In this document: positions 1-64,000 of the stretch, in pieces
Position numbering within the stretch: the first letter of the stretch is position 1
Layout: the number at the start of each line of letters is the position of its first letter
Sequence record: NC_061444.1
Reading direction: 5' to 3' (one strand)
DNA length: 64,000 nt
Program-made: the position numbers and the translations under genes
The notes under the pieces: model-generated
The model's input: the letters and a program-made list of their open reading frames with translations, nothing else
Databases searched by the model: none
Told to the model about the DNA's origin: nothing

Positions 1-1455
1 CCAAAGATTAAGGAAGCATACAGGACGGCCATGATGGGCCGTCTTGGCGCTTCTCACTTTAGTTCGGAAGTCACTCGTAAGGCATTCCGCCGCATAACTA
101 AGCTGGTGGAAGTCAAAAGCGAAATAATTGAATGGGATGACTTGCTGGAAGATCCTAACCTGAGCGAGGAGTTCAGGGACAGTCTGCGTGAAGCAGAGGA
201 AATGCCAGCGAAGACCATGAAAGGGTTTGATAAGATTTACGACAGCTTGGAGAAGTATCGCCAGCGTCGTGATATCATGAACCTGGGTAAGATGATTGCC
301 AAAGACTTCGGTGAGGCTGACCCGGAAGAGTTCGACGAGCAGATGTATATGCAAGAGCTGGCAGATAAGCTCGGGCAAGCGCAGCGTGGCACACGAACGA
401 CAGAGAAAGTCTGGACGTTTGGTGGCAAGAAGTCGAACGCGACCAAGTTAGCGAAGCAGGTAATCACTAACCCGAAAGAAGTGATGTACAAGACCGGTTT
501 CACAAGCTACGACAAGAAGAACGGCGGTTGGCCGACGACTGGTGTAGTGTTGTTAGCTGGTTCAACGTCCGGCGGTAAGTCTGTGTTGTCAATGAACATC
601 GCAGACCGTATGGCAAAGATCAATGGCATTCACTGTCTCAAGGTCACTCTCGAAATGACCGCCGAGCAGGAAATGAAGCGTATGCTGTCCATGATCAGTG
701 GCATCGACTTCTGGAAGATCAAGCAGGGTAAACTCTCGCAGCGTGAGCAGAAAGAACTGCTGAAAGCCGCGAAGAAGTATGACAAGCTCATGAGCAAGTC
801 GAAGGGACGTAACTCGTTCACAAGCCCTGAGCGAGGCATGTCGATTGATGACGTTCTGTATATGTCGATTCCATATGGCGTACACGTAACGTTCATCGAC
901 TACGTTGGTCTGCTTGAGGGTATCGACAACGACAACCAGTGGCGCGAACTGTCTACCGTTGTTCGTAAAGCGAAAGTACACGCGTCAGCAACAGGTCAGC
1001 TTGTTGTTATCTTGTGTCAGCTTGATGATCAGTCTGGACGTATTCGTTACTCTGGCGGTATGCGTGAGCACGCCGACGTTGTGTGGGCATGGAACTACTC
1101 TGACCCAGAAGTGCGTGAAGGTAAAATCATTCCTGTTCAGGTAATGAAAGCGCGTGATGGTGAACTGTTCGAAATGCCTCTGAAAGACGTGTTTGAGAAA
1201 ATGCGTGTTGAAGATGCAGAAGAGGGCACAGAAGTTCCGAAGTCGAAAGCAATCTCTGCTGATGATATGGAAGGCGGCGGATCGTCCAAGAAGAAATTCG
1301 GAAAAGGTAATTTCAAGAAGAAGGATAAGATTGAGATTAAGAAGTCTCGTCGTGGTGCTGCTGCGTTCCTCAATTCAGGTAACGATAGCGATGATGACGA
1401 CGATGACGATTTGCCGAAGAAAAAGAAGAAGCGTAAATCGTATGACGTAGCTTAG
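1..1455 (+). CDS. dnaB: DnaB-like replicative helicase (5' truncated; frame open from base 1)
   Basis: Walker A LAGSTSGGKS, LEM motif (TLEMTAEQ), Walker B FIDYVGLL, VILCQL, KARDG; acidic/Lys-rich C-terminal tail. Confidence 0.9.
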   Translation, partial: PKIKEAYRTAMMGRLGASHFSSEVTRKAFRRITKLVEVKSEIIEWDDLLEDPNLSEEFRDSLREAEEMPAKTMKGFDKIYDSLEKYRQRRDIMNLGKMIAKDFGEADPEEFDEQMYMQELADKLGQAQRGTRTTEKVWTFGGKKSNATKLAKQVITNPKEVMYKTGFTSYDKKNGGWPTTGVVLLAGSTSGGKSVLSMNIADRMAKINGIHCLKVTLEMTAEQEMKRMLSMISGIDFWKIKQGKLSQREQKELLKAAKKYDKLMSKSKGRNSFTSPERGMSIDDVLYMSIPYGVHVTFIDYVGLLEGIDNDNQWRELSTVVRKAKVHASATGQLVVILCQLDDQSGRIRYSGGMREHADVVWAWNYSDPEVREGKIIPVQVMKARDGELFEMPLKDVFEKMRVEDAEEGTEVPKSKAISADDMEGGGSSKKKFGKGNFKKKDKIEIKKSRRGAAAFLNSGNDSDDDDDDDLPKKKKKRKSYDVA

Positions 1456-1463
1456 GAGTCTTC

Positions 1464-1706
1464 ATGGACAATATCGACTGGCTCGTCTTTGATGACGAAG
1501 CCCGCAACAACATAGACAAGGATTATGTCTATCACATTCGCACCAAGGAGGGTGCGGAACTCTCTGGTATGTACCCGAACTATAATGGGTTCCACTGTCA
1601 GAATCCCGGTGAACCGAATCGTACTGATATGAGCGACGTTACTCATTACGCAGTGCAGATGACGTTCGACGATCACGCTGATAAGTACGTATTCAACCGT
1701 GGCTAA
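1464..1706 (+). CDS. hypothetical protein (80 aa)
   Basis: ORF with SD (aggag) in a tightly packed operon. Confidence 0.65.
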   Translation: MDNIDWLVFDDEARNNIDKDYVYHIRTKEGAELSGMYPNYNGFHCQNPGEPNRTDMSDVTHYAVQMTFDDHADKYVFNRG

Positions 1707-2499
1707 GTTCGAAGGCCCATACGGACTTGTCGAGTCTGATAACATGGTCCCACGCTGGACGTACCCTGTTAAGCATGGACAGGTGCGCCGAGTAGAAGCG
1801 TGGGAACTCGATACAATGCCAAACACCACTATGCGTGTGCGTATGGTGAATGACATTCATGCAATCCACAGTATACCTGTAGAGGAACACGATGACGACA
1901 CCCTCGACCTCGACGAAGAAGCCGCAGCGATCTCAAAAACTGAGTCCCGACTTCTTATCAAGCCTCGACTCAATGAAGTCCGTTCCCGTAAAAACAAAGA
2001 CCACGTTGGTCCAGAGAACGTCTTCACAGTCAGCGCCGAAGTAATCGACGGTACGCTGGATAGTGTTGACGAACACGCGCAAACATTCCGTGACTATCTG
2101 CTGCATCAGGTGTTTAGCCCGATACTTGGGTTTGATATCGCAGCCGGTGAAGTAGAAGCGATCTCGAAAGACTGTCTCAAAACAGACTTAGAGATTGATA
2201 GTGAGCTTGTGCCTTATATAGAGCGCGTAGGGCTTGCGAACATCATCGGCGTTATGCTTTCGAAGTCACAGTCAGTACCTGAATCAGTACGTGCAGACGT
2301 CCTGAAAGACTGGTTAATCAAATCGTTCGATGACGTGCGGGCAGAGCACAAAGCGAAGCTAGGGAGCAATTCACTACGCGCCCAGATTCGACGCTTGATG
2401 CACGGTAACGACGAGCTGGTTGCCAAAGGTACAGGCATAGGAACAACGCGCGGGTTTACTGAATACAGGAAGAAGCAGAACGAGAATGGCCAAGCCTAA
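1699..2499 (+). CDS. hypothetical protein, possible terminase small subunit
   Basis: 266-aa helical ORF overlapping the start of TerL; TerS role from position only. Confidence 0.5.
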   Translation: MAKFEGPYGLVESDNMVPRWTYPVKHGQVRRVEAWELDTMPNTTMRVRMVNDIHAIHSIPVEEHDDDTLDLDEEAAAISKTESRLLIKPRLNEVRSRKNKDHVGPENVFTVSAEVIDGTLDSVDEHAQTFRDYLLHQVFSPILGFDIAAGEVEAISKDCLKTDLEIDSELVPYIERVGLANIIGVMLSKSQSVPESVRADVLKDWLIKSFDDVRAEHKAKLGSNSLRAQIRRLMHGNDELVAKGTGIGTTRGFTEYRKKQNENGQA

Positions 2500-5314
2500 A
2501 AAGGGCCCAGCATTCACGATACGTCCTAAACGAATAGCTGCATTCGATGCGCTACTTGGTGATGACGTTCAGGCGGATGCCGCATCCGATATGGATTTCT
2601 TGTCGGATAATAGTTCGAGTGGGATTAACTTTCTCGAAAAGGGTGAGGTCAACATTGTCGATCTCGTTGAAGGAGCTTTAGAGCAACGCACACTTGTGCC
2701 GCGCGATTTGAAGTTTGACGACAGTGCAATGCCACGCGCCAAGAATTTCCTTGAGTGGTGTACGAGTCCTGACTTCTTAAAAGCTGACCCTTATCTCGAA
2801 CAGGCCATGATTGGTCTGCGCTTGTTTGGTGAGATCTGCGTTAAGTGCTCACCGAACTTGCAATGGATGTACACTGAAAACCACGAGCCACAAGAAACGA
2901 CAGCCGCGATAGAGACACACTTACACCTGCTACACAATGGTGTGTGCCCTCATTGCGGCGCTCGTCGTTCTGAGATGATTCGCAAGAAGGAGATGAACTT
3001 CTACAACGAACTGGCGGTGAACGCCGGACAGCGTTGTGTGATCGCTTCAACTCCTGTGCTGACCTCTCGTGGTGTTATGCCTATCGGTCACATGATGATT
3101 GGCCATGACGTGCCTGGGTTCCACAAGCCACAGCGTAACTTCAACGCGCACAATGGCCGTGAGATCAAGAACGTCAGTCAAGTCTATGTGTCAGACGTAG
3201 CGCCTACCAAAGTCGTCACGCTCGCAAACGGTATGTGGATTGAAGCAACTCATGAGCACCCTGTGCGTACTGAGCAAGGCTTTAAGAAAGTGTCGAAGCT
3301 GCGTGGTGGCGAGCGTATCGAAGTCAAACTCGGTACGAACTCATGGGGCAAGATACAGCGTCCTGTAAGTATCTATGATGCTGGTCTGTCTACGCGTGAA
3401 GAAGCGCTGCGCTATATCGCTGAACGCAGTGTGCCTCTAGGCGAAAAGATGCAGTACGTCACAGATGACGTTGACGCGCTTCAAATGGTGTGGTCGATTC
3501 TGATTAACGCAGGTTACCTGCCGCAGATCGTTCACGGTACGCGTATGTGGAGTTTGGTCTATGACTTGACTGAGCAGCCGCAGTGTCGTTCGATTCACAT
3601 CGAAGTAATGTCCGTTGATGACGGTACTCCGCAGGTCACGTATGACTTGCAGATGGAAGGTCTGCCTCAATTCGTTGCGTCAGGCATTCTGCATCACAAC
3701 AGCGGTAAGTCAGTTGTAGTAGCGATGATCTCTACCTATCTGACGCACAGACTGCTTATGTCGCAGTCGCCTACTGGTATCTTGGGCATCGACAGCACAA
3801 CCGTATTGCACGGTACGTTCGTTGCGCTTACCCAGAAGCAAGCGTCTGATACATTGTGGACTCCGTACTTCAACTACATCATGGGTAGTCCGTGGTTCCA
3901 AGCCTATCACGATTTGATTCGCAAACACGAGCGCCGTTACGGCATCGAAGTGATGAAGATTCGTGACACGTTCGTACTGTACGGACACAGGAACTTCGTT
4001 ATCTACCCTGCCGGACCTGATGGTCGTATTCTTCGTGGTCGAACCCGCGTACTGGCGGTAATCGACGAAGTGGCGTATTTCGACAACGACGCCCAATCCA
4101 AGAAGATCAAAGTCAGTGCTGGTGCAGTCTACGGTGCACTTGACCGTTCACTCGCAACTGTTCGTTCTGCCGAGATGCGGCAAGTCGAATCCGGTTATGA
4201 TGAAGCATTCACGGGATATTTCTGTAACATCAGTAGTCCGGTTCACGCCCGTGATAAGATTAACGAATTGCTTCGTATGTCAGTAGGCTCTGAGAAGCTG
4301 CTCGGTATTCATGCTCCTACGTGGAAGATGAACCCGACAATGCCGCGTACCTCTGAGTTCCTTGTAGAAGCGTTTCGTCGTGACCCGGTAGGTGCAGCCC
4401 GAGATTACGGAGCAGAAGCACCGTTGTCTGCTAACCCATTCATCACGCAACCAACCTTCATTCAGGATGCGATACGTGAGAAAGGTCGCTCGATGTGTAC
4501 GTATGCCCACCACATCATTCGACACAAAGACGGTGAACGCCAGCGCTATGGCAGTCTCGTCAAAGCGGCAACGACAACCAAAGCGTCGATACTTGCAATT
4601 GACGCAGGCTTCTCGAACAACAGCTTCGCACTCGTTACAGGCTCACGCGACGATGCAGGTATTATCAGTGTCGATTGTCTTGTTGAGATCGTACCGAAGC
4701 CTGGCATCCCTCTGAACTACACCTTGATATTTGATGAACTGCTTATTCCGCTGTGCAAAGCGCGTAACGTTCGCGTAATGCTTGCCGACCAGTGGCAGTC
4801 ACTCAAGTTGTTGCAGGATGCGAAACTGAAAGTGGATTCCATCGAGGAGTCCGATCAGTACAGCTTGAAATATCAGGACATGTGGACAGTTAAGACGATG
4901 TTCGAATCAACGCCGTCGCGCATCAGTCTGCCGCGAATGACCCACGCAGACAAGATTGCTGACACGTTGAAGTACGATGGTGACGAATATCCTCAGTGCT
5001 TCGAGAACAAACCAACAGAGCACTTGATCATGCAGTTGCAGACGGTGCAAGATACAGGCCGCAGCGTAATCAAGAACACAGGGGCAACCGATGACCTGTG
5101 GCGAGCAATGGCACTCATGGTCTATGGATTTGAGTGTGGTGAGTACGACGAGTATCTGACGAAAGCACCAGAAGTATCAATCAACCGTGACCCGAATCGC
5201 TTGGGACGCGTAGCGCATCGACTTAACTCCGGCACTGCGGGCAGCTCACGCGTTGCACTTGCTGGTGGTCGAGTTCTTGGTAGTGCTCGTACTCGAATGA
5301 TTGGCCGGAAATAA
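2486..5314 (+). CDS. terL: terminase large subunit with intein
   Basis: Walker A GQR/SGKS split by intein, Walker B AVIDEVAYF, nuclease motifs LAIDAG and DDLWRA. Confidence 0.9.
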   Translation: MAKPKKGPAFTIRPKRIAAFDALLGDDVQADAASDMDFLSDNSSSGINFLEKGEVNIVDLVEGALEQRTLVPRDLKFDDSAMPRAKNFLEWCTSPDFLKADPYLEQAMIGLRLFGEICVKCSPNLQWMYTENHEPQETTAAIETHLHLLHNGVCPHCGARRSEMIRKKEMNFYNELAVNAGQRCVIASTPVLTSRGVMPIGHMMIGHDVPGFHKPQRNFNAHNGREIKNVSQVYVSDVAPTKVVTLANGMWIEATHEHPVRTEQGFKKVSKLRGGERIEVKLGTNSWGKIQRPVSIYDAGLSTREEALRYIAERSVPLGEKMQYVTDDVDALQMVWSILINAGYLPQIVHGTRMWSLVYDLTEQPQCRSIHIEVMSVDDGTPQVTYDLQMEGLPQFVASGILHHNSGKSVVVAMISTYLTHRLLMSQSPTGILGIDSTTVLHGTFVALTQKQASDTLWTPYFNYIMGSPWFQAYHDLIRKHERRYGIEVMKIRDTFVLYGHRNFVIYPAGPDGRILRGRTRVLAVIDEVAYFDNDAQSKKIKVSAGAVYGALDRSLATVRSAEMRQVESGYDEAFTGYFCNISSPVHARDKINELLRMSVGSEKLLGIHAPTWKMNPTMPRTSEFLVEAFRRDPVGAARDYGAEAPLSANPFITQPTFIQDAIREKGRSMCTYAHHIIRHKDGERQRYGSLVKAATTTKASILAIDAGFSNNSFALVTGSRDDAGIISVDCLVEIVPKPGIPLNYTLIFDELLIPLCKARNVRVMLADQWQSLKLLQDAKLKVDSIEESDQYSLKYQDMWTVKTMFESTPSRISLPRMTHADKIADTLKYDGDEYPQCFENKPTEHLIMQLQTVQDTGRSVIKNTGATDDLWRAMALMVYGFECGEYDEYLTKAPEVSINRDPNRLGRVAHRLNSGTAGSSRVALAGGRVLGSARTRMIGRK
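3035..3700 (+). mobile_element. 222-aa intein in TerL Walker A
   Basis: Starts CVIASTPV, block B ATHEHP, ends YDLQM...LHHN followed by Ser; removal restores GQRSGKS. Confidence 0.9.
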
Positions 5315-5319
5315 AAAGC

Positions 5320-5333
5320 TAATTTAGACGAGT
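5320..5333 (+). promoter_or_regulatory. putative phage promoter, TAATTT class
   Basis: TAATTTAGACGAGT, identical 14-mer at 48538-48551 on the minus strand; both are 21-25 nt before a start codon. Confidence 0.6.
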
Positions 5334-5358
5334 CTAGTTATTACAAGGGAATAAGATC

Positions 5359-5574
5359 ATGAGTAAGCATTACAACCCGTTGCTGAACAACAACTCTGTA
5401 AAGTCAGAGTCGAATGCCACACAAATGGAAAGCACGAGCGGTGCGTTCATCGTTGAAAGCGCTAACGTGTGTCCGAAGTGTGGTTCGTCTACAGTGCCGA
5501 CACAATTGCTCTCAGGTGAGGGTGTTATGTTCTGCACTGGCTGCCGTGTGAGTCTCGCAATCCCTTTGAAGTGA
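5359..5574 (+). CDS. small zinc-ribbon protein
   Basis: CPKC...CTGC, 71 aa. Confidence 0.7.
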   Translation: MSKHYNPLLNNNSVKSESNATQMESTSGAFIVESANVCPKCGSSTVPTQLLSGEGVMFCTGCRVSLAIPLK

Positions 5575-5581
5575 GGTAAAG

Positions 5582-7519
5582 ATGGGTATTCAGGTAGGTC
5601 GTCGTCAACTGGGCGCCGAACCCCAAGAGCCTGCAAAGAAGAAGAAACAAAGTTCTCTCGGAGCAGCCTCTTTACCACGCGAGATAGGCAAAGCAATCCG
5701 CAGTGAGAGTTCGCGTCGTCACACTGACTTCGTATCTCAATCTGCGGGTGGCGCAGGAATGTCTGCCGGTAATATGCAAATTGGTACAGTGCCTCTTGAT
5801 ATCGACTTAGAGCCGATGATGGAAGGTATGGACTATGATGCTGACGACCGGCAGCTATTCAACGTCTACCGCGATATGTATCACTTCGACCCAATCTGCG
5901 GTTCATACGTGGACTTGTTCTCAACGCTGCCATTCTCAGATGTGAGTTTCAGTGGCGCTAAAGACAGTGTGCTTGAACCGTATTACGAAGTGAACGAACG
6001 TCTGTCACTGACCACCAGTATGCCGAACATCACTACCGATATTCAGGTTACTGGCGCGTTCGTTGGCAGTATGATCTACAACAAAGACCGTAAAAAGTTC
6101 ATCGACCTGATGACGCACCGTTACGACAACATCGACGTAACGCCACTGCCGTTTATCAGTCAAGACCCGATGTTCGAGCTGCGCATTCCTCAGTACGTGA
6201 AATCTGCTTTCGCTAAAGAAGGTAAACGTATTGACGCGCTGAAAAAAGAACTCGGTTCTGGTTTCGTTGATAAGTTGATGAACGACGTGACGATGGAACT
6301 CGACCCTATCGGCACAATCTACATTCCACGTAAGACATTCAGCTTTGGTGAAGGTATCTCGGTGTTACGCCGTGTGCTGCCAATCTGGTTGATCGAAAAG
6401 AACCTGTATCGTGGTACGCTGATTGAGTCTGGTCGTCGTCAACGCGGTATCTTACATGCCCAGCTGGGTGATGGTGATCAGTGGGAACCGTCGCAAGAAG
6501 AAATGGACTTTATGACCGACCTTCTTCTGTCTGCGGATAGTGACCCGATTGGATCTATCATCACAACGCGTCTGGGTGTGAACATCAGTGAGTTCCGTCA
6601 AGGCGGTGACTTCTGGAAGATTACGGACATCTGGGACCAGACTGCTCAATTCAAAATGCGAGCTATGGGTATCAGTGAGGCCTTCCTTAGCGGTGAAGCG
6701 AACTATGACTCGGGTGCTGCTGGCCTGACGATTTTCGTTGAAGCGATGCGAGCGTTCCGTGATCATCTGACGCGTAAAGTCTACTACGAGAAAGTCTTCC
6801 CTCTTATCAGTATGATGAACGGCCTTGCTGTTCAACGTAACGGTAAGATCATCAAGAAGAACAATCTCATGGAAGGCGGCCTGACCGAAGTAATGTACAA
6901 ACTGAATGACGGTAGCAAACTGTTTATTCCGAACGTGCATTGGTCTAAGCAACTGCGTCCTGATGTTGACCAAGCGATGATGGAAAACTTACGTGCGATG
7001 ACTGAACTGGGTGTTCCGGTTCCATTACGTGCAATCGCTGCGGCTGGCGGGTACAACTTCGACCAGATTCTTATGGATCAGGATGAAGACCTCGCAATGC
7101 GTCGCAAGCTGATGGCGTACCGCAAACGTCAGTCTGAAATCGACGCCGAGTTCGCTCCGCCTGAACCTGGTGCTGGTGGTGAGGGTGACAGCTTTAGTTC
7201 TGTTAGTAGCATGTCTGCTGACTTGAAGCGCCGTCGTCGTCACATCGCTGGTATCGGCCTGTCGTCTGCTGTTCTGGGCGGGGAGCAACGCAAGCTGTTG
7301 AACCGCGACTTTGGTGAGCGTTCTGAAATCTTCGAAATCGGTAAGACCGGTAAGAAGAAGCACGTTATCCGTCAGTCTGTCGCTAACAACAAAGCGAACG
7401 ATGCAATCTGGAAAGCGGCGAAGAACTACGAAGCAAACAAAACGATGCCTCTTGATAACGGCAAGGTATCATTCCAGCCGACTCCTCAGGAGCTTCGTGC
7501 AATGTCGAGACTCCGTTAA
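5582..7519 (+). CDS. probable portal protein
   Basis: 645 aa just downstream of terL; portal-like layout; no diagnostic search run. Confidence 0.65.
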   Translation: MGIQVGRRQLGAEPQEPAKKKKQSSLGAASLPREIGKAIRSESSRRHTDFVSQSAGGAGMSAGNMQIGTVPLDIDLEPMMEGMDYDADDRQLFNVYRDMYHFDPICGSYVDLFSTLPFSDVSFSGAKDSVLEPYYEVNERLSLTTSMPNITTDIQVTGAFVGSMIYNKDRKKFIDLMTHRYDNIDVTPLPFISQDPMFELRIPQYVKSAFAKEGKRIDALKKELGSGFVDKLMNDVTMELDPIGTIYIPRKTFSFGEGISVLRRVLPIWLIEKNLYRGTLIESGRRQRGILHAQLGDGDQWEPSQEEMDFMTDLLLSADSDPIGSIITTRLGVNISEFRQGGDFWKITDIWDQTAQFKMRAMGISEAFLSGEANYDSGAAGLTIFVEAMRAFRDHLTRKVYYEKVFPLISMMNGLAVQRNGKIIKKNNLMEGGLTEVMYKLNDGSKLFIPNVHWSKQLRPDVDQAMMENLRAMTELGVPVPLRAIAAAGGYNFDQILMDQDEDLAMRRKLMAYRKRQSEIDAEFAPPEPGAGGEGDSFSSVSSMSADLKRRRRHIAGIGLSSAVLGGEQRKLLNRDFGERSEIFEIGKTGKKKHVIRQSVANNKANDAIWKAAKNYEANKTMPLDNGKVSFQPTPQELRAMSRLR

Positions 7520-7854
7520 TGTACAACGTGTCAACGTGTCCAATTGACGGTACTGAGAAGGTGGTTGTGTATCGCCACCCTATCTTTACCGATTACGGGC
7601 TAGGCTTAAAGATTGATCGCAGCGGCGAAATGACTATTGTGGAATGCAACATAGTCACGGGCGTAATTGACGGTCAGTCTAAGTTAGAGACAATCACAGA
7701 TCACAGCGCCCCACTAGATGTTCAATTGTGGTGTTTTACGTGCATGGCGACTCTGCGAGAATCTGTAAATAGAGAGAGCCTATCATTAGATGCTTCATTC
7801 CCGAATAACGGGGGCATCGTTTATTACAATCAAAATCAGGAGAGTACATCGTGA
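7519..7854 (+). CDS. hypothetical protein (111 aa)
   Basis: Coupled ORF overlapping the portal stop. Confidence 0.55.
   Translation: MYNVSTCPIDGTEKVVVYRHPIFTDYGLGLKIDRSGEMTIVECNIVTGVIDGQSKLETITDHSAPLDVQLWCFTCMATLRESVNRESLSLDASFPNNGGIVYYNQNQESTS
7762..7771 (+). promoter_or_regulatory. putative phage promoter, CTGTAAA class
   Basis: TCTGTAAATA about 80 nt before the 7851 start. Confidence 0.4.
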
Positions 7855-8237
7855 GCGTATTATTCCCGCATCGCGTTATTGATCAGAAAGAAGGTTTCGT
7901 CTTTATCGTGCAACCCGCTGACGATAACGATCCTGCCTCGGTAGAAGCTGCGAAAGAAGTCGAAGAGGTCCTCGCAGAAGCGTGGCCTACTGCACCTTCT
8001 GAACTGACCGTCGATGACGTGACAGACCCGGAAGAAGCCGAACTGATCTACGCTGACGTTGCGCAACTGCTGGAAGAAGCAGAGCGCGAAGAAGCAAATC
8101 AGATCGTAATCACCAGCGTAGTTGTCGCAGGTCGTCTGGTAATCGTTAACTGTATGCTTACCGGCGAAGACCTCGAAGACGAGGAAGAAGACGAAGACGA
8201 TGATTCCGTTGAAGCCGACGAAGAAGACTTCGATTAA
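7851..8237 (+). CDS. highly acidic hypothetical protein
   Basis: SD aggag, GTG start; very D/E-rich, C-terminal EDEEEDEDDD tract. Confidence 0.7.
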   Translation: MSVLFPHRVIDQKEGFVFIVQPADDNDPASVEAAKEVEEVLAEAWPTAPSELTVDDVTDPEEAELIYADVAQLLEEAEREEANQIVITSVVVAGRLVIVNCMLTGEDLEDEEEDEDDDSVEADEEDFD

Positions 8238-8265
8238 CGTCTGTCGTGAGGACCTTCGGGTCCTC

Positions 8266-8400
8266 ATGAATTTGACTGACGTAAACCCCGCGTATGCAGC
8301 AAAGTTCCTTACGAACAAGACAGATGACGAAGCCCGCGCTCTGCTTGCTGCTCTCAAGAACGAGGAAGTAGAATCACTCTATAACTTCTTGGTGGCGTGA
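8266..8400 (+). CDS. small hypothetical protein (44 aa)
   Basis: ATG at 8266 with gagg SD; start re-called from the ORF track. Confidence 0.5.
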   Translation: MNLTDVNPAYAAKFLTNKTDDEARALLAALKNEEVESLYNFLVA

Positions 8401-8897
8401 TGGAAACAAATTCAGTGGACGAAAGTCCTAATAACGCAAGGCATCGCATATTCTTCAAGCAGCCGAAACGAGTCCCTCCCTTCGATACAGCTTTCGTTCG
8501 TTCTTCAAACAAAGAAGGTCTGAAAGTTCTCCTATCGGCTGCTCCTGAACATTGCCAAATCATTTTGTTTACGGACGGTCTCGGCGCTGCTTACGCCATG
8601 AAACGCCTCTTTAAGCGCAACTTCAAACTCTATTCACAAGCTCCGCAACTTGACCTCAGGACAATCACGTTCACGGGTCAGGTCGTTTTTCAGTTCGTTC
8701 GTGGTGGCGCAGTCGTTGACCCACTGGCTCGCTACTTCTGTGCTGGCGAAAGCTATCTGCATGAGCTTGCTCAGACGACGAAGATTGCACAGGTCGAAAC
8801 AGACACGATTGATATGTTCTGTTGCGGCTTAGGGTTTCATAAAGCGTTACGTGAGCGAGGTCGAGGTCGTTCTCTCGTATTCGCGGAGGAACAATGA
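8397..8897 (+). CDS. hypothetical protein (166 aa)
   Basis: Coupled ORF in operon. Confidence 0.6.
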   Translation: MMETNSVDESPNNARHRIFFKQPKRVPPFDTAFVRSSNKEGLKVLLSAAPEHCQIILFTDGLGAAYAMKRLFKRNFKLYSQAPQLDLRTITFTGQVVFQFVRGGAVVDPLARYFCAGESYLHELAQTTKIAQVETDTIDMFCCGLGFHKALRERGRGRSLVFAEEQ

Positions 8898-9922
8898 GTA
8901 GATCGTTTGCCAGTATCGGTAAAACACCGACGCCTGGCTCTGTGCCAAAGATGAAGATCAAGTACGGTAAGAAGCCGATGCTTCACGTTGTTGATGCGTC
9001 GAACTGGATGTGTCGTGCTTACTTCGCCACGCAGAAAAGTCCTACGTATGCAAAAGACGGTACGCCGACTTATGGTCTGCGTCAGTTCATGTATATGGTC
9101 AAGGACCTGATTGATATTGCCTCGAAAGATCCAAACGGTGCGTATCTCGCGTTCTGCTTCGACCCAAGTTCGAGCGATACGTGGCGCTATCGAGCGATTC
9201 AACAATGGGCCGCTGAACACAAGAAGAAATACATTCGTCAGGTGTTCAAGAAGTCCAGCGACTACAAAGGCAACCGTGACCGTACTCAGACCGTAGAGCT
9301 TGGTCCGCAGATGACACTCGCCAGAGAGATTCTGCAAATGGCAGGCTACTACGTGGGCATTAAAAAGCCTTACGAGTGCGATGACCTTGTTGGTACGTTG
9401 TGTGATCGATTCAAGCACGACTACCTGATCAAGCTGTATTCGCGTGATAAAGACTACGTGCAACTTGTTGACCACAAGAACGTTGAGCTTATCATGCAAG
9501 CGCAGTCGAATGCTGCTGAACGCCGCTTCGATTACAAAACAGCAAAAGGCTTCTTCGGTGTTCCTGCCGACCGTGTTATCGACATGCTTGCCTTGTGTGG
9601 TGACGGTGTTGATAACGTGCCTGGCATTCCGGGACTTGGTGAGAAGACCTCGATTGAGCTTATCAATAAGTGGGGTGGGGCGATTGGTATTCGTGATGCT
9701 CTGCTGAAAGGCAAACTCAAGTCGAACGCTGGCTGGGCTAAAGCACTCATGATGCAAGTACCAGCTATGGATATTGAATTGCAAATGGAGCTTGTAACTA
9801 TCGACCGCAACGTGCCGTCGTTACCTCGTAACATCGAAGCGTTTGCACCGCGCAGACCAGACATAAAAGCGCTGAAAGCTGTTAAGAAGCGCCTGGCTCT
9901 GCCTCAACTATTACACGTCTAG
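8894..9922 (+). CDS. 5'-3' exonuclease/flap endonuclease (PolI N-terminal, T5 D15/T4 RNase H type)
   Basis: VVDASNW, YKGNR, ECDD, SRDKDYVQL, GDGVDNVPGIPGLGEKT (H3TH). Confidence 0.92.
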   Translation: MSRSFASIGKTPTPGSVPKMKIKYGKKPMLHVVDASNWMCRAYFATQKSPTYAKDGTPTYGLRQFMYMVKDLIDIASKDPNGAYLAFCFDPSSSDTWRYRAIQQWAAEHKKKYIRQVFKKSSDYKGNRDRTQTVELGPQMTLAREILQMAGYYVGIKKPYECDDLVGTLCDRFKHDYLIKLYSRDKDYVQLVDHKNVELIMQAQSNAAERRFDYKTAKGFFGVPADRVIDMLALCGDGVDNVPGIPGLGEKTSIELINKWGGAIGIRDALLKGKLKSNAGWAKALMMQVPAMDIELQMELVTIDRNVPSLPRNIEAFAPRRPDIKALKAVKKRLALPQLLHV

Positions 9923-9933
9923 TAGAGGACAGC

Positions 9934-10476
9934 ATGACGGAAAAGATTACGCAGTTGGCAAAGTGGTTTGATGCGGCGAAAGTCGCATTCAAGATGGGGA
10001 CAGTTAATCCAGACGGTGATGCTGCGTTGCTTCTGGCAATTCACAAACGTCTGATTAAAGAAGTCGAAGATGCTGGTGATGCAGAAACCAAAGCATTCGC
10101 TCAGACAAATCTGTCAGAGTTCATTTCGGATCTGCGCATAGAGCTGCGCATGTTCGACCTGATCTGCAGGCGCTTCAACACTGACCTGTACCCTCAGATC
10201 AAAATCGGCGATGACGTCAAAATCTATATCGCGCTCATGGCTCAAACGCCGGGCAGTGCTGTAATGGCAATGACGTACCTGTATCTTGCTCGCTGCTACA
10301 CGCTGCAAGACATGATCTTAAACTTCCTCCCGAACGGCTTCCCGGCCTCAGATGCTCTCGGTCTTACGTGGAGCATTCAGAAAGGGAACAGTGATGCGTT
10401 CACCGGAAATCTGGTGGACGATATCGAAACTGTAAATAGCCTGTACAATAAGATGTATAGCTCAGGAGAGAAGTAA
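9934..10476 (+). CDS. hypothetical protein (180 aa)
   Basis: SD gagga, long ORF in operon. Confidence 0.65.
   Translation: MTEKITQLAKWFDAAKVAFKMGTVNPDGDAALLLAIHKRLIKEVEDAGDAETKAFAQTNLSEFISDLRIELRMFDLICRRFNTDLYPQIKIGDDVKIYIALMAQTPGSAVMAMTYLYLARCYTLQDMILNFLPNGFPASDALGLTWSIQKGNSDAFTGNLVDDIETVNSLYNKMYSSGEK
10429..10438 (+). promoter_or_regulatory. putative phage promoter, CTGTAAA class
   Basis: ACTGTAAATA 37 nt before the macrodomain ATG. Confidence 0.5.
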
Positions 10477-11063
10477 TGGATTTGTCTGCAATCGGTTACG
10501 CTTCGAAACAGTTCCGAGTAATCCCCGTTGAGAAGGGAAATCTCGTGACTGATTTTATTCAAGGTAAGTTCCGCGTTATCGGTGTTGAGTGCAATGCCCG
10601 TGGTGCTTACGGTAGTCCTATCCAGCAGAGTATCGCACGGCGCTTCCCGGAAGTCATGCGCAAAGTCGAATCAGTTGACTACGAGCATGAACTGACTATC
10701 GGTAAGACTCATCTTATTCGTGTTGGTACTCAACACCGCCGCAATCTGTTTGTTGCTAACATGCACATTGCTCGCGGTTTCGGTCTGGGCCTCAATCGCA
10801 CTATGTCCGAAGGCCCGATCAACCGTTTCAGTGAGCAGCACCTGACGCGAGCGTTTGAACATCTGATTGAACAGTGTGATAAAGAGAACATCGCACTCGA
10901 CCGTCAGATCGCTATTCAGCGCTTCTATGGTGGACTCGGCGGAGTTTCGTGGGAAGAAGTATGTGTAGTCCTTGATGCTATCTGTGAAAAGCACAAGTTC
11001 AACATGTACGCGTACCTACCACGTAACTACAATTCTAACTACGTGCGTGGTAGCGCGAACTAA
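10476..11063 (+). CDS. macrodomain (ADP-ribose binding/hydrolase-like) protein
   Basis: KGNLV...VECNARGAYGSPIQQSIARRFP and IAIQRFYGGLGGVSWEEV resemble T4 Tk.4/Poa1-type macrodomains. Confidence 0.7.
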   Translation: MDLSAIGYASKQFRVIPVEKGNLVTDFIQGKFRVIGVECNARGAYGSPIQQSIARRFPEVMRKVESVDYEHELTIGKTHLIRVGTQHRRNLFVANMHIARGFGLGLNRTMSEGPINRFSEQHLTRAFEHLIEQCDKENIALDRQIAIQRFYGGLGGVSWEEVCVVLDAICEKHKFNMYAYLPRNYNSNYVRGSAN

Positions 11064-11078
11064 CTCTGGGGTGTATTG

Positions 11079-11420
11079 ATGAATACAATACGCGGATTTG
11101 ATTGGCTCTTTTACGGAGATGGAACCGATAGCGGCCAACACTCAATTTTAAGTATCGTCGTTGAACAAGCGGCGAAATCAATACAGGTGGAAGTAGAACA
11201 AGGAAGTGCCGTGCCTGTAATTCAAGCGATTCAGGAAAACGAAGTCCTGTACGCGCAGACGGACGAAGGGCTTTATCGCGTTCGTTACAGTTGTTCGTTC
11301 CGTGGTCTTGACCCGAACTTCTTCCCGCAAGACAAAACGACATTCCGTTTGAAGCTCATCTCGTTTGAGTTTCTTCCGGGAGTTACTACGCACGATAAGC
11401 TGTTGGAGTACGTGCCATGA
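11079..11420 (+). CDS. hypothetical protein
   Basis: ORF in operon. Confidence 0.6.
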   Translation: MNTIRGFDWLFYGDGTDSGQHSILSIVVEQAAKSIQVEVEQGSAVPVIQAIQENEVLYAQTDEGLYRVRYSCSFRGLDPNFFPQDKTTFRLKLISFEFLPGVTTHDKLLEYVP

Positions 11421-12178
11421 TTACTGTGCAGAAAATTGAAGCCCGTTTAAAAAGACTGGACTATACTCGCCCCTCACCTAGTCGTGAGATGCTTGAGGGA
11501 CTTATGAAAGATGGACGCACTCGCATTCTTAGCAAATCAGCTTCGAGTGACCTGTGCAAAGACTCGATGGAATACTTCGAGTTCTGCCTTTCGCAAGTCG
11601 GCTCTTTCTGTACTGCGTCGTACAATGCTGTGGAGATTGGTCTGTCTCTCAACATTCAACCGATTTATATCGCTGCTGCTATTCACCTGTACGGTAGCGA
11701 TTGGCAGTTCCGTTTCCTTGAGCTTAAACGTTTCGGTCTGCTTGCTCGTGGTGATTACTCTGTGTGGAAGTCTGCTGACGCATGGTTCGGCCTGGGTGAA
11801 TGTCGTCGTCGCTTAGTACGTGCTGGTGTGACGAACGAAATCTCCAGCGGTCAGTCTGAGCTTCGCATGGCAGTACGCAAAGGTGAGCTGGACAAGATTC
11901 GTGAGATTGCCAAGAAGTTTCCGCATCGCATGATGTCCATTCTCGACGTGAAGCGTGACCCACTGTATAACGATCCTCGTATTGCGGCATCACGTAAAGC
12001 GCGTGAGAAAGCAAAGGCAGAAGCTGCTGCTGCCGGTAAGAAGCTGGCTGAACCTCGTTCGTACTCTGACCTGAGCGCTGTGTTCAACGGAGCAATCGCG
12101 CCTCGTAATACTGATCGTGGGTTTAGCGATTCGTCAGAAACTCGCGGTACGGTGAACGGTCGTCGTTTTCGTGTCTGA
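11417..12178 (+). CDS. hypothetical protein (253 aa)
   Basis: ATGA-coupled ORF, basic C-terminus. Confidence 0.65.
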   Translation: MITVQKIEARLKRLDYTRPSPSREMLEGLMKDGRTRILSKSASSDLCKDSMEYFEFCLSQVGSFCTASYNAVEIGLSLNIQPIYIAAAIHLYGSDWQFRFLELKRFGLLARGDYSVWKSADAWFGLGECRRRLVRAGVTNEISSGQSELRMAVRKGELDKIREIAKKFPHRMMSILDVKRDPLYNDPRIAASRKAREKAKAEAAAAGKKLAEPRSYSDLSAVFNGAIAPRNTDRGFSDSSETRGTVNGRRFRV

Positions 12179-12191
12179 TAACTGCGAACGG

Positions 12192-12198
12192 TAATTTC
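12192..12198 (+). promoter_or_regulatory. putative phage promoter, TAATTT class, ahead of the cmoA operon
   Basis: GTAATTTC in the 50-nt intergenic gap, 30 nt before the ATG, same spacing as other copies. Confidence 0.4.
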
Positions 12199-12228
12199 TG
12201 CTGTCAAAACAAATAACGGAAACCTCCA

Positions 12229-12999
12229 ATGAGCAACATTGATAATACAATGCCTGAGGGCAAGTGGGAGTTCAACGAGCCTGTTGCTGCTGTGTTTGAT
12301 AACATGCTGCAAAACTCAATCCCGTCGTATGGCCGTATGCGCGACTTGACCTATCGTCTGGGTCGTCAGTTCGTCACGCCCGGTACTGCTATCGTTGACC
12401 TCGGAGCTTCTCTGGGTCGTGCTATTGAGCCGTTCTGCAAAGAGTTCGGCGAGTACATCTACGTTCACGCTGCTGACCGTCCTGAGCCAGATCGTGAAAT
12501 CGGTAACATGTACTGCTGCTACGAAGTCGCTCCTGCGATGCTTGAACGCCTGCGTGAAAACGAAGTGCTGAAAGCGGCCAAAGCGAAAATCAGTAGCGAA
12601 TCGCTGGTGGACGTTGACACGTTCCGCTTCGACGAACAGGTTGAGTGCTCGCTCATTCTGTCTGTACTCACTCTCCAGTTCACGCCGATTGAACATCGTC
12701 AACACGTCCTTGAGAAAGTCTATGACTCTCTTGCAAAAGGCGGTGCGTTCATTCTCGTTGAGAAGGTTCTCGGTGACGACAACTTCCTCGACCGTCTGCT
12801 GGTGGACACGTACTATCACATGAAAGGCGACAACGGCTACACGCAAGAATCTATTGCATGTAAGCGTAAGTCACTCGAAGGTATTCTGGTGCCTGTCAAA
12901 GCTGCATGGAACGAAGAACTGCTGCGCAAAGCGGGCTTCAACCGTGTAGAATGTTTCTACCGCGATCTCAACTTCGCCGGATGGATCGCAATTAAGTAA
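12229..12999 (+). CDS. cmoA: CmoA-like carboxy-SAM synthase
   Basis: WEFNEPVAAVFDNMLQNSIPSY, VDLGASLG, TLQF, GGAFILVEK, KRKSLE and LNF align along the full length with bacterial CmoA; the KR Arg is kept. Confidence 0.88.
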   Translation: MSNIDNTMPEGKWEFNEPVAAVFDNMLQNSIPSYGRMRDLTYRLGRQFVTPGTAIVDLGASLGRAIEPFCKEFGEYIYVHAADRPEPDREIGNMYCCYEVAPAMLERLRENEVLKAAKAKISSESLVDVDTFRFDEQVECSLILSVLTLQFTPIEHRQHVLEKVYDSLAKGGAFILVEKVLGDDNFLDRLLVDTYYHMKGDNGYTQESIACKRKSLEGILVPVKAAWNEELLRKAGFNRVECFYRDLNFAGWIAIK

Positions 13000-13009
13000 G
13001 GGAAGTAGC

Positions 13010-14272
13010 ATGAAAGTAAACGGGCGTATCTTAGCAATCGTACCGCACAAGACTCTGGCTGATCGCACGAAGTCTGGTGTTGGTGCTTACATCGACGGAC
13101 TCGAAGCGTATGGCTTCTGCGACTTCATCACTGACGGTGAGAACAGTTCCGTAACCAAGAGCTTGTGGTTTAACTACGGTGACACCACGCTGAGTGATGG
13201 TTACAAAGTAGGGCACATTCAAAGTGAACTGCTTGCTGCTCTTGAGCGTCATCCGTATCGTGCAATCATTTGCAGCACATACGAAGCGATTGAAGCTGCT
13301 GTCGGTCTGGGCTTGCCAAAGATTATGCCCGTTTACTATCGTTCGCATAACAGCTTCCTGTTGACGCAAGATCTCAATGGTCTCGGTGCTGAGAAGATTC
13401 ACCGTGCTCTACTGCAAGCTGGCGTAACTGGTCTGCGTGTGTTAGCGAACTGTGATTCAACTGCAAACAATCTGGCATCACGTTATCCTGTTGCTGCGTC
13501 TGTCGCGTACAACTCGTTCAACGTGCCTGACTACAATCCACCAGCAAAGCGCAAGCCGACGCTGTTGATTATCTGTCGCTACGAAAAGGTTAAGCGCCCT
13601 GCGTTTGCTGCTCGTATCGCTGCTGCATCTGGTCTGCCTGTTCGTGTGATGACGGGCAGTGATCGCCAAGTTAAAAGCTGGCAGAAAGAATTGACCGATG
13701 CTGGTGTCAAAGACCATACAGTCGTTAGCGGTATCAGCGGCAAAGAGAAACTTGAGTTCATCGGTGCTTGTACCGTGGCTCTCTCCTGCGCTGAAATCGA
13801 ATCGTTCGCTAACGGTGTGCGTGAGTCTATCCCGTACTGCCCAACGTTCATCGTGCAAACATCGAAGTTCGACTGGGCGAAAGATTACACACGCTTCTGC
13901 TCTCTGGACAAACACATCCACGTTCGCACTGTTGACCGTGTGACAGAGCAGGAAGTCACTGAGCTGGGTAATGAGATTGCTTACTGGGCTACTACTCGCT
14001 ACCTGAACAATGCTCAACGTAAAGACTTGATGACCAAGTGGGTTGCTCAAGTCGATAAGGGCTGGGCTGACTTTATGAAGAATGCCGTTGTTGCTGATGA
14101 CGGCAAGCCCCTGAAAACTGACCTGTCGAAAGAACTCGAACAAAAAGGCGTAGTAGACTGGTCAGAAGTACCTGCGCTTATGCGTACTGTAAAAGCATTA
14201 CACAAATGCCATGCTCGTATGGGCCTGACATTCGATGGCACCAAAATCAAAACTAAAGGAAGAAAGAAATGA
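13010..14272 (+). CDS. GT-B fold glycosyltransferase (GT4-like)
   Basis: N-terminal SGVGAYI, ICRYEKVKRP, E-x7-E motif ESFANGVRE. Confidence 0.75.
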   Translation: MKVNGRILAIVPHKTLADRTKSGVGAYIDGLEAYGFCDFITDGENSSVTKSLWFNYGDTTLSDGYKVGHIQSELLAALERHPYRAIICSTYEAIEAAVGLGLPKIMPVYYRSHNSFLLTQDLNGLGAEKIHRALLQAGVTGLRVLANCDSTANNLASRYPVAASVAYNSFNVPDYNPPAKRKPTLLIICRYEKVKRPAFAARIAAASGLPVRVMTGSDRQVKSWQKELTDAGVKDHTVVSGISGKEKLEFIGACTVALSCAEIESFANGVRESIPYCPTFIVQTSKFDWAKDYTRFCSLDKHIHVRTVDRVTEQEVTELGNEIAYWATTRYLNNAQRKDLMTKWVAQVDKGWADFMKNAVVADDGKPLKTDLSKELEQKGVVDWSEVPALMRTVKALHKCHARMGLTFDGTKIKTKGRKK

Positions 14273-15303
14273 GCGTGATTGGTGATATCTATAACATTCC
14301 TCAACCGTATGCGATGTACTGCGGCAATGCCAAAACCAAAGCAATGGCAAAGATTACTGCCGGTATGGTTGAGTGGGCTCCTGAGAAGGTATGTTGTGTA
14401 GTCGAAGACGCTGAACGTTTGTTCGCTGACGTACCGTGTGTTGAAGTGCGCGATCTCGATAAGACCGACGCTGAAACTCTGGTTATCGGCTTTGCGCCAT
14501 TTGGCGGTCAGATTAACGACGACATTGATCGCGTTGTCTGCGAAGCATTAAAGCGCGGTCTGAACGTTGCTGCTGCTCTGCACGTCAAACTGGCAGACAA
14601 TCCTAAATACTTCGCGCTCGCTCGTGAGCACGGTGTATCACTGTATGACTTCCGCCATCACCCTGAGCAATATCCTCTGGGCACCGGTATTCGTCGTGAC
14701 GGTATTCGCGTTCTGACTGTTGGCACCGACTGCTCCTGCGGTAAGAAATTCACTGCGCTCGCTCTGACCAAGAAGCTGACCGAGATGAGTCAGAAAGCTG
14801 TGTTCTGTGCTACAGGCCAGACAGGCTTCTTGATTAGCGGTCGTGGCATCAACAACGACACTGTGGTTGCTGACTTCCTTGCTGGTGCTGCTGAGTGGCT
14901 TTCACCTGATGACAAAGACGCAATCTATTTGATTGAAGGTCAAGGCGCTATTCGTCACCCTGCGTATACTGGCGGCAGCATGAGTCTGATTGCTGGCTCG
15001 CAACCTGATGCGCTCGTTATGTGTCACACTGTTGGCCGTAACGTCATGATGGGCACTGAGCGCGAGATCAGTATCACGGACGAAATCTCTGCTAACCTTG
15101 CAGCGGCTGCGATGCACGACTGGTACCCTCGCGTTGTTGGTATCAGTATCAACTTCTGCGAGTCTGGTATGAACAAAGAACAGCGCAAGAAGTATCTGGC
15201 GACTATTGAGCGTAACATCGGCTACGTAGCGTTCGACCCGCAAGAAGGTGGCGAAGCATTTGACCGTGTTGCTACTACCATCGCGTTGCTGTCGCGCCCA
15301 TGA
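14269..15303 (+). CDS. DUF1611 family protein (DgcN-like)
   Basis: GFAPFGGQI, VLTVGTDCSCGKKFTA, ATGQTG, DFLAGAAE, IEGQGAIRHPAY, GSQPDALVMCH. Confidence 0.88.
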   Translation: MSVIGDIYNIPQPYAMYCGNAKTKAMAKITAGMVEWAPEKVCCVVEDAERLFADVPCVEVRDLDKTDAETLVIGFAPFGGQINDDIDRVVCEALKRGLNVAAALHVKLADNPKYFALAREHGVSLYDFRHHPEQYPLGTGIRRDGIRVLTVGTDCSCGKKFTALALTKKLTEMSQKAVFCATGQTGFLISGRGINNDTVVADFLAGAAEWLSPDDKDAIYLIEGQGAIRHPAYTGGSMSLIAGSQPDALVMCHTVGRNVMMGTEREISITDEISANLAAAAMHDWYPRVVGISINFCESGMNKEQRKKYLATIERNIGYVAFDPQEGGEAFDRVATTIALLSRP

Positions 15304-16235
15304 TAGTCCTAATCGACAACGCTGCGTTAGCGAGTAATGCAGCGTATTTAAAATCACTCGCACCGACCATGATTCCAGTTGTGAAAGGTAATTTCTATGG
15401 GCATGGTTTAGATTGCGTGGCAGCGTTCGCGTCTGACTTTGACGTGCTTGCAGTGCATAACGTCCGAGAGGCATTGACGCTGCGTGAGCTTGGACTTGAC
15501 CACACGCTGCTGATTCTCGGTGGTACTGACGCGCGTATGTGGAATATAGTTCCTGTATTGAATGCAGCGCAAGCCTCAACGTATGAAGGCCAGTATGCTG
15601 TGTTTGCTGATTGGGGCTGTCGTCGTATCAATGTCAGCCCTGGCCAACTTACCAGTCGCCCAGCTCTCGTTCTCATTCACTCTGAGGACTACCGTCAGCC
15701 TGTGTCTGCGCACACTGCTAACGAGATTGCTGTGCGTTACAACATGCCGCGCTCTCGATTGTCTGTAGGCTCAAGCATGAATGCGCTTACACCAGACGCG
15801 CCGAAGTTGATGCCGCGTGTTGGTATGGCACTTACCGGTTATAGCAGTGATGAAACTGTTAACGGTAATTTGATCGTAGCGAAGACAGTGCTTGCTCGCA
15901 TCTGCGATAAGCTGGATGCTGGTCGAGTATTTGGTTACGGTGCATTAGTGCCTAACAGCGCACACATGTTCCTGTATTCGATTGATGTGGGTTATTACGA
16001 TAACTTATATCAGTCAGAGAACAACACGCCTGTGCATTGCCCTACTGTGCCACACGCTAAGGTCACGTTGCTTACTGGCGTTGCGCGATCAATCAGCATG
16101 AACCATGCCTTCGTATTGTCAGATACTGAGCTACCGTTCGACTCTGAAATTGAATTGCTTGGACCGAACGTTCGCGCAGATTATCTGGCCAAACTTCACG
16201 GAACAACAACTGCGAATATTTTAAGGCTGGGTTAA
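15300..16235 (+). CDS. alr: alanine racemase-like PLP enzyme (fold type III)
   Basis: IPVVKGNFYGHG (PLP Lys), EALTLRELG, RVGMALTG, FGYG, VGYYD, ISMN; shorter than typical Alr. Confidence 0.8.
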   Translation: MIVLIDNAALASNAAYLKSLAPTMIPVVKGNFYGHGLDCVAAFASDFDVLAVHNVREALTLRELGLDHTLLILGGTDARMWNIVPVLNAAQASTYEGQYAVFADWGCRRINVSPGQLTSRPALVLIHSEDYRQPVSAHTANEIAVRYNMPRSRLSVGSSMNALTPDAPKLMPRVGMALTGYSSDETVNGNLIVAKTVLARICDKLDAGRVFGYGALVPNSAHMFLYSIDVGYYDNLYQSENNTPVHCPTVPHAKVTLLTGVARSISMNHAFVLSDTELPFDSEIELLGPNVRADYLAKLHGTTTANILRLG

Positions 16236-16237
16236 TC

Positions 16238-17107
16238 ATGGCTAAACACGTTTTGCGTAAGCTGTTTGAGCAGCACGTTAAGCAAGAGGTTAAAGCGGAC
16301 AAAGTTGCAGTGCTGCTGTCAAGCGGCCTTGATGGACTTGTCAGTGCTCTTGCTGCCCACGACTTAGGAAAGAAGGTACATGCCTTTACTTTCCAGATGG
16401 GTGACAACGAAAGTTTTGACAGCAAACACGCACGTAAAGTAGCAGAGAAGATGGGCTGGGAGTTCACGCTTGTGAAAGTTCCTACGTCCGACACTGCTAT
16501 CGCTCAGGGCTGGCGCACACTTCACGCCAAGTATCGCTGTATCAAAAAGCGTGACTACGAGTGTGCTTACCCTATGGTGTATTGCTACAAGGCAATCAAA
16601 GAAGCAGGTTACAAGTACGTTCTCAGCGGCCTTGTTGCTGACGCTTACTTCTGCTTTGCGCGTAATACCCACATCGCAAAAATCAGCGGCCCGCATAGCG
16701 TACTCGAAAAGTTCGACGAGTATCGCAAAGAGTATTGGGCGCCGTGGTTCAAGAACGGTAAGAAGTCTCTCGGCGTTGACGGCTATAATCCAAGTGGTAT
16801 GCTGCAACACGAAATGCTGTGCGACACTTTCGGCCTGACTCACGTTAACCCGTGGCTGTTGAAAAAAGTCCATGACTACTTCATCGGTCGTTCGTGGCAA
16901 GAACTAAATCAACCCAAGCAGAAAATGCCAATAACAGAAGCCTGGGCTGATCACATCGCTGTGGTAGGGCATCGTCCTCACCGTGGCTATCAAACAGAAG
17001 CTGGAGTACCTGCGTACTTCGAACGCTTACTGGATAATCCTGAGATCAACTTCAACGGTCGCAAGCGTGTTATGGACCTTGCGCGTGATTGGTCAACGAG
17101 GACTTAA
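16238..17107 (+). CDS. asparagine synthase C-terminal-domain-like ATP-dependent amide ligase (no glutaminase domain)
   Basis: PP-loop VLLSSGLDG, VLSGLVADAYF (cf. SGEGADELF), NPWL (cf. PFLD). Confidence 0.75.
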   Translation: MAKHVLRKLFEQHVKQEVKADKVAVLLSSGLDGLVSALAAHDLGKKVHAFTFQMGDNESFDSKHARKVAEKMGWEFTLVKVPTSDTAIAQGWRTLHAKYRCIKKRDYECAYPMVYCYKAIKEAGYKYVLSGLVADAYFCFARNTHIAKISGPHSVLEKFDEYRKEYWAPWFKNGKKSLGVDGYNPSGMLQHEMLCDTFGLTHVNPWLLKKVHDYFIGRSWQELNQPKQKMPITEAWADHIAVVGHRPHRGYQTEAGVPAYFERLLDNPEINFNGRKRVMDLARDWSTRT

Positions 17108-17108
17108 T

Positions 17109-17729
17109 ATGTTAGTACACATCATTGACGGAAGCGTAGGCGGTAACTATGTATTCCATAATCTGCAAGAGGCTGGTATCAACGCGCGTGTTCATGCTCC
17201 TAGTGATCCACGTCGCCGCGCAGTAGCAGCAACCTATCCTTCGCTGTCTATGGGATTTACTCCCGAAGAGATTGAGAAGCATATCGGTAATGTGCTTGGC
17301 ACGTATCGCGGTCTGTTCTTGATTAGCAGCTATGTTGGTTCGCTGGTGGCTCGCAGTATGATTGACCAGTGTGGTCAGAGTCATAACATCATCTACTGCG
17401 ATGATCTCAAGTGCGGGTCTACGCCTGTCGTTGCTTCCTCGATTTCTGTAAATGTCTATCAGAAGCAACGACAACTCGGACGCATTGCAGGTCGAATCAA
17501 ACACTTCGACTTCGACCATGAGTTCATTGTAGCTGACAAGGCTGTGCGTTTTGCAGCAGGGTCAGAATTTGATGAGCATGGTGCGCGTGAAGAACTGGAC
17601 GACACGCCCAAGTTCTTATCGAGTCCGTCAATGATTGTTGCTGCACACAAACTCGGTGTGAAGCGCAACGTGTATCACAACTACGCTGGTCTGGTGCAAG
17701 AGTTCCTTGAAAAGTGCCAGCAGCAATAA
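17109..17729 (+). CDS. hypothetical protein, degenerate Glu/Asp racemase (MurI)-like
   Basis: N-terminal IIDGSVGG resembles MurI VIDSGVGG; LISSYVGSLVA sits where IACNTASA would be; ATG 1 nt after the upstream stop. Confidence 0.45.
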   Translation: MLVHIIDGSVGGNYVFHNLQEAGINARVHAPSDPRRRAVAATYPSLSMGFTPEEIEKHIGNVLGTYRGLFLISSYVGSLVARSMIDQCGQSHNIIYCDDLKCGSTPVVASSISVNVYQKQRQLGRIAGRIKHFDFDHEFIVADKAVRFAAGSEFDEHGAREELDDTPKFLSSPSMIVAAHKLGVKRNVYHNYAGLVQEFLEKCQQQ

Positions 17730-17741
17730 CGCGAGGGTACG

Positions 17742-18005
17742 ATGATCAATCGCTTTCAGTTAAAACGAGTTCCAGTGATTGAAGCATGTCAGTGGAACGG
17801 AGAGAACGTTGAGGAGATGAATCAGTTTCTCAACGGAGGTGGTTACGTTGTAGGTCGTTATGTCCAGATTGGTGTGACGGACAAACAGGGTAACCCAACT
17901 CTGGCTAACGTAGCAGTAGGCAACTACGCAGTGAAAGACGAAGACGGCAAGTACGGCGCAATCACCGCATCAGAGTTGATGGACCTTTACGTACTGGCGG
18001 ATTGA
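17742..18005 (+). CDS. conserved phage hypothetical protein
   Basis: PVIEACQWNGEN motif typical of a small phage family. Confidence 0.65.
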   Translation: MINRFQLKRVPVIEACQWNGENVEEMNQFLNGGGYVVGRYVQIGVTDKQGNPTLANVAVGNYAVKDEDGKYGAITASELMDLYVLAD

Positions 18006-18012
18006 GGAACAC

Positions 18013-18468
18013 ATGAATCTTTTCTCTATTTTAAAACAGCAAGTGAAGAAAGCGCTGTCTACCGAAGCGAACCACGAACCAGAAATTCGCGCTTTGTTTG
18101 ACTGGCGTTACTCAGTTGAAATCAAAGGTCAGATGTATATCGTCGGCAAGACAGGAGCAAACACCTGCTTCTATATCGAGCCGGGAACGTCTGAACCTAT
18201 CGCCTGTTACCCCGATGCGTTACTGGACAAGATCGACCAGTGGGGTTCAGGCAAGTACGTGTCGTATGCGATCTACTTCAAACGCTTCGAAAGCCCTGTT
18301 GCTGAGAACATCAAAAGTCTCGAAAAGGTAATGACAGGTAAACCGAAGACGTTTAAGAAAGGTTACTTCATCTGTGGCGTTACGCCGAAAGGCAAGCGCG
18401 TCAAGCTCTATCGTCTTCAACAGGGACTGAGCGGAATGCAGTGGGTAGCAGTGGAACCTAAAAAGTAA
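18013..18468 (+). CDS. hypothetical protein (151 aa)
   Basis: SD gagga. Confidence 0.65.
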   Translation: MNLFSILKQQVKKALSTEANHEPEIRALFDWRYSVEIKGQMYIVGKTGANTCFYIEPGTSEPIACYPDALLDKIDQWGSGKYVSYAIYFKRFESPVAENIKSLEKVMTGKPKTFKKGYFICGVTPKGKRVKLYRLQQGLSGMQWVAVEPKK

Positions 18469-18496
18469 TCACGGACTGTCCGTGTGAGGAGCAAGT

Positions 18497-18790
18497 ATGA
18501 TTAGTGACATTACAGTCGGCTGTATCTATAAGTCACCTAGTGACAGACCATTTATTGTTGACTGCATTGCTGCGCACGGACAGGATTGCTCTCTACCTAT
18601 GGTCGTCTATCGTAATCTTGAAAAGACGTTAGACAAACCGGCAGGTACCGTATGGGTAATCCCTGAGTCGTTGTTCACAATGCAGTTCTCTGAGTATGAA
18701 TGTGGAGAACATCATGAACACAACGAACTTGTATCAGCATCTGGCGTCAAGGGGGTTCGATCCTTCTTTTTATCATTGCTGGGTGAGTGA
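18497..18790 (+). CDS. DUF1653-like SH3-fold protein
   Basis: GCIYKS...FIVDCIAAH...MVVYRNL...WVIPESLF pattern; 3' end overlaps the next gene by 77 nt. Confidence 0.6.
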   Translation: MISDITVGCIYKSPSDRPFIVDCIAAHGQDCSLPMVVYRNLEKTLDKPAGTVWVIPESLFTMQFSEYECGEHHEHNELVSASGVKGVRSFFLSLLGE

Positions 18791-19230
18791 AACACAAATG
18801 ACCGTACCTCTGTTTGCGTTTGACAGAGCGATGCGTGGTCTACAGGTCTACACACCAGATGCACCAAAGCACGACGCTAACCCGAAAGCGTGTCGTTACT
18901 TTACGCGAGCATTCGGCGGCAAGCAGTTGGTGTGGGGATCGGAAATTAAACCTGAACGGGTCGACCGTATTCTTAACTGAGTCTGTGTTCAAGGCATGTG
19001 CGCTGCATCGTCTTGGACTTAACGCTTGGTCCGTTCTTGGTTCTGATGTTAGTGACCATCTTTATCGTCAGTTGCGTCTTCTTGGTCTTCGGTTCGTTTG
19101 TCTCGGCGATAACGATCCGGCAGGGCAGAAGTTTAGTCAGACGTTTGGGCTAGGCGCTGTTAGTCGTGACCTTGATGAACTTACTGACGAGGAACTTCTC
19201 GACCTAACTCTACCATTCGTAAGGAAGTAA
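18714..19230 (+). pseudogene. Toprim primase-like gene split by a frameshift near 18945
   Basis: Frame 1 gives YQHLASRG...GLQVY...LVWGSE; frame 2 continues LNLNGSTVFLTESVFKA...LGS...GDNDPAG; removing one A joins them. Confidence 0.7.
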
Positions 19231-19231
19231 A

Positions 19232-19666
19232 ATGGAAAACAAACATAAGATCATCATTCGCATCCTAGGTGATGTGGGTAGCGGTAAGTCTGCTGCATAC
19301 TGTCGTATTGCTGCGATGCTGAAAGACAGCGGTGCGACTGTTGTTCATGCTGACGAGAAAGCGTGGAACATGTTGCAAAACGCAGGCGAAGCCGACCGCG
19401 CTAAGGAAGACCTATATACCTTCGCGCCTCAGGTTACTCTGGAGGAAGTCTGCATTCGCTCAGACTCGTCAATGTCGAAAAATCAGATCATGCAGTATTT
19501 CGCATACGCACATCTGCCTGCCCATCTGCAACGTGTCAGTAAGCCGTTCGCGCTGCTGGCGCAAGAGATGGATCTGTATCTGCCCGACGGCGCTGAGAAG
19601 TCTGCTGGTCTGCGTAAACTTCTCGAAGCGAAAGACTGTGCCGTCCGTGCGTTAGTTGCAAAATGA
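19232..19666 (+). CDS. hypothetical protein: P-loop-like N-terminus plus conserved helical-hairpin C-terminus
   Basis: GDVGSGKS; FAYAHLPAHLQ...EKSAGLRKLLEAKDCAVRA. Confidence 0.7.
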   Translation: MENKHKIIIRILGDVGSGKSAAYCRIAAMLKDSGATVVHADEKAWNMLQNAGEADRAKEDLYTFAPQVTLEEVCIRSDSSMSKNQIMQYFAYAHLPAHLQRVSKPFALLAQEMDLYLPDGAEKSAGLRKLLEAKDCAVRALVAK

Positions 19667-19791
19667 TCGTACTGTGCTTTCGCTGTCTCAAAACATACGA
19701 CATTCTGAAAGCACCTTTGACCAAGACCAAACGGCTGCGCGTCAAAGAGCCAGAGTGTCCTCATTGTGGGTGTAGGGTTTACTTCTCATAG
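19663..19791 (+). CDS. 42-aa zinc-ribbon protein (not in ORF track)
   Basis: ATGA overlap; MIVLCFRC...ECPHCGCRVYFS. Confidence 0.65.
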   Translation: MIVLCFRCLKTYDILKAPLTKTKRLRVKEPECPHCGCRVYFS

Positions 19792-19801
19792 GGAGGCGAT
19801 C

Positions 19802-19828
19802 ATGAACGATTGGTTCTACGACTGGTAG
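19802..19828 (+). CDS. possible 8-aa micropeptide MNDWFYDW
   Basis: GGAGG SD just upstream, last ORF before a terminator. Confidence 0.3.
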   Translation: MNDWFYDW

Positions 19829-19834
19829 TAACTC

Positions 19835-19861
19835 AAAGGGTGGCCTAATGGCTGCCCTTTT
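19835..19861 (+). terminator. intrinsic terminator
   Basis: AAAGGGTGGCC-TAAT-GGCTGCCCTTTT. Confidence 0.8.
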
Positions 19862-19903
19862 CTGATCTTAGACAAGCAAAATAAGCCATTAGGGATAGCG
19901 AAT

Positions 19904-19939
19904 AACCATGCGTAAGGCATATAAAACCATGTGTAGGCA
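19904..19939 (+). repeat. imperfect direct repeat, possible operator
   Basis: AACCATGCGTAAGGCA / AACCATGTGTAGGCA, 21-nt period, upstream of the RHH gene. Confidence 0.4.
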
Positions 19940-19985
19940 GCGTAGAAACACCACCTTTTTCTTGAGCAGTGTCAAGCGCTTAAAA

Positions 19986-19995
19986 TCTGTAAATA
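19986..19995 (+). promoter_or_regulatory. putative phage promoter, CTGTAAA class
   Basis: TCTGTAAATA intergenic, 39 nt before ATG 20035. Confidence 0.6.
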
Positions 19996-20034
19996 AGCAT
20001 CAGATACCAATAACGATTCTTGAAAAGGATAAAA

Positions 20035-20436
20035 ATGAGACCCGAGACCATCGCACGAACGTATAGAGTCCCAAGCCAGACTTTGGAGACAGTTCACAAT
20101 ATCTGCGAACGCCAAGGCGTAAGATTATCTGACATTGTTCGACGCTATGCCCAATTCGTCGTGCGTACTCGCGGTGAGTTTCTGCGTTCGGCTCCTCGGC
20201 CAGAATCGTCCCAGCTCAACGTGCGTATGCCTTTTGATTTAGCACATTCGTTTAGTCTTGTGTGCAAACAATCTGGCTCTGGTACCAACACAACTGTGAC
20301 CAGTTTCCTGAATGAGATCGTTCAACTCAATCGTATTCCTGAGGAACTTCTGCAAGAGTCGGCAGAAGATGTGCGTGAGTATATCCGCAAAGAACGTGCT
20401 CGCCTCGATACACTGGAGGCCCAACTCGGAAAATAA
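20035..20436 (+). CDS. tandem ribbon-helix-helix DNA-binding protein
   Basis: Two RHH-like units, RTYRVPSQTL...LSDIVRRY and LNVRMPFDL...VTSFL. Confidence 0.6.
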   Translation: MRPETIARTYRVPSQTLETVHNICERQGVRLSDIVRRYAQFVVRTRGEFLRSAPRPESSQLNVRMPFDLAHSFSLVCKQSGSGTNTTVTSFLNEIVQLNRIPEELLQESAEDVREYIRKERARLDTLEAQLGK

Positions 20437-20437
20437 A

Positions 20438-21280
20438 ATGACAGTAATCAGCCCCATTCGTTATCAGGGCAATAAGCGTAGCCTTATCCCTCTTATTCTT
20501 GAAAACACACCTGATGTGAAAGACTGCCCGCGTATGGTCGATGTGTTTGGCGGTAGTGCCACCGTGTGCGCGAACATGCCTCAGAAGTTTCGCGTCTACA
20601 ACGAGCTTAGTCCTCAGGTGTATGAGATCGTTAAGATGCTTGTCGAGCAAGACCCGAAGAAAACATTGGGTCAAGTCAAGCGTCTGGTAAAGCACTGGTG
20701 CCTGACAAACAGCAACGAAGCGAACTATGACGCGTTTCGAACTGTCGTCCAGAAGAAGCGTACTCCCATACTTCACTACGTTGCGCACAGACACGCACAC
20801 TCGAACATGCTGCGCTTTAACCAGCAGGGTGTGTACAACGTAGGCTTCGGCGATCGTGGTCTGATTGGAAAGTTCGAGGAGCTTGAGCATGAGCTTACGA
20901 CATTCCACCAGCACATGCAGGGTGTTCACCTAACGAACATGAAGTACGGTAAGTTGTTGGGTAGACTCAGCAATCAACTGGATTGCAATACGTTCTGCTA
21001 CTTCGACCCGCCGTATCTGGCAAGTGGCGCGATGCAGTACGGCAAGTGGACTGAATCTAACGAACGTAACCTGCTTGCTACGCTTGAACAACTCAATCGC
21101 TTAGGCGTACCGTGGATGTTGAGCAACGTTACAGAGCACAGGCATTTCTCGAACGACCTGTTAAAGCGTTGGCTAAAGAAACACGCGACGACCGTGCTCT
21201 ACCCGAACAAAAGCTATGCGATGAACAACGGCCAGAGTGGCTCGCATGGTACTGTTGAAATTCTGGCAATGAACTACTGA
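20438..21280 (+). CDS. dam: Dam-like (D12 class) DNA adenine methyltransferase
   Basis: SPIRYQGNK, DVFGGSATV, DPPY, WMLSN; target sequence not determinable. Confidence 0.88.
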   Translation: MTVISPIRYQGNKRSLIPLILENTPDVKDCPRMVDVFGGSATVCANMPQKFRVYNELSPQVYEIVKMLVEQDPKKTLGQVKRLVKHWCLTNSNEANYDAFRTVVQKKRTPILHYVAHRHAHSNMLRFNQQGVYNVGFGDRGLIGKFEELEHELTTFHQHMQGVHLTNMKYGKLLGRLSNQLDCNTFCYFDPPYLASGAMQYGKWTESNERNLLATLEQLNRLGVPWMLSNVTEHRHFSNDLLKRWLKKHATTVLYPNKSYAMNNGQSGSHGTVEILAMNY

Positions 21281-21287
21281 GGCTTCT

Positions 21288-21596
21288 ATGACTATGCGCA
21301 CAAACCAAAAACTGATCTTCGTGTTAAAAGCACTGACTCGTAAACTGGAAGAGGTCAATGCTCTCGCGTGGTCAATTTCGAAAGATCCCAGAGATACGTG
21401 CGGCGCTATTGATATGTCCGCAATTTCTGACTACTCAGACGAAGGTCTGATCAAAGAAATTGAAATGCGCGCCAATCAAATCGAAGAACGCAAACGCTAC
21501 ATTGCCGGTCTGCATGGTGGTGCTGATGGTCACTGCCGCGCTGCTAATAGACAAGCAGACGAGCTGTATCAGAAATACTGCGGAAAGAGCCGATGA
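21288..21596 (+). CDS. hypothetical protein
   Basis: ORF in operon with gagg SD. Confidence 0.6.
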   Translation: MTMRTNQKLIFVLKALTRKLEEVNALAWSISKDPRDTCGAIDMSAISDYSDEGLIKEIEMRANQIEERKRYIAGLHGGADGHCRAANRQADELYQKYCGKSR

Positions 21597-21877
21597 ATCT
21601 AACGCGCTATATGCAAGACCGCTTGGACGAGTATGAGCGCCTGATTTATAAGCTGGTCTCCAAGTACGATACAGGCATGGGTGAGTGGGGAAGACTTGCG
21701 CCACTGAGGTCAATGGAGCAGGTTCGCCACGTATTCATCTGTAGGACTCGCGGCTGTTTTCACGGTCTGCGTCGCGGTCTGAACATCGAACAGGCCTACA
21801 AAGAACTTCGCACTTTGCTCAAGCATCCCACTGCAAGGGAAATCGAGCTTATGTCTGAATCTGTAAAACAACACTGA
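21593..21877 (+). CDS. hypothetical protein
   Basis: ATGA-coupled ORF. Confidence 0.6.
   Translation: MNLTRYMQDRLDEYERLIYKLVSKYDTGMGEWGRLAPLRSMEQVRHVFICRTRGCFHGLRRGLNIEQAYKELRTLLKHPTAREIELMSESVKQH
21860..21869 (+). promoter_or_regulatory. putative phage promoter, CTGTAAA class (variant)
   Basis: TCTGTAAAAC 41 nt before ATG 21911. Confidence 0.4.
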
Positions 21878-21910
21878 ACCACTTATTTGACTACACATTA
21901 AGGATATACG

Positions 21911-22495
21911 ATGAAAGAGTTCCTGTCTAAATATTTCGATCTGGGTGAGTATGACCGTTGGCCTGTTATCGGCATGTTCATTCCGATGTTTATCGGTCTG
22001 TTCACTGATCATCTGGTGTCTGTTGAAAATCAGCTTTACGTCACGGTGCTGTTTATCGCGTTTCTCGTTGTGTGCGTTTGGCAAGATGCACGTAATCTGA
22101 AAGAAGCTGGCTTCGATCATCCGTCACGCGGCTGGGTGCTGCTTATCCCTGTGTATCTTTTCCGCCGTGACCGCGCAACGAAGAAAAAGAACCATCGCAT
22201 CTTCCTCGCGTGGATGTTGTTATTCTGTGTCTCTGTTGCAAACGGCGTCTGGGCAATGAACAAAGACCAGAACTATGCTGTCGAGCAAGACGTGTGCTCT
22301 GTGCTTGATACGCTTGACACGCTGAAAGAAAACAACGTGACCTGCGTTCGTGCGTACAACATGGAAGAACAATACGACGGCTACTGGAAGGGTAGTGCGC
22401 ACCTGTCAAACAACCGTGACGTAAACGTAAGCGCTGACTACAACAAGTATCAAGGTCAGGTGTACGTTCAAATTCATAGTCTGCTGGTGGAGTAA
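21911..22495 (+). CDS. membrane protein
   Basis: About four hydrophobic segments followed by a soluble C-terminal domain. Confidence 0.7.
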   Translation: MKEFLSKYFDLGEYDRWPVIGMFIPMFIGLFTDHLVSVENQLYVTVLFIAFLVVCVWQDARNLKEAGFDHPSRGWVLLIPVYLFRRDRATKKKNHRIFLAWMLLFCVSVANGVWAMNKDQNYAVEQDVCSVLDTLDTLKENNVTCVRAYNMEEQYDGYWKGSAHLSNNRDVNVSADYNKYQGQVYVQIHSLLVE

Positions 22496-22497
22496 TC

Positions 22498-23196
22498 ATG
22501 GAACAGAACATGCAAGACATGCCTGTGCATATCATCAACGGCTTCCAGTTCAACAAGAAATCTGCTGCGCTGTTTGGCTACGCGCTCGACCTTGTTCGCC
22601 TTGGCGCAGAGATTGATGAATCGTTCTGGATCGATCACATTCGTCCGCAAGACGAGAAAGCAGATCTGATGCACACGATCTCAATCTCAGGTCCTGTCAT
22701 TCGTCATCGTGAATTTGACCTCTTCGATTCGCTTGATAAGTGCCGCCGCAACGCACACATCATTCTCGAAGGTCTGATTGACGGTATGAGCACTATCTGC
22801 TCAGAGCTGGAAACAGCGTTCCTTGTAGAAGACGGTCCGTCCCTTAATATCTGCAAGTCAAACCAGAACATGTTCCGTAACGAAACGCTGCAATACTTGA
22901 CGCGACCTGCGGAAGAACAGGACATTCTCTTGTGTGCTGCCGGACGTAGACAAGCGGCCCAGCTGTACGACACTGAATCTGTGTTGTTGGCTATTCGTGG
23001 TATTGAGTCAAGCTGGCAGTACGTGTGGAACGGCGAGTGGCGGGCACTGCTTGCGTCAGACGAAGAAACGCGTAGCACTCACTTCCGCCGTTGGTATTAC
23101 AACCATGTGCTGACAATCCATCGTCTGCGTCATGCCATATCGTGCCACCTGTACACGGTCTATCCTGAACATTTTAACAGAGGTAAGAATGCGTAA
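22498..23196 (+). CDS. hypothetical protein (232 aa)
   Basis: SD ggag. Confidence 0.65.
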   Translation: MEQNMQDMPVHIINGFQFNKKSAALFGYALDLVRLGAEIDESFWIDHIRPQDEKADLMHTISISGPVIRHREFDLFDSLDKCRRNAHIILEGLIDGMSTICSELETAFLVEDGPSLNICKSNQNMFRNETLQYLTRPAEEQDILLCAAGRRQAAQLYDTESVLLAIRGIESSWQYVWNGEWRALLASDEETRSTHFRRWYYNHVLTIHRLRHAISCHLYTVYPEHFNRGKNA

Positions 23197-23527
23197 GATC
23201 AGAGCGTTGTTGAAAATGCGTCATCTGGAACAATTGCGTGATCGTTTCGAAGATGGTCCGCTGTTTGATATCATCTACTTCGATGGTCAGGCAACCGATG
23301 CGCCTCAGTACGTCCGCGAAGTTGTGTGCGACAAGCTGTTCCCTAACAGCATCGACGAATCTATCGTTGGCGGTTACGACTATCTGGTGCTGGGAGTTCG
23401 CGATCAGGACGTGGATATCGAACTCAAGCCGGGTGACTATGTTGTGTTCCGTGACGACAATAGCTTCGTCACCCTTCGTGGTTTTGATAAAGCAGAGGTG
23501 GCTGGTGGAAAACTCGTCCTTCACTGA
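23189..23527 (+). CDS. hypothetical protein
   Basis: Start re-called to ATG 23189 (gagg SD). Confidence 0.6.
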   Translation: MRKIRALLKMRHLEQLRDRFEDGPLFDIIYFDGQATDAPQYVREVVCDKLFPNSIDESIVGGYDYLVLGVRDQDVDIELKPGDYVVFRDDNSFVTLRGFDKAEVAGGKLVLH

Positions 23528-23984
23528 GTTGCGTGAGCGTCTGGTTAAGGCGCTCGATATGTCTATCGTAAGTGACGGTCCATCTGCCTGTTACGTCGAT
23601 GCTATAGGCAAACCAATGGGTCTGGTTAGTCATTGGCGTCCTGAATCAGCAGAGAACATTCTGCTTGTGATCGAGCGTTACGGTCTGCATGTAGAGCGTA
23701 TCGTAGCACCTTACCATAAGCCTCGTCCCGGCGAAGAAGATAAGATTGTGTGGCAGTTCAACGTATGGTCGCGCAATCCAATTTATCGCACACTGTCTCA
23801 GGATTACGGACGTAGACTGGAACATGGTCCTCGTGTCGTTGGTCCTGATTTGACTACTGCCGTGTTTACGTGGGCGGTACTTCGTGCAGAGCGTGTCAAG
23901 CAACTACGCGAGTGTAAAGTAGACGCGAACCTCTACCACTTTGGTGCGCTGCGGGAGAAGGTATATGTATCACCAGCTCAGTGA
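23505..23984 (+). CDS. hypothetical protein
   Basis: Start re-called to GTG 23505 with GAGGT SD; uncertain. Confidence 0.5.
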   Translation: MENSSFTELRERLVKALDMSIVSDGPSACYVDAIGKPMGLVSHWRPESAENILLVIERYGLHVERIVAPYHKPRPGEEDKIVWQFNVWSRNPIYRTLSQDYGRRLEHGPRVVGPDLTTAVFTWAVLRAERVKQLRECKVDANLYHFGALREKVYVSPAQ

Positions 23985-24375
23985 CGGCGCGTCTGACGAT
24001 GAAGTTCGTAAGTATTACGAGCAGATTCACAAGGACGCAGAAGCAATCATGCAGCAGGTGTGGGCGCTTCGTGGTTGGACTATTCGCTGGGAGTGGCACA
24101 ACGGCATTTGCGATGACTGTGAATTTATTTTCGATGAAACAGGCAAATGCCGTGGCACTAAGTCTGATGCCATACCTCAGCAGGTGGGGATAGCTGACCG
24201 CATCGACGCGCTAAAGCTGTCTGTTTCGCACACCAAGAAATCTGTAAAGATAACTAACAAACATGCTGAAAAGCCAGTTGAAGGAAAAGGCCGTAATGTG
24301 CGCCTTGCTTATCTCGACTGGTTGCTCAGTGTTGAAAAGCAGAAAGCTGAGGAGAGAAAGTGCGCTGCAACTTAA
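23965..24375 (+). CDS. hypothetical protein
   Basis: ATG 23965 with ggag SD. Confidence 0.6.
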   Translation: MYHQLSDGASDDEVRKYYEQIHKDAEAIMQQVWALRGWTIRWEWHNGICDDCEFIFDETGKCRGTKSDAIPQQVGIADRIDALKLSVSHTKKSVKITNKHAEKPVEGKGRNVRLAYLDWLLSVEKQKAEERKCAAT

Positions 24376-24881
24376 CTGAACTACCAATCAAGCTCGAACA
24401 GGCCGAGTTTATTATGGCAAGCGTCTTTGCGCTCGCTGGTGCTTCTAAATCGAAACGCCGTGCGACTGCTGCGATGCTGGTGCACTTTCACAAAGGCTTC
24501 CCCACTATTATCAGTAGTGGCGTGAACGGTACGATGCCTGGTGAGAGCAACGTCATGGAGAACGCTGACCTGACGCTCTCCCTTGACACTGTTATTCACG
24601 CAGAAGCGAACTGCCTGAATCGCATGGAAGAGTACAACATGTGGTCGGACGATCAGGACATTTTGTTCTGCACCGATTCGCCGTGTCCAAACTGTCTGGC
24701 GTATCTTGAAGCGGAAGGCGTTAAGACGATTGTGTACGCGCGAGAGTATCGCCTGACCGATCATCTGGATGCGTCTGATATCAAGATGTTCTGTCTCGAT
24801 ATGGACAGCGTTATTCAGCGTATGCAACACAGCATCGACCGCAGCAAAGAAGTGATTGCAACAACCCCAGCGTCTAATTAA
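24360..24881 (+). CDS. dCMP deaminase-like zinc deaminase
   Basis: SGVNGT, HAEANC, SPCPNC, IVYAREY. Confidence 0.88.
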   Translation: MRCNLTELPIKLEQAEFIMASVFALAGASKSKRRATAAMLVHFHKGFPTIISSGVNGTMPGESNVMENADLTLSLDTVIHAEANCLNRMEEYNMWSDDQDILFCTDSPCPNCLAYLEAEGVKTIVYAREYRLTDHLDASDIKMFCLDMDSVIQRMQHSIDRSKEVIATTPASN

Positions 24882-24906
24882 GACCAATAGCAGAGAGGCT
24901 CTCAAC

Positions 24907-25710
24907 GTGGAAAAGAATCAGCATTACAATACGGCCATACCGTCGGATGATCAAGTACGTCAGGTCTTAGACCAAGAGGACCGCATCTTCGTTGATGCTA
25001 TGCGTGAGATTGAAAATGCGCGTCGTCGTAATCTGGATCGTCTGGCCGAGATGATTGCTTCTGATCCCAAGTTGAGAGCCAAGCTGGAAGCGACTCAGCG
25101 CAACAAGTTCCAACCAAAATTGGACCTGTCTTCGCTTGAGGAGATTGCTGCGAGGACGCATACTGGTCGTGTGAGATCTGATCGTAGTAATATCGAACAT
25201 GTCTCACCTACGTTTCGTCACACGTCAGGCAAAACTCGTGGTGTCATTCAACGCGTACCGTTTATGGCAGACAATATCCCGCGTGACGGTCGTATCAAAG
25301 TTGACGTAGCTCCTGGGAAACGTGTTCTGCAAACTGATATTCATCTTGGTGATTCCAAAACAGAGGATTTATCTATGGCAATGGTAGCTGCTGCATACGG
25401 CCTGAGTGGCGAACAGCTTGGCGTTATTCCTGCTGTATCTGGTGGAGGTCAGTCTGTACCAGATACGCGCCCGTCTTATATCGACGAAGCGCCTTTCGTT
25501 CCAAATCACATGGCGCAGCATTATCTACAGACTGCTAAAGGTCCTGTGTGCCCAGTAGGCCCTAGCCCTTCAGGCAGAGCGCTGCGTGTTGAGAAACTGC
25601 AGGGCTGGTCTGCTACTCGCCGTGACCGCGCTGCCACTTCTGCGCCAGTGCGTAAGAAGCTCCGTGATCGTACACGCGCCCAGAAGCAAGCGCGCCGTAA
25701 ACAACGCTGA
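24907..25710 (+). CDS. hypothetical protein, Arg/Lys-rich C-terminus
   Basis: GTG 24907 with gagg SD. Confidence 0.6.
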   Translation: MEKNQHYNTAIPSDDQVRQVLDQEDRIFVDAMREIENARRRNLDRLAEMIASDPKLRAKLEATQRNKFQPKLDLSSLEEIAARTHTGRVRSDRSNIEHVSPTFRHTSGKTRGVIQRVPFMADNIPRDGRIKVDVAPGKRVLQTDIHLGDSKTEDLSMAMVAAAYGLSGEQLGVIPAVSGGGQSVPDTRPSYIDEAPFVPNHMAQHYLQTAKGPVCPVGPSPSGRALRVEKLQGWSATRRDRAATSAPVRKKLRDRTRAQKQARRKQR

Positions 25711-25720
25711 GGTAACAGCA

Positions 25721-26209
25721 ATGTCTGATTTTAATAAGTTCAAAGATGGTTTCCTTCGCTCGGTGGGTATCGACCCAAAGCGTCTTGACCTGCCGGAAGA
25801 TCCTGAGGGTGCTGAAATCTTTAACAGCCTGAATGCGCAAGACCAGCGCAAAGTCAAAGTTGGTCTTGCGCTGCTGCATCTGCAAGTTCCTGATGAAGTT
25901 CGTTATGAGTTGCTGACGAACCATCTCGATGAAACCGAGCGTCTGGTATCTACCGCGTTTGAAGATCTGACTGCCTCGCTTGTGAACAAGCTGTCGCAAG
26001 CGGGTGATGCGGAAACCAAATCGACACTCGGTAGTGTTCGTCTGGCTATGCTGATGAACATTCTGGGTTTTGATGACGCTACTTTAACTGGCGTCCTTAA
26101 CGACCCTATTCTCACTCGTCGCGCTAGCCTTGTTGCTGTGACGTGCATGAATGAGATGGGTCAGAAAATCCAACAAATGTACGACGAGAAAAGCAATGAG
26201 CCAACCTGA
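25721..26209 (+). CDS. hypothetical protein
   Basis: ATG 25721 with gaggt SD. Confidence 0.65.
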   Translation: MSDFNKFKDGFLRSVGIDPKRLDLPEDPEGAEIFNSLNAQDQRKVKVGLALLHLQVPDEVRYELLTNHLDETERLVSTAFEDLTASLVNKLSQAGDAETKSTLGSVRLAMLMNILGFDDATLTGVLNDPILTRRASLVAVTCMNEMGQKIQQMYDEKSNEPT

Positions 26210-26354
26210 AAATCCTTTAGCGAAATTCTTCGATGAATCTGCATCTATCCCTGGTCTGGATGAAGCCCAAGAGCGCGTTGAAACAATGCGTGATGGTGGC
26301 GGTGAAGTTGTAGAAGCATCTGATGAATGCGAAGGTGGCGGCTGCAAGATCTAA
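26196..26354 (+). CDS. 52-aa acidic peptide ending in an NrdA-like redox tail
   Basis: Ends SDECEGGGCKI*, last gene before a terminator. Confidence 0.6.
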   Translation: MSQPENPLAKFFDESASIPGLDEAQERVETMRDGGGEVVEASDECEGGGCKI

Positions 26355-26357
26355 CTC

Positions 26358-26380
26358 ATGGGGCCTAGTGCCCCATTTTT
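26358..26380 (+). terminator. intrinsic terminator
   Basis: ATGGGGC-CTAGT-GCCCCAT plus T tract. Confidence 0.8.
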
Positions 26381-26392
26381 GTTTTGGGGAAC

Positions 26393-26923
26393 ATGATGCA
26401 AACAGCATATCGGTGTAAGCACTGTAAGTATGTCCACATTGGCAAAGTCAGTAGCTGTGACTGTCAGGGCAGCAAGCGATTCGAATACACGTTGGTGCAA
26501 ATCATCGACGTGCCAGAAGCTGAGGAGCAGATTCCTCAGTTCAAAGATCTCAAACACTCTCGTGCCCAGCGTTACGTGAACGTGAAAGACGGTACGTATG
26601 GCAACGGCATTTACGAGCTGCGCGAGAAGCGTGAGGGTGAGCGTTACTGGTGGACGCATCTAGGCACGATGCAGAGCGGGCTTGATAGCACTGATGCCAG
26701 CTACAAAATGTGCGAAGACAACCGCAAGGCAAATGTTGTTCTGGCTGCTGCCGGGCCTGTTATGCTCGAAGCGCTCTATATGTGCTATCAGTATTTCAAT
26801 CTCAAACGTGAGGTGCAAGGCAGTTCAATCAAGAACGATAGCCGCATCTCAATCATCGCAGACGCTATTCGTCAGGGCACGGACTTGTCTGTGTTTGACA
26901 CACTTCAACATCCAAAGGAGTAA
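26393..26923 (+). CDS. hypothetical protein with N-terminal Cys-rich motif
   Basis: CKHC...SCDC. Confidence 0.6.
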   Translation: MMQTAYRCKHCKYVHIGKVSSCDCQGSKRFEYTLVQIIDVPEAEEQIPQFKDLKHSRAQRYVNVKDGTYGNGIYELREKREGERYWWTHLGTMQSGLDSTDASYKMCEDNRKANVVLAAAGPVMLEALYMCYQYFNLKREVQGSSIKNDSRISIIADAIRQGTDLSVFDTLQHPKE

Positions 26924-26925
26924 CA

Positions 26926-27522
26926 ATGACAACGCGAGCGAAAAACATGCTGGACGAAATACGCATGAAACTTAGTAAGTGCCGACATGAGTACCGCAGA
27001 CAAGAAGCTGCTGATCGTGTGCTCAAGCACGATGCAATACGCGGCGGTCAGGTGTGGACAAACATCAAAAACAATGCGCCGTACCAAGTGTTGTTCCTGA
27101 CTAACCTGTACAACGACGGTCACATTCAGGTTGTGTATTCTCAGCATTGGGCATACATCTACTCCATGCCTGTTGAAGACTTCTTCGAACAGTTCACACA
27201 AAATCTGAACATCGACAACACCTTGGCCAGTGCGCACGATGACCTGATGGCTATGGCGACCAACATGCGTGGGAGCACTCGTTTACGCTTACCGCAAGAA
27301 GGTGAACGCTGGACGCGTGTTGACCGCATACCAGACGGCTTCGATGAAAATCGTATGCCTGTGTACCGCCCGCAGTCTGTTACCGTTGTGGTTGAAGGTA
27401 TCGTCGAGCAAAGTCCTGCGCATCCATTCGTTCTGTTTAAAGAAGGCGGCGAGCGCAAGGTCCTGAACATGTATATGTTCCTAAACTTCTACAGCCCTGA
27501 AGGTGAAAACAATGTTGCTTGA
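26926..27522 (+). CDS. hypothetical protein, DUF1653-like plus PQEGE domain
   Basis: GQVWTNIKNNAPYQV...VVY; LPQEGERW. Confidence 0.6.
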   Translation: MTTRAKNMLDEIRMKLSKCRHEYRRQEAADRVLKHDAIRGGQVWTNIKNNAPYQVLFLTNLYNDGHIQVVYSQHWAYIYSMPVEDFFEQFTQNLNIDNTLASAHDDLMAMATNMRGSTRLRLPQEGERWTRVDRIPDGFDENRMPVYRPQSVTVVVEGIVEQSPAHPFVLFKEGGERKVLNMYMFLNFYSPEGENNVA

Positions 27523-28147
27523 TGCGCTAAAGGCACTGCCGTTGCTTGTACTGTGTTATATCGCGTGGAACTGGTTGATTGCTCGTCGTGACCGTGACCG
27601 TCAACTTATCAAAGCGCAAGAGCATTATGATCGCGGTCACCTTGATCGCGGTAACGTCTGGATTCATTTAAAGACAGGTCGTCCGTATACCGTTCTCGGT
27701 CTGACTAATACTGGCACGTCGAAAGCTGGCTTGGAAATCAACGTCATCTATACGAATGACTTCAAGCAGATCTATAACAGGCCGTTCAGTGAGTTCTGCC
27801 ACAAGTTCACGCACGTTAGTCGCGGTTCTAATGAAGAACACTTCACTTTGACGCTGATGGGTTTGCAGATGGAAGCTAACACTCGTCTTCTTATTCCACA
27901 AGAAGGTGAGATTTGGTTTGAGGGCACCATACACGCGACACCTCCAGAGCTGGTGGAACGTGGCCACGCACCGCAAGTAGTCAGTCAACGCCGCGCACAT
28001 ATCGACATGGTGCTTGGTGTAGGTGAAGCCCACCCAGTAGTCGTGTATACTGTAAATGACAAGCAGACAGCAATGCTGCTCTCGCAGTTCATTTTCATCT
28101 ATCGCAAAGAGGTGTCCTTCGATGGAACAACCAGCTCTTGTGTTTAA
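27512..28147 (+). CDS. hypothetical protein with N-terminal TM, paralogue of 26926
   Basis: GNVWIHLKTGRPYTV...VIY...RPFSEF; IPQEGEIW. Confidence 0.6.
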   Translation: MLLDALKALPLLVLCYIAWNWLIARRDRDRQLIKAQEHYDRGHLDRGNVWIHLKTGRPYTVLGLTNTGTSKAGLEINVIYTNDFKQIYNRPFSEFCHKFTHVSRGSNEEHFTLTLMGLQMEANTRLLIPQEGEIWFEGTIHATPPELVERGHAPQVVSQRRAHIDMVLGVGEAHPVVVYTVNDKQTAMLLSQFIFIYRKEVSFDGTTSSCV

Positions 28148-28469
28148 ATACGTGATGTTCGTTCGTACACGCAACAAAGAGCGTACTGACGGCGTTCACC
28201 TGCCAGTGATCTTCCCTACCCATATCATGCACTCTGATATGGGCGATGTGATGCGCGGTTACGGTATGCAGAATGGCTATCGTGACAACTACTACCACCA
28301 GCGTGTCGAACCAATCTCTGCTGGCTTCATTAACTTGCGGACGCTTCAATGCTTTGGTGAGTCTGAATCTCTGGAACTCAAATCACGTCCAGAAGACAGT
28401 CAGATAATTGCCGAGTACATGAAGACTCAGGGCAAGGGTGCAGAAGCTCCACCGGAGGAAGACGAGTGA
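28122..28469 (+). CDS. conserved phage hypothetical protein
   Basis: PVIFP..H, PISAGF, CFGESESL..SRPED pattern; gaggt SD. Confidence 0.65.
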   Translation: MEQPALVFKYVMFVRTRNKERTDGVHLPVIFPTHIMHSDMGDVMRGYGMQNGYRDNYYHQRVEPISAGFINLRTLQCFGESESLELKSRPEDSQIIAEYMKTQGKGAEAPPEEDE

Positions 28470-28807
28470 TGGAAACGCTCTTAGCATTTTGGAACAGCCC
28501 GTTCTGGAGCAGCCCTGCATCTGCGTTCGTCGTACCTGTTGTGGTAATCAGCTACTTCATCTTCACCGAATGGCGTGAGCGCCGCATCTTCCGTATGTCA
28601 CGCAAAGCATTCGCAGACGGCTGGGGCCCGAAGAAGAATACGCGCTTTCGTCATAAGTGGTTTCCATTTTTGACGTGTCGCGTTGACTTCTATTCAAACA
28701 GTCCAAATGACGCGTTCGTGCCGACTGTATTCGTTCAACGGAATAGCGGGCGTTATGTGGAAATACCCGCTGGAATCCTACGCTATCGCTGGAAAGAAAT
28801 CCAATGA
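28469..28807 (+). CDS. hypothetical membrane-anchored protein
   Basis: N-terminal hydrophobic segment. Confidence 0.6.
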   Translation: METLLAFWNSPFWSSPASAFVVPVVVISYFIFTEWRERRIFRMSRKAFADGWGPKKNTRFRHKWFPFLTCRVDFYSNSPNDAFVPTVFVQRNSGRYVEIPAGILRYRWKEIQ

Positions 28808-29145
28808 CTACACCAGTAATTCGCTTTGACGAACAGACACGTCAACTGCTGGCAAAGATCTTCGGCATACATAAGCCGTTCTTTGTTGTGCGTCGTGATA
28901 CGATCATCTCAGGTGGTGACTTGGGCTTTCGTGTGTATTTGTCGAATGGCACCAACACTGTTACCGTTCCTCGCGTTAAAGGCCTTGACTTGGGCGACAA
29001 GCTCTATCTCGGTGATGACGAGGAAGTTTATGAGTGGCATCCTCATATAGGCTGCACGTATATGGCCATTGGCGATAATCAGCCAGAAGCACTCGCATTT
29101 GGTCTTCATCCAATCGTTTTTCACAAAGACAGTCGGAACTCTTAA
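28804..29145 (+). CDS. hypothetical protein
   Basis: ATGA-coupled ORF. Confidence 0.6.
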   Translation: MTTPVIRFDEQTRQLLAKIFGIHKPFFVVRRDTIISGGDLGFRVYLSNGTNTVTVPRVKGLDLGDKLYLGDDEEVYEWHPHIGCTYMAIGDNQPEALAFGLHPIVFHKDSRNS

Positions 29146-30248
29146 TGGCAAAGCAAACTCTTGATCTACGCGATCCTAATCAGTACGAACTCTATTCCCT
29201 GCATTGTGTTGACGAGCAATACATCAATCTGGGCAACGCTATTATCTCTCAGGGTACTGATGAGTCAGACCCAGGCCGTACAGAAGATACGTGGCGCACC
29301 ATTATCGGCTGTGGCTTCCAGTTGTCAAACACGCTGATCGCTTTCCCTGCGTTAGTCAGTGCTCGTAAGAACTGGCTGGCAGCAGTCGATGAGATGTGCT
29401 GGATGTCTCGCGGCGAAACGAATATCAGCTCGCTCAATTCCAAAATCTGGAATGAGTGGGCAGATGAAGACGGCGAGTGCGGCCCTATCTACGGTCTGAT
29501 GTGGCGCATGTGGCCTGATATCAAAACGTTCCCGACTATTGAGTCGATGAAAGAGCGTCAGATCAGCGATGCAGAAATCGAGCGCATCTCGAAAGAGATC
29601 AATCGCATGAAAGCTGCCGGGTACACTGAAACGCAAATGGCTGACGGTCGTGTGTGCTACGAAGGTACAGTTGACCAGTTCGCTGATGCGCTGCGTCAGG
29701 TAATGGCCCGCAGTCGTTCTCGTCGTATTCGCGTTCAGGCGTACAACCCGTCCTATCTGCACATGCAGGGTCTGCCTCCGTGCCACACCGAGTTCGAGTT
29801 CAACGTAACCAAGCCGACGCTGTATGAAATCGCTCAGATGGAAGCGCGTCAAATGGCACCGGCCGAAGATTCGTTGCACATCGTTGTGACCATGAGATCG
29901 AACGATGTGCTCTTGGGCAGGCCATTTAACATCATCGGCTACAGCGCCATGCACCAGATGATTGCCAAGTGGGCTGGCTTGAACGTCGGCAGCTTTACGC
30001 TCAACACTACCAACACGCACCTGTACACGCATCACTTTGAAGCGTTTGAAAAGCAGCGTGAGCAGTGGGCAGTTCTCGCAGACAACATTAAGCGCACTGG
30101 CGAACCTGTTGTCTATCCTATGCTGGAAATCAGCGACGACATTCTCGGTCTGACGCCGGAAGAGTTGCTGGACAACGCGAACGCAGAGTGGTTCCAGCTT
30201 CTCGATTACGCACCATCACCAGCGGTCAAAGGACGTGTGACGAAATGA
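29145..30248 (+). CDS. thyA: thymidylate synthase
   Basis: IWNEWAD, GPIYG, SRR, LPPCH, MRSND, GRPFN, HLY. Confidence 0.95.
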   Translation: MAKQTLDLRDPNQYELYSLHCVDEQYINLGNAIISQGTDESDPGRTEDTWRTIIGCGFQLSNTLIAFPALVSARKNWLAAVDEMCWMSRGETNISSLNSKIWNEWADEDGECGPIYGLMWRMWPDIKTFPTIESMKERQISDAEIERISKEINRMKAAGYTETQMADGRVCYEGTVDQFADALRQVMARSRSRRIRVQAYNPSYLHMQGLPPCHTEFEFNVTKPTLYEIAQMEARQMAPAEDSLHIVVTMRSNDVLLGRPFNIIGYSAMHQMIAKWAGLNVGSFTLNTTNTHLYTHHFEAFEKQREQWAVLADNIKRTGEPVVYPMLEISDDILGLTPEELLDNANAEWFQLLDYAPSPAVKGRVTK

Positions 30249-30907
30249 TTGACAATAACTTCCTGCTGATTAAACGTATCAGCGCTTTCCTGTACCTTGG
30301 TTATGCAGAGAAAGAGCTGTACATCCCGCGCCGTGGCGTAGAAACGTTTGACGTGCTTATCCCTAATCCTAAAGGTCTGGCCGAAGAAGGTCCTATCCTG
30401 ACGATGCGAGCACGTTGCATCTATCATCTGCCGCACAACTGCTTCCTGATTCAACGTGTCGATGACGGTCGCTCTGGTTCGTATGAGCACCCATCATTGA
30501 TGAAGTCGCACTGCCAGAAAAACGAAGGCGTGTTCCAGAGATCAGAGCACGGTCGTGAGCAGTCTGCCGTTAACCTGATACTGAACGAACTGCGCGATGC
30601 AGAAACTGATCATCCTACGTGGCCGGAAGAATGTATTCACGCTGCATCCATCGTTGTTGAAGAAGCGGGTGAGTTGCTTCGTGACTGCGCTACGTTTGAA
30701 GAAAACGGCGATATGCGTCTGATTGAAAACATGGGGATTGAAGCTGTGCAGACAGGCGCAATGGCAGTTCGTTTCCTCAAGAATCTGCCGCGCAGCCAGA
30801 AGCGCACAATCCCACACAATGCCCTGCGTTCTATTCTCGATTCCGGGATGACACAGGAACAGCAACTGATTGAGTTGCGCCGCCTTGTAGAAAATGGAGT
30901 AAGCTAA
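30245..30907 (+). CDS. protein with C-terminal MazG-like NTP pyrophosphatase domain
   Basis: IVVEEAGELL...EAVQTGAMAVRFL. Confidence 0.6.
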   Translation: MIDNNFLLIKRISAFLYLGYAEKELYIPRRGVETFDVLIPNPKGLAEEGPILTMRARCIYHLPHNCFLIQRVDDGRSGSYEHPSLMKSHCQKNEGVFQRSEHGREQSAVNLILNELRDAETDHPTWPEECIHAASIVVEEAGELLRDCATFEENGDMRLIENMGIEAVQTGAMAVRFLKNLPRSQKRTIPHNALRSILDSGMTQEQQLIELRRLVENGVS

Positions 30908-31797
30908 TGAAGCTATTAGGCTATGCTGCTTGTGGCGGCACACCCTTTCGTATTCTGCGTGTGCAGGACTATGGTAGGCTGACTGGCGGTACGCACGAAC
31001 GTCTTGACCTGTTCGGTTGTATCTTCACTAACGTAGACGTGTCGCACGACATTGATACGAATCTGGCGTATCTGTCTTTACCCACAGCTAATGACTGGCG
31101 TGTTAATCTGACCAATCCAATGTTCACCAAAGAGTACATGGACTGGTTCAACGGTTACTCACCTACAATCGAAGTCATGCTTGACGCACACAAGCTGAAA
31201 GCACTCCTGCCTAACATCACGCAAGAGTTTGACCAGTTCGTTGACTGGCTGAAAGTGCAGATAGCGAAGATGCCGACGCTTGAAGTCTCGTTTAAGAACG
31301 ACACTCTTACGGCGGTTGCGACCGGTAATAAGTACGACATTTGGATGCTGTACAAACACTACCTGATGGTTGACGGCAATCTGATTGTGACACGCAATCC
31401 TGAAGGTGATGTTATCTTCCACGATGCTCACATCTCTGAAAAAGGTACCAAGCATTGGTTGCTTGAGCACAACAAAGAGATGATGCGCCTCGCAGCAGAA
31501 AATGATCTGCTAGCTGCATACATCACTTTCGGTGCGGTGCGCGGACACCCTCAGTATCAGTACACGTTTGTAACGCGTGAAGGTGACTACATGCACCGGC
31601 CAGTAGATGAAGCAGAGTTCACGCACATCGCTATTCGCGGGCAAATGCCTGTCGTGTTGTTTAAAGATGAGGGCGCTAACCTGAATCTTACTGTCAACAT
31701 CGATCAGCACTTCCCGCAGAAGTATCTCGACTTCACGCGTACTGCGCATCCAGTCATCGGCTACAACCATGCACTGAACCTGATTCGCTTCATCTGA
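30907..31797 (+). CDS. hypothetical protein (296 aa)
   Basis: Long coupled ORF. Confidence 0.7.
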   Translation: MKLLGYAACGGTPFRILRVQDYGRLTGGTHERLDLFGCIFTNVDVSHDIDTNLAYLSLPTANDWRVNLTNPMFTKEYMDWFNGYSPTIEVMLDAHKLKALLPNITQEFDQFVDWLKVQIAKMPTLEVSFKNDTLTAVATGNKYDIWMLYKHYLMVDGNLIVTRNPEGDVIFHDAHISEKGTKHWLLEHNKEMMRLAAENDLLAAYITFGAVRGHPQYQYTFVTREGDYMHRPVDEAEFTHIAIRGQMPVVLFKDEGANLNLTVNIDQHFPQKYLDFTRTAHPVIGYNHALNLIRFI

Positions 31798-31806
31798 CCG
31801 GCTGCC

Positions 31807-31842
31807 GTCTCCTGTCAGTAATTTAACTTTCTAACAGGAGAC
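31807..31842 (+). promoter_or_regulatory. 9-bp hairpin sequestering the SD of gene 31848
   Basis: GTCTCCTGT (31807-15) / ACAGGAGAC (31834-42); the 3' arm contains AGGAG. Confidence 0.6.
31813..31825 (+). promoter_or_regulatory. putative phage promoter, TAATTT class
   Basis: TGTCAGTAATTTA, identical 13-mer at 57846-57858 on the minus strand; 22 nt before the ATG. Confidence 0.6.
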
Positions 31843-31847
31843 TTGCC

Positions 31848-32183
31848 ATGAAATACGATCCGAAGAAAGACTACAAACCATTTCAGTATCTGGGTGCGCC
31901 TAAAGCTCCAACAAGCGGTTACTTGGGCAGTACAGTGTTTGTCGTAGAGAACGATGTTAACATCGGAAGTGATGAATGCGAGTTCGTATTCACTGTAGCT
32001 CAGATGAATGAGATGGATAGAGGTACTGTTACGTTCCGTGCTAAAGACTCGGGCGGAGGTATCACGATAAAGAAATGCTCGGTCTCAGGTCTGAAAATGG
32101 TAATTAAGCTGGACAGACGCGTCATACAGTTTGGCAAAGTTCAGGTCGAATGGCAGACAACGCCCCGACATTATTACTACTGA
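31848..32183 (+). CDS. hypothetical protein (111 aa, beta-rich)
   Basis: Strong SD; first gene of the ParB/C5-transferase unit. Confidence 0.65.
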   Translation: MKYDPKKDYKPFQYLGAPKAPTSGYLGSTVFVVENDVNIGSDECEFVFTVAQMNEMDRGTVTFRAKDSGGGITIKKCSVSGLKMVIKLDRRVIQFGKVQVEWQTTPRHYYY

Positions 32184-32184
32184 A

Positions 32185-32194
32185 TCTGTAAAGA
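32185..32194 (+). promoter_or_regulatory. putative phage promoter, CTGTAAA class (variant)
   Basis: TCTGTAAAGA intergenic, 32 nt before ATG 32227. Confidence 0.45.
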
Positions 32195-32226
32195 CAGAGA
32201 AAGAGCAACCGATAAGAGATACGATA

Positions 32227-32931
32227 ATGGCAAAAACTGCTACCAAAACAAAGGACGGAAAAAAGAAAGGCGAGTTGAAGTTTGATCTGAAAAAACTCAA
32301 TTCAGTCTCTCAGCTCAAGGGCGCAGAGTACAACCCGCGCTTCATTACTGACAGTCGCTTGAAAGCTCTCGAAGGTTCTCTCGGGAGTTTCGGTGATCTG
32401 TCTGGTATCGTGTTCAACAACAACATCAAGTCTGGTGTGTTGATCTCAGGCCACCAGCGTCTGAAATCAATCGACGGTTGGAAAACTCGCATCGAGATTC
32501 AGCCGACGACTGACAAGCACGGTACTATCGGTCTGGGCTACATTCATGCAACGCATCCGAAGAAAGCTGATCGTGTTATCAGCATTCCTCTGCGTGTCGT
32601 GAACTGGACTGATAAGAAAGCTGAGTACGCAGCGAACATCGCAGCGAACGCCCACGGCGGTGAGTTCGATAACAAGAAGCTCGCCAAGCTGGTTGAGAAA
32701 CTCGATCTGAATACGATCAAGCCTCAGCTGCTGGGTCTCGACCCGCTTGAGATTCGTGGTCTGCAAGCCAAGATCAAGATTCAGGCGAACGTCGAAGATA
32801 CGAAACGTGCTGGCAAGACTACTGGCCAGATGAACGGCAGCACCGGTAAGTTTAATGAGTACAACCCTGATGATGTGGGTGACACTCTGAACTGCACCTG
32901 CCCGCGTTGTGGATTTAAGTTCGAGGGATAA
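32227..32931 (+). CDS. ParB/Srx-like domain protein with C-terminal zinc ribbon
   Basis: YNPR, SLGSFG, LISGHQR, ANAHGGEFD, CTCPRCGFKF; start re-called. Confidence 0.8.
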   Translation: MAKTATKTKDGKKKGELKFDLKKLNSVSQLKGAEYNPRFITDSRLKALEGSLGSFGDLSGIVFNNNIKSGVLISGHQRLKSIDGWKTRIEIQPTTDKHGTIGLGYIHATHPKKADRVISIPLRVVNWTDKKAEYAANIAANAHGGEFDNKKLAKLVEKLDLNTIKPQLLGLDPLEIRGLQAKIKIQANVEDTKRAGKTTGQMNGSTGKFNEYNPDDVGDTLNCTCPRCGFKFEG

Positions 32932-32932
32932 T

Positions 32933-35062
32933 ATGATCATCAAGCCGCCAACCATGAAGGAAATCAACAAGCTGGCTAAACCCTGGCGTGGTATGAGTTT
33001 CTTCGCAGGTTGCGGTGGGTCTTCGACCGGTCACAAGATGGCCGGTATCGACATTCTGTTGAGCAACGAGTTTATTGACTCTGCGCGTGAGTCGTATGAA
33101 GCAAACCACCCGACAACCAAAGTGCTGCCTCATGATATCCGTCGCTTAGACCCAAGCAAGCTGTTGCGCTACTGCGGTCTTGCTAAGGGTGAGCTGGATT
33201 TGCTTGATGGTAGTCCTCCGTGCTTTACCGAAGACACAATCATCCACACTGCTGACGGCATGAAGTTCATTTCTGATATGCACGTCAACGATCTGGCAAT
33301 GACGAGCGTTGGTGAATACTTTCCTGTGTACGACACTATGGTTCGTCCGTATGTCGGTACGATGCACAAGATTGAAACGATGCTCGGTAGCAACAAAGCA
33401 ACGCCAGAGCACCCGTTCTTTGTTCGTCGCTCTCAGGCAGACGGTAGCTACTCTGAGCCGTTCTGGTGTGATGCGAAAGACGTGCAAGAAGGTGACTTGC
33501 TCTGTACGCCGCGCACTACCCCTGACATGGGGATTGACGTGTATCAGGCTCAGATTGATCAGTTGCCTAAGTTAGTAGCGGACTGGGTGACTTACCCTGA
33601 GTTCTGGTGGATGATTGGTCACTGGTGTGATCGTGGCACAATCGAAACAGTTAACGGTGTTGACGTCATCTGCTTCGAGTCGCACTCAAGCCTTGAGAAC
33701 GCGATGATCGAGCAGGCGTTTGATGCGCTTAAAATCAGTAGCCTGAATCGTATCGACACGACAACGGCGCAGCGCAAAACATTCCGCACTGTTATCGAAG
33801 CAGAGCTGGTGCAGTTCCTGCGTCGATTCGTCAGTCAGGAGCAGAACAAGTTTTCTCGTCGTCTGCCTGCAATCGTGTTCCATTTGTCAAACGAGTTGAA
33901 GCAACAATTCATTCTCGGTTGTGCGGGGCATGACTACGTGACTGCTATGGGCACAAGCCTTGCTATCACATCTGATAGTCGCCGCTTCCTGATTGAGCTG
34001 AACTACCTGTGTGCGTCTGCTTTCAATCGTCCGCTGTTTGACGGTCTTATCTGGGCAGACGTTAACTTCGGTAGTGCGTTAACGCCGCGTGAGCGTAACA
34101 GTTCACGAGCGCATATCGGCTTCCTGTTCCTGCAGGATGAAGCGCTGTTCATGCACGAGTTCTCCGATGAAGACCCGCATCTCTGGGTTGAAGTGATTGA
34201 GAACCTCGCGTATCAGGCGACCTGTGACGTGTATAACTTCTCTGTGCAGACAGACGAGACATACGTTGCAAATAGCATGGTCGTTCACAACTGCAAAGGC
34301 TTCTCTACTGCTGGTGTGAAAGAAGAAGGCTGGGGCAAAGAAGTTAAATACAGCGACAACAAGTATCAGCAGGTTGATGACCTGTTCGATCAGTATTGCC
34401 GTATGTTGCAAGGCATGGAGCCAAAAGTGTTCACTGCGGAAAACGTCAGTGGCCTAATCAAGGGTACCTCTAAAGGGTACTTTGTCGAAATCATGAAGCA
34501 CTTCGACAGATTAGGTTATTATGTTCGTGCTCCGATGTTGAATGCTTGCTGGCTTGGCGTACCGCAATCGCGTGAGCGTATCATCTTCATGGGTGTGCGT
34601 AAAGACGTTGCCCACGCACTCGGCTATAAGTCTGCTCAGACCGCTGTGCCTGATGTTATCCCGTGCGAGACGCAAGCGTTTCTCGGTGATGCGTTACCGC
34701 ACATCATGCGATACAAAACAACGCAGCGTGACCTGATCAAATATCTGCCTGCCGTTAACGGTCCGATGCCTACGATTACTGCTGCTGATGCGATTGCGTA
34801 TGAGACTGCGCGATTCTCGTCTGCTGGCTTTATCGAAGACAACAAAGGTCATCGCCGTAAGCTGACCATCGACGAACTCAAAGTTATCTCTGGACTGCCG
34901 TCTGACTATAAGCTGATGGGCGAGTTTGAAGAACAATGGGAACGTCTTGGTCGTATCTGTGTGCCAGCAATGACACACGCTGCATCTAAGGCTTTCATCG
35001 AGCACATTCTTCTGCCGTATGCGAAGAAGCGTAAGAAGAAGCCCGGCGATATCTTTAAGTAA
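32933..35062 (+). CDS. C5 cytosine methyltransferase-fold enzyme with intein; candidate cytosine carboxymethyltransferase (CmoX-like)
   Basis: Motif I FAGCGG, IV GSPP/C, VI AENV, VIII QSRERI; motif X reads LGRICVP instead of GNAVP. Confidence 0.85.
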   Translation: MIIKPPTMKEINKLAKPWRGMSFFAGCGGSSTGHKMAGIDILLSNEFIDSARESYEANHPTTKVLPHDIRRLDPSKLLRYCGLAKGELDLLDGSPPCFTEDTIIHTADGMKFISDMHVNDLAMTSVGEYFPVYDTMVRPYVGTMHKIETMLGSNKATPEHPFFVRRSQADGSYSEPFWCDAKDVQEGDLLCTPRTTPDMGIDVYQAQIDQLPKLVADWVTYPEFWWMIGHWCDRGTIETVNGVDVICFESHSSLENAMIEQAFDALKISSLNRIDTTTAQRKTFRTVIEAELVQFLRRFVSQEQNKFSRRLPAIVFHLSNELKQQFILGCAGHDYVTAMGTSLAITSDSRRFLIELNYLCASAFNRPLFDGLIWADVNFGSALTPRERNSSRAHIGFLFLQDEALFMHEFSDEDPHLWVEVIENLAYQATCDVYNFSVQTDETYVANSMVVHNCKGFSTAGVKEEGWGKEVKYSDNKYQQVDDLFDQYCRMLQGMEPKVFTAENVSGLIKGTSKGYFVEIMKHFDRLGYYVRAPMLNACWLGVPQSRERIIFMGVRKDVAHALGYKSAQTAVPDVIPCETQAFLGDALPHIMRYKTTQRDLIKYLPAVNGPMPTITAADAIAYETARFSSAGFIEDNKGHRRKLTIDELKVISGLPSDYKLMGEFEEQWERLGRICVPAMTHAASKAFIEHILLPYAKKRKKKPGDIFK
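33221..34291 (+). mobile_element. 357-aa intein with degenerate LAGLIDADG region
   Basis: Starts CFTEDT, ATPEHPF, ends YNFSV...VHN followed by Cys; removal restores SPPCKGFS. Confidence 0.92.
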
Positions 35063-35071
35063 GGGCGCGTT

Positions 35072-35173
35072 ATGTTCTGGGCAGGCTTAGGCTTAGGTGT
35101 CGTTTTAGGCGCAGTGCTGTGCATCGGCATTGCGTGGTATTACCTCAGAGACTTTGCAGTGTTCAAGTCTTAA
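35072..35173 (+). CDS. 33-aa membrane peptide (not in ORF track)
   Basis: MFWAGLGLGVVLGAVLCIGIAWYYLRDFAVFKS. Confidence 0.55.
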   Translation: MFWAGLGLGVVLGAVLCIGIAWYYLRDFAVFKS

Positions 35174-35206
35174 TAACCGTGGACAAGGACGTCCGGAGAA
35201 TTTCAA

Positions 35207-35773
35207 ATGTCATATACAATCACTCGTGGTGCAATGATCGCTTTCGTCCAGAACGGTCAGTTGCAATGTCGCAGCATCAAAGTAAAAGCGTCTGGTATTC
35301 AAGACGTCTATATCTACAACAAGCTGGCCGGATTACAGGCGCTTCTCAACACGAAGATCTTCACGCAAGGCCCTTCCGGCGCGGACGTTCTTCCTACTGA
35401 TGAATACATCAAGGCTGCCCACTGTCTCTACACTGACCTGGGCATTCTGAAACGTCTGGAGCGTATGTTCTCCGATGAAGACGTGACGATTCGTATCATC
35501 GACAAACAGCGTGATACGCCGCTTTCAGTTGCGTCTGTGTTCTGGATTGATCGCAAGGACATGATTGCCTTTCAGGTACTTGAGACCGACAAGAAAGAGC
35601 ACAACAGAAAGACTATCCTCATCACTGAGGCGGTCGATGTTAAGTACCCAGGCAACCCTACTGTTCTGCGCTACGATGCGGACGAGCAGTGCGTCTACGA
35701 CACCGACCTGTGCAACAATGTCTACACGCTGCACGGTTGGAACGAAACTGTTACCCACTCAGCGGATAAGTAA
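35207..35773 (+). CDS. hypothetical protein (188 aa)
   Basis: SD ggag. Confidence 0.65.
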   Translation: MSYTITRGAMIAFVQNGQLQCRSIKVKASGIQDVYIYNKLAGLQALLNTKIFTQGPSGADVLPTDEYIKAAHCLYTDLGILKRLERMFSDEDVTIRIIDKQRDTPLSVASVFWIDRKDMIAFQVLETDKKEHNRKTILITEAVDVKYPGNPTVLRYDADEQCVYDTDLCNNVYTLHGWNETVTHSADK

Positions 35774-35774
35774 C

Positions 35775-35942
35775 ATGATACGCTACCCGATAATCTTCTT
35801 CGCTACATGGATTCTGGTAGCGTACTCGTTATCTACAGTGGAAGTATCTCCTGAATGGTGCGAGCGCATTGGCATAGTATGCGCCGCTGTCTTCACGCAT
35901 TTTGAAATGAAGTGGCAACGTTTTATTAAGGATCGTGGCTAA
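35775..35942 (+). CDS. small membrane protein
   Basis: Start re-called to ATG 35775; two hydrophobic segments. Confidence 0.55.
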   Translation: MIRYPIIFFATWILVAYSLSTVEVSPEWCERIGIVCAAVFTHFEMKWQRFIKDRG

Positions 35943-36352
35943 TGAGCAAGCGCCAAGAAGCAATTGGTATTCTGAAAGAGTTTGGCTTTGAGCACCATCG
36001 TGGTTTTATTCGTTTCGTTCGCGGTGAGTATCTGTCTTCGTTCCAGTTCCATCTGGACGAGATACGCGAAGTGACTGTGGCACAGGGTGAAGGTGTCAAC
36101 AAAGCAGACGGAAGCATCGTTACCGTATGTCGCGTTAACATTGATTTGATTGGCGGTGGCGTTGCCCACTCAGTACCGATGCACCCTGAACGTGATAAAA
36201 GAAACTACGAGCGCCTTTCTGCCGCTCTCTTGTTGTTGCGTGATTCAGCTTGTGGTCTGCCTTACGCAGATTATCACGTCCGTCTTGTTGATACAAAGTT
36301 TTACACCAACCCGCCAGTTGTTGACTGGCCTGTTGAAACTCCCGCCAAGTAA
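35942..36352 (+). CDS. hypothetical protein
   Basis: Coupled ORF. Confidence 0.6.
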   Translation: MSKRQEAIGILKEFGFEHHRGFIRFVRGEYLSSFQFHLDEIREVTVAQGEGVNKADGSIVTVCRVNIDLIGGGVAHSVPMHPERDKRNYERLSAALLLLRDSACGLPYADYHVRLVDTKFYTNPPVVDWPVETPAK

Positions 36353-36410
36353 TTGGCATTCGGTGTGTAGCGTAAACTCGACTACACCCTCTACCTAAAA
36401 GGTATGTACT

Positions 36411-37325
36411 ATGACTAAGCAACATGTGTCTTATAGCAGCGCGTTCGCAATCGGTGAGAGTGCTATTCTGGTTCTCGATAGCTTTGGGCAGAACAAAGTT
36501 CCGTACGGCGTGATCGAAGGTGTGATGTTCTACGGACGTCAGCGTCTGTACCGTGTGTCGTTGTTCGTTAACGAAGGTACGGAGGCATCACCAGAAGCGT
36601 TCCTGCATCAGGGTCGTCCTGTTGACGGTTTCATTGCGCAGGACTTGAAGCCGATTCTTGACCGTCAGTATGTTGATCATATCGGGCACGTTGGTAAGTT
36701 CGAGCGCACTGATTGTGCCTCCATGGGTGACGCGAGCTTTATCCCAGGTCAGCTTGTAGAAGTCGATATCGACCTTGAAAGCGAAGGCGAACAGGATAAG
36801 TTCAACATCCCTGTAGTCGTTACTGGTGTGACTTACGTTGAAGGTAAAGTGTTGTACGAAGTGAGCATTCAACGTGCCTATTACAATGACGGTCGTGTTA
36901 ATGGCGGTCGTCTGGTGCGTGACACTCTGAGCAACATCGACAGCATTTACCTGAAACCTGTAGGCGGTTGGCCAGAGACTGTGCTCGACGAAGAAAAGGG
37001 TGACGCCACTCTTACAGTCAAAGGCAACGGTACTATCGCTATCGACTGCGATGCGGAGCTGACTATCACTGCTAAATCGATCAGCATTGAACCAGCTACG
37101 CAGACCAACATGCCAATCTCAAACGATCTGTTTGATGCGGCTTATGAAGCGCACCTGTTGGGTATTTTCTGCGGCGATAACAACAAGCAAGCGGCTCGTA
37201 ACTTCCTTGGGCAGTACATCCGTGAACAGGACAAACGCCTGGAAAACTTCCGTGCTCTTGGCTCTGTTAGCGGTCGTGTTTCTGGCCTGACTGAGAACCA
37301 GAGCGCTGAACCTCGTTCTAAGTAA
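36411..37325 (+). CDS. hypothetical protein with two SH3-like repeats
   Basis: FAIGE...LYRV and FIPGQ...LYEV units; C-terminal GSVSGRVS tail. Confidence 0.65.
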   Translation: MTKQHVSYSSAFAIGESAILVLDSFGQNKVPYGVIEGVMFYGRQRLYRVSLFVNEGTEASPEAFLHQGRPVDGFIAQDLKPILDRQYVDHIGHVGKFERTDCASMGDASFIPGQLVEVDIDLESEGEQDKFNIPVVVTGVTYVEGKVLYEVSIQRAYYNDGRVNGGRLVRDTLSNIDSIYLKPVGGWPETVLDEEKGDATLTVKGNGTIAIDCDAELTITAKSISIEPATQTNMPISNDLFDAAYEAHLLGIFCGDNNKQAARNFLGQYIREQDKRLENFRALGSVSGRVSGLTENQSAEPRSK

Positions 37326-37331
37326 CTAAAT

Positions 37332-37357
37332 ATGGGTGACTTCGGTCGCCCATTTTT
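37332..37357 (+). terminator. intrinsic terminator
   Basis: ATGGGTGAC-TTCG-GTCGCCCAT plus T tract. Confidence 0.85.
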
Positions 37358-37367
37358 GTATCTAAAT

Positions 37368-37377
37368 TCTGTAAATA
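37368..37377 (+). promoter_or_regulatory. putative phage promoter, CTGTAAA class
   Basis: TCTGTAAATA directly after a terminator, 29 nt before ATG 37407. Confidence 0.65.
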
Positions 37378-37406
37378 TCTGACACACAAACAAAGAGAGT
37401 ACCGAT

Positions 37407-38060
37407 ATGAATCTTGAGCACGTACAACTGGCAACGGCTGCTGTAGTCAATCTCGTCAATGAGATGAAAAGCGAAGCAGAGAAGAATGGCTTTGCAGTAT
37501 CTGACAAGGAAGATGGAGTTCGTATCGTCTTCCCTGGCTTTAATGGCGGTCAGACCTATAACTTCCTGAATCTGTCACGCATGGCTCTTATCTCAGTGGT
37601 AACGAAGTGTCCGTTCATAATCAAAACAGATGAGCGCTACGGACCAATGATGATACCCGAAGTTGATCTCAGCAAATACGATGGCGAATTCCCTTCGACG
37701 AGAACAATGTTCAGCACAGTCAACAAGGAACTACGTGAGTTCCTGTCGGCGCAAGGTGATCTCGAACCCTCGCACATCTTCTGGGTACAACCTGAGCCTC
37801 CACATATAAACGCCACAGAAGAAGAACGTCATCACTTTGCGGTATTGAGTAACGTGTATGAGAACGGGCGTTTCCGCAATCTAACCACTACACTCTATCA
37901 CTTCTCGTACATCTACCTGACGGATAACGTCAAGTATAAAGTGTTTGAGCATCCAGAGCGCGGCCAGTACGTTGACTTGCACGAAGACTCAGATAAAGCG
38001 TACGGCGAGTTGTGCTGGGAAGTGTTTACTCGCGTTAAGAACGAACTGCGTCCAGCGTAA
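37407..38060 (+). CDS. hypothetical protein (217 aa)
   Basis: First gene after terminator and promoter. Confidence 0.65.
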   Translation: MNLEHVQLATAAVVNLVNEMKSEAEKNGFAVSDKEDGVRIVFPGFNGGQTYNFLNLSRMALISVVTKCPFIIKTDERYGPMMIPEVDLSKYDGEFPSTRTMFSTVNKELREFLSAQGDLEPSHIFWVQPEPPHINATEEERHHFAVLSNVYENGRFRNLTTTLYHFSYIYLTDNVKYKVFEHPERGQYVDLHEDSDKAYGELCWEVFTRVKNELRPA

Positions 38061-38072
38061 GTTGAGGTGACC

Positions 38073-38420
38073 GTGGAACAACATAAGCCTGTAGTCAAAC
38101 AGATGGTCGATTACGTCACGAAGCGTATAAACGAAAACGCGACTGATGGACTCGATATCAGCGAAGATGCGTGGCGTAGTCATGCACGAGATATCGTTAA
38201 CGGTGTAATGCGCGCCTTTAACGATAAACCTGAGAGTGGTGTGCGTGTTGTGTGCGACGAATCAAATAACCCGCAATACAACATCGACAACAACATTCTG
38301 ACCATTGATGTTATCATCACAGGTCAACCGCTGCGTAAACTCATTCTCGGAGAAGAAGATGATCAAAAGACTATTAGCGTGGTTTGCTCGCTCGAAGACC
38401 CAGCCAAAGAAAACCTTTGA
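38073..38420 (+). CDS. small protein resembling the tail sheath C-terminal domain
   Basis: VRVVCDESNNPQYNIDNNILTIDVII resembles gp18-type VVCDETNNTP..ID.N. Confidence 0.5.
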   Translation: MEQHKPVVKQMVDYVTKRINENATDGLDISEDAWRSHARDIVNGVMRAFNDKPESGVRVVCDESNNPQYNIDNNILTIDVIITGQPLRKLILGEEDDQKTISVVCSLEDPAKENL

Positions 38421-38838
38421 AGAAAAGCTGGACGATGTTGCGGGAGTGAAGCACGATAACTCTTTGGCCGCTGAGATTCGTCGTCACGATGAACAGCTAC
38501 GTCGAGCGCTGCATCCAGGGTATCAACCGATTCGTAGGGAAGATGATCCAAAGGTAGTAGACTTCCCTACACGGCGTTATCAGACGCAACGAAGTGCTGA
38601 TCGACCTAAGCCGTTGAATCGTGGCATGACGGTCAATCAACATGCGTCCAGTCGAGCAGCAACAGACGATCTGGCAATGGCAATGATGATGCGCCAGACG
38701 TTCGTAGCACCATCACCGATTGTCTCTTACGACGATGACTGCCGCAATACTCATCACACGCCTAGTCATGGTGGTTACGATAGCCCGTCTGATGGTGGCG
38801 GTTCAAGCGACGGCGGTGGAGGAGGTTCATGTGATTAA
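38359..38838 (+). CDS. hypothetical protein with Gly/Ser/Asp low-complexity tail
   Basis: Start re-called to ATG 38359; ends DGGGSSDGGGGGSCD. Confidence 0.6.
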   Translation: MIKRLLAWFARSKTQPKKTFEEKLDDVAGVKHDNSLAAEIRRHDEQLRRALHPGYQPIRREDDPKVVDFPTRRYQTQRSADRPKPLNRGMTVNQHASSRAATDDLAMAMMMRQTFVAPSPIVSYDDDCRNTHHTPSHGGYDSPSDGGGSSDGGGGGSCD

Positions 38839-39172
38839 ACGTCTAGCAAACTGGATAGGCTTGATGCTTATCTCTGACAAGAACAAGCGCAAGCTCCGTC
38901 AACACGAAGCGATGATGCGCGCCTGCACTGACGTGTACGACTGGTGTGGCGCAGACTTACCGCAAACAGCAGAAGCAGTTGAGTATGTGCGTACTCGCGC
39001 TCTCGGTTATGAGAATCGCTTGAACATACACAACGGTAAGATCATGACGCCATACGAATGTCACACTGGTATCAGTGACTGGCGTGATGCGATGCGCCGT
39101 AAGTACCGCGAACTACCTGAACTTGATTTCGACGGCAAAGACTTCAAGGTCAAGTCAGTATCTGTAAACTGA
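38831..39172 (+). CDS. hypothetical protein
   Basis: GTG 38831 with GGAGG SD. Confidence 0.6.
   Translation: MIKRLANWIGLMLISDKNKRKLRQHEAMMRACTDVYDWCGADLPQTAEAVEYVRTRALGYENRLNIHNGKIMTPYECHTGISDWRDAMRRKYRELPELDFDGKDFKVKSVSVN
39161..39170 (+). promoter_or_regulatory. putative phage promoter, CTGTAAA class (variant)
   Basis: TCTGTAAACT 31 nt before ATG 39202. Confidence 0.45.
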
Positions 39173-39201
39173 TCGCACGAACAACATATACCGAGAAAAA
39201 T

Positions 39202-39687
39202 ATGGAAAAGAAACAGAAGCAGCCCAAGAACGATAATCCAAACATCGTTGTCTTGGACATTGAAATGTATCGCACACTTGTGGGTTACGCTAAGTGCGGT
39301 GAAGCAGATTGCGGTGAAGGTTTCTTTGGGAAAACAATGCGGGATATCGAAAAACACGCACGGCACTTCAATGTGCATCTACGCCCGCAGTTCGAGCAGC
39401 AGCAAAAGAACGAGCGCATGGCGAAAGCAGAACGCCGTCGTCTGGTGAAGAAAGCTCGTCGTCTAAGTTCGCAGCGTGAGCCTGTGCGTTTCCTCGTTGA
39501 CCACCAGCACAAGGTAATCTACCCTATCGTCATTATCGGCGTAGCGTCTGACAATCAACTGCGCTTGAAGTATCACGCGCTGTCAGACGGCTGGGAATCA
39601 TACGCTATGGTTGATCGCATCTTCGAAACACCAGAAGAGTTGCCTCAGTCGTATCGCGTGATGAAAGAAGGGGAGAAGTGCGAATGA
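39202..39687 (+). CDS. hypothetical protein
   Basis: ORF in operon. Confidence 0.6.
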   Translation: MEKKQKQPKNDNPNIVVLDIEMYRTLVGYAKCGEADCGEGFFGKTMRDIEKHARHFNVHLRPQFEQQQKNERMAKAERRRLVKKARRLSSQREPVRFLVDHQHKVIYPIVIIGVASDNQLRLKYHALSDGWESYAMVDRIFETPEELPQSYRVMKEGEKCE

Positions 39688-40082
39688 AAGCTCTTTCTAT
39701 CCGTCAACCGTGGGCGTGGCTGATCGTTCAAGGCCACAAGAAGATTGAGAACCGTACGTGGGACACAAAGAAGCGCGGACGTTTCCTCATTCATGCAAGC
39801 TCGAAGCGACCGAGTGATGACGACATGGAAGCAGCGCTAGCTATCTGCACCAAGCTGGGTATTGCTCTGCCGCATAAAGCAGACTTTACTCTCGGTGCTA
39901 TCGTTGGCTACGCTTCGCTGTGTGGCACTGTCACTCAGTCTGACGACCCATTTTTCTTCGGGCCTGTAGGGTTGCAGTTGAAAGACTGTCACGCAGTTGA
40001 GCCTATTCGTTTCAAAGGCGCTCTCAGTTTCTTCAACACGCCGTACTGCGTCAACAACGGAAAGGTGGTACACTCACGGTGA
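39684..40082 (+). CDS. ASCH domain protein
   Basis: MKALSIRQPWAWLIVQGHKKIENRTW...RGRFLIHAS, GAIVG. Confidence 0.9.
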   Translation: MKALSIRQPWAWLIVQGHKKIENRTWDTKKRGRFLIHASSKRPSDDDMEAALAICTKLGIALPHKADFTLGAIVGYASLCGTVTQSDDPFFFGPVGLQLKDCHAVEPIRFKGALSFFNTPYCVNNGKVVHSR

Positions 40083-40294
40083 GACCCATACTGGTTGTAC
40101 ATAATGGTAAAGTTCTGCCTGCACAACTGGTTAATGAAGATCGCAATGACGTGTATTTCGTGCGGCAGATTGTAGTCCGTGGATTCTCAGTCTTCACGAC
40201 GGGTATATGTCCAGTTGCCTACGTCGTGTTTCTCTACGGCTACTCGCCAACGAAAGATGATTACGATGTTGTGAGCGCTATGCGTGGCAGATAA
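40079..40294 (+). CDS. hypothetical protein
   Basis: GTGA-coupled ORF ending at a terminator. Confidence 0.55.
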   Translation: MRPILVVHNGKVLPAQLVNEDRNDVYFVRQIVVRGFSVFTTGICPVAYVVFLYGYSPTKDDYDVVSAMRGR

Positions 40295-40296
40295 AC

Positions 40297-40324
40297 AAAG
40301 GGTGGCCTAATGGTCGCCCTTTTT
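40297..40324 (+). terminator. intrinsic terminator, near copy of 19835
   Basis: AAAGGGTGGCC-TAAT-GGTCGCCCTTTTT. Confidence 0.85.
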
Positions 40325-40352
40325 GTGTTTTACTTTCGAAACGAGGAACATC

Positions 40353-40757
40353 ATGCTACCGTTTGCACCTAAGACGCGTGTAGTCAGTATGCGTAATGGA
40401 AACAAAGACTATGACGTGCGCATCGACCGTGAGACTAAGTGGGGCAACAAGTTCTACATGAAGCGGGAGACAGTCGCAGAACGCAACCGAGTGTGCGACG
40501 AACATGAGGAAGATTTGTGGAAGAAGATACTCAGCGGTGAGATTCTATTGAGGCATTTGCTTGAACTGTACGGTAAGCGATTGGGTTGTTGGTGTAGCCC
40601 TAAGCGTTGTCACGGTGACGCGTTGGTCAGAGCAGCAGAATGGGCGTATCAGCTAAACTGTAAATATGAACGTATCAAACGTACATACAGGAAACGCCGT
40701 CGTGCAGCAGCTAAAGCCAATCGTCAAAAAGACAGGAAGAAAGTTTCTCGCAAGTAG
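40353..40757 (+). CDS. DUF4326 family protein
   Basis: IDRETKWGNKF, LYGKRLGCWCSPKRCHGDAL. Confidence 0.85.
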   Translation: MLPFAPKTRVVSMRNGNKDYDVRIDRETKWGNKFYMKRETVAERNRVCDEHEEDLWKKILSGEILLRHLLELYGKRLGCWCSPKRCHGDALVRAAEWAYQLNCKYERIKRTYRKRRRAAAKANRQKDRKKVSRK

Positions 40758-40764
40758 TCCCTCA

Positions 40765-41256
40765 ATGCGGGCCATGAATTGGGAAGTATATGTCAGCCCA
40801 TGCAGTGGCCTTGCTTATGGACAGTTTGCAGTCGCGTGGGGTGCAGCGCATCTCGTCATCCACACGCTCGATGCCACAGAGCAGATTCGCCATAACTGCG
40901 ACCAGCTCTACATCGACAAGCTAACGTTAATCATCGACTGCCTGAACGAGTTCATGGATCTGCTTGGTACGACAAATACTGGTCGTCGCCGTGAGTGGTT
41001 GAACCCGATAGAAACAGGTGCTACGGGCAGCGTGGCCTACTGTTACTCAGTGGCAGAGAAAGAGTCCACCGTGTATTTCGAGCTTGGCTCATGCACAGAC
41101 AAGATTCGCTTCTACCCCGCAATGACAGGCCGTAATAAACTGCGCAATCTCAAAACCAGTATGGAGAGACTGCGCGTAGAGCTTGCTAACCACAGGCAAG
41201 CCATGCTTGATACAATGAGCGTAGTCAACGAAACACGGGCTATGCTGAATCTGTAA
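40765..41256 (+). CDS. hypothetical protein
   Basis: Start re-called after the DUF4326 stop. Confidence 0.55.
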   Translation: MRAMNWEVYVSPCSGLAYGQFAVAWGAAHLVIHTLDATEQIRHNCDQLYIDKLTLIIDCLNEFMDLLGTTNTGRRREWLNPIETGATGSVAYCYSVAEKESTVYFELGSCTDKIRFYPAMTGRNKLRNLKTSMERLRVELANHRQAMLDTMSVVNETRAMLNL

Positions 41257-41259
41257 ATA
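41250..41259 (+). promoter_or_regulatory. putative phage promoter, CTGTAAA class
   Basis: TCTGTAAATA 38 nt before ATG 41298. Confidence 0.6.
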
Positions 41260-41297
41260 TAGCGTAAGATCACTATACCTAGAATAAGGACCATATT

Positions 41298-41624
41298 ATG
41301 GCAATGACTGAATTGCAGTTCGCGCTATCCATGTTTTCTCAGAAGTGTTCTGAGGCTGCCGTGCTTGCTACAGAGGCCCAACAGTTTGGCCTTGGTCATT
41401 TTGACAATAGCGGCAAGCCTGTTGTAGATCGTCTCCTGAGCATCATGCGTGATATTGACGCGGCTCAGTATCTGGTTGAAGAAAAAGCGCAGGCGTTTGA
41501 GTACGTGCCTGATGTGCTCCGCGCTCTGGACCGTACCGACGAATTGAAAGCACTCATGGAACAGGCCAAAGATAATGGTCAAGTGCTCCGTGAAGACGAA
41601 GAAGATGAAGACGAGGACGAATAA
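41298..41624 (+). CDS. hypothetical protein, weakly MazG-like, acidic tail
   Basis: CSEAAVLATEAQQFG...DRL...DI pattern; EDEEDEDEDE tail. Confidence 0.55.
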   Translation: MAMTELQFALSMFSQKCSEAAVLATEAQQFGLGHFDNSGKPVVDRLLSIMRDIDAAQYLVEEKAQAFEYVPDVLRALDRTDELKALMEQAKDNGQVLREDEEDEDEDE

Positions 41625-41626
41625 TA

Positions 41627-42142
41627 ATGAGTTACTCTTTCGTTGTTGAGTGGAATATCCGACTCAAGGCAGATACGCCTAAAGAAGTTATCAGCATGTT
41701 GAAGCAGTGGCACAATAACCCGCACGGCTTTGACGATTTTCTGCATCTGGGCATTGACGTAAGTGCAGCGTTGGGTTGTCGTGACAGCGAAGGCTTCGCT
41801 AGCGTTGTTCCTGACAGAAACTTCATTCACGGTTCCGGTGTAGTTACCTGCATTCGCACCTGCTCAAACTTCTCGCGCCGCTCTCAAGGTACAGACCGTC
41901 TTGTTGGTTTCATCAACTGGCTTGAGCCGTACATCGACCATCGTGATGACGTTATTGGTATCATGCGCGGTGAAGACGATCTGTATAACATTCATGATGA
42001 CCGCGTGAACATGTGGTCCGATGAACCACAAACGCCTACCGAAACCTACTACGAAATTCGCGTAGTTAACAACCATGCCCAGATCAAATACGTGCGTGGT
42101 GATCTCTATAACCTCTACCCGTGGGTACAACATGCTTACTAA
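41627..42142 (+). CDS. hypothetical protein (171 aa)
   Basis: ORF in operon. Confidence 0.65.
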   Translation: MSYSFVVEWNIRLKADTPKEVISMLKQWHNNPHGFDDFLHLGIDVSAALGCRDSEGFASVVPDRNFIHGSGVVTCIRTCSNFSRRSQGTDRLVGFINWLEPYIDHRDDVIGIMRGEDDLYNIHDDRVNMWSDEPQTPTETYYEIRVVNNHAQIKYVRGDLYNLYPWVQHAY

Positions 42143-42806
42143 CATTGCACGTCTTGTCGCTACACAAGCTCATCACGGCCAAGTACGCAAGTACACTAAC
42201 GAGCCTTACATCAATCACCCGCTGCGTGTTGCACATTGGTTGTCGCAATTTAACGTGGGTGAACTGATCGAAGCTGGCGCTATCTGTCACGATGTTATCG
42301 AAGACACAGGCGTTACGCACGGTACGTTGGAACTGACTGTCGGCACTCAGGTTGCTGATCTGGTACTTGAAGTAACCAACAACGAATACCCTGAAGGTAC
42401 GCCACGCGTTGAGAAGTTCTGGGGCAACGTCATCAAACTGCTGCAAGCCAGCCATCAGGCGCAAACGCTCAAATGCGGCGATTGCTACGACAACTGCAAA
42501 GACGTGTACGAGCTGGACCCGTCGTATGCTGCGCGTTACATCGCAGAGAAGTTCTTCATGATCCGCATGTTCACTCGCGCTCAGGGTGACGTTCGTGCCG
42601 CAGTGCTGCAACTACTGTCCGATATCTATAATAAAATGTCTGACGGTCATCGCATCTATTGCCTGGAGTACATGCAGCGTCTGGAACGCGAATGCCCGGA
42701 CAGCCTGTTAATCCACTTCCACAACGCACTGGCGGAAGCCCAGAACTACAACGGCTACACTCTGCGCATCGGTGATAATCATGGAACTGAAACTGCCGCC
42801 GTTTAA
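42132..42806 (+). CDS. HD-domain hydrolase, Mesh1/SpoT-like
   Basis: AHHGQVRK...EPYINHP, CHDVIEDT, VLEVT, KCGDCYDN. Confidence 0.88.
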   Translation: MLTNIARLVATQAHHGQVRKYTNEPYINHPLRVAHWLSQFNVGELIEAGAICHDVIEDTGVTHGTLELTVGTQVADLVLEVTNNEYPEGTPRVEKFWGNVIKLLQASHQAQTLKCGDCYDNCKDVYELDPSYAARYIAEKFFMIRMFTRAQGDVRAAVLQLLSDIYNKMSDGHRIYCLEYMQRLERECPDSLLIHFHNALAEAQNYNGYTLRIGDNHGTETAAV

Positions 42807-43155
42807 AACTCGTAGCGTGTTGGTTGAGAATATGGAAATCAAAAACAAACACGCTAATGCAGTTTTGACTGTCAGTGAAACAAGCTGGTGGGGCTTTCGC
42901 AAACGTCATCTGCGAGTGAGGATGAAGTGTGATAAAATCACTCGAAAAGAGCCTGAGTGGTTCGCACTTGTTGAGTGGACTGACGGCTTTATTTACATGC
43001 CTATCTGCGACGATCATGAAGTCCTGACAGTAGCAACCAATACACTACGCGATATGCGCAACATGAACATGACACACTTTGATCAGTTGCTTGCGCATCG
43101 CCTTACTATTCACATGAGGAAGAATCATGGCCGCCTTATCTCTGCACCTGTTTGA
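42781..43155 (+). CDS. hypothetical protein
   Basis: ORF in operon. Confidence 0.55.
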   Translation: MELKLPPFKTRSVLVENMEIKNKHANAVLTVSETSWWGFRKRHLRVRMKCDKITRKEPEWFALVEWTDGFIYMPICDDHEVLTVATNTLRDMRNMNMTHFDQLLAHRLTIHMRKNHGRLISAPV

Positions 43156-43510
43156 GAACGTAGTGAACGAGCAAGAGTTTGCTGAACGCCGCTTTCATAA
43201 AAGCATTATGCTGATGAAAAGCGCTACGCCGAATAGCGTGTGCGTCAAAGAAGCCGTACCACAGACTTTCGCCGTGTACGAAGTGGGTGATACCCGCACG
43301 TATGCTGCAACTGTCGGTACGCACCTGCCTGAGCATTTGCAGCAAGCAATGAACCTTGAGCCAGTGCGTGTGTGGCAATTGGTTCGTCGTGGTGACGATG
43401 TATTCTTTGTAGGCGAAAGCTCCGAAGCAATCGTTGCTGAAAACGTTGTACCTGCTGAGATTCTTGTTGAGGGAGGCCAAGATGCAGAGCGTTGCTGGGC
43501 AGCCCGTTGA
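43127..43510 (+). CDS. hypothetical protein
   Basis: gagga SD. Confidence 0.6.
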   Translation: MAALSLHLFENVVNEQEFAERRFHKSIMLMKSATPNSVCVKEAVPQTFAVYEVGDTRTYAATVGTHLPEHLQQAMNLEPVRVWQLVRRGDDVFFVGESSEAIVAENVVPAEILVEGGQDAERCWAAR

Positions 43511-44162
43511 GTTAACCGCTAAAGACGTTGAAGCATATTGGAGGGGACGTGCCTACATTGAAGCTGCGCGACTTGCGCACGAAAGCCATGAAGACCCTAC
43601 GGCGCACACTCTCAGTCATGCAGAGATCGCTCCGTTTTTAGATCAGGGTAATGCGATCATCGAACCGCTGCGTGAACAGCATGAGCAACAACAGGCGGAT
43701 GCTCAGTTTGAGCACTCTCTGCCTGATGCTGTCTTCGAAGAGGGCAACACGCTTGAGCCTCGTTTCGTTATCTTGCTTGCGCTTATGCTTGACAGTGAGA
43801 AGCAGGTTGGCGGTAAGACGCTGCGAGCTATGGCTGATATCTCTGCCTATGCTCGTGACAGAAAGATCGTGTTAGTGCTTAACGGTCATGATACAGAGCT
43901 GGCGCGTCACCTTGCGCGTGAGTCAGGCTACGAAGTGAAAGAGTCTGGTCTGATTGAAGCTGCGCAGGCTATCAGTGCAAAGATGCTGCGGAGAGAACAA
44001 CTCACAGGCTTCTTCGAACTCGATACGCCTCGTGTGCGTAAAGAGCCTGACCCTAATCTGAAAGCTGTACGTCAGTCGCACAATCGTGTAGGCAGACATT
44101 CAGGCCACCAGCGTTTTAACGCGAAGCCTCAACGCCAGAACTTCAAAGGTCGCGGTCGTTGA
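43482..44162 (+). CDS. hypothetical protein, basic C-terminus
   Basis: ATG 43482 with GGAGG SD. Confidence 0.65.
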   Translation: MQSVAGQPVELTAKDVEAYWRGRAYIEAARLAHESHEDPTAHTLSHAEIAPFLDQGNAIIEPLREQHEQQQADAQFEHSLPDAVFEEGNTLEPRFVILLALMLDSEKQVGGKTLRAMADISAYARDRKIVLVLNGHDTELARHLARESGYEVKESGLIEAAQAISAKMLRREQLTGFFELDTPRVRKEPDPNLKAVRQSHNRVGRHSGHQRFNAKPQRQNFKGRGR

Positions 44163-44356
44163 GCAAGTCACCATCTCTACCGCAGTCTCCACTAGATGCG
44201 GTATCAACGCGCACAAGAGTTTTTCTTGATGTGCTGAATAATGAACGTACACCAGCAGGTGAATGTATCAGCCGTGTTGTGGATGCGGAACTTGCTCAGG
44301 GGAATGGCCATGAGTATAAAAGACTGGTTGATACGGACGGAGACAATCGTCCATGA
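44159..44356 (+). CDS. hypothetical protein (65 aa)
   Basis: TTGA-coupled short ORF. Confidence 0.4.
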   Translation: MSKSPSLPQSPLDAVSTRTRVFLDVLNNERTPAGECISRVVDAELAQGNGHEYKRLVDTDGDNRP

Positions 44357-44666
44357 GATGATTGTCAATGTCGAAGACGGTACAGCGGTAGGCTCAGTGG
44401 AGACTGTTTACTACGGACCTAAGCGTACCGGAGGCAATCGCATTCACGGCAGAAATCAGTCCTGTATGTGCCACGATATCTACCGTCGTCATTTGACGTG
44501 GACGGATGTTAATGGCATGGACGATCTCTTGCCTAAAGACAACACTGCGAAGTCATTGAGCCGTAGACTACGCACTGAACTCAACAAACTCGTTGCAGAA
44601 GGTAAAGTAAATGGCGAGTCCATTATCAGAGATGCAAATAGGCAGCCCACTGCCGAACACGAGTGA
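44304..44666 (+). CDS. hypothetical protein
   Basis: Start re-called; agggg SD. Confidence 0.55.
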   Translation: MAMSIKDWLIRTETIVHEMIVNVEDGTAVGSVETVYYGPKRTGGNRIHGRNQSCMCHDIYRRHLTWTDVNGMDDLLPKDNTAKSLSRRLRTELNKLVAEGKVNGESIIRDANRQPTAEHE

Positions 44667-45336
44667 TCTGATCTTCAAACAGATACTCGAAGGTAACATC
44701 GAGATTCTCGATACAGTCCAAGAGCTACACGAACGCAGTCAGATAAACATGCGTAACGTTGAGTCGCTTGGGCTGGTTGCACTTAACGGTAGTTGGTGCT
44801 ATACGCCTAAGTATTTGCACGAAAACAAACACGCTATCTCATACATGCTCGGTCATGTTCTGCTTGGTCCGACGCTGAACTACACCACTCTCCTGACCGA
44901 GATGACTCAGCGTGTAGAGAACGAGATGTATTACGGCCCGTTGCGTCAACTGCGCACCTTCCTAATCAATCACGATACAGTGTCGGGCAAAACTGATTTG
45001 CGTATGCCTGACGAATGGACAATTGACTTCGATGAAAGCCTAACAGTGGCAGACTTCATGGGTGTCGTTGAAGCCTATGTGCGTGAACCGCAACGTCAGG
45101 CAATCTCGTCGTTTGTGTACGAGCACTTCTACGCAAATGGTCTGAACGACAAAAACGGTGCTGCGCGTTTCGCATTCATCGGCGGTCAGATGGTGTTCGT
45201 TGCGCCTGACAGTTTTGCGCCCGGTGTTAACTACAAATACAACATGACGCGAATCATACGCTTCATCTCACGTCCGTGGAATCACGGTCTTGACCAGAAG
45301 AATCTTCGCGCCTATCGCAGTCTCGTAAATCTGTAA
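44611..45336 (+). CDS. hypothetical protein (241 aa)
   Basis: Long ORF; start uncertain. Confidence 0.6.
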   Translation: MASPLSEMQIGSPLPNTSDLIFKQILEGNIEILDTVQELHERSQINMRNVESLGLVALNGSWCYTPKYLHENKHAISYMLGHVLLGPTLNYTTLLTEMTQRVENEMYYGPLRQLRTFLINHDTVSGKTDLRMPDEWTIDFDESLTVADFMGVVEAYVREPQRQAISSFVYEHFYANGLNDKNGAARFAFIGGQMVFVAPDSFAPGVNYKYNMTRIIRFISRPWNHGLDQKNLRAYRSLVNL

Positions 45337-45339
45337 ATA
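45330..45339 (+). promoter_or_regulatory. putative phage promoter, CTGTAAA class
   Basis: TCTGTAAATA 51 nt before ATG 45391. Confidence 0.55.
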
Positions 45340-45390
45340 CTGACTGCTAAAGTTAACTGTCTCTAACTTCTCGATAGAAAGGAAAAAGTA

Positions 45391-46089
45391 ATGGTATCTA
45401 AAGTTCGTAAAGGCGGTGCTAGCGGTGATACGCTTCCTGCTGCGGGTAAACGTGTGACTGCTCCAGTTTATAATGGCGCTGTTGCTTCGTCTGTTCCTGC
45501 TCCGGAACTGCGTACAGCCGTACCATGCAAAGGCCAATCGCTGGCGGGTGCTCTGTATAGTCGCATCGACTCACTGCACTACGCCGTATCTTCTCTAACC
45601 GATACGCTTACCCGCATGGGCGTATACTCTGCGCCACCGGCAGCAGAAGACAAAAACAAAGAAGGCGCTGGTCAGCACGAAAACATTCTTCGTATTCTGA
45701 ACGAAGATCTGAACTACGCTACCACACGCGCCGGTCAGCTTCTGATTGCCTCCATTTATGATCGTGAAGATCCAACGGACGATGAAGAAGGCGAAGACGC
45801 AGATAAGCAACCAAGCGGTCCTATCCTGCGCACTGCGTACGGTCGCTCCATCTACAACGACTGCGAAGCACTGATTGAACGTCTGCTGATTATTCAGCGT
45901 AACGCAAACGACGTGGGCGCCTCATTCGTAGGTGAAGGTCCGGAATCAATCTCTCGTGGCTCGCGTGTGACTGAAAGCGTTCATGCGTGTATCAGCAATC
46001 TGGCAGACCACGTAGAAGACACTATCGGCGTTCTGCATCGTATCAACGCGGACCTGGCCGCAAACATCCTGGGAGAAACTGAGCAATGA
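45391..46089 (+). CDS. hypothetical helical protein
   Basis: SD aagga; shares helical pattern with 46086. Confidence 0.7.
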   Translation: MVSKVRKGGASGDTLPAAGKRVTAPVYNGAVASSVPAPELRTAVPCKGQSLAGALYSRIDSLHYAVSSLTDTLTRMGVYSAPPAAEDKNKEGAGQHENILRILNEDLNYATTRAGQLLIASIYDREDPTDDEEGEDADKQPSGPILRTAYGRSIYNDCEALIERLLIIQRNANDVGASFVGEGPESISRGSRVTESVHACISNLADHVEDTIGVLHRINADLAANILGETEQ

Positions 46090-47081
46090 TCGACTTTACC
46101 ACAGTCAAATTTGACGATGAGCGCCAGCCGTATATTGTAGAGCGTGGCGCTAAGGGCAAGTTCACTCGTCGTTACCTGAACGATGCTGAACAGCAAGCCC
46201 ACAAAGAGTGGGACGCTGAACGCGTTCAAAAGCTGAACTCCCCGGCAGTTGCGCCAGCACGTGGCCAGACCAAATCGTTCCAGCACGTGGACACTATTGG
46301 CACTGATCGTAGTGCAGCACGTATCGCTTCGTACCGTGGTTTCCATGAGGGTCCAACAGGTGTTGTTGGCGGCTGTGCTGGTGGCCCAATTGGCGGCGAA
46401 CCTTCACCTATTCCACCGTCAATCGAGAGCAACGACGACGAAACTGAAATCCCTATCGGCCAGCGCGTAGCTCGTCGCTCTGTTAACCTGATGGACAGCG
46501 TTGCGCATCTGACCAATGCTCTGTATGAGTTCGGCGCTATCGACAACTCATGTCCGGCAGATTTACGCGCACGTATCATGGATCGCTTCTCCGGCGAGTG
46601 CATCTCTGATCGTGATAATGTTATTCGTGCAGAAGACGAGCTGGAAGAACCGTACTTCTACATCGAAGGCCTGTCGCAGTACCTGTGCAATGCGTACACG
46701 CAGTCACGTACTCAGGCGCCGTTAAAAGTTGTCGGCTATCACGCAGCACCGATGATCGTTCTGGCGCAGTACCTGATGGGCCTGCTGTTCCCTGAAGGCG
46801 ATATGGCACGTCGTGCTCAGTCTGGCGACATGCTTGGTCGCGGTGATGAAAACGTGTATAGCTTGGCACTCGACCTGCTGACCGTATACAACAACATTCA
46901 GGCTGACCTGAGTCATGCCGGTAACACGCTGCTGGGCGTAACACCAGAAGAGATTGGTGAAATCACCGTAACGATCTCTGACCTGTCTCAGCTTGACGTT
47001 GTTCACTGCGTTGACGAGATGCTGGAATATCTGACCCGACGTATCGACGGTCTGACTGAACTGCTTAACGAACGTCTGTAA
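46086..47081 (+). CDS. hypothetical helical protein
   Basis: ATGA-coupled; last plus-strand gene. Confidence 0.7.
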   Translation: MIDFTTVKFDDERQPYIVERGAKGKFTRRYLNDAEQQAHKEWDAERVQKLNSPAVAPARGQTKSFQHVDTIGTDRSAARIASYRGFHEGPTGVVGGCAGGPIGGEPSPIPPSIESNDDETEIPIGQRVARRSVNLMDSVAHLTNALYEFGAIDNSCPADLRARIMDRFSGECISDRDNVIRAEDELEEPYFYIEGLSQYLCNAYTQSRTQAPLKVVGYHAAPMIVLAQYLMGLLFPEGDMARRAQSGDMLGRGDENVYSLALDLLTVYNNIQADLSHAGNTLLGVTPEEIGEITVTISDLSQLDVVHCVDEMLEYLTRRIDGLTELLNERL

Positions 47082-47100
47082 AATTTGCCGTAGAAACGAC

Positions 47101-47138
47101 AAAAGGGCGACTCTCAATTACGAGGGCCGCCCTTTTTA
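47101..47138. terminator. bidirectional terminator between convergent blocks
   Basis: AAAAGGGCG...CGCCCTTTTT, A/T tracts on both sides. Confidence 0.85.
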
Positions 47139-47139
47139 T

Positions 47140-47604
47140 TTACAACGCCAGTCCTATTCCGATTGCCGCTGCAATGCGTGTTAACCACAACTGAAAATCT
47201 GCTGACTTCTGATCTTCAATACGTGCTTTACGCTCTGCTGCAAGATCATCAGAAAGTCCATTAGCCCTCACCTCTTCGGCTTGAGCCAAACGCAATAGCT
47301 TGTTGCGTTCATCAATAGTCAGATTAAGCACATCGAGTAACTTGTTTCGTTCTTCGGTGCGCTCTTTCCCTGCCTGATAAAGATTTATCAGATCAACCAT
47401 CCCCTTGTTATCGAGCACAGCTACCTTCTTGTCGTCTACTACTTTGACAACAACACTAGGCTTAGCAGGAACGCTTTCCTTCTGCCACTCAACATGATTA
47501 ATCTGCTGAATGTCCTGCATGGTTGTTTTCTTTTGTGCGTCGATGCTCGACAAGGAGCTGCAACCACAGACGAGCAAACACAGGAGTAACGTGATTATTT
47601 TCAT
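47140..47604 (-). CDS. spanin-like lipoprotein
   Basis: Signal plus lipobox LVCGC, coiled coil, hydrophobic C-terminus. Confidence 0.65.
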   Translation of the reverse strand: MKIITLLLCLLVCGCSSLSSIDAQKKTTMQDIQQINHVEWQKESVPAKPSVVVKVVDDKKVAVLDNKGMVDLINLYQAGKERTEERNKLLDVLNLTIDERNKLLRLAQAEEVRANGLSDDLAAERKARIEDQKSADFQLWLTRIAAAIGIGLAL

Positions 47605-47903
47605 AGCTTATTATACCTGTCTACCAGCTCATCCATGCTGTCATCTACGGACGGAGGCTTAACATCAGTCTCAGGCTTCCGCGTGTTCAGGTCTTTCACC
47701 GCCTCGTTGACAGTCTTGCTGTCTTGGACTTGGTTCTCGATTGCTGCTTCACGCGTATTCTCAGCGGCTTTCTGCTCACCTGTAACGGTCGATGGGCTAG
47801 TCTTAGGACGACGGAACAACAACGCCGCTACTACCAACACAACAACAGATGCGAAAACCTTCCAGTATTTTCTAAACAACTCAATAGCCTTTGACATAAT
47901 CAC
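47601..47903 (-). CDS. i-spanin-like protein
   Basis: N-terminal TM (VFASVVVLVVAALLF) then a hydrophilic helical domain, overlapping the lipoprotein gene. Confidence 0.55.
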   Translation of the reverse strand: MIMSKAIELFRKYWKVFASVVVLVVAALLFRRPKTSPSTVTGEQKAAENTREAAIENQVQDSKTVNEAVKDLNTRKPETDVKPPSVDDSMDELVDRYNKL

Positions 47904-47912
47904 GCACTCCCG

Positions 47913-48221
47913 CTATTCGGCTTTGTCGTCAGCCTGCTTCTGCGCTTTGGTCGTCTGCAAGTTGACGAGATTCTCAACCGTGAATGCCAAAGAGAAGTAG
48001 GTTAAATGATCGGTCTGACCGTTCATCAGTAAACCGATGAACATACCGGTAGACACGAACACTGCGGCTATGGACGAGATTGGATTCAGCGTCCAATACT
48101 CTTTCCAGTTCAGGCCTTCTCGCTTAGTCTTGACTACATAGTTCATCAAGACGCCGCCAACGTATGAAAGAAAGAAGGCTACGATTTGAATCGTTGGCAT
48201 TTGTGATAATACATCACCCAT
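47913..48221 (-). CDS. holin-like membrane protein
   Basis: 102 aa, 2-3 TM segments, charged C-terminus, upstream of spanin-like genes. Confidence 0.55.
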   Translation of the reverse strand: MGDVLSQMPTIQIVAFFLSYVGGVLMNYVVKTKREGLNWKEYWTLNPISSIAAVFVSTGMFIGLLMNGQTDHLTYFSLAFTVENLVNLQTTKAQKQADDKAE

Positions 48222-48241
48222 GTTAATACTCCCTATTAGAC

Positions 48242-48271
48242 AAAAGAAAAGGGAGAGCCGAAGCCCTCCCT
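48242..48271 (-). terminator. intrinsic terminator
   Basis: Minus-strand AGGGAGGGC-TTCG-GCTCTCCCT then TTTCTTTT. Confidence 0.8.
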
Positions 48272-48276
48272 ATAGA

Positions 48277-48516
48277 TCAAAGCTGTTCAGCGGTAATCTG
48301 CCCAGCTTGATACAGTTCCCGTTTGCGCGTTTTCCACGATGAGGAAAGTTCAGAGAAGAACTCTCTCAGGCGGTCATCGTCCAGTTCAAACGGTTGTGCC
48401 ACGCCATACTTCTCGCACATTGCTTCGTATGCGGTCACGTATTCCTGTTGAAGGAATGACTTCTCAGCGCTAACGCTAACGTACTGCTGCGCTGTCAGAG
48501 CTACAGATACTTGCAT
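48277..48516 (-). CDS. hypothetical protein (79 aa)
   Basis: gagga SD, preceded by the TAATTT motif. Confidence 0.65.
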   Translation of the reverse strand: MQVSVALTAQQYVSVSAEKSFLQQEYVTAYEAMCEKYGVAQPFELDDDRLREFFSELSSSWKTRKRELYQAGQITAEQL

Positions 48517-48537
48517 GATACCATCCTCTTATTTTGT

Positions 48538-48551
48538 ACTCGTCTAAATTA
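48538..48551 (-). promoter_or_regulatory. putative phage promoter, TAATTT class
   Basis: TAATTTAGACGAGT, identical to 5320-5333. Confidence 0.6.
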
Positions 48552-49151
48552 TCAAACGAATTTCAAAACAAGGTCGTTGATAATCACTGCTTTCGACTGG
48601 TCAGTAGGGGTGCTGCTATTCGCATACACCTTGCCGCCTTTCAGTCTGAGGTCTGCGTTCGAGTTCTCATCCCCAACAGAACATATTGCGAGGAACGCAC
48701 AGCCTGCATCGTTGGTGCCTGTCTGCAAGTTGAGCGTATTCGAATATGCGCAAGCGACGATACACCAAGTAGGCGTAGCGTCTTTGAGGAAGTAACTCGA
48801 ACGATAGTCAGTGTTACCAGCAGCGGCCTTCATGTTCATAGCAGACGCAAGAAGCACAGGCACGTTGTTCGCATTGAGCGTCATCGCAGCCTTGTTACCT
48901 GCCACACCGCCAACGTAATCAGCAGCGTGGGCATTAAGCAACGGAGAGATACGCGTGTACAATGCGTTACCACCAGCAAGCTGGGTAGCTTCGGCAAGCA
49001 GTGCCTGAACTTCTGCTTTAGTCGGCATCGTACCTGTATAGAACAGGATTGAGTTCGCAACAGTAGTGTAGTTCGTAGGAATAGCCGCAGACACCAAGCT
49101 GCTGAATGCGTTACGCATCATTGCGTTCGCAGTAGAGGGAAGCATTTTCAT
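48552..49151 (-). CDS. virion/tail-associated protein, short paralogue
   Basis: ILFYTGTMPT, PTW, SVGDENSNADLRL; start re-called. Confidence 0.7.
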   Translation of the reverse strand: MKMLPSTANAMMRNAFSSLVSAAIPTNYTTVANSILFYTGTMPTKAEVQALLAEATQLAGGNALYTRISPLLNAHAADYVGGVAGNKAAMTLNANNVPVLLASAMNMKAAAGNTDYRSSYFLKDATPTWCIVACAYSNTLNLQTGTNDAGCAFLAICSVGDENSNADLRLKGGKVYANSSTPTDQSKAVIINDLVLKFV

Positions 49152-49152
49152 A

Positions 49153-50061
49153 TCACACACCCTCCAGGATGTTATCCACGATACGAACGGTAAAATCAGA
49201 AGTAGCCATCTGACCGTACTGACCGATAGACGATACGCCGAGCACAAGGTCAGTGCCAACATCAAGCACAAGCCCGTAGTAATCGTCCTGCACCTGACTG
49301 AGATATTGAGCAGTACCGGAAGGAATGCTCAGAGTCAGAGGCACAAGCACAACATGCGTGAATGCGGCTGTGACGAAATCGCTCGCTCGTTCTGCATAAG
49401 GCGTGAATGCCAACTGGTTATTGGTAGACGTACCGTTCATGCTCAGTCGGAGCTTACGCGCAGTGATATCCACATCGTTGATGCCAGTGACAACAGTGAT
49501 GCGTGTCCACACTAACGTTGTAGGGTCCTGATACTCAAGGCGAATGTTGCCTGTATTGATAGGCGTAGCATTCGGCACGAAGAACGAACGAAAACGCAGG
49601 GTGCGTCCATAGTCGTACTCGACGATATCATTCGCATCATAAGATGGAGCGACACCAGTAGTGATATCAGAACAGGCTGCTAAGTTCGCCAGTACCTGCT
49701 GAGGAGTTTTGCTCCAACCCGGTGACGGGATATAGCGAGAGTATTCAGGGTAGACAGCAAACGTTGCAACAGCCTGTTTGTTCGTAGCATCGAATGCCAT
49801 GCGGCCCTGACCGTACCCGCCAATCGGCATCAGACTGCGAACGCGAGAATACAGACGGCAGAGAATACCGTTAGCATCAGCAGTCTGGTTCTGGTACTTG
49901 AGTTCAATAGCGCAGCGAGAAGTCGCAATCAAGTCAGTGAGTGACTTGGGCACGTTCGCGCTACTACCGTTGCGGAAGAACGCTGCCCAGCCGCTTGAGT
50001 TTGTCGTAGTACCGGCAGTCTGTAGCAACTGATACAGCGCTTGCTTTTCAGAGACTAACAT
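49153..50061 (-). CDS. virion/tail-associated protein, long paralogue with beta-sandwich insert
   Basis: EYDYG, ARKLRL, LVLDVGTDLV. Confidence 0.7.
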   Translation of the reverse strand: MLVSEKQALYQLLQTAGTTTNSSGWAAFFRNGSSANVPKSLTDLIATSRCAIELKYQNQTADANGILCRLYSRVRSLMPIGGYGQGRMAFDATNKQAVATFAVYPEYSRYIPSPGWSKTPQQVLANLAACSDITTGVAPSYDANDIVEYDYGRTLRFRSFFVPNATPINTGNIRLEYQDPTTLVWTRITVVTGINDVDITARKLRLSMNGTSTNNQLAFTPYAERASDFVTAAFTHVVLVPLTLSIPSGTAQYLSQVQDDYYGLVLDVGTDLVLGVSSIGQYGQMATSDFTVRIVDNILEGV

Positions 50062-50070
50062 AATGCCTCC

Positions 50071-50604
50071 TTAGAGTTTGATACGCATATCAGCTACACG
50101 TACAGGCTGACCGGCAGTAACAGTACCACCGAGAATACGCAGGTCGGCAGTTGAGTTCTCATCACCGACAGTACCTGTCATGAGTGCATAACAGTTAGTG
50201 CCCGCAACGAAGTTTGTCCATGAATCACCGGCAGAAGCAACAGAAGTCACACGCATCAGGAACCACGTTGGCGTACCGCTTGTTGCGATAGTCATCGTGT
50301 TCGGCTGGCTGCTGAACGGCAGGTTGATGATGTTGTTATCGTAGTCCATGTTCGGTACAAACGAAGACAGTGTGGCATCACCGAGGAAGTTCGATTGCGT
50401 TGCAAATGAGGAGAGAGCAGCAGCGGACCACGTGAACATCGTGTTAGTCGTAGACAGCATCGCTTGTAACTGATCATCAGTCGGTGGCGTACCGGAGAAC
50501 AGAGCGATATGCACGGTGTTTGCAGAGGCAGCAGACCCTGGGACTAAGCGCCAGTTGAGTGCAATCATTGCTTGCAGCGAGTTAAAGGCTTTAGAAACGC
50601 GCAT
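50071..50604 (-). CDS. virion/tail-associated protein, short paralogue
   Basis: IALFSGTPPT, GTPTWF, GTVGDENSTADLRI. Confidence 0.75.
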   Translation of the reverse strand: MRVSKAFNSLQAMIALNWRLVPGSAASANTVHIALFSGTPPTDDQLQAMLSTTNTMFTWSAAALSSFATQSNFLGDATLSSFVPNMDYDNNIINLPFSSQPNTMTIATSGTPTWFLMRVTSVASAGDSWTNFVAGTNCYALMTGTVGDENSTADLRILGGTVTAGQPVRVADMRIKL

Positions 50605-50605
50605 C

Positions 50606-51670
50606 TTAGTATACCTCCAGCACGACAGGTTTAAAGGTCACATTGAACGAGCCTACAGCTTGTTCCTGTCCAGGGTACACAGTTGCGTCATTCAACACAA
50701 GGTCAAAGCTAGCAGACTGTTTCAGATCGTCTGTAACTGTCAGGCCGTAGTGCGGGAAGATGCGGCCGTAAGACTGCGCGACAAGACCTGTAGAGATTGC
50801 AGTTGCGTTGTAGCTTGTACCCCACAGCAGAGGGAACATAACTGCATGTTGGATTTTGCCCAACGTACGCGGTGCAGTACCAGCAGCGTAATCGCCGTAG
50901 AAGTGCAGCGCATAAGTACCGATACCCAGAGGGAATGGGTTCGCTACAGCTTTAGACACGATACGGAAGCGACGACCCTGAACAGTAGACGGCAATTGAT
51001 AGAACTTCTCAGTAGCTACTGAGGTTTGGAACAGGTTCGTTTGCAGGTTGGTCACGTCTACCCACGAGCTACCCTGCTGCACTTGCAGGAAAGGTAAGTT
51101 TGCAGCGGTGTTGGCAAACAGGTTGTTCCCAGCAGTTGTGAGAGTGATGCCCGCCAGAGAGTTAATAACGACCTCCGCACCGAAGTCATACTCAGCCAGA
51201 GTCCATGTACCGTCTGCGTTCGCTTGTTTTACCACAGGCACAGATGCGTTCGTTGAAGGACTAGCGCACGGTTGCAGCGTAGCACTTGAAGTCGAAGCAA
51301 CACGGTGCATCAGGATAGTAGCGTACAGCATGTCCAGTTGCAGACCGAAGATAGACAGGTTAGCTGCTACGTCTTGATACACAGTGCTGTAGGAAGCGAA
51401 CGTCACTTTAGGCAGAACGCGTTTACCACGGAAGCCTTGTGCAGTAGTCCATGCCGGAGCAGGAGAGACCTGATAGTTAGGTGCTACAGCCGGTTGAATT
51501 TGCTGTAGACTTGCACCAAGAGGCTGCTGCGTACACATACGACCTGACACCATGTTGTTCAGCAGAGTCTGAATGTCGTAGTTAACAGGGTTAGGAAGAT
51601 TCCCTTCCATAAAGGCACCGTACATAATGACCGGCGTGTTCTGATAGATAGGTAGGATTTTCATATACAT
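50606..51670 (-). CDS. virion/tail-associated protein, long paralogue
   Basis: AEYDFGAE, GRRFRI, PRTLGK, LTVTDDLK. Confidence 0.7.
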   Translation of the reverse strand: MYMKILPIYQNTPVIMYGAFMEGNLPNPVNYDIQTLLNNMVSGRMCTQQPLGASLQQIQPAVAPNYQVSPAPAWTTAQGFRGKRVLPKVTFASYSTVYQDVAANLSIFGLQLDMLYATILMHRVASTSSATLQPCASPSTNASVPVVKQANADGTWTLAEYDFGAEVVINSLAGITLTTAGNNLFANTAANLPFLQVQQGSSWVDVTNLQTNLFQTSVATEKFYQLPSTVQGRRFRIVSKAVANPFPLGIGTYALHFYGDYAAGTAPRTLGKIQHAVMFPLLWGTSYNATAISTGLVAQSYGRIFPHYGLTVTDDLKQSASFDLVLNDATVYPGQEQAVGSFNVTFKPVVLEVY

Positions 51671-51691
51671 GCCCTTGGTTTAAAGACAGTT

Positions 51692-51698
51692 CAAATTA
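51692..51698 (-). promoter_or_regulatory. putative phage promoter, TAATTT class (variant)
   Basis: Minus-strand GTCATTAATTTG, 21 nt before ATG 51670. Confidence 0.45.
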
Positions 51699-51701
51699 AT
51701 G

Positions 51702-51725
51702 ACGTGGCAGCCGAAGCCACCACGT
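51702..51725 (-). promoter_or_regulatory. 10-bp UUCG hairpin without U tract (RNA stabiliser or weak terminator)
   Basis: ACGTGGTGGC-TTCG-GCTGCCACGT on the minus strand. Confidence 0.55.
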
Positions 51726-51730
51726 GTGTC

Positions 51731-52255
51731 TTACAGTTGAATGGTAAGATCGAGGAAGCGATATGCTTGACCTGTCTTAATCGTACCACCGATGAACTGT
51801 AGTTCTGCGTCAGACCCTTGAGCACCGACACTGCCGATCCAGAACGGACCAGTAAGGCTTGCGCTGTAGCTGAATCCTGCCCAGTTGTTTGATGCGTTAG
51901 CCGGAAGAATACGCGCAACATAGAACGTAGGCGTACCGTCAGCAGCACCGATCAACGTAGCGGCCTGTCCAGAAAGAGGTAGTGTAACAGTACGAGCAGT
52001 GACGTTCACGACTGGAGTGATTGCAGCAGACGCCAACACACCAAGGAAGTCTGTAGACGTCAAGCCAAGATTAGCTGCCACCGTACTCCATGTAAGCAGA
52101 CTGTTAACAGCACCTGGAGCCATGAGATCAAGTGCTTTACTGATCTTAGGAGCAGTGCCTTTGAACAGAGCAATGTGCAACGTGTTAGCAGCCAGAGCAG
52201 TTGCAGGGAATGCAGCGTTCATCTGGGCAAGAGAGATACCTTTGTTGCTAATCAT
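51731..52255 (-). CDS. virion/tail-associated protein, short paralogue
   Basis: IALFKGTAP, GTPTFY, GSVGAQGSDAELQF. Confidence 0.75.
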   Translation of the reverse strand: MISNKGISLAQMNAAFPATALAANTLHIALFKGTAPKISKALDLMAPGAVNSLLTWSTVAANLGLTSTDFLGVLASAAITPVVNVTARTVTLPLSGQAATLIGAADGTPTFYVARILPANASNNWAGFSYSASLTGPFWIGSVGAQGSDAELQFIGGTIKTGQAYRFLDLTIQL

Positions 52256-53328
52256 ACGCCCCTCCCTACGAGTGCATCTTGCTTAATGCGGAACGTTGGC
52301 ACAGGCGCTTCACCTAACGCAATGCTGTATGTCGTATCTGGCATCACGATATCGTTGCTTGCAGCGAGCTTGAGATCGTCAGTGACGGTCAGATGTGTCA
52401 TACCGAAGTAACGTCCGGCAACCGTTGCTTCTGCGGCAGGCCAGTTGAAGTGCCACTGGGTGCTGTTAGCATAACTACTGTTTGCCATGAGTGTAAGCAG
52501 AGACATGTGCTTGTACTTGCCTAACGTGCGCGGCTTCGTTCCTGTGTAGTTGCCATAGAACTGCAAGCTAAACGGATAGTGGCCTGTAGTAGACCACGGC
52601 CATGCGGTAGTCTTGTTCACCAGACGCCACTTCTGCGCTTTGATAGACACCGGCAGGTTGTACGCTACTGGTGACCAGTTGGTGGTTGTGCGGACGTTCG
52701 TGTAACAGTCAACTGCATCAACCCACTGACCATCAACATAGGCCTGCAGGAAAGTATTCGCAGTGCCGAGCACCATCAGGCTACTTACCATAGAACCGAT
52801 AGATACGCCCACCAGCCCTTTGAGTTCCATCTCAGCGCCGAAGTCATATTCAGCAATCAACCAGTTGCCAGCTTCTGTCAGGTTGTACTGAGGACTCAGG
52901 TACAGACTGGTATTGATGGAGAACTGAGTCTGAATAGTCCCCATCTTATGTGCGAGAATAGTTGTCGCCACGCTCTCATTGTATTTACCAACAGTCGCAG
53001 CGAAACGGTTGTCGAGTGCAGGCAGTCGCACTTTAGGAACGATGCGCGATAGCACATTGATAGCAGCACCATATCCTAGCGACCCACTGAACTCGACCCA
53101 CGCAGGATAGAAGTTGGTGCAGAGGAACGTTGACGCTGTTACTGGCTGATACCGCCAGCTAAACGGTGCAGTAGACATAAATGTTTTCTGAAACAGACGC
53201 ATAGCGATAGCGTCATTGAACGTGCTATGAATGCCACGCTCGCCATTTGCTGGCACGTCTGTATCATACAGCAGACCGAGCGCAAACACCGACGCTACGT
53301 TTGCGGCTTGATACGGAAAGAGTTCCAT
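52252..53328 (-). CDS. virion/tail-associated protein, long paralogue
   Basis: AEYDFGAE, AQKWRL, PRTLGK, LTVTDDLK (close to 50606). Confidence 0.7.
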   Translation of the reverse strand: MELFPYQAANVASVFALGLLYDTDVPANGERGIHSTFNDAIAMRLFQKTFMSTAPFSWRYQPVTASTFLCTNFYPAWVEFSGSLGYGAAINVLSRIVPKVRLPALDNRFAATVGKYNESVATTILAHKMGTIQTQFSINTSLYLSPQYNLTEAGNWLIAEYDFGAEMELKGLVGVSIGSMVSSLMVLGTANTFLQAYVDGQWVDAVDCYTNVRTTTNWSPVAYNLPVSIKAQKWRLVNKTTAWPWSTTGHYPFSLQFYGNYTGTKPRTLGKYKHMSLLTLMANSSYANSTQWHFNWPAAEATVAGRYFGMTHLTVTDDLKLAASNDIVMPDTTYSIALGEAPVPTFRIKQDALVGRGV

Positions 53329-53337
53329 AGAGCGTCC

Positions 53338-53919
53338 TTAGCTGAATGAGATGTTGTTGATGTTGACAGTACCATTCAGGTTGAATGTACCGTCACCGTT
53401 GTCAGTCAAAGGTACACCCATGCTGATCAAGTCTTGTGGCGTGAACTCAAACACCGTAGTTGTAGACACAGTTCCCGCGGCGTATGCAGAAGTGCTGTTA
53501 CTGACTAACAGGTACATGCGATTGAATGCTTTCGCGTAGCTGAAACGTCCGAGTAGACCGTTCAGGTCGAGAGTACGCTTGCCGCCACCAACATTGATAA
53601 CACGCACAGTACCAGACGAAATGAACGATGCGTCCATGACACAGTTAGGCAAATTCGCTGCGAGATATGTGCGCAACGAAGTGAGACTGAACAGAGCTTG
53701 TGACTGGTTTGTCCAAACGCTGTCTGGAATTGTGTCGCCCGTGGAGAACACGATAGCAGCAGAAGGTTCAGCCGATATAGGAACGCCACCAGACTGATAG
53801 GCACCAGCTTGGTTGTATGCAGTAAACGCACTCGGTACCCAGGGCATATCCACGGTAATAGATGCAGTAGAACTAAGCGAGTCACCACGCATGTTGAGCA
53901 TTGCTTTAGAGATATACAT
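53338..53919 (-). CDS. virion/tail-associated protein, short divergent paralogue
   Basis: MYISKAMLN start like 50071; IVFSTG..P. Confidence 0.6.
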   Translation of the reverse strand: MYISKAMLNMRGDSLSSTASITVDMPWVPSAFTAYNQAGAYQSGGVPISAEPSAAIVFSTGDTIPDSVWTNQSQALFSLTSLRTYLAANLPNCVMDASFISSGTVRVINVGGGKRTLDLNGLLGRFSYAKAFNRMYLLVSNSTSAYAAGTVSTTTVFEFTPQDLISMGVPLTDNGDGTFNLNGTVNINNISFS

Positions 53920-54821
53920 CAGCTACTCCTTTGCGTGAAGCGAAGTTTAGGGCAGTACATCAGCGTCTTCTGGTTAGGAATAACCTGATCGACTAACTTG
54001 AACGGACCCTGATTACCGACAGCACCAGCAGTGAACATGATCTCGTCACTGTAGTTAATGTCGCCATGAGTGAACGTGTTGCAGTGCGCAAGAGCAGCCC
54101 ACGTAGGTGAAGTAACTGCCGTAGCACTAGGCACATCCACAGAACTAAGCAGCACACGCATAGCAGACTGCGCGGACGTGCTGGTGGACTTGTAACGGTA
54201 GCGCTTAGAAGCACGAGGCGCACTTAGCACTAGGCAGGTTGTGTCGCCTGCAATAGCTGTAGCACTACCGAGTTGATATTCAGTTAGACCGTCATCAGAC
54301 AGAGCCACCAGCTGGAACGCATCACCAACTGTATTGTTGAATTTGATATGCGTTACGGTAACTGCCGTGTCGAACTCGAAGTCTATATCAGTGCCCAGAT
54401 TACGCGGAGCAGGAACGTAGCCAGTACCTGCACCCATAATCAATGTGATGCTACGATCAGTAAAACCTGAACGAGTGATACGATGAGGCACAAGTTGAGA
54501 TACCACAAGAGCAGCAGTGCCAATGGTCCCATAGTACGATACCCCTTTAGGGATGTACTGAGATTGAAGGGCAAGTGCAATCACGTTGCCGTTTTCAATT
54601 CCAGTAATAGGGTTTCGCACGATACCGATAGACTGATTGTACATATCAGCAAGTGACTTATTGTTGAAGGCTGCTTCGAAGCCCTCTTTTGAGGTAGGCA
54701 GTTTGCCGCTAAACGCAAAAATATTCCACCCGGCACCTACATTGGGGTCTTGCAGGAGAGTGTTATTTGTGTTTGTGCCAACAACTGCCTGAGCCATGTT
54801 ACGTGTGTTAATGATTTTCAT
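53919..54821 (-). CDS. virion/tail-associated protein, long paralogue
   Basis: IFAFSGKLPT, DFEFD, SKRYRY, SPTW, GAVG. Confidence 0.7.
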   Translation of the reverse strand: MKIINTRNMAQAVVGTNTNNTLLQDPNVGAGWNIFAFSGKLPTSKEGFEAAFNNKSLADMYNQSIGIVRNPITGIENGNVIALALQSQYIPKGVSYYGTIGTAALVVSQLVPHRITRSGFTDRSITLIMGAGTGYVPAPRNLGTDIDFEFDTAVTVTHIKFNNTVGDAFQLVALSDDGLTEYQLGSATAIAGDTTCLVLSAPRASKRYRYKSTSTSAQSAMRVLLSSVDVPSATAVTSPTWAALAHCNTFTHGDINYSDEIMFTAGAVGNQGPFKLVDQVIPNQKTLMYCPKLRFTQRSS

Positions 54822-55276
54822 TAGCTCACCACCGGTGCAACAGATTTGTTATTCGCTTTCGTGTCGGACAGGTCAAGCTGAGGAACAGACACGCGGAACA
54901 CGATGTTATCGAACAGCGGTTCAATCGTCTGGTCAGTAACGAAAGAGCCTGTAGCGATTGGAACATCAATACGAGACTTCCCAGGGTTCGACGCAAAGTT
55001 GCGTGGTGTGAACTTGGACTGAACCTGATTCACACCTGCAGGAACAAGCACAATGCTGTCTGAACTGCTCACCTGCTGATTGAGAATCTGCGACCAGCGA
55101 TACGCCTGAATAGCAAGCGTTACCGTATCTGCGACACGCTCTGCTGGGTGCAGTGCGGCCTTCTCATTCGTCATAGGCTTTGACGGTTGTGAGTTCGTAC
55201 TGATCTCAATCTGAGACATAACGAACACGAAGTCAGCAAAGAGATCTGGATCATACGCAATGACAGGTACAAACAT
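54821..55276 (-). CDS. probable virion protein (151 aa)
   Basis: Position in the array; weak similarity. Confidence 0.55.
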   Translation of the reverse strand: MFVPVIAYDPDLFADFVFVMSQIEISTNSQPSKPMTNEKAALHPAERVADTVTLAIQAYRWSQILNQQVSSSDSIVLVPAGVNQVQSKFTPRNFASNPGKSRIDVPIATGSFVTDQTIEPLFDNIVFRVSVPQLDLSDTKANNKSVAPVVS

Positions 55277-55277
55277 G

Positions 55278-56366
55278 TTATGCTCCTTGTCTCACGCTGT
55301 AGCGGTTGATGATTGGCGTGAACGCAGCGTTACCGCCACCATAGCCCCCTTGAACCATAACGTTAGTCGCTACAGGCTTCTGCACCGCATACGTGAACTG
55401 ATCCACCTGAGTACCGTTCAAGAACACAGTGTGCGTGTTGGTAGTTGCGTCATACACATATTTGATGTGGACAACACTACCAGACCAGAGCGCAGAGTAC
55501 GGAGAAATTGAGCGCGTGACTTTGGCAGGCGCGGTTCCACCGTTAGCGTTGTTCCAGATGAGCAGGCCACGTTCGTTAGAACGGTCGAAAGCAATGACCA
55601 TTCGGTTAGACGCAGTGCCGCCGATATTGAGCAGACACCATTCAGCGTAATCAGAGTTACCTGACTGGTGATAGTCACACTCGATTGTGAATGACTTGCT
55701 GCAATCAAAGGCAGTTGGCGTAGAAGTCGTGCAGACACCGTTAGTGCCAAGGTCGATGCCGCTACCATCAGCAGCAACTTTCAAAGCGCCTGACGTTGTG
55801 TATGCGTTGCCAATGTAATCGGTAAACGCGCCCGTGTTGAAGCTACCTGTGTCGAACGCTATCGTTTCGTTGCCAGCAAGCCATGTCACGCCAGCAGTCT
55901 CAGTCCAGAAGCTCGACAGGCTAATGTTGAACGCAAGAATGGTGATTTGCGTCTTATAGCCGTTCGGGTCATACTTGATATTCAAGTCAGGATAGAGCAG
56001 CGTAACGTCAGTGCCTACAGTCAGACACACAGGCAGAATGCCGCCGAGAATCAAATGGGTTGGCACACCTTCGGCTGTAGCAGTAAGCAGACAGTCAGAG
56101 ACAGCGATCTTAGTGCGGTCGATTGTGCGCACACAGTTGGTGCCTTTCGCAAGCACGGTACAAATGCCTGTAGATGCAGCGAGCGCCGCGTCGAATACAT
56201 AGCCTGCACCTGTCTGCGTCTGATAGTTCAGGCACTTGTTGATATCAGCTTCGGTAAAACCGGCATTCAACTTGACCAGATAGCAGGACTTATCGTCTGC
56301 TGTAGCCTGAGCGAACAAACGAGTCAACTGAGGTACAACAGAGTTTGCGAATAACTTATAGTTCAT
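55278..56366 (-). CDS. tail-associated protein with C-terminal LamG/ConA-like lectin domain
   Basis: GVPTH, LTVGTDV; SFTIEC...VHIKYVYD...VFLNG; start re-called. Confidence 0.65.
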   Translation of the reverse strand: MNYKLFANSVVPQLTRLFAQATADDKSCYLVKLNAGFTEADINKCLNYQTQTGAGYVFDAALAASTGICTVLAKGTNCVRTIDRTKIAVSDCLLTATAEGVPTHLILGGILPVCLTVGTDVTLLYPDLNIKYDPNGYKTQITILAFNISLSSFWTETAGVTWLAGNETIAFDTGSFNTGAFTDYIGNAYTTSGALKVAADGSGIDLGTNGVCTTSTPTAFDCSKSFTIECDYHQSGNSDYAEWCLLNIGGTASNRMVIAFDRSNERGLLIWNNANGGTAPAKVTRSISPYSALWSGSVVHIKYVYDATTNTHTVFLNGTQVDQFTYAVQKPVATNVMVQGGYGGGNAAFTPIINRYSVRQGA

Positions 56367-56367
56367 G

Positions 56368-57324
56368 TCATACCTCGGTAGATAGACGGAGCTGGGCGAC
56401 AGATGCGAACTCACCAGGACCGAGTGATGTGCTTAACAACTCGATAGGCTTGCCACTACCAATCGCACCAACTTCACATGCGAAGTAAGTAGGCACGTAG
56501 CTGCCGTTTGCCAGAGCACCGTAGTTCGTGTCTTGAATGACAACGATAGCACTCTTAATCGACTTGTACGCTGCGGTGCGACCTACATCCGATGCAGTCA
56601 CAGGCAGAACGCGACGAGTACCTGACGTCTGAATGAAACGATAACGGTTCGACTGAGGGATAGACGTGGCAATCACGTTACCTTCTTGGTTAGCAGCAAT
56701 CGACCAAGCGACAGCAGTACCAACTGTACCAGAGCCATCAATAGGAGCAATCGTGCCCGCTGCGGCGGTTGATATGTCACCCACATCAGACAGCACTGCG
56801 TCAATCGTAACAGCGAAGTCATACGTCAGGTCAGTAGTAGACAGATGAATGCCGGGCATCAGTGCATCGTGAGGCACACCTGCATAGTCCCATGGTCTGA
56901 ACCCAGCAGGACCAATGCCCCACAGAGCTTTGTTACCTGCATCGTTGCTGGTGTTGTACGCTGTCTGAATCTGAACAGCCGCAGCACCGTTGTAGCCTAC
57001 AGGACGCGCTTTCGAAGGATAGTGAATTGTAGCACCGTTCTTGATCTCGTACACATGACCAGAACGAGCTTTCCACCCTTCTTGCTGATCCATCAGAGGC
57101 AGCAGACCTTCTGTAGTGGGACGCAATACAAGGCGGGTAACAGCAACAGCGTTATCGTACAGGTTGCGCATGTCAAGCAGATGCTGGGAGAAGTTACCTT
57201 GATCGGCAATCTCCGTATCGAAGAAGAACACGTTAACAGTTTGACCGTTAGCCGCATTCGATGCCCAGCCAGTGCCTAAGTTAAGCACACTGAAAGGCAA
57301 TAGGTTGTGACCTAGGATGCGCAT
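56368..57324 (-). CDS. virion/tail-associated protein, long paralogue
   Basis: VNVFFFD, CEVGAIGSGKPIEL. Confidence 0.65.
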   Translation of the reverse strand: MRILGHNLLPFSVLNLGTGWASNAANGQTVNVFFFDTEIADQGNFSQHLLDMRNLYDNAVAVTRLVLRPTTEGLLPLMDQQEGWKARSGHVYEIKNGATIHYPSKARPVGYNGAAAVQIQTAYNTSNDAGNKALWGIGPAGFRPWDYAGVPHDALMPGIHLSTTDLTYDFAVTIDAVLSDVGDISTAAAGTIAPIDGSGTVGTAVAWSIAANQEGNVIATSIPQSNRYRFIQTSGTRRVLPVTASDVGRTAAYKSIKSAIVVIQDTNYGALANGSYVPTYFACEVGAIGSGKPIELLSTSLGPGEFASVAQLRLSTEV

Positions 57325-57821
57325 TAGAACTCCTTAGAATCTTTGACGACTGTAGCGAGGAATTTACCGTTGCGCAGATTCGCTGCGGACAGAATCAAGT
57401 CAGCACCAGAGCCAGCAGCACCGATAGTCAGAATCAGGAAGCCGCCGTAAGGTGTGCTTGCAATGTCCTTGTTAAACACAATAACATTGTATGCTGTCAG
57501 CAAGTCAGAGATAGTCCCGGCAAAAGTACCAGACAGAGTTGCGCTCAGTCGGAACTTATACTTGTTATCTTGACCGTGAATCCAGCGCACAGGGTTAACA
57601 GTAACAGAAGTCAGGTCGAGCACCGCAGTAGCACCGATAGCTGTTTGCACTGTAGTGCCGTCGGCAACAACAATGTTAGCAGGGTCAGGCACTTTAGCGA
57701 GGCAGATAGTCTTCTGCATATTCGAGAGGCCGTACTTCAACGGCGGATCAGAAGCAGGACGTTTACCTGCATCGGGGATCGTAATGCCGTTGGCGACCAG
57801 AGGGAATGAAACTATTTCCAT
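57324..57821 (-). CDS. virion/tail-associated protein, short paralogue
   Basis: LTIGAAGSGADLIL. Confidence 0.65.
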   Translation of the reverse strand: MEIVSFPLVANGITIPDAGKRPASDPPLKYGLSNMQKTICLAKVPDPANIVVADGTTVQTAIGATAVLDLTSVTVNPVRWIHGQDNKYKFRLSATLSGTFAGTISDLLTAYNVIVFNKDIASTPYGGFLILTIGAAGSGADLILSAANLRNGKFLATVVKDSKEF

Positions 57822-57845
57822 TTTAGATCTCCAGTTAACTCGCTA

Positions 57846-57858
57846 TAAATTACTGACA
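57846..57858 (-). promoter_or_regulatory. putative phage promoter, TAATTT class
   Basis: TGTCAGTAATTTA, identical to 31813-31825; 24 nt before ATG 57821. Confidence 0.6.
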
Positions 57859-57877
57859 ACAAAGGTTCGTGTAGGAC

Positions 57878-58930
57878 TTAACACCTAAAGGAGCGCTCAA
57901 TCGCCAGCGGTGTGTAGTCTCTCAATGCAGCTACAGGTTTCTCATTTGGCAGAATCGCTGAGGCTACATCAAAATCAATTCCCGCTTTAGCCACCAGCAC
58001 ATAGACTGGAGCGCCATAAGCAAACGCTATAGGCATTGCTCCCCATGTGATAAAGTATGCGGGAGTATCTTCATGAGTACCTTGTCCATAGTACACAAGA
58101 TTTTCATTCGCAGGGGCTGTCCCATAGGAACCGGGAGAGTATGATGTTGTATACGACCAACCTCCACCCGAAAAGTACGTCGTACCGTAAACAACAGATC
58201 TATACGGCTGAAATAGACGAGGTGCTCGCGCGAAAGAGTATGCACCATGGTTATAAGGTTGATTGGCTGTTATGCCTGGCAATGACTGAGATGCAGTAAC
58301 AAGGACTGCTGTATCTGCAACTCTGTCCATTGAGTTCACGCCTATATTTTGCAGATAGGACGTTGTGTTTCTTGACCAATAACCGATACCGCTGCCACCA
58401 CCGCCATAGATCGTCCCTGACTCTGAGAGCGTTGTATTTGCGTTGGCCGATGGTGTCGTATACAAAGACACACTGTAGCTGGTGTTATCAAACGACGGTA
58501 GTACCATATCAGAGTAGGCAGGCACTGTAGGATTGCTTGTGCCTAACGTATCAAGCAGACTACCAGACCCATTGAGTGCACCGCCACCTGTATCATCTTT
58601 TCCTATGGCATAGTATCGACAGAACAGGTTGAACGCAGTTGTGTTGCGACTTTGGTTGGTCTGATCGAATGTAGACTCCTTTCTCACATTCGGAACATAG
58701 TTGTAGAACAACTTATTACCAGACCAACCAGCTCCTCTGACACACAGCATATTCTTATCTGCATCAACTGAGGCACAGAAAGAGAGTGACGTGTTTATCT
58801 TGTCCCACATGTCAGAGAACGAAGACTTGTCAGTTGGTTTTGGTGTGCTATCAGAAAACAGAAACATGCGCTTTCTGGCTATCTCAACTTTCTTCTCCAA
58901 CAGCTGGGCACCGTTTGAAACAAAAAGCAT
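57878..58930 (-). CDS. virion/tail-associated protein
   Basis: MFLFSDSTPKP N-terminus shared with 61805; Ser/Thr/Gly/Tyr-rich. Confidence 0.65.
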   Translation of the reverse strand: MLFVSNGAQLLEKKVEIARKRMFLFSDSTPKPTDKSSFSDMWDKINTSLSFCASVDADKNMLCVRGAGWSGNKLFYNYVPNVRKESTFDQTNQSRNTTAFNLFCRYYAIGKDDTGGGALNGSGSLLDTLGTSNPTVPAYSDMVLPSFDNTSYSVSLYTTPSANANTTLSESGTIYGGGGSGIGYWSRNTTSYLQNIGVNSMDRVADTAVLVTASQSLPGITANQPYNHGAYSFARAPRLFQPYRSVVYGTTYFSGGGWSYTTSYSPGSYGTAPANENLVYYGQGTHEDTPAYFITWGAMPIAFAYGAPVYVLVAKAGIDFDVASAILPNEKPVAALRDYTPLAIERSFRC

Positions 58931-58939
58931 AATGCGTCC

Positions 58940-59977
58940 TTACATCAGATACAGCGTCTTAGAACCAAATGGCAGTTCAGATTCGATGTTCAGCACAGCA
59001 ACATCACCAGTGGCCGCGGGTGCGGTCTGTATAATGTCTTGGCCAATCTTGGCACGAAGCATATATCCTTGTCCGTTACATTTAAACATCATCATGCACG
59101 AAGACAAGGTTACGTCAGGTGTGTTTGATTTACCAGTCACAGCAACTCGCATGTTGAATGCGGCTGCGGCAGTTCGATCATATCCACCAATACCGTTCGA
59201 CACTGTAGGAACATCCCACGCAGTGTTTTGGTTGAGGCCGTTAGCGCTATATCGTTTACCTACAGGACGCACGAACACAATGTGGTCGGCTGCAACATTC
59301 TGTACAGGCATTGATTGCATAGGCGTAGCAGTAGGTGATATGTAGGCGTAAGCGTTCGTAGTAGTCTCTTGTCGTGTGCTCAGGTTAAGCGCAGCATTCA
59401 TAAAACCTGCTTCGTAGCCGCTGTACGTTCCCCAGAACGGGTCAGTGCTTATCGAATACTGAATACCAGCTTTGGAGCTGTACGTTTCAATAGTAGTAGA
59501 CTGTCTAATGCCGTTAGGGAAAACGAGCATTGACTGCGAAGGCCAGTAGTAGCCTGTTTCGCAAGTGTCTCTGCTTGGACCGTTCCAGCCGTTGAACACA
59601 GGGTTACCGTTCGACCACTGCTGGGATGTACCTACAGGTGAATCATATACACAGAAGTAACGCTCGGCCGTAGCTTTTGGCGTCTGCACAGTCGTGTAAC
59701 TGTTATGCGCAGCATTCACGCCAGAAATCAAGTTAGCACTACGCGCAGGGTAGAAGTAGTTATCTTTGATGCCACTCATAGGACTGAGCGTGATAGACTG
59801 AGCGTTTGTGTCTGAACTGTTTCCCCAAGCCCTTACATTTGGAATCTTAGCAAGGTAGTGGCTTTCGTCAAGATGCGCGTCGGACAAGTCTGTCTGATCG
59901 TCAAAGTACATGGCACGATGCAGTGCCAGCGTAGCGATGTTGTTTGCTTTCTTGTTGTGGTACGTTGCAAAGAGCAT
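58940..59977 (-). CDS. virion/tail-associated protein
   Basis: Start re-called (GGAGG SD); RAKIGQDI C-terminal motif like 57878. Confidence 0.65.
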   Translation of the reverse strand: MLFATYHNKKANNIATLALHRAMYFDDQTDLSDAHLDESHYLAKIPNVRAWGNSSDTNAQSITLSPMSGIKDNYFYPARSANLISGVNAAHNSYTTVQTPKATAERYFCVYDSPVGTSQQWSNGNPVFNGWNGPSRDTCETGYYWPSQSMLVFPNGIRQSTTIETYSSKAGIQYSISTDPFWGTYSGYEAGFMNAALNLSTRQETTTNAYAYISPTATPMQSMPVQNVAADHIVFVRPVGKRYSANGLNQNTAWDVPTVSNGIGGYDRTAAAAFNMRVAVTGKSNTPDVTLSSCMMMFKCNGQGYMLRAKIGQDIIQTAPAATGDVAVLNIESELPFGSKTLYLM

Positions 59978-60000
59978 CGTAACCTCCTTATAAATAGGTA

Positions 60001-60930
60001 TCACAGAGCAAACTGGTTACGAGCGTACAGGGAGAACTCTTTCACTGAGGTAACTGTAGCATTCATACCAGCCAGAGTGTTTCCGTGTGCGAAGTCTCCA
60101 TCGGCACTAGAAAGAACGACAGCGCGAAGTGTTGGCCCCTCGTCAACTACAAGCAAACCCTTAGTCAACTTGATTGCAGACTCAACGCCACCACTGAAAG
60201 CGAAATCACTGGACACAGCATTAGCATACGTTGACGTGTCGCTACGCGTTGGCGTCGTAATTCGGTTCTGACCGCTGATTAGAAACGAGGGTGACCACTT
60301 GAACGCAACAGTCGTGCCATTCGTATAGGTAGGTGCGAATATGTTTATACTGTTATTGTCGTTGTAGGCCCAAGATGCAATAGTGGAAGTGGCCTCCGTT
60401 GGACCAGAAGGAGTAAACTCTCGGTGCCAATGCGTCCATGCTGCCGCATACTGGAGACTCTGTTTAGAGGCTTGCGAGGTGAGTTTCGGGAATGTCATTG
60501 TCGTGTTAGTGAATGCGTAAGCACCAACATAAGCAGGACGTACCCATATAGGACCTTCACGTTCACCAGCAGCACCTTGAGGGAATGGTATAGAGTTCTC
60601 AAGGAAATCAATCTCCGTGCGAGGATTCAGGCCACGCCCCGGATGCAACATTGTCTGTATGAAACGCTTATCCGTAGTGAAGTCTGGGTCTTCGGACAGG
60701 AATGATATCCGCGCAAAGTGAACTCGTTGTGTGCCACCAGCAACGCCTGCCACAGCACCCATCATGCGGTGAGTAACAAGAGTGCTGCCTGACTGAGACT
60801 TCACAGTTGCGCGTGTGCTTCTTATCGTATCTTTGAGCGCTGCCATTGAAGCGAAGTTCAAAGGTGTGGCATCGTCGTAGAAATAGAGAAGTTTTCTTAG
60901 GTCTTGTTGTGCAGGGAATATGTATTGCAC
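60001..60930 (-). CDS. virion/tail-associated protein
   Basis: LLYFYDDATP N-terminus. Confidence 0.6.
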   Translation of the reverse strand: MQYIFPAQQDLRKLLYFYDDATPLNFASMAALKDTIRSTRATVKSQSGSTLVTHRMMGAVAGVAGGTQRVHFARISFLSEDPDFTTDKRFIQTMLHPGRGLNPRTEIDFLENSIPFPQGAAGEREGPIWVRPAYVGAYAFTNTTMTFPKLTSQASKQSLQYAAAWTHWHREFTPSGPTEATSTIASWAYNDNNSINIFAPTYTNGTTVAFKWSPSFLISGQNRITTPTRSDTSTYANAVSSDFAFSGGVESAIKLTKGLLVVDEGPTLRAVVLSSADGDFAHGNTLAGMNATVTSVKEFSLYARNQFAL

Positions 60931-60985
60931 TATCCATCTCCCAGAAGGTAAAAAGGCCCGTACCGTTAAGATACAGGCCAGAGGG

Positions 60986-61567
60986 CTACACCAACAGACG
61001 ACCTGCGATGGTGATCGCTACACCGTTAAGTGTTGTGTCAGCAGTGTCAGGCGCAACTACACGCAACTGGTCGCCAGCAACAAGAATGATCTCTTGATCC
61101 TGATACGCAGCAAGCGGTGTAAACACACCAGTCTTCGAGCCAGCACCAAACGTCACAGTACCAAGCTGAATAACTGCTTGGGTTGCTGAGTCGTATGCAC
61201 TGATCTTAAACGCAGCCGCAGCAGTAGCCGCAATGTCAGCGTTGGCCATAGAGCCGCCGAAGTTTTTGATGATTGCAGTTGTGCGGACAGACAGGTAGCG
61301 AGCGATCTCCTGACCACCTGCATAACGCTTGAGCACACTCATGCCTACATCATAGGGATTTACAGACTGCAACTGATTAACCCACTTGGCGCGTACTTGA
61401 CTGTAGACGTACAGGCCAGGCTGGTTAGCGCCAGCTACAGCGGTCAGGTTCCATACGCGACCGTTACTTGGGTTAGATGGAAAGGTAGGCCCCGATGAGT
61501 TTGGGTCTCCCGGTGCGCGTGTAATCTGCGACTGTTCGCCCGCCAGTTGAATACCAAAAGCGTACAT
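60986..61567 (-). CDS. tail fibre-associated protein
   Basis: FPSNPSNG..W motif plus C-terminal beta domain (AGDQLRVVAP). Confidence 0.6.
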   Translation of the reverse strand: MYAFGIQLAGEQSQITRAPGDPNSSGPTFPSNPSNGRVWNLTAVAGANQPGLYVYSQVRAKWVNQLQSVNPYDVGMSVLKRYAGGQEIARYLSVRTTAIIKNFGGSMANADIAATAAAAFKISAYDSATQAVIQLGTVTFGAGSKTGVFTPLAAYQDQEIILVAGDQLRVVAPDTADTTLNGVAITIAGRLLV

Positions 61568-61578
61568 TGTTTATCTCC

Positions 61579-61797
61579 TTAGGCGATTCGCGCTTCGCCC
61601 GTAACTGCATACGGGAAGACGATTTTTACCGTGTTGTTATCTACGATGATAACGTCAAGAGGTAGCACTTGATGGAGTTTACCATCAGGCATATTCACGC
61701 ACGTTGTCACAGCAACTGGACGCCCGAAGTTGTGTGTAATCGTCCATTCAGATGCTGGCGTTTCTTGCTTATAGCTACGCCCCATTGAATAGTTCAT
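61579..61797 (-). CDS. 72-aa HNLG-repeat protein
   Basis: WTITHNFG...NTVKIVF; start re-called. Confidence 0.65.
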   Translation of the reverse strand: MNYSMGRSYKQETPASEWTITHNFGRPVAVTTCVNMPDGKLHQVLPLDVIIVDNNTVKIVFPYAVTGEARIA

Positions 61798-61804
61798 AAG
61801 TTCC

Positions 61805-62710
61805 TCACATATCGAAGATGTATTGCGGCTGAATACTGAATGATAGAGCGGCCGTACCGTAACCATCAAGCACAGGCGTCACATGCGCTAAGTCACTCTC
61901 TGCAACCAATGCAATGAGCAACGTGCTTTTCTCATTGACGAAAGCAGCCATTCCCCACGTAGGAACTGCCACACCAGGAGTACCACCAGTGATTGGATGA
62001 TACAGGTTTGGTGTTCCCCAGTATATAGAGAAGAAACTTCCGCCTGAGTTGTTGAAGTTGATGTTCTTATACGTGACTGCGTATTGCAACCTGTTAGCTG
62101 GAACGCCGTTGGCGCCCATAACAATGTTACCGTTGCTTGACCATGCATACGAAGGACCAGCGACGTTAGTGAACGAATCCAACGTCTCAGGGTACACGAA
62201 GACACCCATATTGGTTGTATACATGTTGTTGCCTTGCTGGCTGTTAAGCTGTCCATTGGCAACAATATTCAGTGTGCGGTCTATACCATAAGCAGCTTTC
62301 GCTTGTGGTATGCTATCACCCGTCGGCACAGTAATCATACCGAGAGGATCACTCAGATTGAGAGCAAACTGACGTTCCATGTATCGGTAGCTCGGCACTG
62401 TAGGTTGGTTCACAGGAGCAAGTGTTCCTGTTACTGTACCGTTATTGCTGGAATACGTATGGCTAACCAGACGAGTATGTAACCAGCGGCGTGTACCATC
62501 AGCACTGACACCCGCTGCAGGGTTAAGCGGAATCTCTCCGTTTGTCGGATAGTCTCTGGCGCTCGTCACAGATTTTTCAGCACACAACTTAACGAACCCG
62601 TTCCATGTCAAAGTGCCCATGTCTGGCTTAGGCGTGGACGCTTCGAACAGGAACAGGCTTCGTTCTATCATATGCTTTTGAGCGGTACGTTTTGACGGCA
62701 CAAAAAGCAT
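61805..62710 (-). CDS. virion/tail-associated protein
   Basis: LFLFEASTPKP, VPTWG. Confidence 0.65.
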   Translation of the reverse strand: MLFVPSKRTAQKHMIERSLFLFEASTPKPDMGTLTWNGFVKLCAEKSVTSARDYPTNGEIPLNPAAGVSADGTRRWLHTRLVSHTYSSNNGTVTGTLAPVNQPTVPSYRYMERQFALNLSDPLGMITVPTGDSIPQAKAAYGIDRTLNIVANGQLNSQQGNNMYTTNMGVFVYPETLDSFTNVAGPSYAWSSNGNIVMGANGVPANRLQYAVTYKNINFNNSGGSFFSIYWGTPNLYHPITGGTPGVAVPTWGMAAFVNEKSTLLIALVAESDLAHVTPVLDGYGTAALSFSIQPQYIFDM

Positions 62711-62722
62711 ATGCCACCTACC

Positions 62723-63319
62723 TTAGTACAGAATGACAGTACCAGACTGCGCACTATCGAATGTGATGGTGAGCTGGCTGTTGCTGTCATGTACGATTGA
62801 CTTAGGTTGAACCTCTTCCGTACCTTGATAGATGCGCACCGCTGGGTGATAGCCGAGATTGTGAGTAACAACCCACACAGCTTCATCAGTGAATGATGTG
62901 GTGAACGCTACGGTAGGAGTAGGCAGACCGCTCTCGATACCAGACAGAAGCACAGCGGTACCGGCAACGGGTTCAGGGAACAGCACGATAGTCGTGTTTG
63001 CATCCTGAGCTTTGATGGAGGAAGGCTGAACCACTTCGCCGTTCTCGTCGTAGCACTGCACGATAGGCGTAGCAGTATTCATGTTGTGTGCGATTTCCCA
63101 GCGAGATGACGCAGATGCCTGAGCATAACGGTACATCGTCATTTGCTGCGTCAGTGGCACCCAGATAGGCAGAGTTTCGAACTCAACACAGAACATAAGA
63201 CGCTTGTCCATGAAGATTGCCATGCCGGGCTGCGGGTTCTCAGGCCAGTCAGTTACTTCTGCGAACTTAAAGTTCTTGATTGAGCCGAACGCTAAGTCTA
63301 AGCTCCCGATGACTTTCAT
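62723..63319 (-). CDS. tandem HNLG-repeat protein
   Basis: WEIAHNMN and WVVTHNLG units; start re-called. Confidence 0.7.
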   Translation of the reverse strand: MKVIGSLDLAFGSIKNFKFAEVTDWPENPQPGMAIFMDKRLMFCVEFETLPIWVPLTQQMTMYRYAQASASSRWEIAHNMNTATPIVQCYDENGEVVQPSSIKAQDANTTIVLFPEPVAGTAVLLSGIESGLPTPTVAFTTSFTDEAVWVVTHNLGYHPAVRIYQGTEEVQPKSIVHDSNSQLTITFDSAQSGTVILY

Positions 63320-63338
63320 AAATCTTCTCCTGAAAGGT

Positions 63339-63366
63339 AAAAAGGGCAGGCAGATGCCCACCCTTT
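63339..63366 (-). terminator. intrinsic terminator
   Basis: Minus-strand AAAGGGTGGGC-ATCT-GCCTGCCCTTTTT. Confidence 0.7.
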
Positions 63367-63387
63367 ATTTTATGCTACTGAGTCGAA

Positions 63388-64000
63388 TTACACTTCTGGT
63401 TCAACGTAGGCGTTAGTACCAGTCACGAAAGCAATTGCGACTTTCTTAGCAGTAGTCAGCTCAACGCGCAGGCTGTTTGCGTCGATGAACACGATCTCAT
63501 CAGGAATGATCTGATAGCCGGTGTCGTCAACAACAGTAACGGTACCGTACTTCACGCCAGCGTTGTGGGTGAAGGTGTGCGCTGTAGCAGCAACATCACC
63601 GCTAGCGGTTTTGTCGTACTGGTACAGTTTAGCAGCGGAGCCGCCTGCAGAAGCTGCGATGGTGTCAACAACGAACTTCTTGCTTACCGCAGAGTTGTCC
63701 GTGTAGTCTGCGCTATCACCGGTCAGAGTGATTTCCACAACAGAGCCACCAGTAGCGTCGATGAAGCCGCCGGCAGTTTTAACCGCAGCAACGTCAACAG
63801 CGATTTTGCTATTGGTAGTGTCCTGTTTCAGGCCATCACCCAGAGCAGCAGCAGCAATCTGAGTGTAGCCAACGCCACCATCAGCAATTGCCAGACCATC
63901 TACAGAACGGGCCAGAGTAGCGCCGTCCAGTTTAACGCGAGTAGAACCAGCGTTATCTTCCAGACCACCAGCAGCGTCCAGCTTCGCAGTCACAGCGTTA
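63388..64000 (-). CDS. tail fibre-like protein, C-terminal part (5' end outside window)
   Basis: Gly/Ala/Asp repeats (GDGL) and C-terminal HTFTHNAG unit; frame open to the window edge. Confidence 0.65.
   Translation of the reverse strand, partial: NAVTAKLDAAGGLEDNAGSTRVKLDGATLARSVDGLAIADGGVGYTQIAAAALGDGLKQDTTNSKIAVDVAAVKTAGGFIDATGGSVVEITLTGDSADYTDNSAVSKKFVVDTIAASAGGSAAKLYQYDKTASGDVAATAHTFTHNAGVKYGTVTVVDDTGYQIIPDEIVFIDANSLRVELTTAKKVAIAFVTGTNAYVEPEV

Follow-up and report, generated by a model that had tools for sequence, protein, structure and literature searches.

The closest described counterpart of the locus reported here is found in Synechococcus phage S-B43, where a CmoA/CmoX/CmoY system produces 5-carboxymethylcytosine and 5-glycylcarboxymethylcytosine. 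Its enzymes SpCmoA, SpCmoX and SpCmoY were biochemically characterised on DNA (Yang et al., Nat Commun 2025, PMC12783734), and the original prediction had described this system correctly. The same study noted an association of ParBc with CmoX for many contigs, and its main text makes no mention of DUF1611 proteins, PLP racemases or GT4 glycosyltransferases (PMC12783734). A second system of relevance is the DgcN-DgcA pathway of D-glutamate catabolism in marine bacteria and haloarchaea (Yu et al., ISME J 2023). Cellular DgcN is D-specific and works on free D-amino acids. Hydroxymethyl-pyrimidine systems, including glucosyl-5hmC of T4, arabinosyl-5-hydroxycytosine of RB69 and HY126, and aminoacyl or aminoalkyl thymidines, install a handle at C5 that is subsequently decorated in a modular fashion by swappable enzymes, among them GT-B glycosyltransferases, and their cassettes vary among close relatives. 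Mycothiol and bacillithiol biosynthesis combines a GT4 enzyme (MshA or BshA), an ATP-dependent ligase (MshC or BshC) and an acetyl-CoA N-acetyltransferase (MshD).

The window analysed, positions 1-64000 of NC_061444.1 (64,000 nt), belongs to Erwinia phage pEa_SNUABM_32, a jumbo phage of the genus Alexandravirus. The proposed packing of six genes with gaps of at most 10 nt or ATGA overlaps was borne out, as gp016 to gp021 are six real plus-strand ORFs whose junctions are, in order, a 10-nt gap, two ATGA overlaps, a 2-nt gap and a 1-nt gap, with gp021 starting at ATG 17109, in agreement with RefSeq, and not at GTG 16983 further upstream. This spacing suggests that the six genes may be co-transcribed; a promoter and terminator scan returned signals no better than in shuffled sequence. 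The family labels CmoA, GT4, DUF1611, Alr and AsnB-C-like PP-loop stood, whereas the reading of gp021 as a MurI-like second racemase found no support. All three core enzymes of the S-B43 system have homologues in pEa_SNUABM_32, but the core genes are split here into two blocks about 15 kb apart, and the cluster adds three enzymes, namely a GT4 glycosyltransferase, a PLP-dependent racemase and a DUF1611 protein related to DgcN.

Among the core enzymes, gp016 (12229-12999, plus strand) is a CmoA-like carboxy-SAM (Cx-SAM) synthase. It matches the CmoA model TIGR00740 at 2.9e-41 with 141.7 bits, below the curated cutoff of 193.3, and phrog_4752 at 8.7e-80; its closest solved structure is E. coli CmoA (4GEK, 1.5e-29, full length), and it shares 31% identity with the biochemically active SpCmoA. 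The partner gene in the second block, for which the original prediction had given the coordinates, is gp051 (32933-35062, plus strand), and its product is of the CmoX type, i.e. a DNA cytosine C5-carboxymethyltransferase: it carries PF00145 (5.8e-38), the top PDB match of its C-extein is SpCmoX (8YF3, 5.3e-31, versus 1e-10 for M.HaeIII), and the Arg of its ERLGRICVP motif aligns with SpCmoX R350. Unlike the S-B43 enzyme, gp051 contains an intein of 357 aa (33221-34291, plus strand), overlooked in the original prediction, that splits its GSPP|C motif at the motif IV catalytic Cys. The intein matches Hint_2 and, narrowly, Intein_splicing in Pfam (4e-09, 36.9 bits versus a cutoff of 35.8) and has Cys1, a C-terminal VVHN and a +1 Cys, and the same position is found both occupied and empty among the metagenomic CmoX homologues of contigs L010 and L012. 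Its predicted splicing must be required for gp051 activity.

In line with the many contigs noted in the S-B43 study, a ParB-like gene adjoins CmoX, namely gp050 (32227-32931, plus strand; phrog_620, 3.1e-32). In L010, L012 and L026 a homologue lies immediately 5' of CmoX, in L017 and L020 it is found upstream at a distance of about 1.7 kb, and in phage PaBG an annotated ParB-like gene is likewise found immediately 5' of a C5 methylase gene.

The third core enzyme, gp020 (16238-17107, plus strand), is a PP-loop protein carrying Asn_synthase (Pfam, 6.9e-16), and its proposed role as an ATP-dependent amide ligase is supported by homology to CmoY (34% identity to SpCmoY, 7e-53). Outside the jumbo-phage group, its nearest relatives are ligases of S-B43-type cyanophages. 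Within the collection of phage records, the numbers with the ligase match those with the CmoX-type gene group by group: 48 for Erwinia, 2 each for Dickeya and Pseudomonas and 1 for Yersinia. Nine DUF1611-linked ligases, gp020 included, form one clade, here termed type D (SH-aLRT 100), which differs from SpCmoY by an insertion of about 13 residues and by an invariant GHRPHRGYQTEA where SpCmoY has AVKDHINLQLGS. The separate clade, the insertion and the changed invariant motif therefore indicate that the ligated amine is probably not glycine. DUF1611 is also found, in L026, together with a ligase of another type that has a motif similar to that of the glycine ligase, which counts against the expanded pathway proposed below.

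Regarding the additional enzymes, gp018 (14269-15303, plus strand) shows the two-domain DUF1611 architecture of DgcN (Pfam DUF1611_C 5.5e-51, DUF1611_N 2.1e-17) and matches the DgcN structure 7XRJ at 4.8e-62. On the NCBIfam model NF041892, which names DgcN an N-acetyltransferase, it reaches 306.9 bits, under the equivalog cutoff of 480, and 7XRJ scores 540.8 bits. The Cmo-linked DUF1611 copies form a single phage-specific clade (SH-aLRT 99) on a long stem apart from DgcN, and the score below the cutoff together with this long branch implies that donor and acceptor may both differ from those of DgcN. Comparison of gp018 with cellular DgcN nevertheless revealed 63 common positions, including the P-loop, versus only four substitutions strictly specific to the clade, which argues for unchanged DUF1611 chemistry. 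Pairing with a racemase is also shared with the cellular system, although the partners differ: an enolase-type (MR_MLE, DgcA-type) racemase gene lies directly 3' of DUF1611 in all six loci sampled from metagenomes, whereas gp018 is accompanied by a PLP enzyme of the alanine racemase fold. The neighbours of DgcN are catabolic genes and those of gp018 are DNA-modification genes; in metagenomes, 78 of 80 DUF1611 loci lack Cmo genes. We know of no described system that pairs a racemase with a DgcN-like acyltransferase.

The PLP enzyme, gp019 (15300-16235, plus strand), is a compact protein carrying Ala_racemase_N (Pfam, 8e-15) and probably an amino-acid racemase. All of its 45 PDB profile matches are amino-acid racemases (Ala, Ser, Lys, His and broad-specificity) except for one chain termed 'Engineered protein', with 4QHR as the best, full-length match (1.3e-13), and its invariant K29 (VVKGNFYGHG), R173 (PRVGMALTGY), Y213 (FGYG) and M267-N268 fall on motifs that are conserved in alanine racemases. 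Homologues are rare, with only six clusters found; the three of these that are more distant sit between DUF1611 and the ligase in the contigs that were read.

The glycosyltransferase gp017 (13010-14272, plus strand) has no Pfam match of its own, and PF00534 is weakly matched by a 40%-identical homologue. Its AF2 model (pLDDT 77.6) matches GT-B fold, GT4-like enzymes at 1e-10, the top Foldseek PDB matches being BshA, GlgM, the glycosyltransferase of phage HY126, whose DNA contains arabinosylated 5-hydroxycytosine, and MshA (3.5e-10 to 1e-8), while the BFVD matches are viral family-1 glycosyltransferases. E264 and E272 are invariant and constitute an EX7E motif. Only seven homologue clusters were found, and the four with examined context (the window, the pEa_SNUABM_13 group, P0006 and P0007) are all from phages, with a DUF1611 gene adjoining the gp017 homologue in P0006, P0007 and the window. 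The presence of BshA and MshA among the best structural matches, a similarity at the level of fold, recalls mycothiol and bacillithiol biosynthesis, in which the same enzyme classes build a glyco-aminoacyl conjugate; for the ligase and the acyltransferase the likeness to MshC/BshC and MshD is one of enzyme class, and in pEa_SNUABM_32 the substrate would be borne on DNA, so that we take the analogy as a lead only.

For the orphan gp021 (17109-17729, plus strand), neither the protein nor 12 family members gave a Pfam, NCBIfam or PHROG match, searches of the PDB by sequence and profile returned nothing, and the AF2 model (pLDDT 42.6) was unusable. A search of 1.84 billion proteins yielded only five representative clusters of the family. 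In this jumbo-phage group, five regions were inspected, which include the window, AD1, Alexandra and Rivsvirus, and in these the gene lies immediately or shortly 3' of the ligase gene, with a 2OG oxygenase gene in between in Y3 and a 190-aa ORF in fHe-Yen9-02, and positions in the remaining matching records are consistent with this site. The pEa_SNUABM_14 group lacks it, as do L007, L011 and L017, and its membership in the pathway is uncertain.

A search of gene neighbourhoods, suggested in the original prediction for the complete set of six, revealed that the genes are found together again, in changing orders, in phage lineages that are independent of one another (36-78% protein identity). 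Such recurrence across independent lineages indicates that chance does not account for the arrangement. Five or more further phage lineages carry the DUF1611 gene between CmoX and CmoY/CmoA, in different orders and at 42-59% identity, with GT4 and racemase genes present or absent. The order is ParB-CmoX-GT4-DUF1611-CmoY-CmoA in L010, L011 and L012, CmoX-DUF1611-Alr-CmoY-CmoA in L017 and L020, ParB-CmoX-DUF1611-CmoY-CmoA in L026 and CmoA-GT4-DUF1611-Alr-CmoY-DAHP synthase in L007, and partial versions were found in L018, L028 and L029. Close relatives can do without GT4 or without the racemase, so that the core reaction requires neither: AD1 and Alexandra carry neither gene, and pEa_SNUABM_14 has GT4 but no racemase. 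C5 methyltransferases with the motif-X Arg directly adjoin homologous clusters, contrary to the refuting case named in the original prediction, in which such clusters would occur in genomes that lack this enzyme, and in L010, L012 and L026, where the CmoX gene was read, GSPPC and this Arg are both present. The assignment of the cluster as a variant of the CmoA/CmoX/CmoY cytosine hypermodification pathway, and thus the claim that the phage extends this scheme, is well supported by gene context.

Based on these comparisons, we consider it somewhat probable that 12229-17729 and the ParB-CmoX block (32227-35062) together encode an expanded post-replicative CmoA/CmoX/CmoY pathway yielding an acylated, glycosylated aminoacyl-carboxymethylcytosine. 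By homology to characterised enzymes, gp016 would convert SAM and prephenate to carboxy-SAM, gp051 would, once its intein is spliced out, carboxymethylate the cytosines of phage DNA at C5 to give 5cxmC, and gp020 would adenylate the 5cxmC carboxylate and form an amide bond with an amine. For the later steps we infer the chemistry of the final base, comprising a D-amino acid, an acyl group and a sugar. The amine would be an amino acid in its D-form instead of glycine, as suggested by the racemase and by the D-specificity of the relative DgcN; gp019 would racemise the L-form to enlarge the D-amino-acid pool, gp018 would N-acylate the amine at the D-centre from an acyl-CoA, most simply acetyl-CoA, and gp017 would glycosylate the appended group with a nucleotide-sugar as donor. 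Acylation might precede ligation, with the free amino acid as substrate and a second amine subsequently ligated, or follow it at a leftover amine. The acyltransferase role is hard to reconcile with a ligation that involves the alpha-amine only, since a ligase using the alpha-amine of a simple D-amino acid leaves no amine, and the scheme thus needs a diamino acid or another acyl acceptor. The pathway would resemble hydroxymethyl-pyrimidine systems in the modular decoration of a C5 handle, but its handle would be a carboxylate derived post-replicatively from carboxy-SAM instead of a hydroxyl or hydroxymethyl group, and ATP-dependent amide formation would be the first decoration step.

This difficulty with the alpha-amine, which leaves no chemically tidy N-acetyltransferase role after ligation, counts in favour of a reading in which DNA is the substrate of the three core enzymes only, the product being 5cxmC or, as in S-B43, its simple amide with an amino acid, and DUF1611, racemase and GT4 have non-DNA targets, such as host D-Ala or D-Glu pools to be drained or diverted in cell-wall interference or a host or phage protein or envelope component to be glycosylated, and are clustered through co-regulation only. 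The action of cellular DgcN on free D-amino acids, the small molecules, lipids or proteins that GT4 enzymes usually target, and the close relatives without GT4 or racemase are in line with it. We regard it as rather unlikely, as at least five lineages have DUF1611 placed within the stretch from CmoX to CmoY/CmoA, its Cmo-linked copies form a dedicated clade, the racemase and GT4 families were, where surroundings were examined, met in these clusters only, and neither the racemase nor the ligase had cellular relatives in two genome-wide scans. In addition, DUF1611, GT4, Alr and gp021 occur in none of 71 canonical SpCmoY-type CmoA/CmoY/CmoX loci (IMG/VR), which fits a variant-specific pathway function better than a general host takeover. 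Alternatively, DUF1611 might not transfer acetyl but couple a further residue, e.g. D-Ala made by the racemase, to the carboxylate left free on the ligated amino acid, using its P-loop with ATP or another acyl donor, to form a short peptide-like cytosine side chain that GT4 may then glycosylate. Such an extension would not require a diamino acid, is compatible with both ligase types and would agree with the conserved GTDxxCGKK motif in the C-terminal P-loop domain of gp018 and with the long stem parting the clade from DgcN; given the many positions in common with the acetyl-CoA-using DgcN we consider it improbable, and to our knowledge no DUF1611 member has been demonstrated to act as a ligase.

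The window also encodes gp046 (29145-30248), a thymidylate-synthase-family protein with about 100 extra residues. GT4 could belong to a separate pyrimidine pathway and glycosylate a hydroxymethylated base made via gp046 instead of the Cmo product, which would accord with these extra residues, with hydroxymethyl pyrimidines as the classical targets of phage DNA glycosyltransferases and with a cyanophage 'DNA alpha-GT' among the structural matches of gp017. We hold this to be very improbable: gp046 retains the dUMP-type PFNI Asn and scores above the TIGR03284 thymidylate synthase cutoff, a Pfam sweep of 43 other window ORFs gave no kinase or hydroxymethylase partner, and GT4 lies between CmoX and DUF1611 in L010-L012, adjoins DUF1611 in L007 and L029 and has a homologue in the pEa_SNUABM_14 group, all examined surroundings being these clusters. 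Scarcely credible, finally, is a role of CmoA in cmo5U modification of tRNA with a cluster unrelated to DNA, as might be read from the RefSeq and PHROG label 'tRNA methyltransferase' for gp016 and from the partnership of CmoA with CmoB on tRNA in E. coli. As in S-B43, no CmoB homologue was found in any Alexandravirus record (tblastn, E. coli CmoB query, E <= 1e-3), and the only match among 50,697 phage records was a 3.4-kb Salmonella record; furthermore, the phage encodes a CmoX-type C5 DNA methyltransferase that has the carboxylate-binding Arg and whose gene adjoins the cluster in other phages, and the phage homologue SpCmoA feeds DNA modification (PMC12783734).

The literature searched contained neither chemical data on pEa_SNUABM_32 DNA nor a description of a cytosine decoration elaborated in this manner. 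Because the three extra enzymes recur within the same cluster in unrelated phages, the DNA of pEa_SNUABM_32 probably bears a more elaborate cytosine decoration than the core system gives. Under the expanded CmoA/CmoX/CmoY pathway, the bulky acylated and glycosylated base is predicted to shield phage DNA against host nucleases, and as the accessory genes are modular, with GT4 and racemase optional, relatives of the phage should carry simpler versions of the base.

The window corresponds to positions 1-64000 of Erwinia phage pEa_SNUABM_32 (NC_061444.1), with 100% identity across the 5.5-kb cluster region. This Alexandravirus jumbo phage of Erwinia amylovora (genome 265,891 bp) carries six genes on the + strand of that region, for which RefSeq offers one 'tRNA methyltransferase' and five hypothetical proteins. 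Contiguous genes with gaps of 10 nt or less or ATGA overlaps had been claimed in the original prediction, and open reading frames and junctions were found just so: gp016 (CmoA-like, 12229-12999) is followed after a 10-nt gap by gp017 (GT4-like, 13010-14272), ATGA overlaps join gp017 to gp018 (DUF1611, 14269-15303) and gp018 to gp019 (Alr-like, 15300-16235), and gaps of 2 nt and 1 nt lead to gp020 (PP-loop ligase, 16238-17107) and the orphan gp021 (17109-17729). As a scan of 11000-19500 for consensus promoters and terminators gave a result no better than shuffled sequence, the term 'operon' and the inferred co-transcription of gp016-gp021 derive solely from the tight gene spacing. In all relatives the cluster is closely preceded by gp013 (10476-11063), which shows a weak macro-domain match and a PHROG 'phosphatase' match (4.3e-27); the AD1 and Y3 annotations name it O-acetyl-ADP-ribose deacetylase.

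The reference for the core of the locus is Synechococcus phage S-B43 (Yang et al., Nat Commun 2025; PMC12783734), in which CmoA (SpCmoA) is an active synthase of carboxy-SAM (Cx-SAM), the C5-methyltransferase homologue CmoX forms 5-carboxymethylcytosine (5cxmC) in DNA, and the asparagine-synthetase homologue CmoY joins glycine to this base using ATP. The cyanophage scheme invoked in the original prediction, with its glycine ligation, proved accurate. According to the same study, Arg350 of SpCmoX contacts the carboxymethyl group where ordinary C5 methyltransferases have Asn, and ParB-like genes accompany CmoX on many contigs (PMC12783734).

Among the curated CmoA models considered (TIGR00740 and NF011995), TIGR00740 matched gp016 with 141.7 bits (E 2.9e-41), which is below its curated cutoff of 193.3. 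The best solved structure was E. coli CmoA 4GEK (1.5e-29, full-length alignment) and identity to SpCmoA amounted to 31%, in line with the CmoA-like label and a predicted synthesis of carboxy-SAM from SAM and prephenate. A role of gp016 as a tRNA enzyme was rejected, since tblastn with E. coli CmoB matched none of the Alexandravirus records.

The CmoX-type partner, gp051 (32933-35062), has the ParB-like gene gp050 directly upstream. It possesses a C5-methyltransferase fold (PF00145, 5.8e-38), and its C-terminal part matched the SpCmoX crystal structure 8YF3 (5.3e-31) far better than M.HaeIII (1e-10); N- and C-exteins were searched individually. In the HMMER alignment to 8YF3, the Arg of gp051 ERLGRICVP falls on SpCmoX R350 of ERVGRMVPP, which, together with the SPPC motif, bears out the assignment of this gene as an Arg-motif partner. 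The gene reads GSPP, then an intein ending in VVHN, then C-KGFSTAG, so that the SPPC catalytic motif is restored by splicing only. The intein (33221-34291, 357 residues) interrupts GSPPC precisely at its catalytic Cys and shows the hallmarks of its class, with Cys97 at position 1, the C-terminal HN of VVHN453, Cys454 as +1 nucleophile and a Hint fold (Intein_splicing 36.9 bits against a cutoff of 35.8; Hint_2 also matches). Owing to this position, gp051 can work only after protein splicing, upon which the +1 Cys would become the catalytic nucleophile, and carboxymethyl transfer to DNA cytosine is predicted for the spliced enzyme. The same site is filled in the CmoX gene of one metagenomic locus (L010, 7783-10014, 743 aa) and empty in that of another (L012, 1712-2737, 341 aa), with near-identical exteins. 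A 296-aa protein with a weak MnmC2 tRNA methyltransferase domain match (E 0.001; gp048, 30907-31797) is encoded 0.4 kb upstream of the ParB-CmoX pair.

The ligase gp020 combines the asparagine-synthetase C-domain of PP-loop ATP pyrophosphatase fold (Asn_synthase 6.9e-16, PP-loop SSGLDG) with 34% identity to SpCmoY (7e-53), as expected from its labelling as an AsnB-C-like amide ligase. Its best phage matches outside the jumbo-phage kin were S-B43-type cyanophages, and a CmoY-type ligase adjoins CmoA and CmoX in several lineages. By fold, homology and joint occurrence with CmoA and CmoX, gp020 is thus assigned to the CmoY family. With regard to glycine as the amine substrate, as in the SpCmoY cluster, nine DUF1611-linked ligases including gp020 (type D) form one separate clade (SH-aLRT 100) and differ from SpCmoY by an insertion of ~13 residues and an invariant GHRPHRGYQTEA where SpCmoY has AVKDHINLQLGS. 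The ligase of locus L026 clusters with the Rivsvirus type, outside this nine-member clade.

Both domains of the DUF1611 superfamily were detected in gp018 above their cutoffs, the Rossmann-like N domain (PF17396, 2.1e-17) and the P-loop C domain (PF07755, 5.5e-51), leaving the DUF1611 label intact. The protein matched the structure of DgcN from the cellular D-glutamate pathway (7XRJ) with 4.8e-62, and NCBIfam names DgcN an N-acetyltransferase. Assignment of gp018 as DgcN itself fails in two respects, the equivalog cutoff and the pairing with DgcA. For the model NF041892 (DgcN), gp018 reached 306.9 bits, below the equivalog cutoff of 480, whereas a 322-residue fragment of 7XRJ, used as a control, scored 540.8 bits. 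The gene after DUF1611 encodes an Alr-like protein or a ligase in the phage copies, and an enzyme of the enolase superfamily (MR_MLE, DgcA type) in all six sampled cellular loci. In a maximum-likelihood tree, ten Cmo-linked DUF1611 proteins formed one clade (SH-aLRT 99), parted by a long stem from 75 cellular sequences including DgcN 7XRJ. At 63 positions, among them the P-loop GTDxxCGKK, conservation of at least 90% is nevertheless common to both groups, and strictly clade-specific positions of the Cmo-linked proteins number only four. Identities between pEa_SNUABM_32 and two Alexandravirus loci (L002, L004) were 57-59% for DUF1611, compared with 81-91% for CmoA and 82-85% for the ligase, which suggests faster evolution or exchange of the DUF1611 gene alone among Alexandraviruses.

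The sequence of gp019 exceeded the Ala_racemase_N cutoff (55.6 bits against 24.1), and the alanine-racemase C domain scored 18.2, below its cutoff of 25. All 45 PDB matches of the family profile were amino-acid racemases, except one chain named only 'Engineered protein'. No family member departs from K29, R173, Y213 and M267-N268, residues that fall on conserved alanine-racemase motifs of 4QHR; as in alanine racemase, K29 would bind PLP, R173 would contact the pyridine N and Y213 would be the catalytic Tyr. These features place gp019 in the alanine racemase family (fold-type III PLP racemases), consistent with the Alr-like label. Neither equivalog-level membership nor alanine as the substrate is supported: the TIGR00492 alr score of 53.9 bits falls short of the equivalog cutoff of 168, and solved Alr enzymes are ~50-80 residues longer.

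For gp017, itself without any Pfam (including PF00534), NCBIfam or PHROG match, the evidence comes from an AF2 model built from its seven homologues (pLDDT 77.6, pTM 0.75). The model gave 197 PDB matches at E <= 1e-3, the best 50 of which were nearly all GT-B enzymes, with TM values of 0.55-0.62 to the top targets; matches included BshA, GlgM, MshA and the phage HY126 glycosyltransferase. Viral family-1 glycosyltransferases were matched in BFVD. E264 and E272 are invariant across the seven homologues and correspond to the EX7E motif, and a protein 40% identical to gp017 (P0006) showed a weak PF00534 match. The modelled fold is of the two-Rossmann GT-B type, and gp017 is classed as a GT4-like glycosyltransferase. 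The Alr-like family comprises six homologue clusters and the GT4-like family seven, and all members examined for gene context lie in phage clusters like that of pEa_SNUABM_32. A non-exhaustive scan of 185,579 species genomes with a few peptide patterns yielded no cellular type-D ligase or Alr-like protein.

One label could not be upheld. The last gene, gp021, had been called MurI-like, which would make it an Asp/Glu racemase (PF01177), yet none of 12 family members gave a Pfam match at E <= 5, and gp021 showed no NCBIfam match and no PDB match by sequence (E <= 1) or profile (E <= 10). Many MurI structures are available in the PDB. The AF2 model from 11 sequences was unusable (pLDDT 42.6), and a profile run exhaustively against 1.84 billion representative proteins returned only five clusters, all close kin. 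A 203-aa gene occupying the gp021 position in phage PaBG showed no detectable homology to gp021 (hhalign probability 6%).

The original prediction had further called for a search for the same gene set in other phages. The set does recur, with a varying composition in which GT4, racemase and gp021 are optional. Among Alexandraviruses and related phages, the order CmoA-GT4-DUF1611-Alr-CmoY-gp021 of pEa_SNUABM_32 compares with CmoA-GT4-DUF1611-CmoY in pEa_SNUABM_14, CmoA-DUF1611-CmoY-gp021 in AD1 and Alexandra, CmoA-ligase-gp021-like in Rivsvirus and CmoA-ligase-2OG-Fe(II) oxygenase-gp021-like in Y3. Among further loci, ParB-CmoX-GT4-DUF1611-CmoY-CmoA was found in L010-L012 (the shared intein site of CmoX being filled or empty), CmoX-DUF1611-Alr-CmoY-CmoA in L017 and L020 (a ParB homologue ~1.7 kb upstream), ParB-CmoX-DUF1611-CmoY-CmoA in L026, CmoA-84aa-GT4-DUF1611-Alr-CmoY-DAHP synthase in L007 and L009, and partial versions in L018, L028 and L029. 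GSPPC and the motif-X Arg were present in the three CmoX genes read (L010, L012, L026). All four combinations of presence and absence of GT4 and racemase occur. In these cassettes, DUF1611 is always accompanied by ligase, CmoA and CmoX on contigs of sufficient length. Ligase and CmoX-type genes have equal record numbers in the same groups of the phage collection. Of 71 IMG/VR loci with an SpCmoY-type ligase, 53 carried CmoX and 46 CmoA, and none carried DUF1611, GT4, racemase or gp021. Among metagenomic DUF1611 loci, only 2 of the best 80 carried Cmo genes, the rest being cellular DgcN-like. Taken together, these neighbourhoods indicate that the accessory genes belong to the Cmo pathway.

Several of these loci carry other enzymes within the cassette. 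A DAHP synthase (PF00793, 2.4e-42, KPRT motif) takes the slot of gp021 in the distant phage L007 (14162-15025) and in L009 (4509-5372), and would plausibly boost the shikimate pathway towards prephenate for CmoA. In Y3 (L189) the slot holds the 2OG-Fe(II) oxygenase (3771-4409; PF13640, 1.6e-15), and PaBG (L191) encodes a single block ParB-CmoX-CmoA-150aa-ligase-203aa (1230-5807). The 84-aa open reading frames of L007 and pEa_SNUABM_14 show no similarity to each other. Related jumbo phages seem to swap accessory modification enzymes at the cassette slot, a putative hot spot.

Elsewhere in the window, gp046 (29145-30248) encodes a thymidylate-synthase family protein of 367 aa, ~100 residues above the usual size, with PPCH and PFNI (dUMP-type Asn) motifs, which may be either a plain ThyA or a hydroxymethylase. 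A D12-class N6-adenine DNA methyltransferase (gp028, 20438-21280; PF02086, 3.9e-23) is conserved in position in AD1, Alexandra, Y3 and a Yersinia phage, and from its presence the DNA of pEa_SNUABM_32 probably also bears adenine methylation. When 43 further + strand open reading frames (1744-47081) that lacked annotation were run against Pfam, they gave only single members of DUF4326, HD_4, ASCH and RelB-antitoxin, and no sugar-nucleotide, chorismate/prephenate or hydroxymethylase genes; gene orientation turns from + to - at ~47.1 kb.

Homology to characterized enzymes supports three steps, in which gp016 would provide carboxy-SAM, gp051 would place the carboxymethyl group on DNA cytosine and gp020 would form an amide at the expense of ATP. 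The workings would resemble those in S-B43, and members of the CmoA, CmoX and CmoY families are all present. The ligase of pEa_SNUABM_32 belongs to a distinct clade. The link of gp018 to the DgcN family and the translational coupling of a racemase gene between those for DUF1611 and ligase suggest D-amino-acid chemistry, with gp019 plausibly raising the supply of the D-amino acid. Since simple ligation through the alpha-amine leaves no acylatable amine, acylation would require a diamino acid, a route of prior acylation using the side-chain amine (N-acylation first, then ligation via that amine), another acceptor or a changed DUF1611 activity. As the cytosine product, we slightly favor a 5cxmC amide that contains a D-amino acid and is both acylated and glycosylated, any specific structure being much less certain. 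A fuller version, with virion DNA bearing a hitherto undescribed type of cytosine hypermodification in which a racemase-made D-amino acid is amide-linked to 5-carboxymethylcytosine, N-acylated by the DgcN-family enzyme and glycosylated by GT4, and with graded simpler forms in the sister phages, is put forward as a tentative and rather unlikely proposal. Comparative genomics strongly backs a Cmo pathway extended by accessory enzymes in this phage.

If true, the proposal would provide, to our knowledge, the first natural nucleic-acid modification with a D-amino acid and the first role of the DUF1611/DgcN family in nucleic acids. The carboxymethylcytosine handle was first described in December 2025, with glycine as the sole proven adduct to date, and the main text of that study does not mention DUF1611, racemase, glycosyltransferase, Erwinia or intein (PMC12783734). 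The literature searched contained no further papers on CmoX and no experimental accounts of modified DNA for Alexandravirus, Y3, Yoloswag or PaBG. The locus offers cultured phages with a Cmo pathway enlarged by acyltransferase, racemase and glycosyltransferase, and the Erwinia and Dickeya phages differing only in accessory genes represent a natural deletion series, which makes the chemistry directly testable by comparison of sister phages. For the Cmo-linked DUF1611 clade and two orphan-like families, this would be the first link to a functional setting, the enzyme set for programmable DNA derivatization could grow, and the modification may be relevant to restriction evasion by these fire-blight biocontrol phages.

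Follow-up and report, generated by a model that had tools for sequence, protein, structure and literature searches.

A DUF1611-coupled relative of the DNA amide ligase CmoY in Erwinia phage pEa_SNUABM_32, predicted to act on carboxymethylated cytosine in phage DNA

DNA hypermodification based on 5-carboxymethylcytosine (5cxmC) was first reported in December 2025; the glycine amide is the only one described so far, and "alternative amine substrates" were left open (PMC12783734). The enzyme responsible, SpCmoY of Synechococcus phage S-B43 (A0A514ABJ0 / QDH50619), is an ATP-dependent 5cxmC-glycine DNA amide ligase (Yang et al., Nat Commun 2025, PMC12783734), and its ligation of glycine to 5cxmC in double-stranded DNA with ATP was demonstrated both in vivo and in vitro. 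SpCmoY has no glutaminase domain and consists of an AsnB-type ATP-binding synthetase domain only (PMC12783734, Supplementary Table 1). Among jumbo phages, AD1 and Y3 carry CmoA, a ligase and a C5-MTase, while JA11 lacks all three (PMC6143709). For Erwinia phage pEa_SNUABM_32 or any other Alexandravirus, our literature search found no biochemical or mass-spectrometric report of DNA modification.

We analyzed a 64,000-nucleotide stretch of NC_061444.1 from pEa_SNUABM_32 (hereafter the window), focusing on MPK67_gp020 (gp020), a 289-aa protein labelled 'hypothetical protein' in the record. gp020 and SpCmoY are reciprocal best hits, each being the sole or best match in the other's genome, and they align over their full length (BLASTP, 34% identity, E 3e-54, residues 14-287 against 10-263). 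They have in common an AsnB synthetase domain that stands alone, a size of about 270-290 aa, an invariant core, and the partners CmoA and CmoX (with ParB). We interpret gp020 as a CmoY-family ATP-dependent amide ligase that probably acts on phage DNA, and place the probability of this reading at roughly 0.8. The direct observations behind it are homology and domain architecture, conservation of residues at the ATP site, gene context, and Rosetta-stone fusions; for the chemistry and for DNA as the substrate, we infer by analogy with the characterized homologue SpCmoY. The gene and its features, in window positions, are:

16238-17107, plus strand: gp020, predicted stand-alone AsnB-type (PP-loop) ATP-dependent amide ligase, a DUF1611-coupled CmoY homologue
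16319-16336, plus strand: PP-loop SSGLDG (pyrophosphate-binding loop), residues 28-33, from translation
16625-16648, plus strand: SGLVADAY, residues 130-137
16652-16702, plus strand: predicted coil loop of 17 residues (139-155) after the Asp motif, holding positions 139 and 147
16739-16786, plus strand: clade-specific insertion of 13 extra residues, at about residues 168-183

A first-pass annotation, made from the sequence letters, had described a 289-aa reading frame with SSGLDG and SGLVADAY and no Ntn domain, and the translation, Pfam and the neighboring ORF boundary bear this out. Pfam Asn_synthase matches residues 6-139 only (E 6.9e-16), accompanied by weaker PP-loop matches to QueC (5.3e-6, residues 23-84), NAD_synthase and tRNA_Me_trans, and the NCBIfam model asn_synth_AEB scores 57 bits, under its cutoff of 267. 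gp020 lacks an Ntn glutaminase domain: only 27 residues stand ahead of its PP-loop, and the preceding ORF, which stops 2 nt before gp020 starts, is a gene of its own. In alignments, the PP-loop falls opposite LLSGGLDS in human ASNS and in E. coli AsnB, and opposite LSGGIDS in beta-lactam synthetase. Two of its positions differ from the canonical SGGxDS, which counts against our reading, but S28, G30 and D32 never vary and 15/15 close-clade sequences have S instead of G at position 29, so the variant loop is not a product of chance degeneration. In the SpCmoY clade, G is retained at position 29 in 52 sequences, and SpCmoY itself reads SGGVDS.

The residues invariant in both clades are L26-L27-S28-x-G30-x-D32, G131, D135, Q228-K229, R163, R275 and R277. 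G131 and D135 lie within SGLVADAY, which corresponds to LTGYGAD of beta-lactam synthetase, and K229 aligns within the segment of beta-lactam synthetase and ASNS that holds the catalytic lysine. Leu132 occupies the position of Glu348 in AsnB and Tyr348 in beta-lactam synthetase, and the SGEGSDE motif is not matched. The PP-loop, the Asp motif and the catalytic lysine segment are shared with AsnB, beta-lactam synthetase and carbapenam synthetase, of the class II Ntn amidotransferase family, at 14-21% identity, and the chemistry of these enzymes, adenylation of a carboxylate followed by amine attack, is the one we would propose for gp020. Unlike these enzymes, which act on small molecules, gp020 has no N-terminal glutaminase(-like) domain and its proposed substrate is a DNA base. 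Relative to SpCmoY, the gp020 clade carries the 13-residue insertion, which is missing from the SpCmoY clade in our alignments, and about 20 substitutions fixed in the clade, among them R105-D106 instead of T-H and Y251/T253 instead of L/L. The gp020 clade is also basic (pI 9.3-10.2), which is not in itself evidence for DNA binding because SpCmoY is acidic (pI 5.8). Relatives of gp020 with 53-100% identity occur across many phage genomes and metagenomes, and a scan of 185,579 cellular genomes returned one distant match (28% identity), adjoining a phage integrase on a Bacillus contig and thus offering no bacterial pathway for comparison.

An AlphaFold2 (AF2) model of gp020 reached a pLDDT of 90.4, falling to 64-77 in the 139-155 loop, which DSSP assigns as coil. 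In Foldseek comparisons of residues 6-289, the top folds were beta-lactam synthetase, AsnB and carbapenam synthetase (TMq 0.60-0.68), with 1mc1, 1ct9, 8sue and 1q19 as the best-matching structures. This agrees with the domain search and with the earlier proposal of a stand-alone AsnB-type adenylating ligase. That proposal had named tRNA thiolases and QueC as the structural matches that would speak against it; QueC, LarE and TtuA reached TMq 0.27-0.41 and matched only the N-terminal PP-loop part (60-90 residues). The modeled fold of gp020 is of the AsnB/beta-lactam synthetase type, and not that of QueC or a tRNA thiolase.

gp020 belongs to a compact operon in which neighboring genes, from gp016 onward, are at most 10 nt apart or overlap by no more than that:

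12229-12999, plus strand: gp016, homologue of the carboxy-SAM synthase CmoA; opens the cassette
13010-14272, plus strand: gp017, GT4-like GT-B glycosyltransferase, an optional module
14269-15303, plus strand: gp018, DUF1611 / DgcN-like P-loop protein
15300-16235, plus strand: gp019, short PLP enzyme of the alanine-racemase family, 311 aa, an optional module
17109-17729, plus strand: gp021, 206 aa, last gene of the operon, of uncertain membership in the pathway

The product of gp016 matches NCBIfam TIGR00740 (CmoA, 2.9e-41) and is 31% identical to the active SpCmoA (E 2e-29). The glycosyltransferase assignment of gp017 comes from an EX7E motif with invariant E264 and E272, a profile match to the tetrahydrobiopterin glucosyltransferase 9v0l (4e-5), and an Atlas feature score of 0.98 with GT4 clusters from viruses and bacteria; its orthologue in locus L102 has a weak Pfam Glycos_transf_1 match. 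gp018 is matched by Pfam DUF1611 (5.5e-51) and DUF1611_N (2.1e-17) and by PDB 7xrj (4.8e-62). It also matches NCBIfam DgcN (NF041892) over its full length with the P-loop GTDCSCGKK kept (1.4e-91), and its 306.9 bits fall under the equivalog cutoff of 480; by these profile scores, we classify it as a member of the DUF1611 family and not as a DgcN equivalog. Unlike DgcN, it is phage-encoded and sits in a DNA-modification operon rather than beside DgcA. Going by its NCBIfam name, we take DgcN (DUF1611) to be the D-glutamate N-acetyltransferase in D-Glu catabolism. D-acidic amino acids are the substrates of the DgcN family according to a paper that cites the original work (Yu et al. 2023). gp019, which overlaps gp018 by 4 nt and is followed by a 2-nt gap before gp020, matches Pfam Ala_racemase_N (8e-15), and its PLP-lysine motif VVKGNFYGHG, R173 and Y232 align to alanine racemases. 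In the orthologue from locus L087 the catalytic Tyr is replaced by Glu, which counts against our reading. Promoter and terminator scans inside the cassette gave results at chance level.

The remaining pathway component is encoded elsewhere in the window:

32227-32931, plus strand: gp050, ParB-like (PHROG 620 ParB-like, 3.1e-32), directly 5' of CmoX
32933-35062, plus strand: gp051, CmoX-type cytosine C5 (carboxy)methyltransferase, intein-split (Pfam DNA_methylase 5.8e-38, Intein_splicing 4e-9)
33221-34291, plus strand: intein of gp051, 357 aa (CFTEDT...VVHN), with an intein_Cterm match

A tblastn search with SpCmoX recovered gp051 in two pieces, separated by an intein that sits directly before the catalytic Cys of SPPC, and the protein is predicted to have to splice for activity. 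In-silico splicing of gp051 yields a protein that can be aligned to SpCmoX and has retained GSPPC as well as ERLGR, the latter containing the counterpart of the Cx-SAM arginine R350 of SpCmoX. The distance of 16 kb between CmoX and the cassette in pEa_SNUABM_32 and the need for splicing both count against our reading. The first-pass annotation had suggested a CmoY analogue working on 5cxmC DNA, and the reciprocal match to SpCmoY together with an encoded CmoA and a CmoX bearing SPPC and the arginine lends support to that suggestion.

Gene context across phages sets the gp020 subfamily apart. In all members with readable context (38-100% identity to gp020), the ligase gene lies directly behind a DUF1611 gene or one racemase gene behind it, and 10/20 loci compared have an alanine-racemase-like gene between the two; a GT4 glycosyltransferase is also frequent. 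SpCmoY-type loci are without these genes, and none of 73 has a DUF1611 neighbor. In metagenomic phages the pathway genes stand side by side: locus L087 holds a contiguous ParB-CmoX-CmoA-GT-DUF1611-racemase-ligase operon, L094, L096 and L097 have the order CmoX-DUF1611-(racemase)-ligase-CmoA, and L095 has CmoX-CmoA-DUF1611-ligase. Six natural fusion proteins join a C5-methylase to a ligase, in both domain orders. The jumbo phages Y3, pEa_SNUABM_5 (Erwinia) and Yoloswag of sister genera have an AsnB-like stand-alone ligase of the same size at the syntenic site, downstream of a 74-85% identical CmoA; their genomes encode a methylase of the CmoX type too, which is split in pEa_SNUABM_5 and in Yoloswag. 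Their ligases are only 25-33% identical to gp020 and are closer to, or as far from, SpCmoY; they lack DUF1611, and Y3 has a 2OG-Fe(II) oxygenase instead. By sequence and synteny, the DUF1611-coupled ligases form a previously undescribed branch of CmoY relatives, and it is this subfamily that is new. Its context points to a more elaborate decoration of DNA. The neighborhood as first annotated included the adjacent racemase, which is indeed there, but overlooked the invariable DUF1611 partner and the glycosyltransferase.

We considered whether the racemase next door supplies the amine, as had been proposed at the outset. In favor are its position in half of the loci compared, the link of DUF1611 to D-amino acids, and residues 139, 147 and 167 of the ligase, which read C(V)/A/W in 10/10 loci with the racemase and L/Q/F in each of the two derived lineages without it. 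Against it, Dickeya phage AD1 and Erwinia phage Alexandra are among the phages that lack the racemase although their ligase is 83-85% identical to gp020. The trees suggest two independent racemase losses; because a single loss was not significantly rejected (AU test, p = 0.10), the parallel ligase substitutions are suggestive only, and the DUF1611 tree shows no clean split by racemase state. The proposal is strengthened overall but stays tentative. At somewhat less than even odds, the amine used by the DUF1611-coupled subfamily may be a D-amino acid, drawn from the host pool in racemase-less phages or made by gp019 in pEa_SNUABM_32. More tentative, and on balance unlikely, is an undescribed multi-step hypermodification in which a D-amino acid is amide-linked to 5cxmC and then acylated and/or glycosylated, with the 139-155 loop retuned whenever the racemase was gained or lost. 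N-acylation of the alpha-amine by a DgcN-type enzyme would block ligation and not aid it, which counts against our main reading and makes any role of DUF1611 in it tentative.

The simplest alternative is that gp020 is an ordinary SpCmoY orthologue that couples glycine to give 5gcxmC, while DUF1611, the racemase and the glycosyltransferase serve elsewhere or modify the glycyl product. Every invariant residue of the SpCmoY clade is kept in gp020, R163, R275 and R277 included, and residues for binding the carboxylate of glycine are present in the largest ligase cluster (PMC12783734). These arginines are nevertheless embedded in many clade-specific changes (the fixed differences, the insertion and the altered PP-loop, at just 34% identity), and neither the contrast in DUF1611 neighbors between the two clades nor the co-variation of ligase loop residues with the racemase fits an unaltered substrate, so we regard glycine as a doubtful answer. 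Much less probable is amidation of 5cxmC with free ammonia to 5-carbamoylmethylcytosine, in the manner of an ammonia-dependent AsnB synthetase domain. Such domains can take ammonia and we identified no amine-binding residues in gp020, but the phage ligases predicted to use ammonia bear their own glutaminase domain (PMC12783734), gp020 is nearer to the amino-acid-using SpCmoY with its conserved arginines, and the racemase and DgcN-like neighbors suggest amino acids.

We also find it very improbable that gp020 acts on a small-molecule carboxylate, for instance an N-acyl-D-amino acid from gp018, to yield a metabolite or a precursor later placed on DNA. Strict coupling and translational overlap with DUF1611 would suit such a role, and the AsnB and beta-lactam synthetase relatives do use small molecules; against this, gp020 is homologous to a DNA-acting enzyme, ligase domains are fused to C5 DNA methylases, the CmoX-DUF1611-ligase-CmoA module is conserved, and 5cxmC would have no use for a CmoY homologue unless the ligase works on DNA. 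It is scarcely credible that gp020 modifies RNA or tRNA as a QueC-, TilS- or thiolase-like PP-loop enzyme, or that it amidates a cmo5U-type tRNA modification produced with the phage CmoA: the weak PP-loop profile matches and the tRNA role of cellular CmoA are outweighed by the fold comparison and by a gene context and fusions that all involve DNA C5-methylases.

Under our preferred reading of gp020 as a DNA amide ligase, gp016 would produce carboxy-SAM, from which gp051, after intein splicing, would transfer a carboxymethyl group to C5 of DNA cytosines, giving 5cxmC. gp020 would bind ATP through its PP-loop and adenylate the 5cxmC carboxylate with release of PPi, and a free amine, most likely that of an alpha-amino acid, would then attack the acyl-adenylate to form the 5cxmC amide and AMP. 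gp018 and gp017 may further elaborate the appended residue by acylation and/or glycosylation. The modification likely shields the phage genome against host restriction and other DNA-targeting defenses.

The Erwinia and Dickeya jumbo phages of Alexandravirus offer a cultured, tractable system for 5cxmC-amide chemistry. Close isolates differ by modules (racemase and glycosyltransferase present or absent, and another ligase type in the sister genera), which amounts to a natural knock-in/knock-out set for the chemistry and its effect on host defense. Both modules are present in pEa_SNUABM_32, pEa_SNUABM_7 has the glycosyltransferase but no racemase, and AD1 and Alexandra have neither. Phage DUF1611 proteins gain their first testable context. 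Should the multi-step D-amino-acid scheme hold, no DNA base with a D-amino acid would have been described before, and the chemical repertoire of natural DNA would widen; it would also be the first role in DNA modification for a DgcN/DUF1611 enzyme. These phages are also candidates for fire-blight biocontrol, and the modification of their DNA matters for host range as well as for artefacts in sequencing and cloning.

Three smaller observations concern the flanking genes. Pfam, NCBIfam and PHROG searches with gp021 gave no match, and a weak alpha/beta-hydrolase lead is all that emerged for it; the gene is missing from loci L087 and L010 and syntenic in AD1 (85%) and Y3 (59.5%). The intein of gp051 flags an insertion in the catalytic motif of a CmoX. 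Finally, the association of ParBc with CmoX has been described (PMC12783734), and an orthologue of gp050 (46% identical) lies immediately 5' of CmoX in L087 as well.

The ligase gene under study belongs to Erwinia phage pEa_SNUABM_32, a jumbo phage of the genus Alexandravirus that infects Erwinia amylovora and has a genome of 265,891 bp (NC_061444.1; the window covers its initial 64 kb, and coordinates in the window are genome coordinates).

16238-17107, + strand: gp020 ORF, 289 aa, annotated in the record as 'hypothetical protein' (MPK67_gp020)

The first-pass annotation described a stand-alone AsnB-type ligase with variant motifs, and this description holds. The Pfam Asn_synthase domain covers residues 6-139 (E 6.9e-16), with weaker PP-loop matches to QueC, NAD_synthase and tRNA_Me_trans, and the motifs SSGLDG and SGLVADAY occupy residues 28-33 and 130-137. 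There is no space for a glutaminase domain because the preceding gene stops 2 nt upstream. Residues L26, L27, S28, G30, D32, G131, D135, R163, Q228, K229, R275 and R277 are invariant in 15 homologues. An AlphaFold2 model given 14 homologues as input is confident (pLDDT 90.4, pTM 0.90). Over residues 6-289 it best resembles beta-lactam synthetase, E. coli AsnB, human ASNS and carbapenam synthetase in their synthetase domains (TMq 0.60-0.68, E about 1e-9). In profile alignments, the corresponding catalytic elements known from ASNS and beta-lactam synthetase line up with the PP-loop, G-x-x-A-D and P-K-Q-K segments of gp020. Membership tests did not place gp020 with AsnB proper, and the NCBIfam asparagine synthase model matches it far under cutoff. 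The tests for QueC or tRNA thiolases likewise excluded gp020, and QueC, LarE, TtuA and NAD synthetase match the PP-loop part of the fold alone (TMq 0.27-0.41).

Searching 50,697 phage records by tblastn showed that 34 records, all Alexandravirus, hold close copies of gp020 (82-100% identity). Identity then falls to 33%, for a gene named 'putative asparagine synthase' in Synechococcus phages S-B43, S-B05 and RB11-B. The S-B43 gene (147774-148589) encodes SpCmoY, which ligates glycine to 5-carboxymethylcytosine (5cxmC) in dsDNA with ATP (Yang et al., PMC12783734). The two proteins align over nearly their full length (34% identity, E 3e-54, pairwise BLASTP), and each is the sole match of the other in the respective genome. 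SpCmoY also has no glutaminase domain (PMC12783734), thus the stand-alone architecture is normal for the family. The suggestion that gp020 is a CmoY analogue is well supported at the sequence level, by homology, motifs and partner genes, and gp020 passed every sequence-level test of CmoY membership. HMMER, run exhaustively against 1.84 billion representatives, recovered 511 relatives, almost all of 260-300 aa, and the family is practically absent from the 185,579 cellular genomes scanned. The single cellular relative found, a 269-aa stand-alone AsnB-like protein with 28% identity on a Bacillus sp. M6-12 contig (L092, 7947-8756), lies near a phage-type integrase; CmoA, CmoX and DUF1611 were not found among eight of its neighbouring ORFs that were examined.

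The expected partner enzymes are encoded in the same window.

12229-12999: gp016, CmoA homologue (TIGR00740, 2.9e-41; 31% identical to SpCmoA, an enzyme with biochemically demonstrated activity)
32933-35062: gp051, CmoX-type C5 methylase, a single ORF spanning both SpCmoX-matching pieces
33221-34291: gp051 intein, 357 aa (Pfam Intein_splicing, 4e-9; intein C-terminal motif)

The match to SpCmoX in the window is split (32993-33223 and 34292-35011), and the intein interrupts SPPC immediately ahead of its catalytic Cys (GSPP/CFTEDT...VVHN/CKGFS). After in-silico removal of the intein, gp051 aligns with SpCmoX and retains both SPPC and, within ERLGR, the counterpart of arginine R350, the two published criteria for calling CmoX (PMC12783734). 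Directly upstream is the ParB-like gp050, and an upstream ParB-like gene is common to many CmoX loci (PMC12783734). In pEa_SNUABM_5, Yoloswag and Yersinia phage fHe-Yen9-02, the homologous methylases likewise match SpCmoX as two segments separated by about 2 kb. Genes gp016-gp021 run in one direction and are tightly packed, with neighbours at most 10 nt apart or overlapping by no more than that.

Several loci point to DNA as the target. In the metagenomic phage contig L087, whose ligase is 59% identical to gp020, genes for ParB-like protein, CmoX (here without an intein), CmoA, glycosyltransferase, DUF1611, racemase-like protein and ligase form one uninterrupted operon. Contigs L094-L097 encode ligases with 39-77% identity to gp020; the gene order is C5-methylase, DUF1611, (racemase), ligase and CmoA-like methyltransferase in L094, L096 and L097, and C5-methylase, CmoA-like methyltransferase, DUF1611 and ligase in L095. 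Of the seven long relatives examined, six join a C5 cytosine DNA methylase to a ligase domain in a natural fusion, in both orders (P0082, P0111, P0138, P0140, P0156 and P0157, all metagenomic), and these act as Rosetta-stone evidence for a two-step pathway. Dickeya phage AD1 and Erwinia phage Y3 were reported to share a methyltransferase, an asparagine synthase and a DNA-cytosine methyltransferase, all three of which are missing from jumbo phage JA11 (Day et al., PMC6143709).

The gp020 clade forms its own branch on the tree, apart from the SpCmoY clade (support 100/100). Its fixed signatures include S29 in the PP-loop and 13 inserted residues, at roughly 168-183. It has R105-D106 where the SpCmoY clade has T-H, Y251 and T253 in place of L and L, and a basic pI (9.3-10.2, versus 5.8 for SpCmoY). 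The biggest difference is gene context. A DUF1611 gene precedes the ligase in every clade member with readable context, down to 38% ligase identity (Alexandravirus phages, L085, L087, L089 and L094-L102), often overlapping it by a few bases, whereas none was found in 73 SpCmoY-type viral loci. DUF1611/DgcN-like genes occur in 34 of the 50,697 phage records, all Alexandravirus, the same number as for gp020-type ligases. The pEa_SNUABM_32 copy, gp018 (14269-15303), is DgcN-like (PDB 7xrj, 4.8e-62) and matches NF041892, an NCBIfam family named as N-acetyltransferase, at 1.4e-91 but under the equivalog cutoff. Between cassette types the ligase is 85% and CmoA 91% identical and DUF1611 56-61%, so DUF1611 is evolving much faster than the genes around it.

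Sister genera retain a CmoA (74-85% identical) at the syntenic site, where it is accompanied by another type of stand-alone ligase that shares 25-33% identity with gp020. They have no DUF1611; Y3 also has a 2OG-Fe(II) oxygenase.

3025-5616: Erwinia phage Y3 locus (L090)
3045-5388: pEa_SNUABM_5 locus (L091)

Since these genera differ in ligase and accessory genes, the site looks like a hotspot where hypermodification chemistry is swapped, diversifying the group attached to 5cxmC.

The racemase-like gp019 is an optional module, always between the DUF1611 and ligase genes. It belongs to the alanine-racemase family but is shortened, and it retains the PLP lysine motif, R173 and, in GY(A/Y)D, the Tyr, a position held by Glu in the orthologue from L087. 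Of the 34 Alexandravirus records, 12 carry it; it was not found elsewhere in the genomes of the remainder, and is also present in L087, L097, L098 and L100-L102. We predicted racemase presence from ligase sequence before checking gene contexts. Ala147 and Trp167 occur in 10/10 racemase-bearing ligases and Cys139 in 9/10, while Leu139, Gln147 and Phe167 characterize both derived racemase-less lineages (AD1, SNUABM_22, _33, _7 and P0007; and P0010, sister to the racemase-bearing P0005). The SpCmoY clade and the basal members that lack a racemase also have a long polar residue at position 147, and in the model 139 and 147 lie within a predicted 17-residue coil loop right after the invariant Asp135. 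Racemase state requires 3-4 changes on the ligase tree, and the P0010-P0005 grouping holds without the trait columns (97/92). The co-variation is suggestive rather than proof because the AU test leaves a single loss standing (p = 0.10). It fits, and does not establish, the earlier proposal that the amine is the racemase product, a D-amino acid; racemase-less phages may use another amine or host D-Ala/D-Glu.

A second optional module is gp017 (13010-14272), a GT4-type GT-B glycosyltransferase (invariant EX7E; PDB profile match 4e-5; Atlas feature score 0.98) with no Pfam, NCBIfam or PHROG match. It occurs in some phages that have the racemase and in some that do not, and its position within a cytosine-modification operon suggests that it glycosylates the cytosine adduct. 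One racemase-less metagenomic phage encodes a 302-aa GNAT acetyltransferase after the glycosyltransferase-DUF1611-ligase block (L085, 9192-10100; L086, 9526-10434), which may be another optional tailoring module.

From homology, fold, motifs, context, fusions and co-variation we infer a putative pathway, including its chemistry, amine, step order and protective function. CmoA would make Cx-SAM, and spliced CmoX would carboxymethylate cytosines in phage DNA. To adenylate the new carboxylate, gp020 would use the PP-loop to hold PPi, D135 to bind Mg and K229 to contact the phosphate; it would then join the carboxylate to the amine of an amino acid, the racemase supplying the D-isomer. DUF1611 and, where present, the glycosyltransferase would elaborate the adduct. 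The D-amino-acid idea leaves the role of DUF1611 unexplained, as acylation of the alpha-amine would compete with ligation. Speculatively, DUF1611 could act after ligation, by acylating a second amine or recognizing an N-acyl-D-amino-acid-like product, or could deliver the amine to the ligase. Published work predicted more ligase clusters with other amines, and is silent on DUF1611, racemases, glycosyltransferases, inteins or Erwinia/Dickeya jumbo phages (PMC12783734). The ligase itself is thus expected; the new features are the obligate DgcN-like partner, the modular racemase and glycosyltransferase add-ons and the possible D-amino-acid adduct, all directly testable in cultured phages.

The final gene of the tight operon, gp021 (17109-17729), has no family match; protein-language-model comparison points weakly to RBBP9/YdeN-type alpha/beta serine hydrolases. 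AD1 and Y3 have gp021 in synteny, and L087 lacks it. Further nucleic-acid-related genes in the vicinity encode a macro-domain-type protein (10476-11063; annotated as O-acetyl-ADP-ribose deacetylase in AD1/Y3), a Dam-type N6-adenine methylase (20438-21280) and a dCMP deaminase (24360-24881).

Follow-up and report, generated by a model that had tools for sequence, protein, structure and literature searches.

Introduction

Ribonucleotide reductase (RNR) sets the rate at which DNA precursors are supplied, and the C-terminal tail of the class I enzyme is its least understood moving part. The tail cysteines of the RNR alpha subunit are re-reduced by thioredoxin or glutaredoxin after they have reduced the active-site disulfide, and in yeasts the small disordered RNR inhibitors Sml1 and Spd1 are reported to act at the large subunit, where they hinder this tail-dependent regeneration. 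In class I RNRs the tail that re-reduces the active site is disordered and carries two cysteines, spaced by two residues in most enzymes and by four in a minority such as that of E. coli (PMC9669993). In the split class II RNR NrdJa/NrdJb, the C-terminal part with the Cys pair is a separate chain that works with the catalytic chain (PMC9669993), providing a precedent for an RNR tail that acts from a separate chain.

Here, we describe a phage peptide family whose nearest precedents are these three systems, namely the cis tail of class I RNR, split NrdJa/NrdJb and the small disordered yeast RNR regulators. The window analyzed is a stretch of 64,000 nucleotides, bases 1-64000 of Erwinia phage pEa_SNUABM_32 (NC_061444.1; a 4-kb test piece was 100% identical and the coordinates agree), a member of the genus Alexandravirus with a genome of 265,891 bp that infects the fire-blight bacterium Erwinia amylovora. 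Like the tail of class Ia NrdA (R1), the product of its gene gp039 is acidic and disordered and has two cysteines near the C-terminus, within an octapeptide identical or near-identical to that of the enzyme. Unlike that tail, gp039 is a separate protein of 52 residues from an RNR-less phage, has no catalytic barrel, and possesses an N-terminal half, comprising a conserved acidic motif and a helix, without counterpart in NrdA. NrdJb is folded, with IscU-like and zinc-finger parts, and stands beside its own catalytic chain, whereas gp039 is disordered and any partner would be host-encoded. Small size and intrinsic disorder are shared with Sml1 and Spd1, but those are eukaryotic inhibitors and not tail copies, and searches of Pfam, the PDB and protein collections with gp039 returned no named match.

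Results

The gp039 gene and its product

The gene gp039 occupies positions 26196 to 26354 on the plus strand, stop codon included (codons 26196-26351, stop 26352-26354), as supported by its open reading frame and translation and by the RefSeq CDS MPK67_gp039, which is labelled a hypothetical protein. Its start is backed by an N-terminus conserved in the family members P0001-P0005. The initial annotation had described an acidic, flexible peptide ending DECEGGGCKI-stop, and this description holds: the translation contains 13 Asp and Glu against 4 Lys and Arg (net charge -9), and an AlphaFold2 model built on a 49-sequence alignment has a mean pLDDT of 64.5, with a single helix and the remainder unstructured. 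This sole predicted helix spans residues 21-32 (26256-26291, plus strand) in the acidic N-terminal half of the module, and AlphaFold2 places an equivalent helix at residues 132-144 of the fused relative P0101. The terminal octapeptide, residues 45-52 (26328-26351, plus strand), holds the Cys pair and is the part that, by comparison with NrdA ends and with the family, copies the NrdA tail. With 52 residues against the about 760 of NrdA, gp039 has no Pfam family and neither the NrdA barrel nor the ATP-cone. Single-sequence searches of the PDB, Pfam, PHROG and NCBIfam gave no significant match to gp039, and its link to NrdA was exposed only by profiles and by a genomic pattern scan.

Upstream lies gp038 (25721-26209, plus strand), a RefSeq CDS for a 162-residue protein without known function that belongs to no Pfam or PHROG family. 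The stop codon of gp038 and the ATG of gp039 overlap by 14 nt, making translational coupling of the two genes probable; pEa_SNUABM_1 has the same gene overlap, and overlaps of 8 nt are present in JA29 and pEa_SNUABM_54. Neither of the flanking open reading frames, gp038 and gp040, has an RNR-like match in Pfam or PHROG, as had been anticipated from the sequence. Behind gp039 stands the terminator-like element proposed in the same annotation (26358-26386, plus strand), a G+C-rich hairpin of 7 bp at 26358-26376 followed by a T-run. Taken by itself, the folding energy of this hairpin is ordinary (z = -0.9). A comparable hairpin is found directly 3' of the TAA stop in 8 of 11 phage homologues of gp039, and a gene of the gp039 type therefore typically closes its transcription unit.

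Gene neighborhoods

In pEa_SNUABM_32 the peptide gene closes a block of plus-strand genes. This block includes, upstream of the terminator, a dCMP deaminase gene (24360-24881, plus strand, RefSeq annotation) 1.3 kb upstream of gp039; a thymidylate-synthase homologue, the 367-residue gp046 (29145-30248, plus strand; Pfam PF00303, E = 2.2e-55), follows 2.8 kb downstream, and the nearness to dCMP deaminase and thyA noted initially is thus real. Dickeya phage JA29 has a CMP deaminase gene 1 kb and a thymidylate synthase gene 2.8 kb downstream of the peptide gene, Erwinia phage Wellington has thymidylate synthase two genes before the peptide gene and a MazG pyrophosphohydrolase two genes after it, and in phiEcoM-GJ1 (GJ1) thymidylate synthase lies 1.6 kb downstream. 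A gene for dCMP deaminase, for thymidylate synthase or for each of them lies within about 3 kb of the peptide gene in Alexandravirus, JA29, Wellington and GJ1. An HD-type phosphohydrolase is encoded two genes upstream in Klebsiella phage Miami, and the neighbors of the peptide gene in PCH45, SA002, pEa_SNUABM_37 and pEa_SNUABM_54 are unnamed or structural.

A peptide family with a conserved dithiol end

Searches by tblastn with gp039 as the query matched 93 phage records, and the family member of Serratia phage PCH45 as the query matched 132. Carriers comprise Alexandravirus, Klebsiella phage Miami and its relatives, PCH45, Salmonella phages SA002 and SPLA10, Erwinia phages Wellington, Kwan, pEa_SNUABM_37 and pEa_SNUABM_54, Dickeya phages JA11, JA13 and JA29, and the 52-kb Chaseviridae of the phiEcoM-GJ1 type, with the peptide open reading frame of phiEcoM-GJ1 itself left unannotated. 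Overall, the family spans at least six phage lineages as well as Neisseria chromosomes. One profile search gave 96 family clusters at 90% identity. Another, of 1.84 billion proteins, recovered 75 clusters at 50% identity (E <= 0.001), and in every one of its hits the profile match reached the C-terminus of the protein. Relatives of gp039 were matched by the family profile at E = 8e-25 to 1e-7.

The family comprises 149 distinct sequences, all of which have a Cys at position -3 and a second Cys upstream of it, at a spacing of 4 (109 sequences), 3 (14) or 2 (26). A terminal Ile is present in 146 of the 149 and a Lys at -2 in 96, the median net charge over the last 50 residues is -10, and 120 of the sequences are no longer than 70 residues and have no fused domain. 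All four family features are borne by gp039: the Cys at -3, the second Cys two to four residues upstream, the terminal Ile and the acidic C-terminal module. A terminal CxxxxCKI not conserved in homologues had been named in the initial annotation as grounds for refutation; the Cys pair is conserved throughout, but the fixed spacing was too narrow a description. Class I RNR tails are described with the same range of Cys spacings (PMC9669993).

The codons for the invariant Cys, Cys and Ile differ among phage homologues, and selection therefore acts on the protein. Between pEa_SNUABM_32 and pEa_SNUABM_1, gp038 is 84.6% identical and the peptide about 41% identical, with both ends of the peptide kept and its middle replaced. 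Neither Pfam nor NCBIfam has a matching model for the family, and we found no description of it in the literature. PHROGs split it over four clusters of 'unknown function' (10239, 24014, 14561 and 38753), whose short profiles align end-to-end with the family C-terminus; gp039, however, reaches these profiles only at E = 0.011-0.1, and the clusters are unannotated and carry no RNR link.

Likeness to the tail of class Ia NrdA

A profile of 16 family members was searched against 177,635 PDB sequences. Its sole natural matches were ten E. coli R1 chains, in which profile positions 42-53 align to residues 750-761, the last twelve of the protein. Designed TIM barrels were also matched, as a repeat artefact.

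We also scanned one genome per species from 185,579 bacterial and archaeal species with degenerate DNA for Cys-Glu-x-Gly-(Ala/Gly)-Cys-Lys-Ile-stop, which yielded at least 120 loci. Among the matches listed (120), 110 were 3' ends of nrdA in open reading frames of about 761 residues, 7 were small stand-alone open reading frames and 3 were other. The NrdA ends among the matches listed read CESGACKI in 63 cases, including all three Erwinia species among these matches, CEGGACKI in 40 and CEGGGCKI in 5. The last of these is the octapeptide of gp039, which is thus identical to five Vibrio NrdA ends among the matches listed; it agrees at 6 of 8 residues with the NrdA end of Erwinia spp., where three Erwinia species stand in for E. 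amylovora. The Erwinia open reading frames carry the NCBI name class 1a ribonucleoside-diphosphate reductase subunit alpha, and their last 100 residues align with E. coli R1 at E = 6e-57. When Vibrio NrdA was compared by tblastn with the whole pEa_SNUABM_32 genome, gp039 alone was matched, at 54.5% identity over the last 22 residues. In the Erwinia-phage members P0032 and P0038, the last 10 residues are common to the NrdA of Erwinia spp.

The best NrdA scores, 22-26 bits over 25 profile positions, came from Morganellaceae tails; the motif by itself accounts for about 15 bits. The segment before the terminal motif scored 2-6 bits against NrdA, values that 0-30 of 200 shuffles also reached, and a longer homology to NrdA, reaching past the last 8 residues and only weakly above shuffled controls, was not adopted. 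A strict match between phage tail and host tail was also rejected: some Erwinia phages are exact and others differ, and the peptide ends of E. amylovora phages vary, two-residue Cys spacing included. Mimicry of the C-terminal tail of NrdB by the N-terminal half was considered and set aside, direct inspection of the tails giving only a loose compositional likeness, and a profile of this half found no NrdB match among 16,183 open reading frames of nrdAB loci.

Judged from these alignments, the end of gp039 is a copy of the class Ia NrdA tail, with a resemblance far beyond chance. The stand-alone mimic of the RNR C-terminal tail, proposed initially from the letters of the window, was thereby borne out by the PDB profile, the pattern scan and the conserved Cys pair. 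The end was probably captured from the 3' end of an nrdA gene; convergence could also have produced the likeness, with lesser probability.

A chromosomal member in Neisseria

Six of the 7 small open reading frames among the matches listed in the pattern scan came from Neisseria assemblies. A 42-residue member is encoded about 70 nt upstream of iscU in N. meningitidis, N. flavescens, N. oralis and two further Neisseria assemblies, and it follows iscR and iscS wherever the fetched locus covers the upstream region. This member is present on more than 1000 contigs, and a more distant copy, in a Neisseria metagenome-assembled genome (MAG), has another location, flanked by valS and an aldehyde dehydrogenase gene. 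The matches of the 42-residue member in the PDB were R1 tails and the 25-residue R1 tail peptide 1qfn_B, from the entry of this peptide in complex with glutaredoxin 1. Its final 12 residues agree at all positions but one with the end of the RNR alpha chain 7mdi_A, presumably that of N. gonorrhoeae. Two Neisseria members are labelled 'FxLD family lantipeptide' in UniRef; a lanthipeptide identity of the family was rejected, no NCBIfam model matching at E <= 10.

RNR genes of the carrier phages

None of the 336 annotated features of pEa_SNUABM_32 is an RNR, a thioredoxin or a glutaredoxin, and Pfam searches of its 20 largest unnamed open reading frames gave no RNR. Searches by tblastn with the NrdA and NrdB of Erwinia, Escherichia and Vibrio and with the NrdB of GJ1 found no RNR gene in this genome, the three NrdA proteins matching the gp039 tail only, over its last 22 codons. 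The initial annotation had asked whether a phage nrdA elsewhere lacks its tail; pEa_SNUABM_32 has no nrdA or nrdB at all, and any RNR-related target of the peptide must therefore be the host enzyme or the host redoxins. The phage also encodes a radical SAM protein.

The full check of RNR content covered three carriers, pEa_SNUABM_32, Wellington and GJ1. Wellington, an unrelated 245-kb carrier with a multisubunit RNA polymerase, has no RNR. Every GJ1-type carrier has a class Ia NrdB gene (46 records at >= 90% identity), whose product shows 78-80% identity with enterobacterial NrdB along the whole chain; NrdA was looked for in the GJ1 genome and is absent. GJ1-type phages therefore bear two accessories for a host alpha subunit, one that generates the radical and one that copies the alpha tail. 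The orphan NrdB resembles the peptide in being a phage-encoded accessory for host NrdA, present in the same genomes, but it is a full-length enzyme subunit rather than a mimic, and pEa_SNUABM_32 lacks it.

Fusion of the module to other domains

In 19 of the 149 distinct sequences, each longer than 100 residues, the module is fused to other domains. The N-terminal partners belong to at least four domain families that hhalign finds to be mutually unrelated, and unrelated to gp038 and the other upstream genes. Pfam recognized a circularly permuted YpsA SLOG domain, in P0129 only, and PHROGs gave nothing informative on the fused N-terminal domains. One fusion/fission pair was seen: what SA002 has as the N-terminal domain of its fused protein is encoded in pEa_SNUABM_37 by a separate gene upstream of the peptide. 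AlphaFold2 modelled residues 1-100 of the SA002-type domain with confidence; Foldseek matched the model to nothing in the PDB at E <= 0.001 and to uncharacterized jumbo-phage proteins only, and a homologue search returned just 3 proteins. The RNR reading given initially thus stands as regards the tail copy, and has to be qualified by the fusion of the module to unrelated phage domains and by a Neisseria copy inside the isc operon.

Discussion

The initial annotation had offered a boost, a hijacking or an inhibition of RNR, or a redoxin decoy, as candidate functions. We tentatively propose, at somewhat less than even confidence, that gp039 is a trans-acting NrdA tail that supports the host relay from thioredoxin and glutaredoxin to NrdA. 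The broader proposition, that the family acts somewhere on the relay between RNR and the redoxins, appears rather probable. Under this proposal, host thioredoxin and glutaredoxin would reduce the phage peptide because its end matches their natural substrate, the reduced peptide would deliver electrons in trans through disulfide exchange with the active site of host NrdA, and a fixed pool of host NrdA would gain extra tails during phage DNA synthesis. We observed the conservation of the dithiol end, the mimicry of NrdA, the absence of an RNR, and the links to dNTP genes and to an orphan beta subunit; from these we infer that redoxins reduce the peptide, that it reaches the NrdA active site, and that its effect is support and not inhibition. 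Support is favored because RNR-less phages need host dNTP synthesis and because GJ1-type phages go to the expense of a beta subunit, which speaks for a demand for more activity from host alpha. The Cys pair, which the relay chemistry needs, is the part that is conserved, and we count this for a surrogate tail. Host NrdA is already tailed, and the benefit of extra tails is therefore our assumption.

Several observations count against a surrogate tail. Likeness to NrdA is weak beyond the last 8-12 residues, and the tails are not matched to those of the host. Fusions to at least four unrelated domains fit a general-purpose tag equally well, the Neisseria copy is flanked by iscS and iscU and is not near nrd genes, and the conserved acidic N-terminal half with its helix, unlike an NrdB tail, is left without explanation. 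A variant in which free RNR tails would be diffusible peptide redox shuttles of a class not recognized before that take over host alpha, with the Neisseria copy coupling the re-reduction of RNR to Fe-S status, seems to us doubtful, if still worth stating. RNR-less phages, sometimes with an orphan beta subunit, would then drive dNTP synthesis with such shuttles, and the Neisseria copy would be under the control of the isc operon.

If gp039 does serve as a surrogate NrdA tail, a natural free-standing tail would show that this part can be supplied from outside the enzyme, and the peptide would offer a compact handle on how thioredoxin and glutaredoxin recognize the RNR tail. It would also add a new type of host-takeover factor, in which a host enzyme is controlled by copying 10-20 of its residues. 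A tail copy is cheaper than nrdAB and may be less visible to defenses that sense phage RNR. The family is labelled 'hypothetical protein' everywhere, and its RNR link is new information for hundreds of genomes.

The same evidence of NrdA-tail mimicry would also be expected of a decoy or inhibitor, a free tail that competes for thioredoxin and glutaredoxin or fills the tail site of NrdA, thereby throttling host RNR or diverting redoxins, much as small disordered RNR inhibitors would. A small, acidic and disordered peptide would suit this role, competition by a substrate look-alike in excess is a classic design, and defense systems that sense the rise in dNTPs caused by phage NrdAB could make a damping of RNR useful (bioRxiv 10.64898/2026.10.27.754916). 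Such a role is nevertheless unlikely given that a 266-kb phage lacking RNR has to rely on its host for dNTP synthesis, that GJ1-type carriers add a functional-looking NrdB, which suggests raised and not lowered RNR activity, and that the gene is placed with genes of dTMP synthesis. An account that we likewise judge improbable is that the module is a portable redox or docking arm serving the protein to which it is fused or adjacent (here gp038), by recruiting thioredoxin or glutaredoxin or by tethering to a hub. Likeness to NrdA would then reflect a shared use of redoxins and not an action on RNR. The placement of the module always at the extreme C-terminus, its fusion in 19 of 149 sequences to N-terminal domains that hhalign shows to be unrelated, the SA002/pEa_SNUABM_37 fusion/fission pair and the start/stop overlap with the upstream gene in four lineages would all follow from an arm of this kind, but the upstream genes vary by lineage and none has a recognizable enzyme fold, the 120 short sequences have no fused domain, and the orphan nrdB and the neighborhood of dNTP genes are left unexplained.

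The Neisseria locus brings in a third possibility, a peptide that uses its acidic stretch and its Cys pair to hold iron, a cluster or a persulfide and that aids Fe-S supply, a diiron subunit or radical SAM enzymes being example clients. In at least five Neisseria species or MAGs, and on more than 1000 contigs, the member sits upstream of iscU, class II RNR C-termini join a Cys pair with an IscU-like domain (PMC9669993), and pEa_SNUABM_32 has its radical SAM protein. Yet one copy, in a Neisseria MAG, has valS and an aldehyde dehydrogenase gene as its neighbors, no phage copy is near Fe-S genes, and the Neisseria end, one position off that of 7mdi_A, leads to RNR again, so that we give this possibility little weight. 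The UniRef label on two Neisseria members, together with a Ser or Thr shortly before the first Cys in 100 of 149 sequences, would suit the precursor of a modified, lanthipeptide-like peptide with an acidic leader and a Ser/Cys core; this is very improbable, with no NCBIfam lanthipeptide match even at E = 10, no genes for modifying enzymes (dehydratase, cyclase) near any locus read, and no Ser or Thr at that place in a third of members. Hardly credible, finally, is a functionless remnant, the leftover 3' end of a lost phage nrdA. Such an origin would accord with a tail that probably derives from the 3' end of nrdA, but gp039 has its own start, a conserved N-terminal half unrelated to NrdA and a terminator after the gene, the family is present in many unrelated phage lineages and in Neisseria, and varying codons at invariant residues mark purifying selection.

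An orphan nrdB and the tail peptide in GJ1-type phages

Phages of the GJ1 type carry a host-like, orphan class Ia nrdB without nrdA, and the encoded NrdB shares 78-80% identity with enterobacterial NrdB. In phiEcoM-GJ1 (NC_010106.1), this gene lies at L137:31858-32976 and the tail-peptide gene, which has no annotation in the RefSeq record, at L011:6001-6141 (L137 and L011 being loci fetched from this phage), where it starts ~25 nt after a tRNA-Arg gene. A GJ1-type nrdB was also found at 98.7% identity in PP952070.1, deposited as the 53.7-kb Staphylococcus phage Pel53 with S. hyicus as its listed host, a label that looks doubtful for a phage of this enterobacterial group.

Chromosomal relatives in Neisseria

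Several Neisseria species encode a 42-aa chromosomal member of the tail-peptide family within the iscS-iscU interval, upstream of iscU and separated from it by ~70 nt. In N. meningitidis, it is located at L097:5063-5191 (contig JVVZ01000348.1); copies from other Neisseria assemblies are in loci L020, L030, L100, and L114, and more than 1,000 contigs carry the peptide. The end of the Neisseria peptide differs at one position from that of 7mdi_A, the PDB chain of an RNR alpha subunit. Two members of the Neisseria type bear the UniRef label "FxLD family lantipeptide," which is unsupported. Separately, Psychrosphaera algicola has an NrdA-like ending (L046:3608-3634) whose ORF spans just 23 codons from stop to stop; it represents either the disrupted end of an nrdA or a further short tail gene.

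Divergence and a possible fusion at the gp038/gp039 junction

Comparison of gp038, the 162-aa protein encoded directly upstream, and the tail peptide gp039 between pEa_SNUABM_32 (window 25721-26354) and pEa_SNUABM_1 (L015:2526-3147) yielded 84.6% identity for gp038 but only ~41% for the peptide, in which the first residues and the tail have been retained and the middle has been swapped. Because the overlap of the two genes (window 26183-26209) contains a short A run and gp039 occupies the +1 frame, it is conceivable that slippage at this run could generate a minor gp038-tail fusion, and such a product would resemble the naturally fused relatives of the peptide family.

Other genes of the carrier phages

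Immediately 3' of the gp039 region, gp041 and gp042 (window 26926-28147, + strand) each match the start of phrog_4767 and look like tandem paralogues with no assigned function. The thymidylate synthase homologue gp046 (window 29145-30248, + strand; 367 aa) covers the Pfam model end to end and is ~100 residues longer than the model; instead of an ordinary ThyA, it may represent a variant of the enzyme, for example a relative of the hydroxymethylase type. Listed as hypothetical in the annotation, gp051 (window 32933-35062, + strand) encodes a C-5 cytosine DNA methylase with a Pfam E of 6e-38, whose sequence is split by a Hint domain together with an intein splicing domain. Elsewhere in NC_061444.1, another gene labelled hypothetical, gp276 (221672-223081; L008:35672-37081), encodes a radical SAM protein that includes a 4Fe-4S cluster domain, and phage Wellington carries two radical SAM genes.
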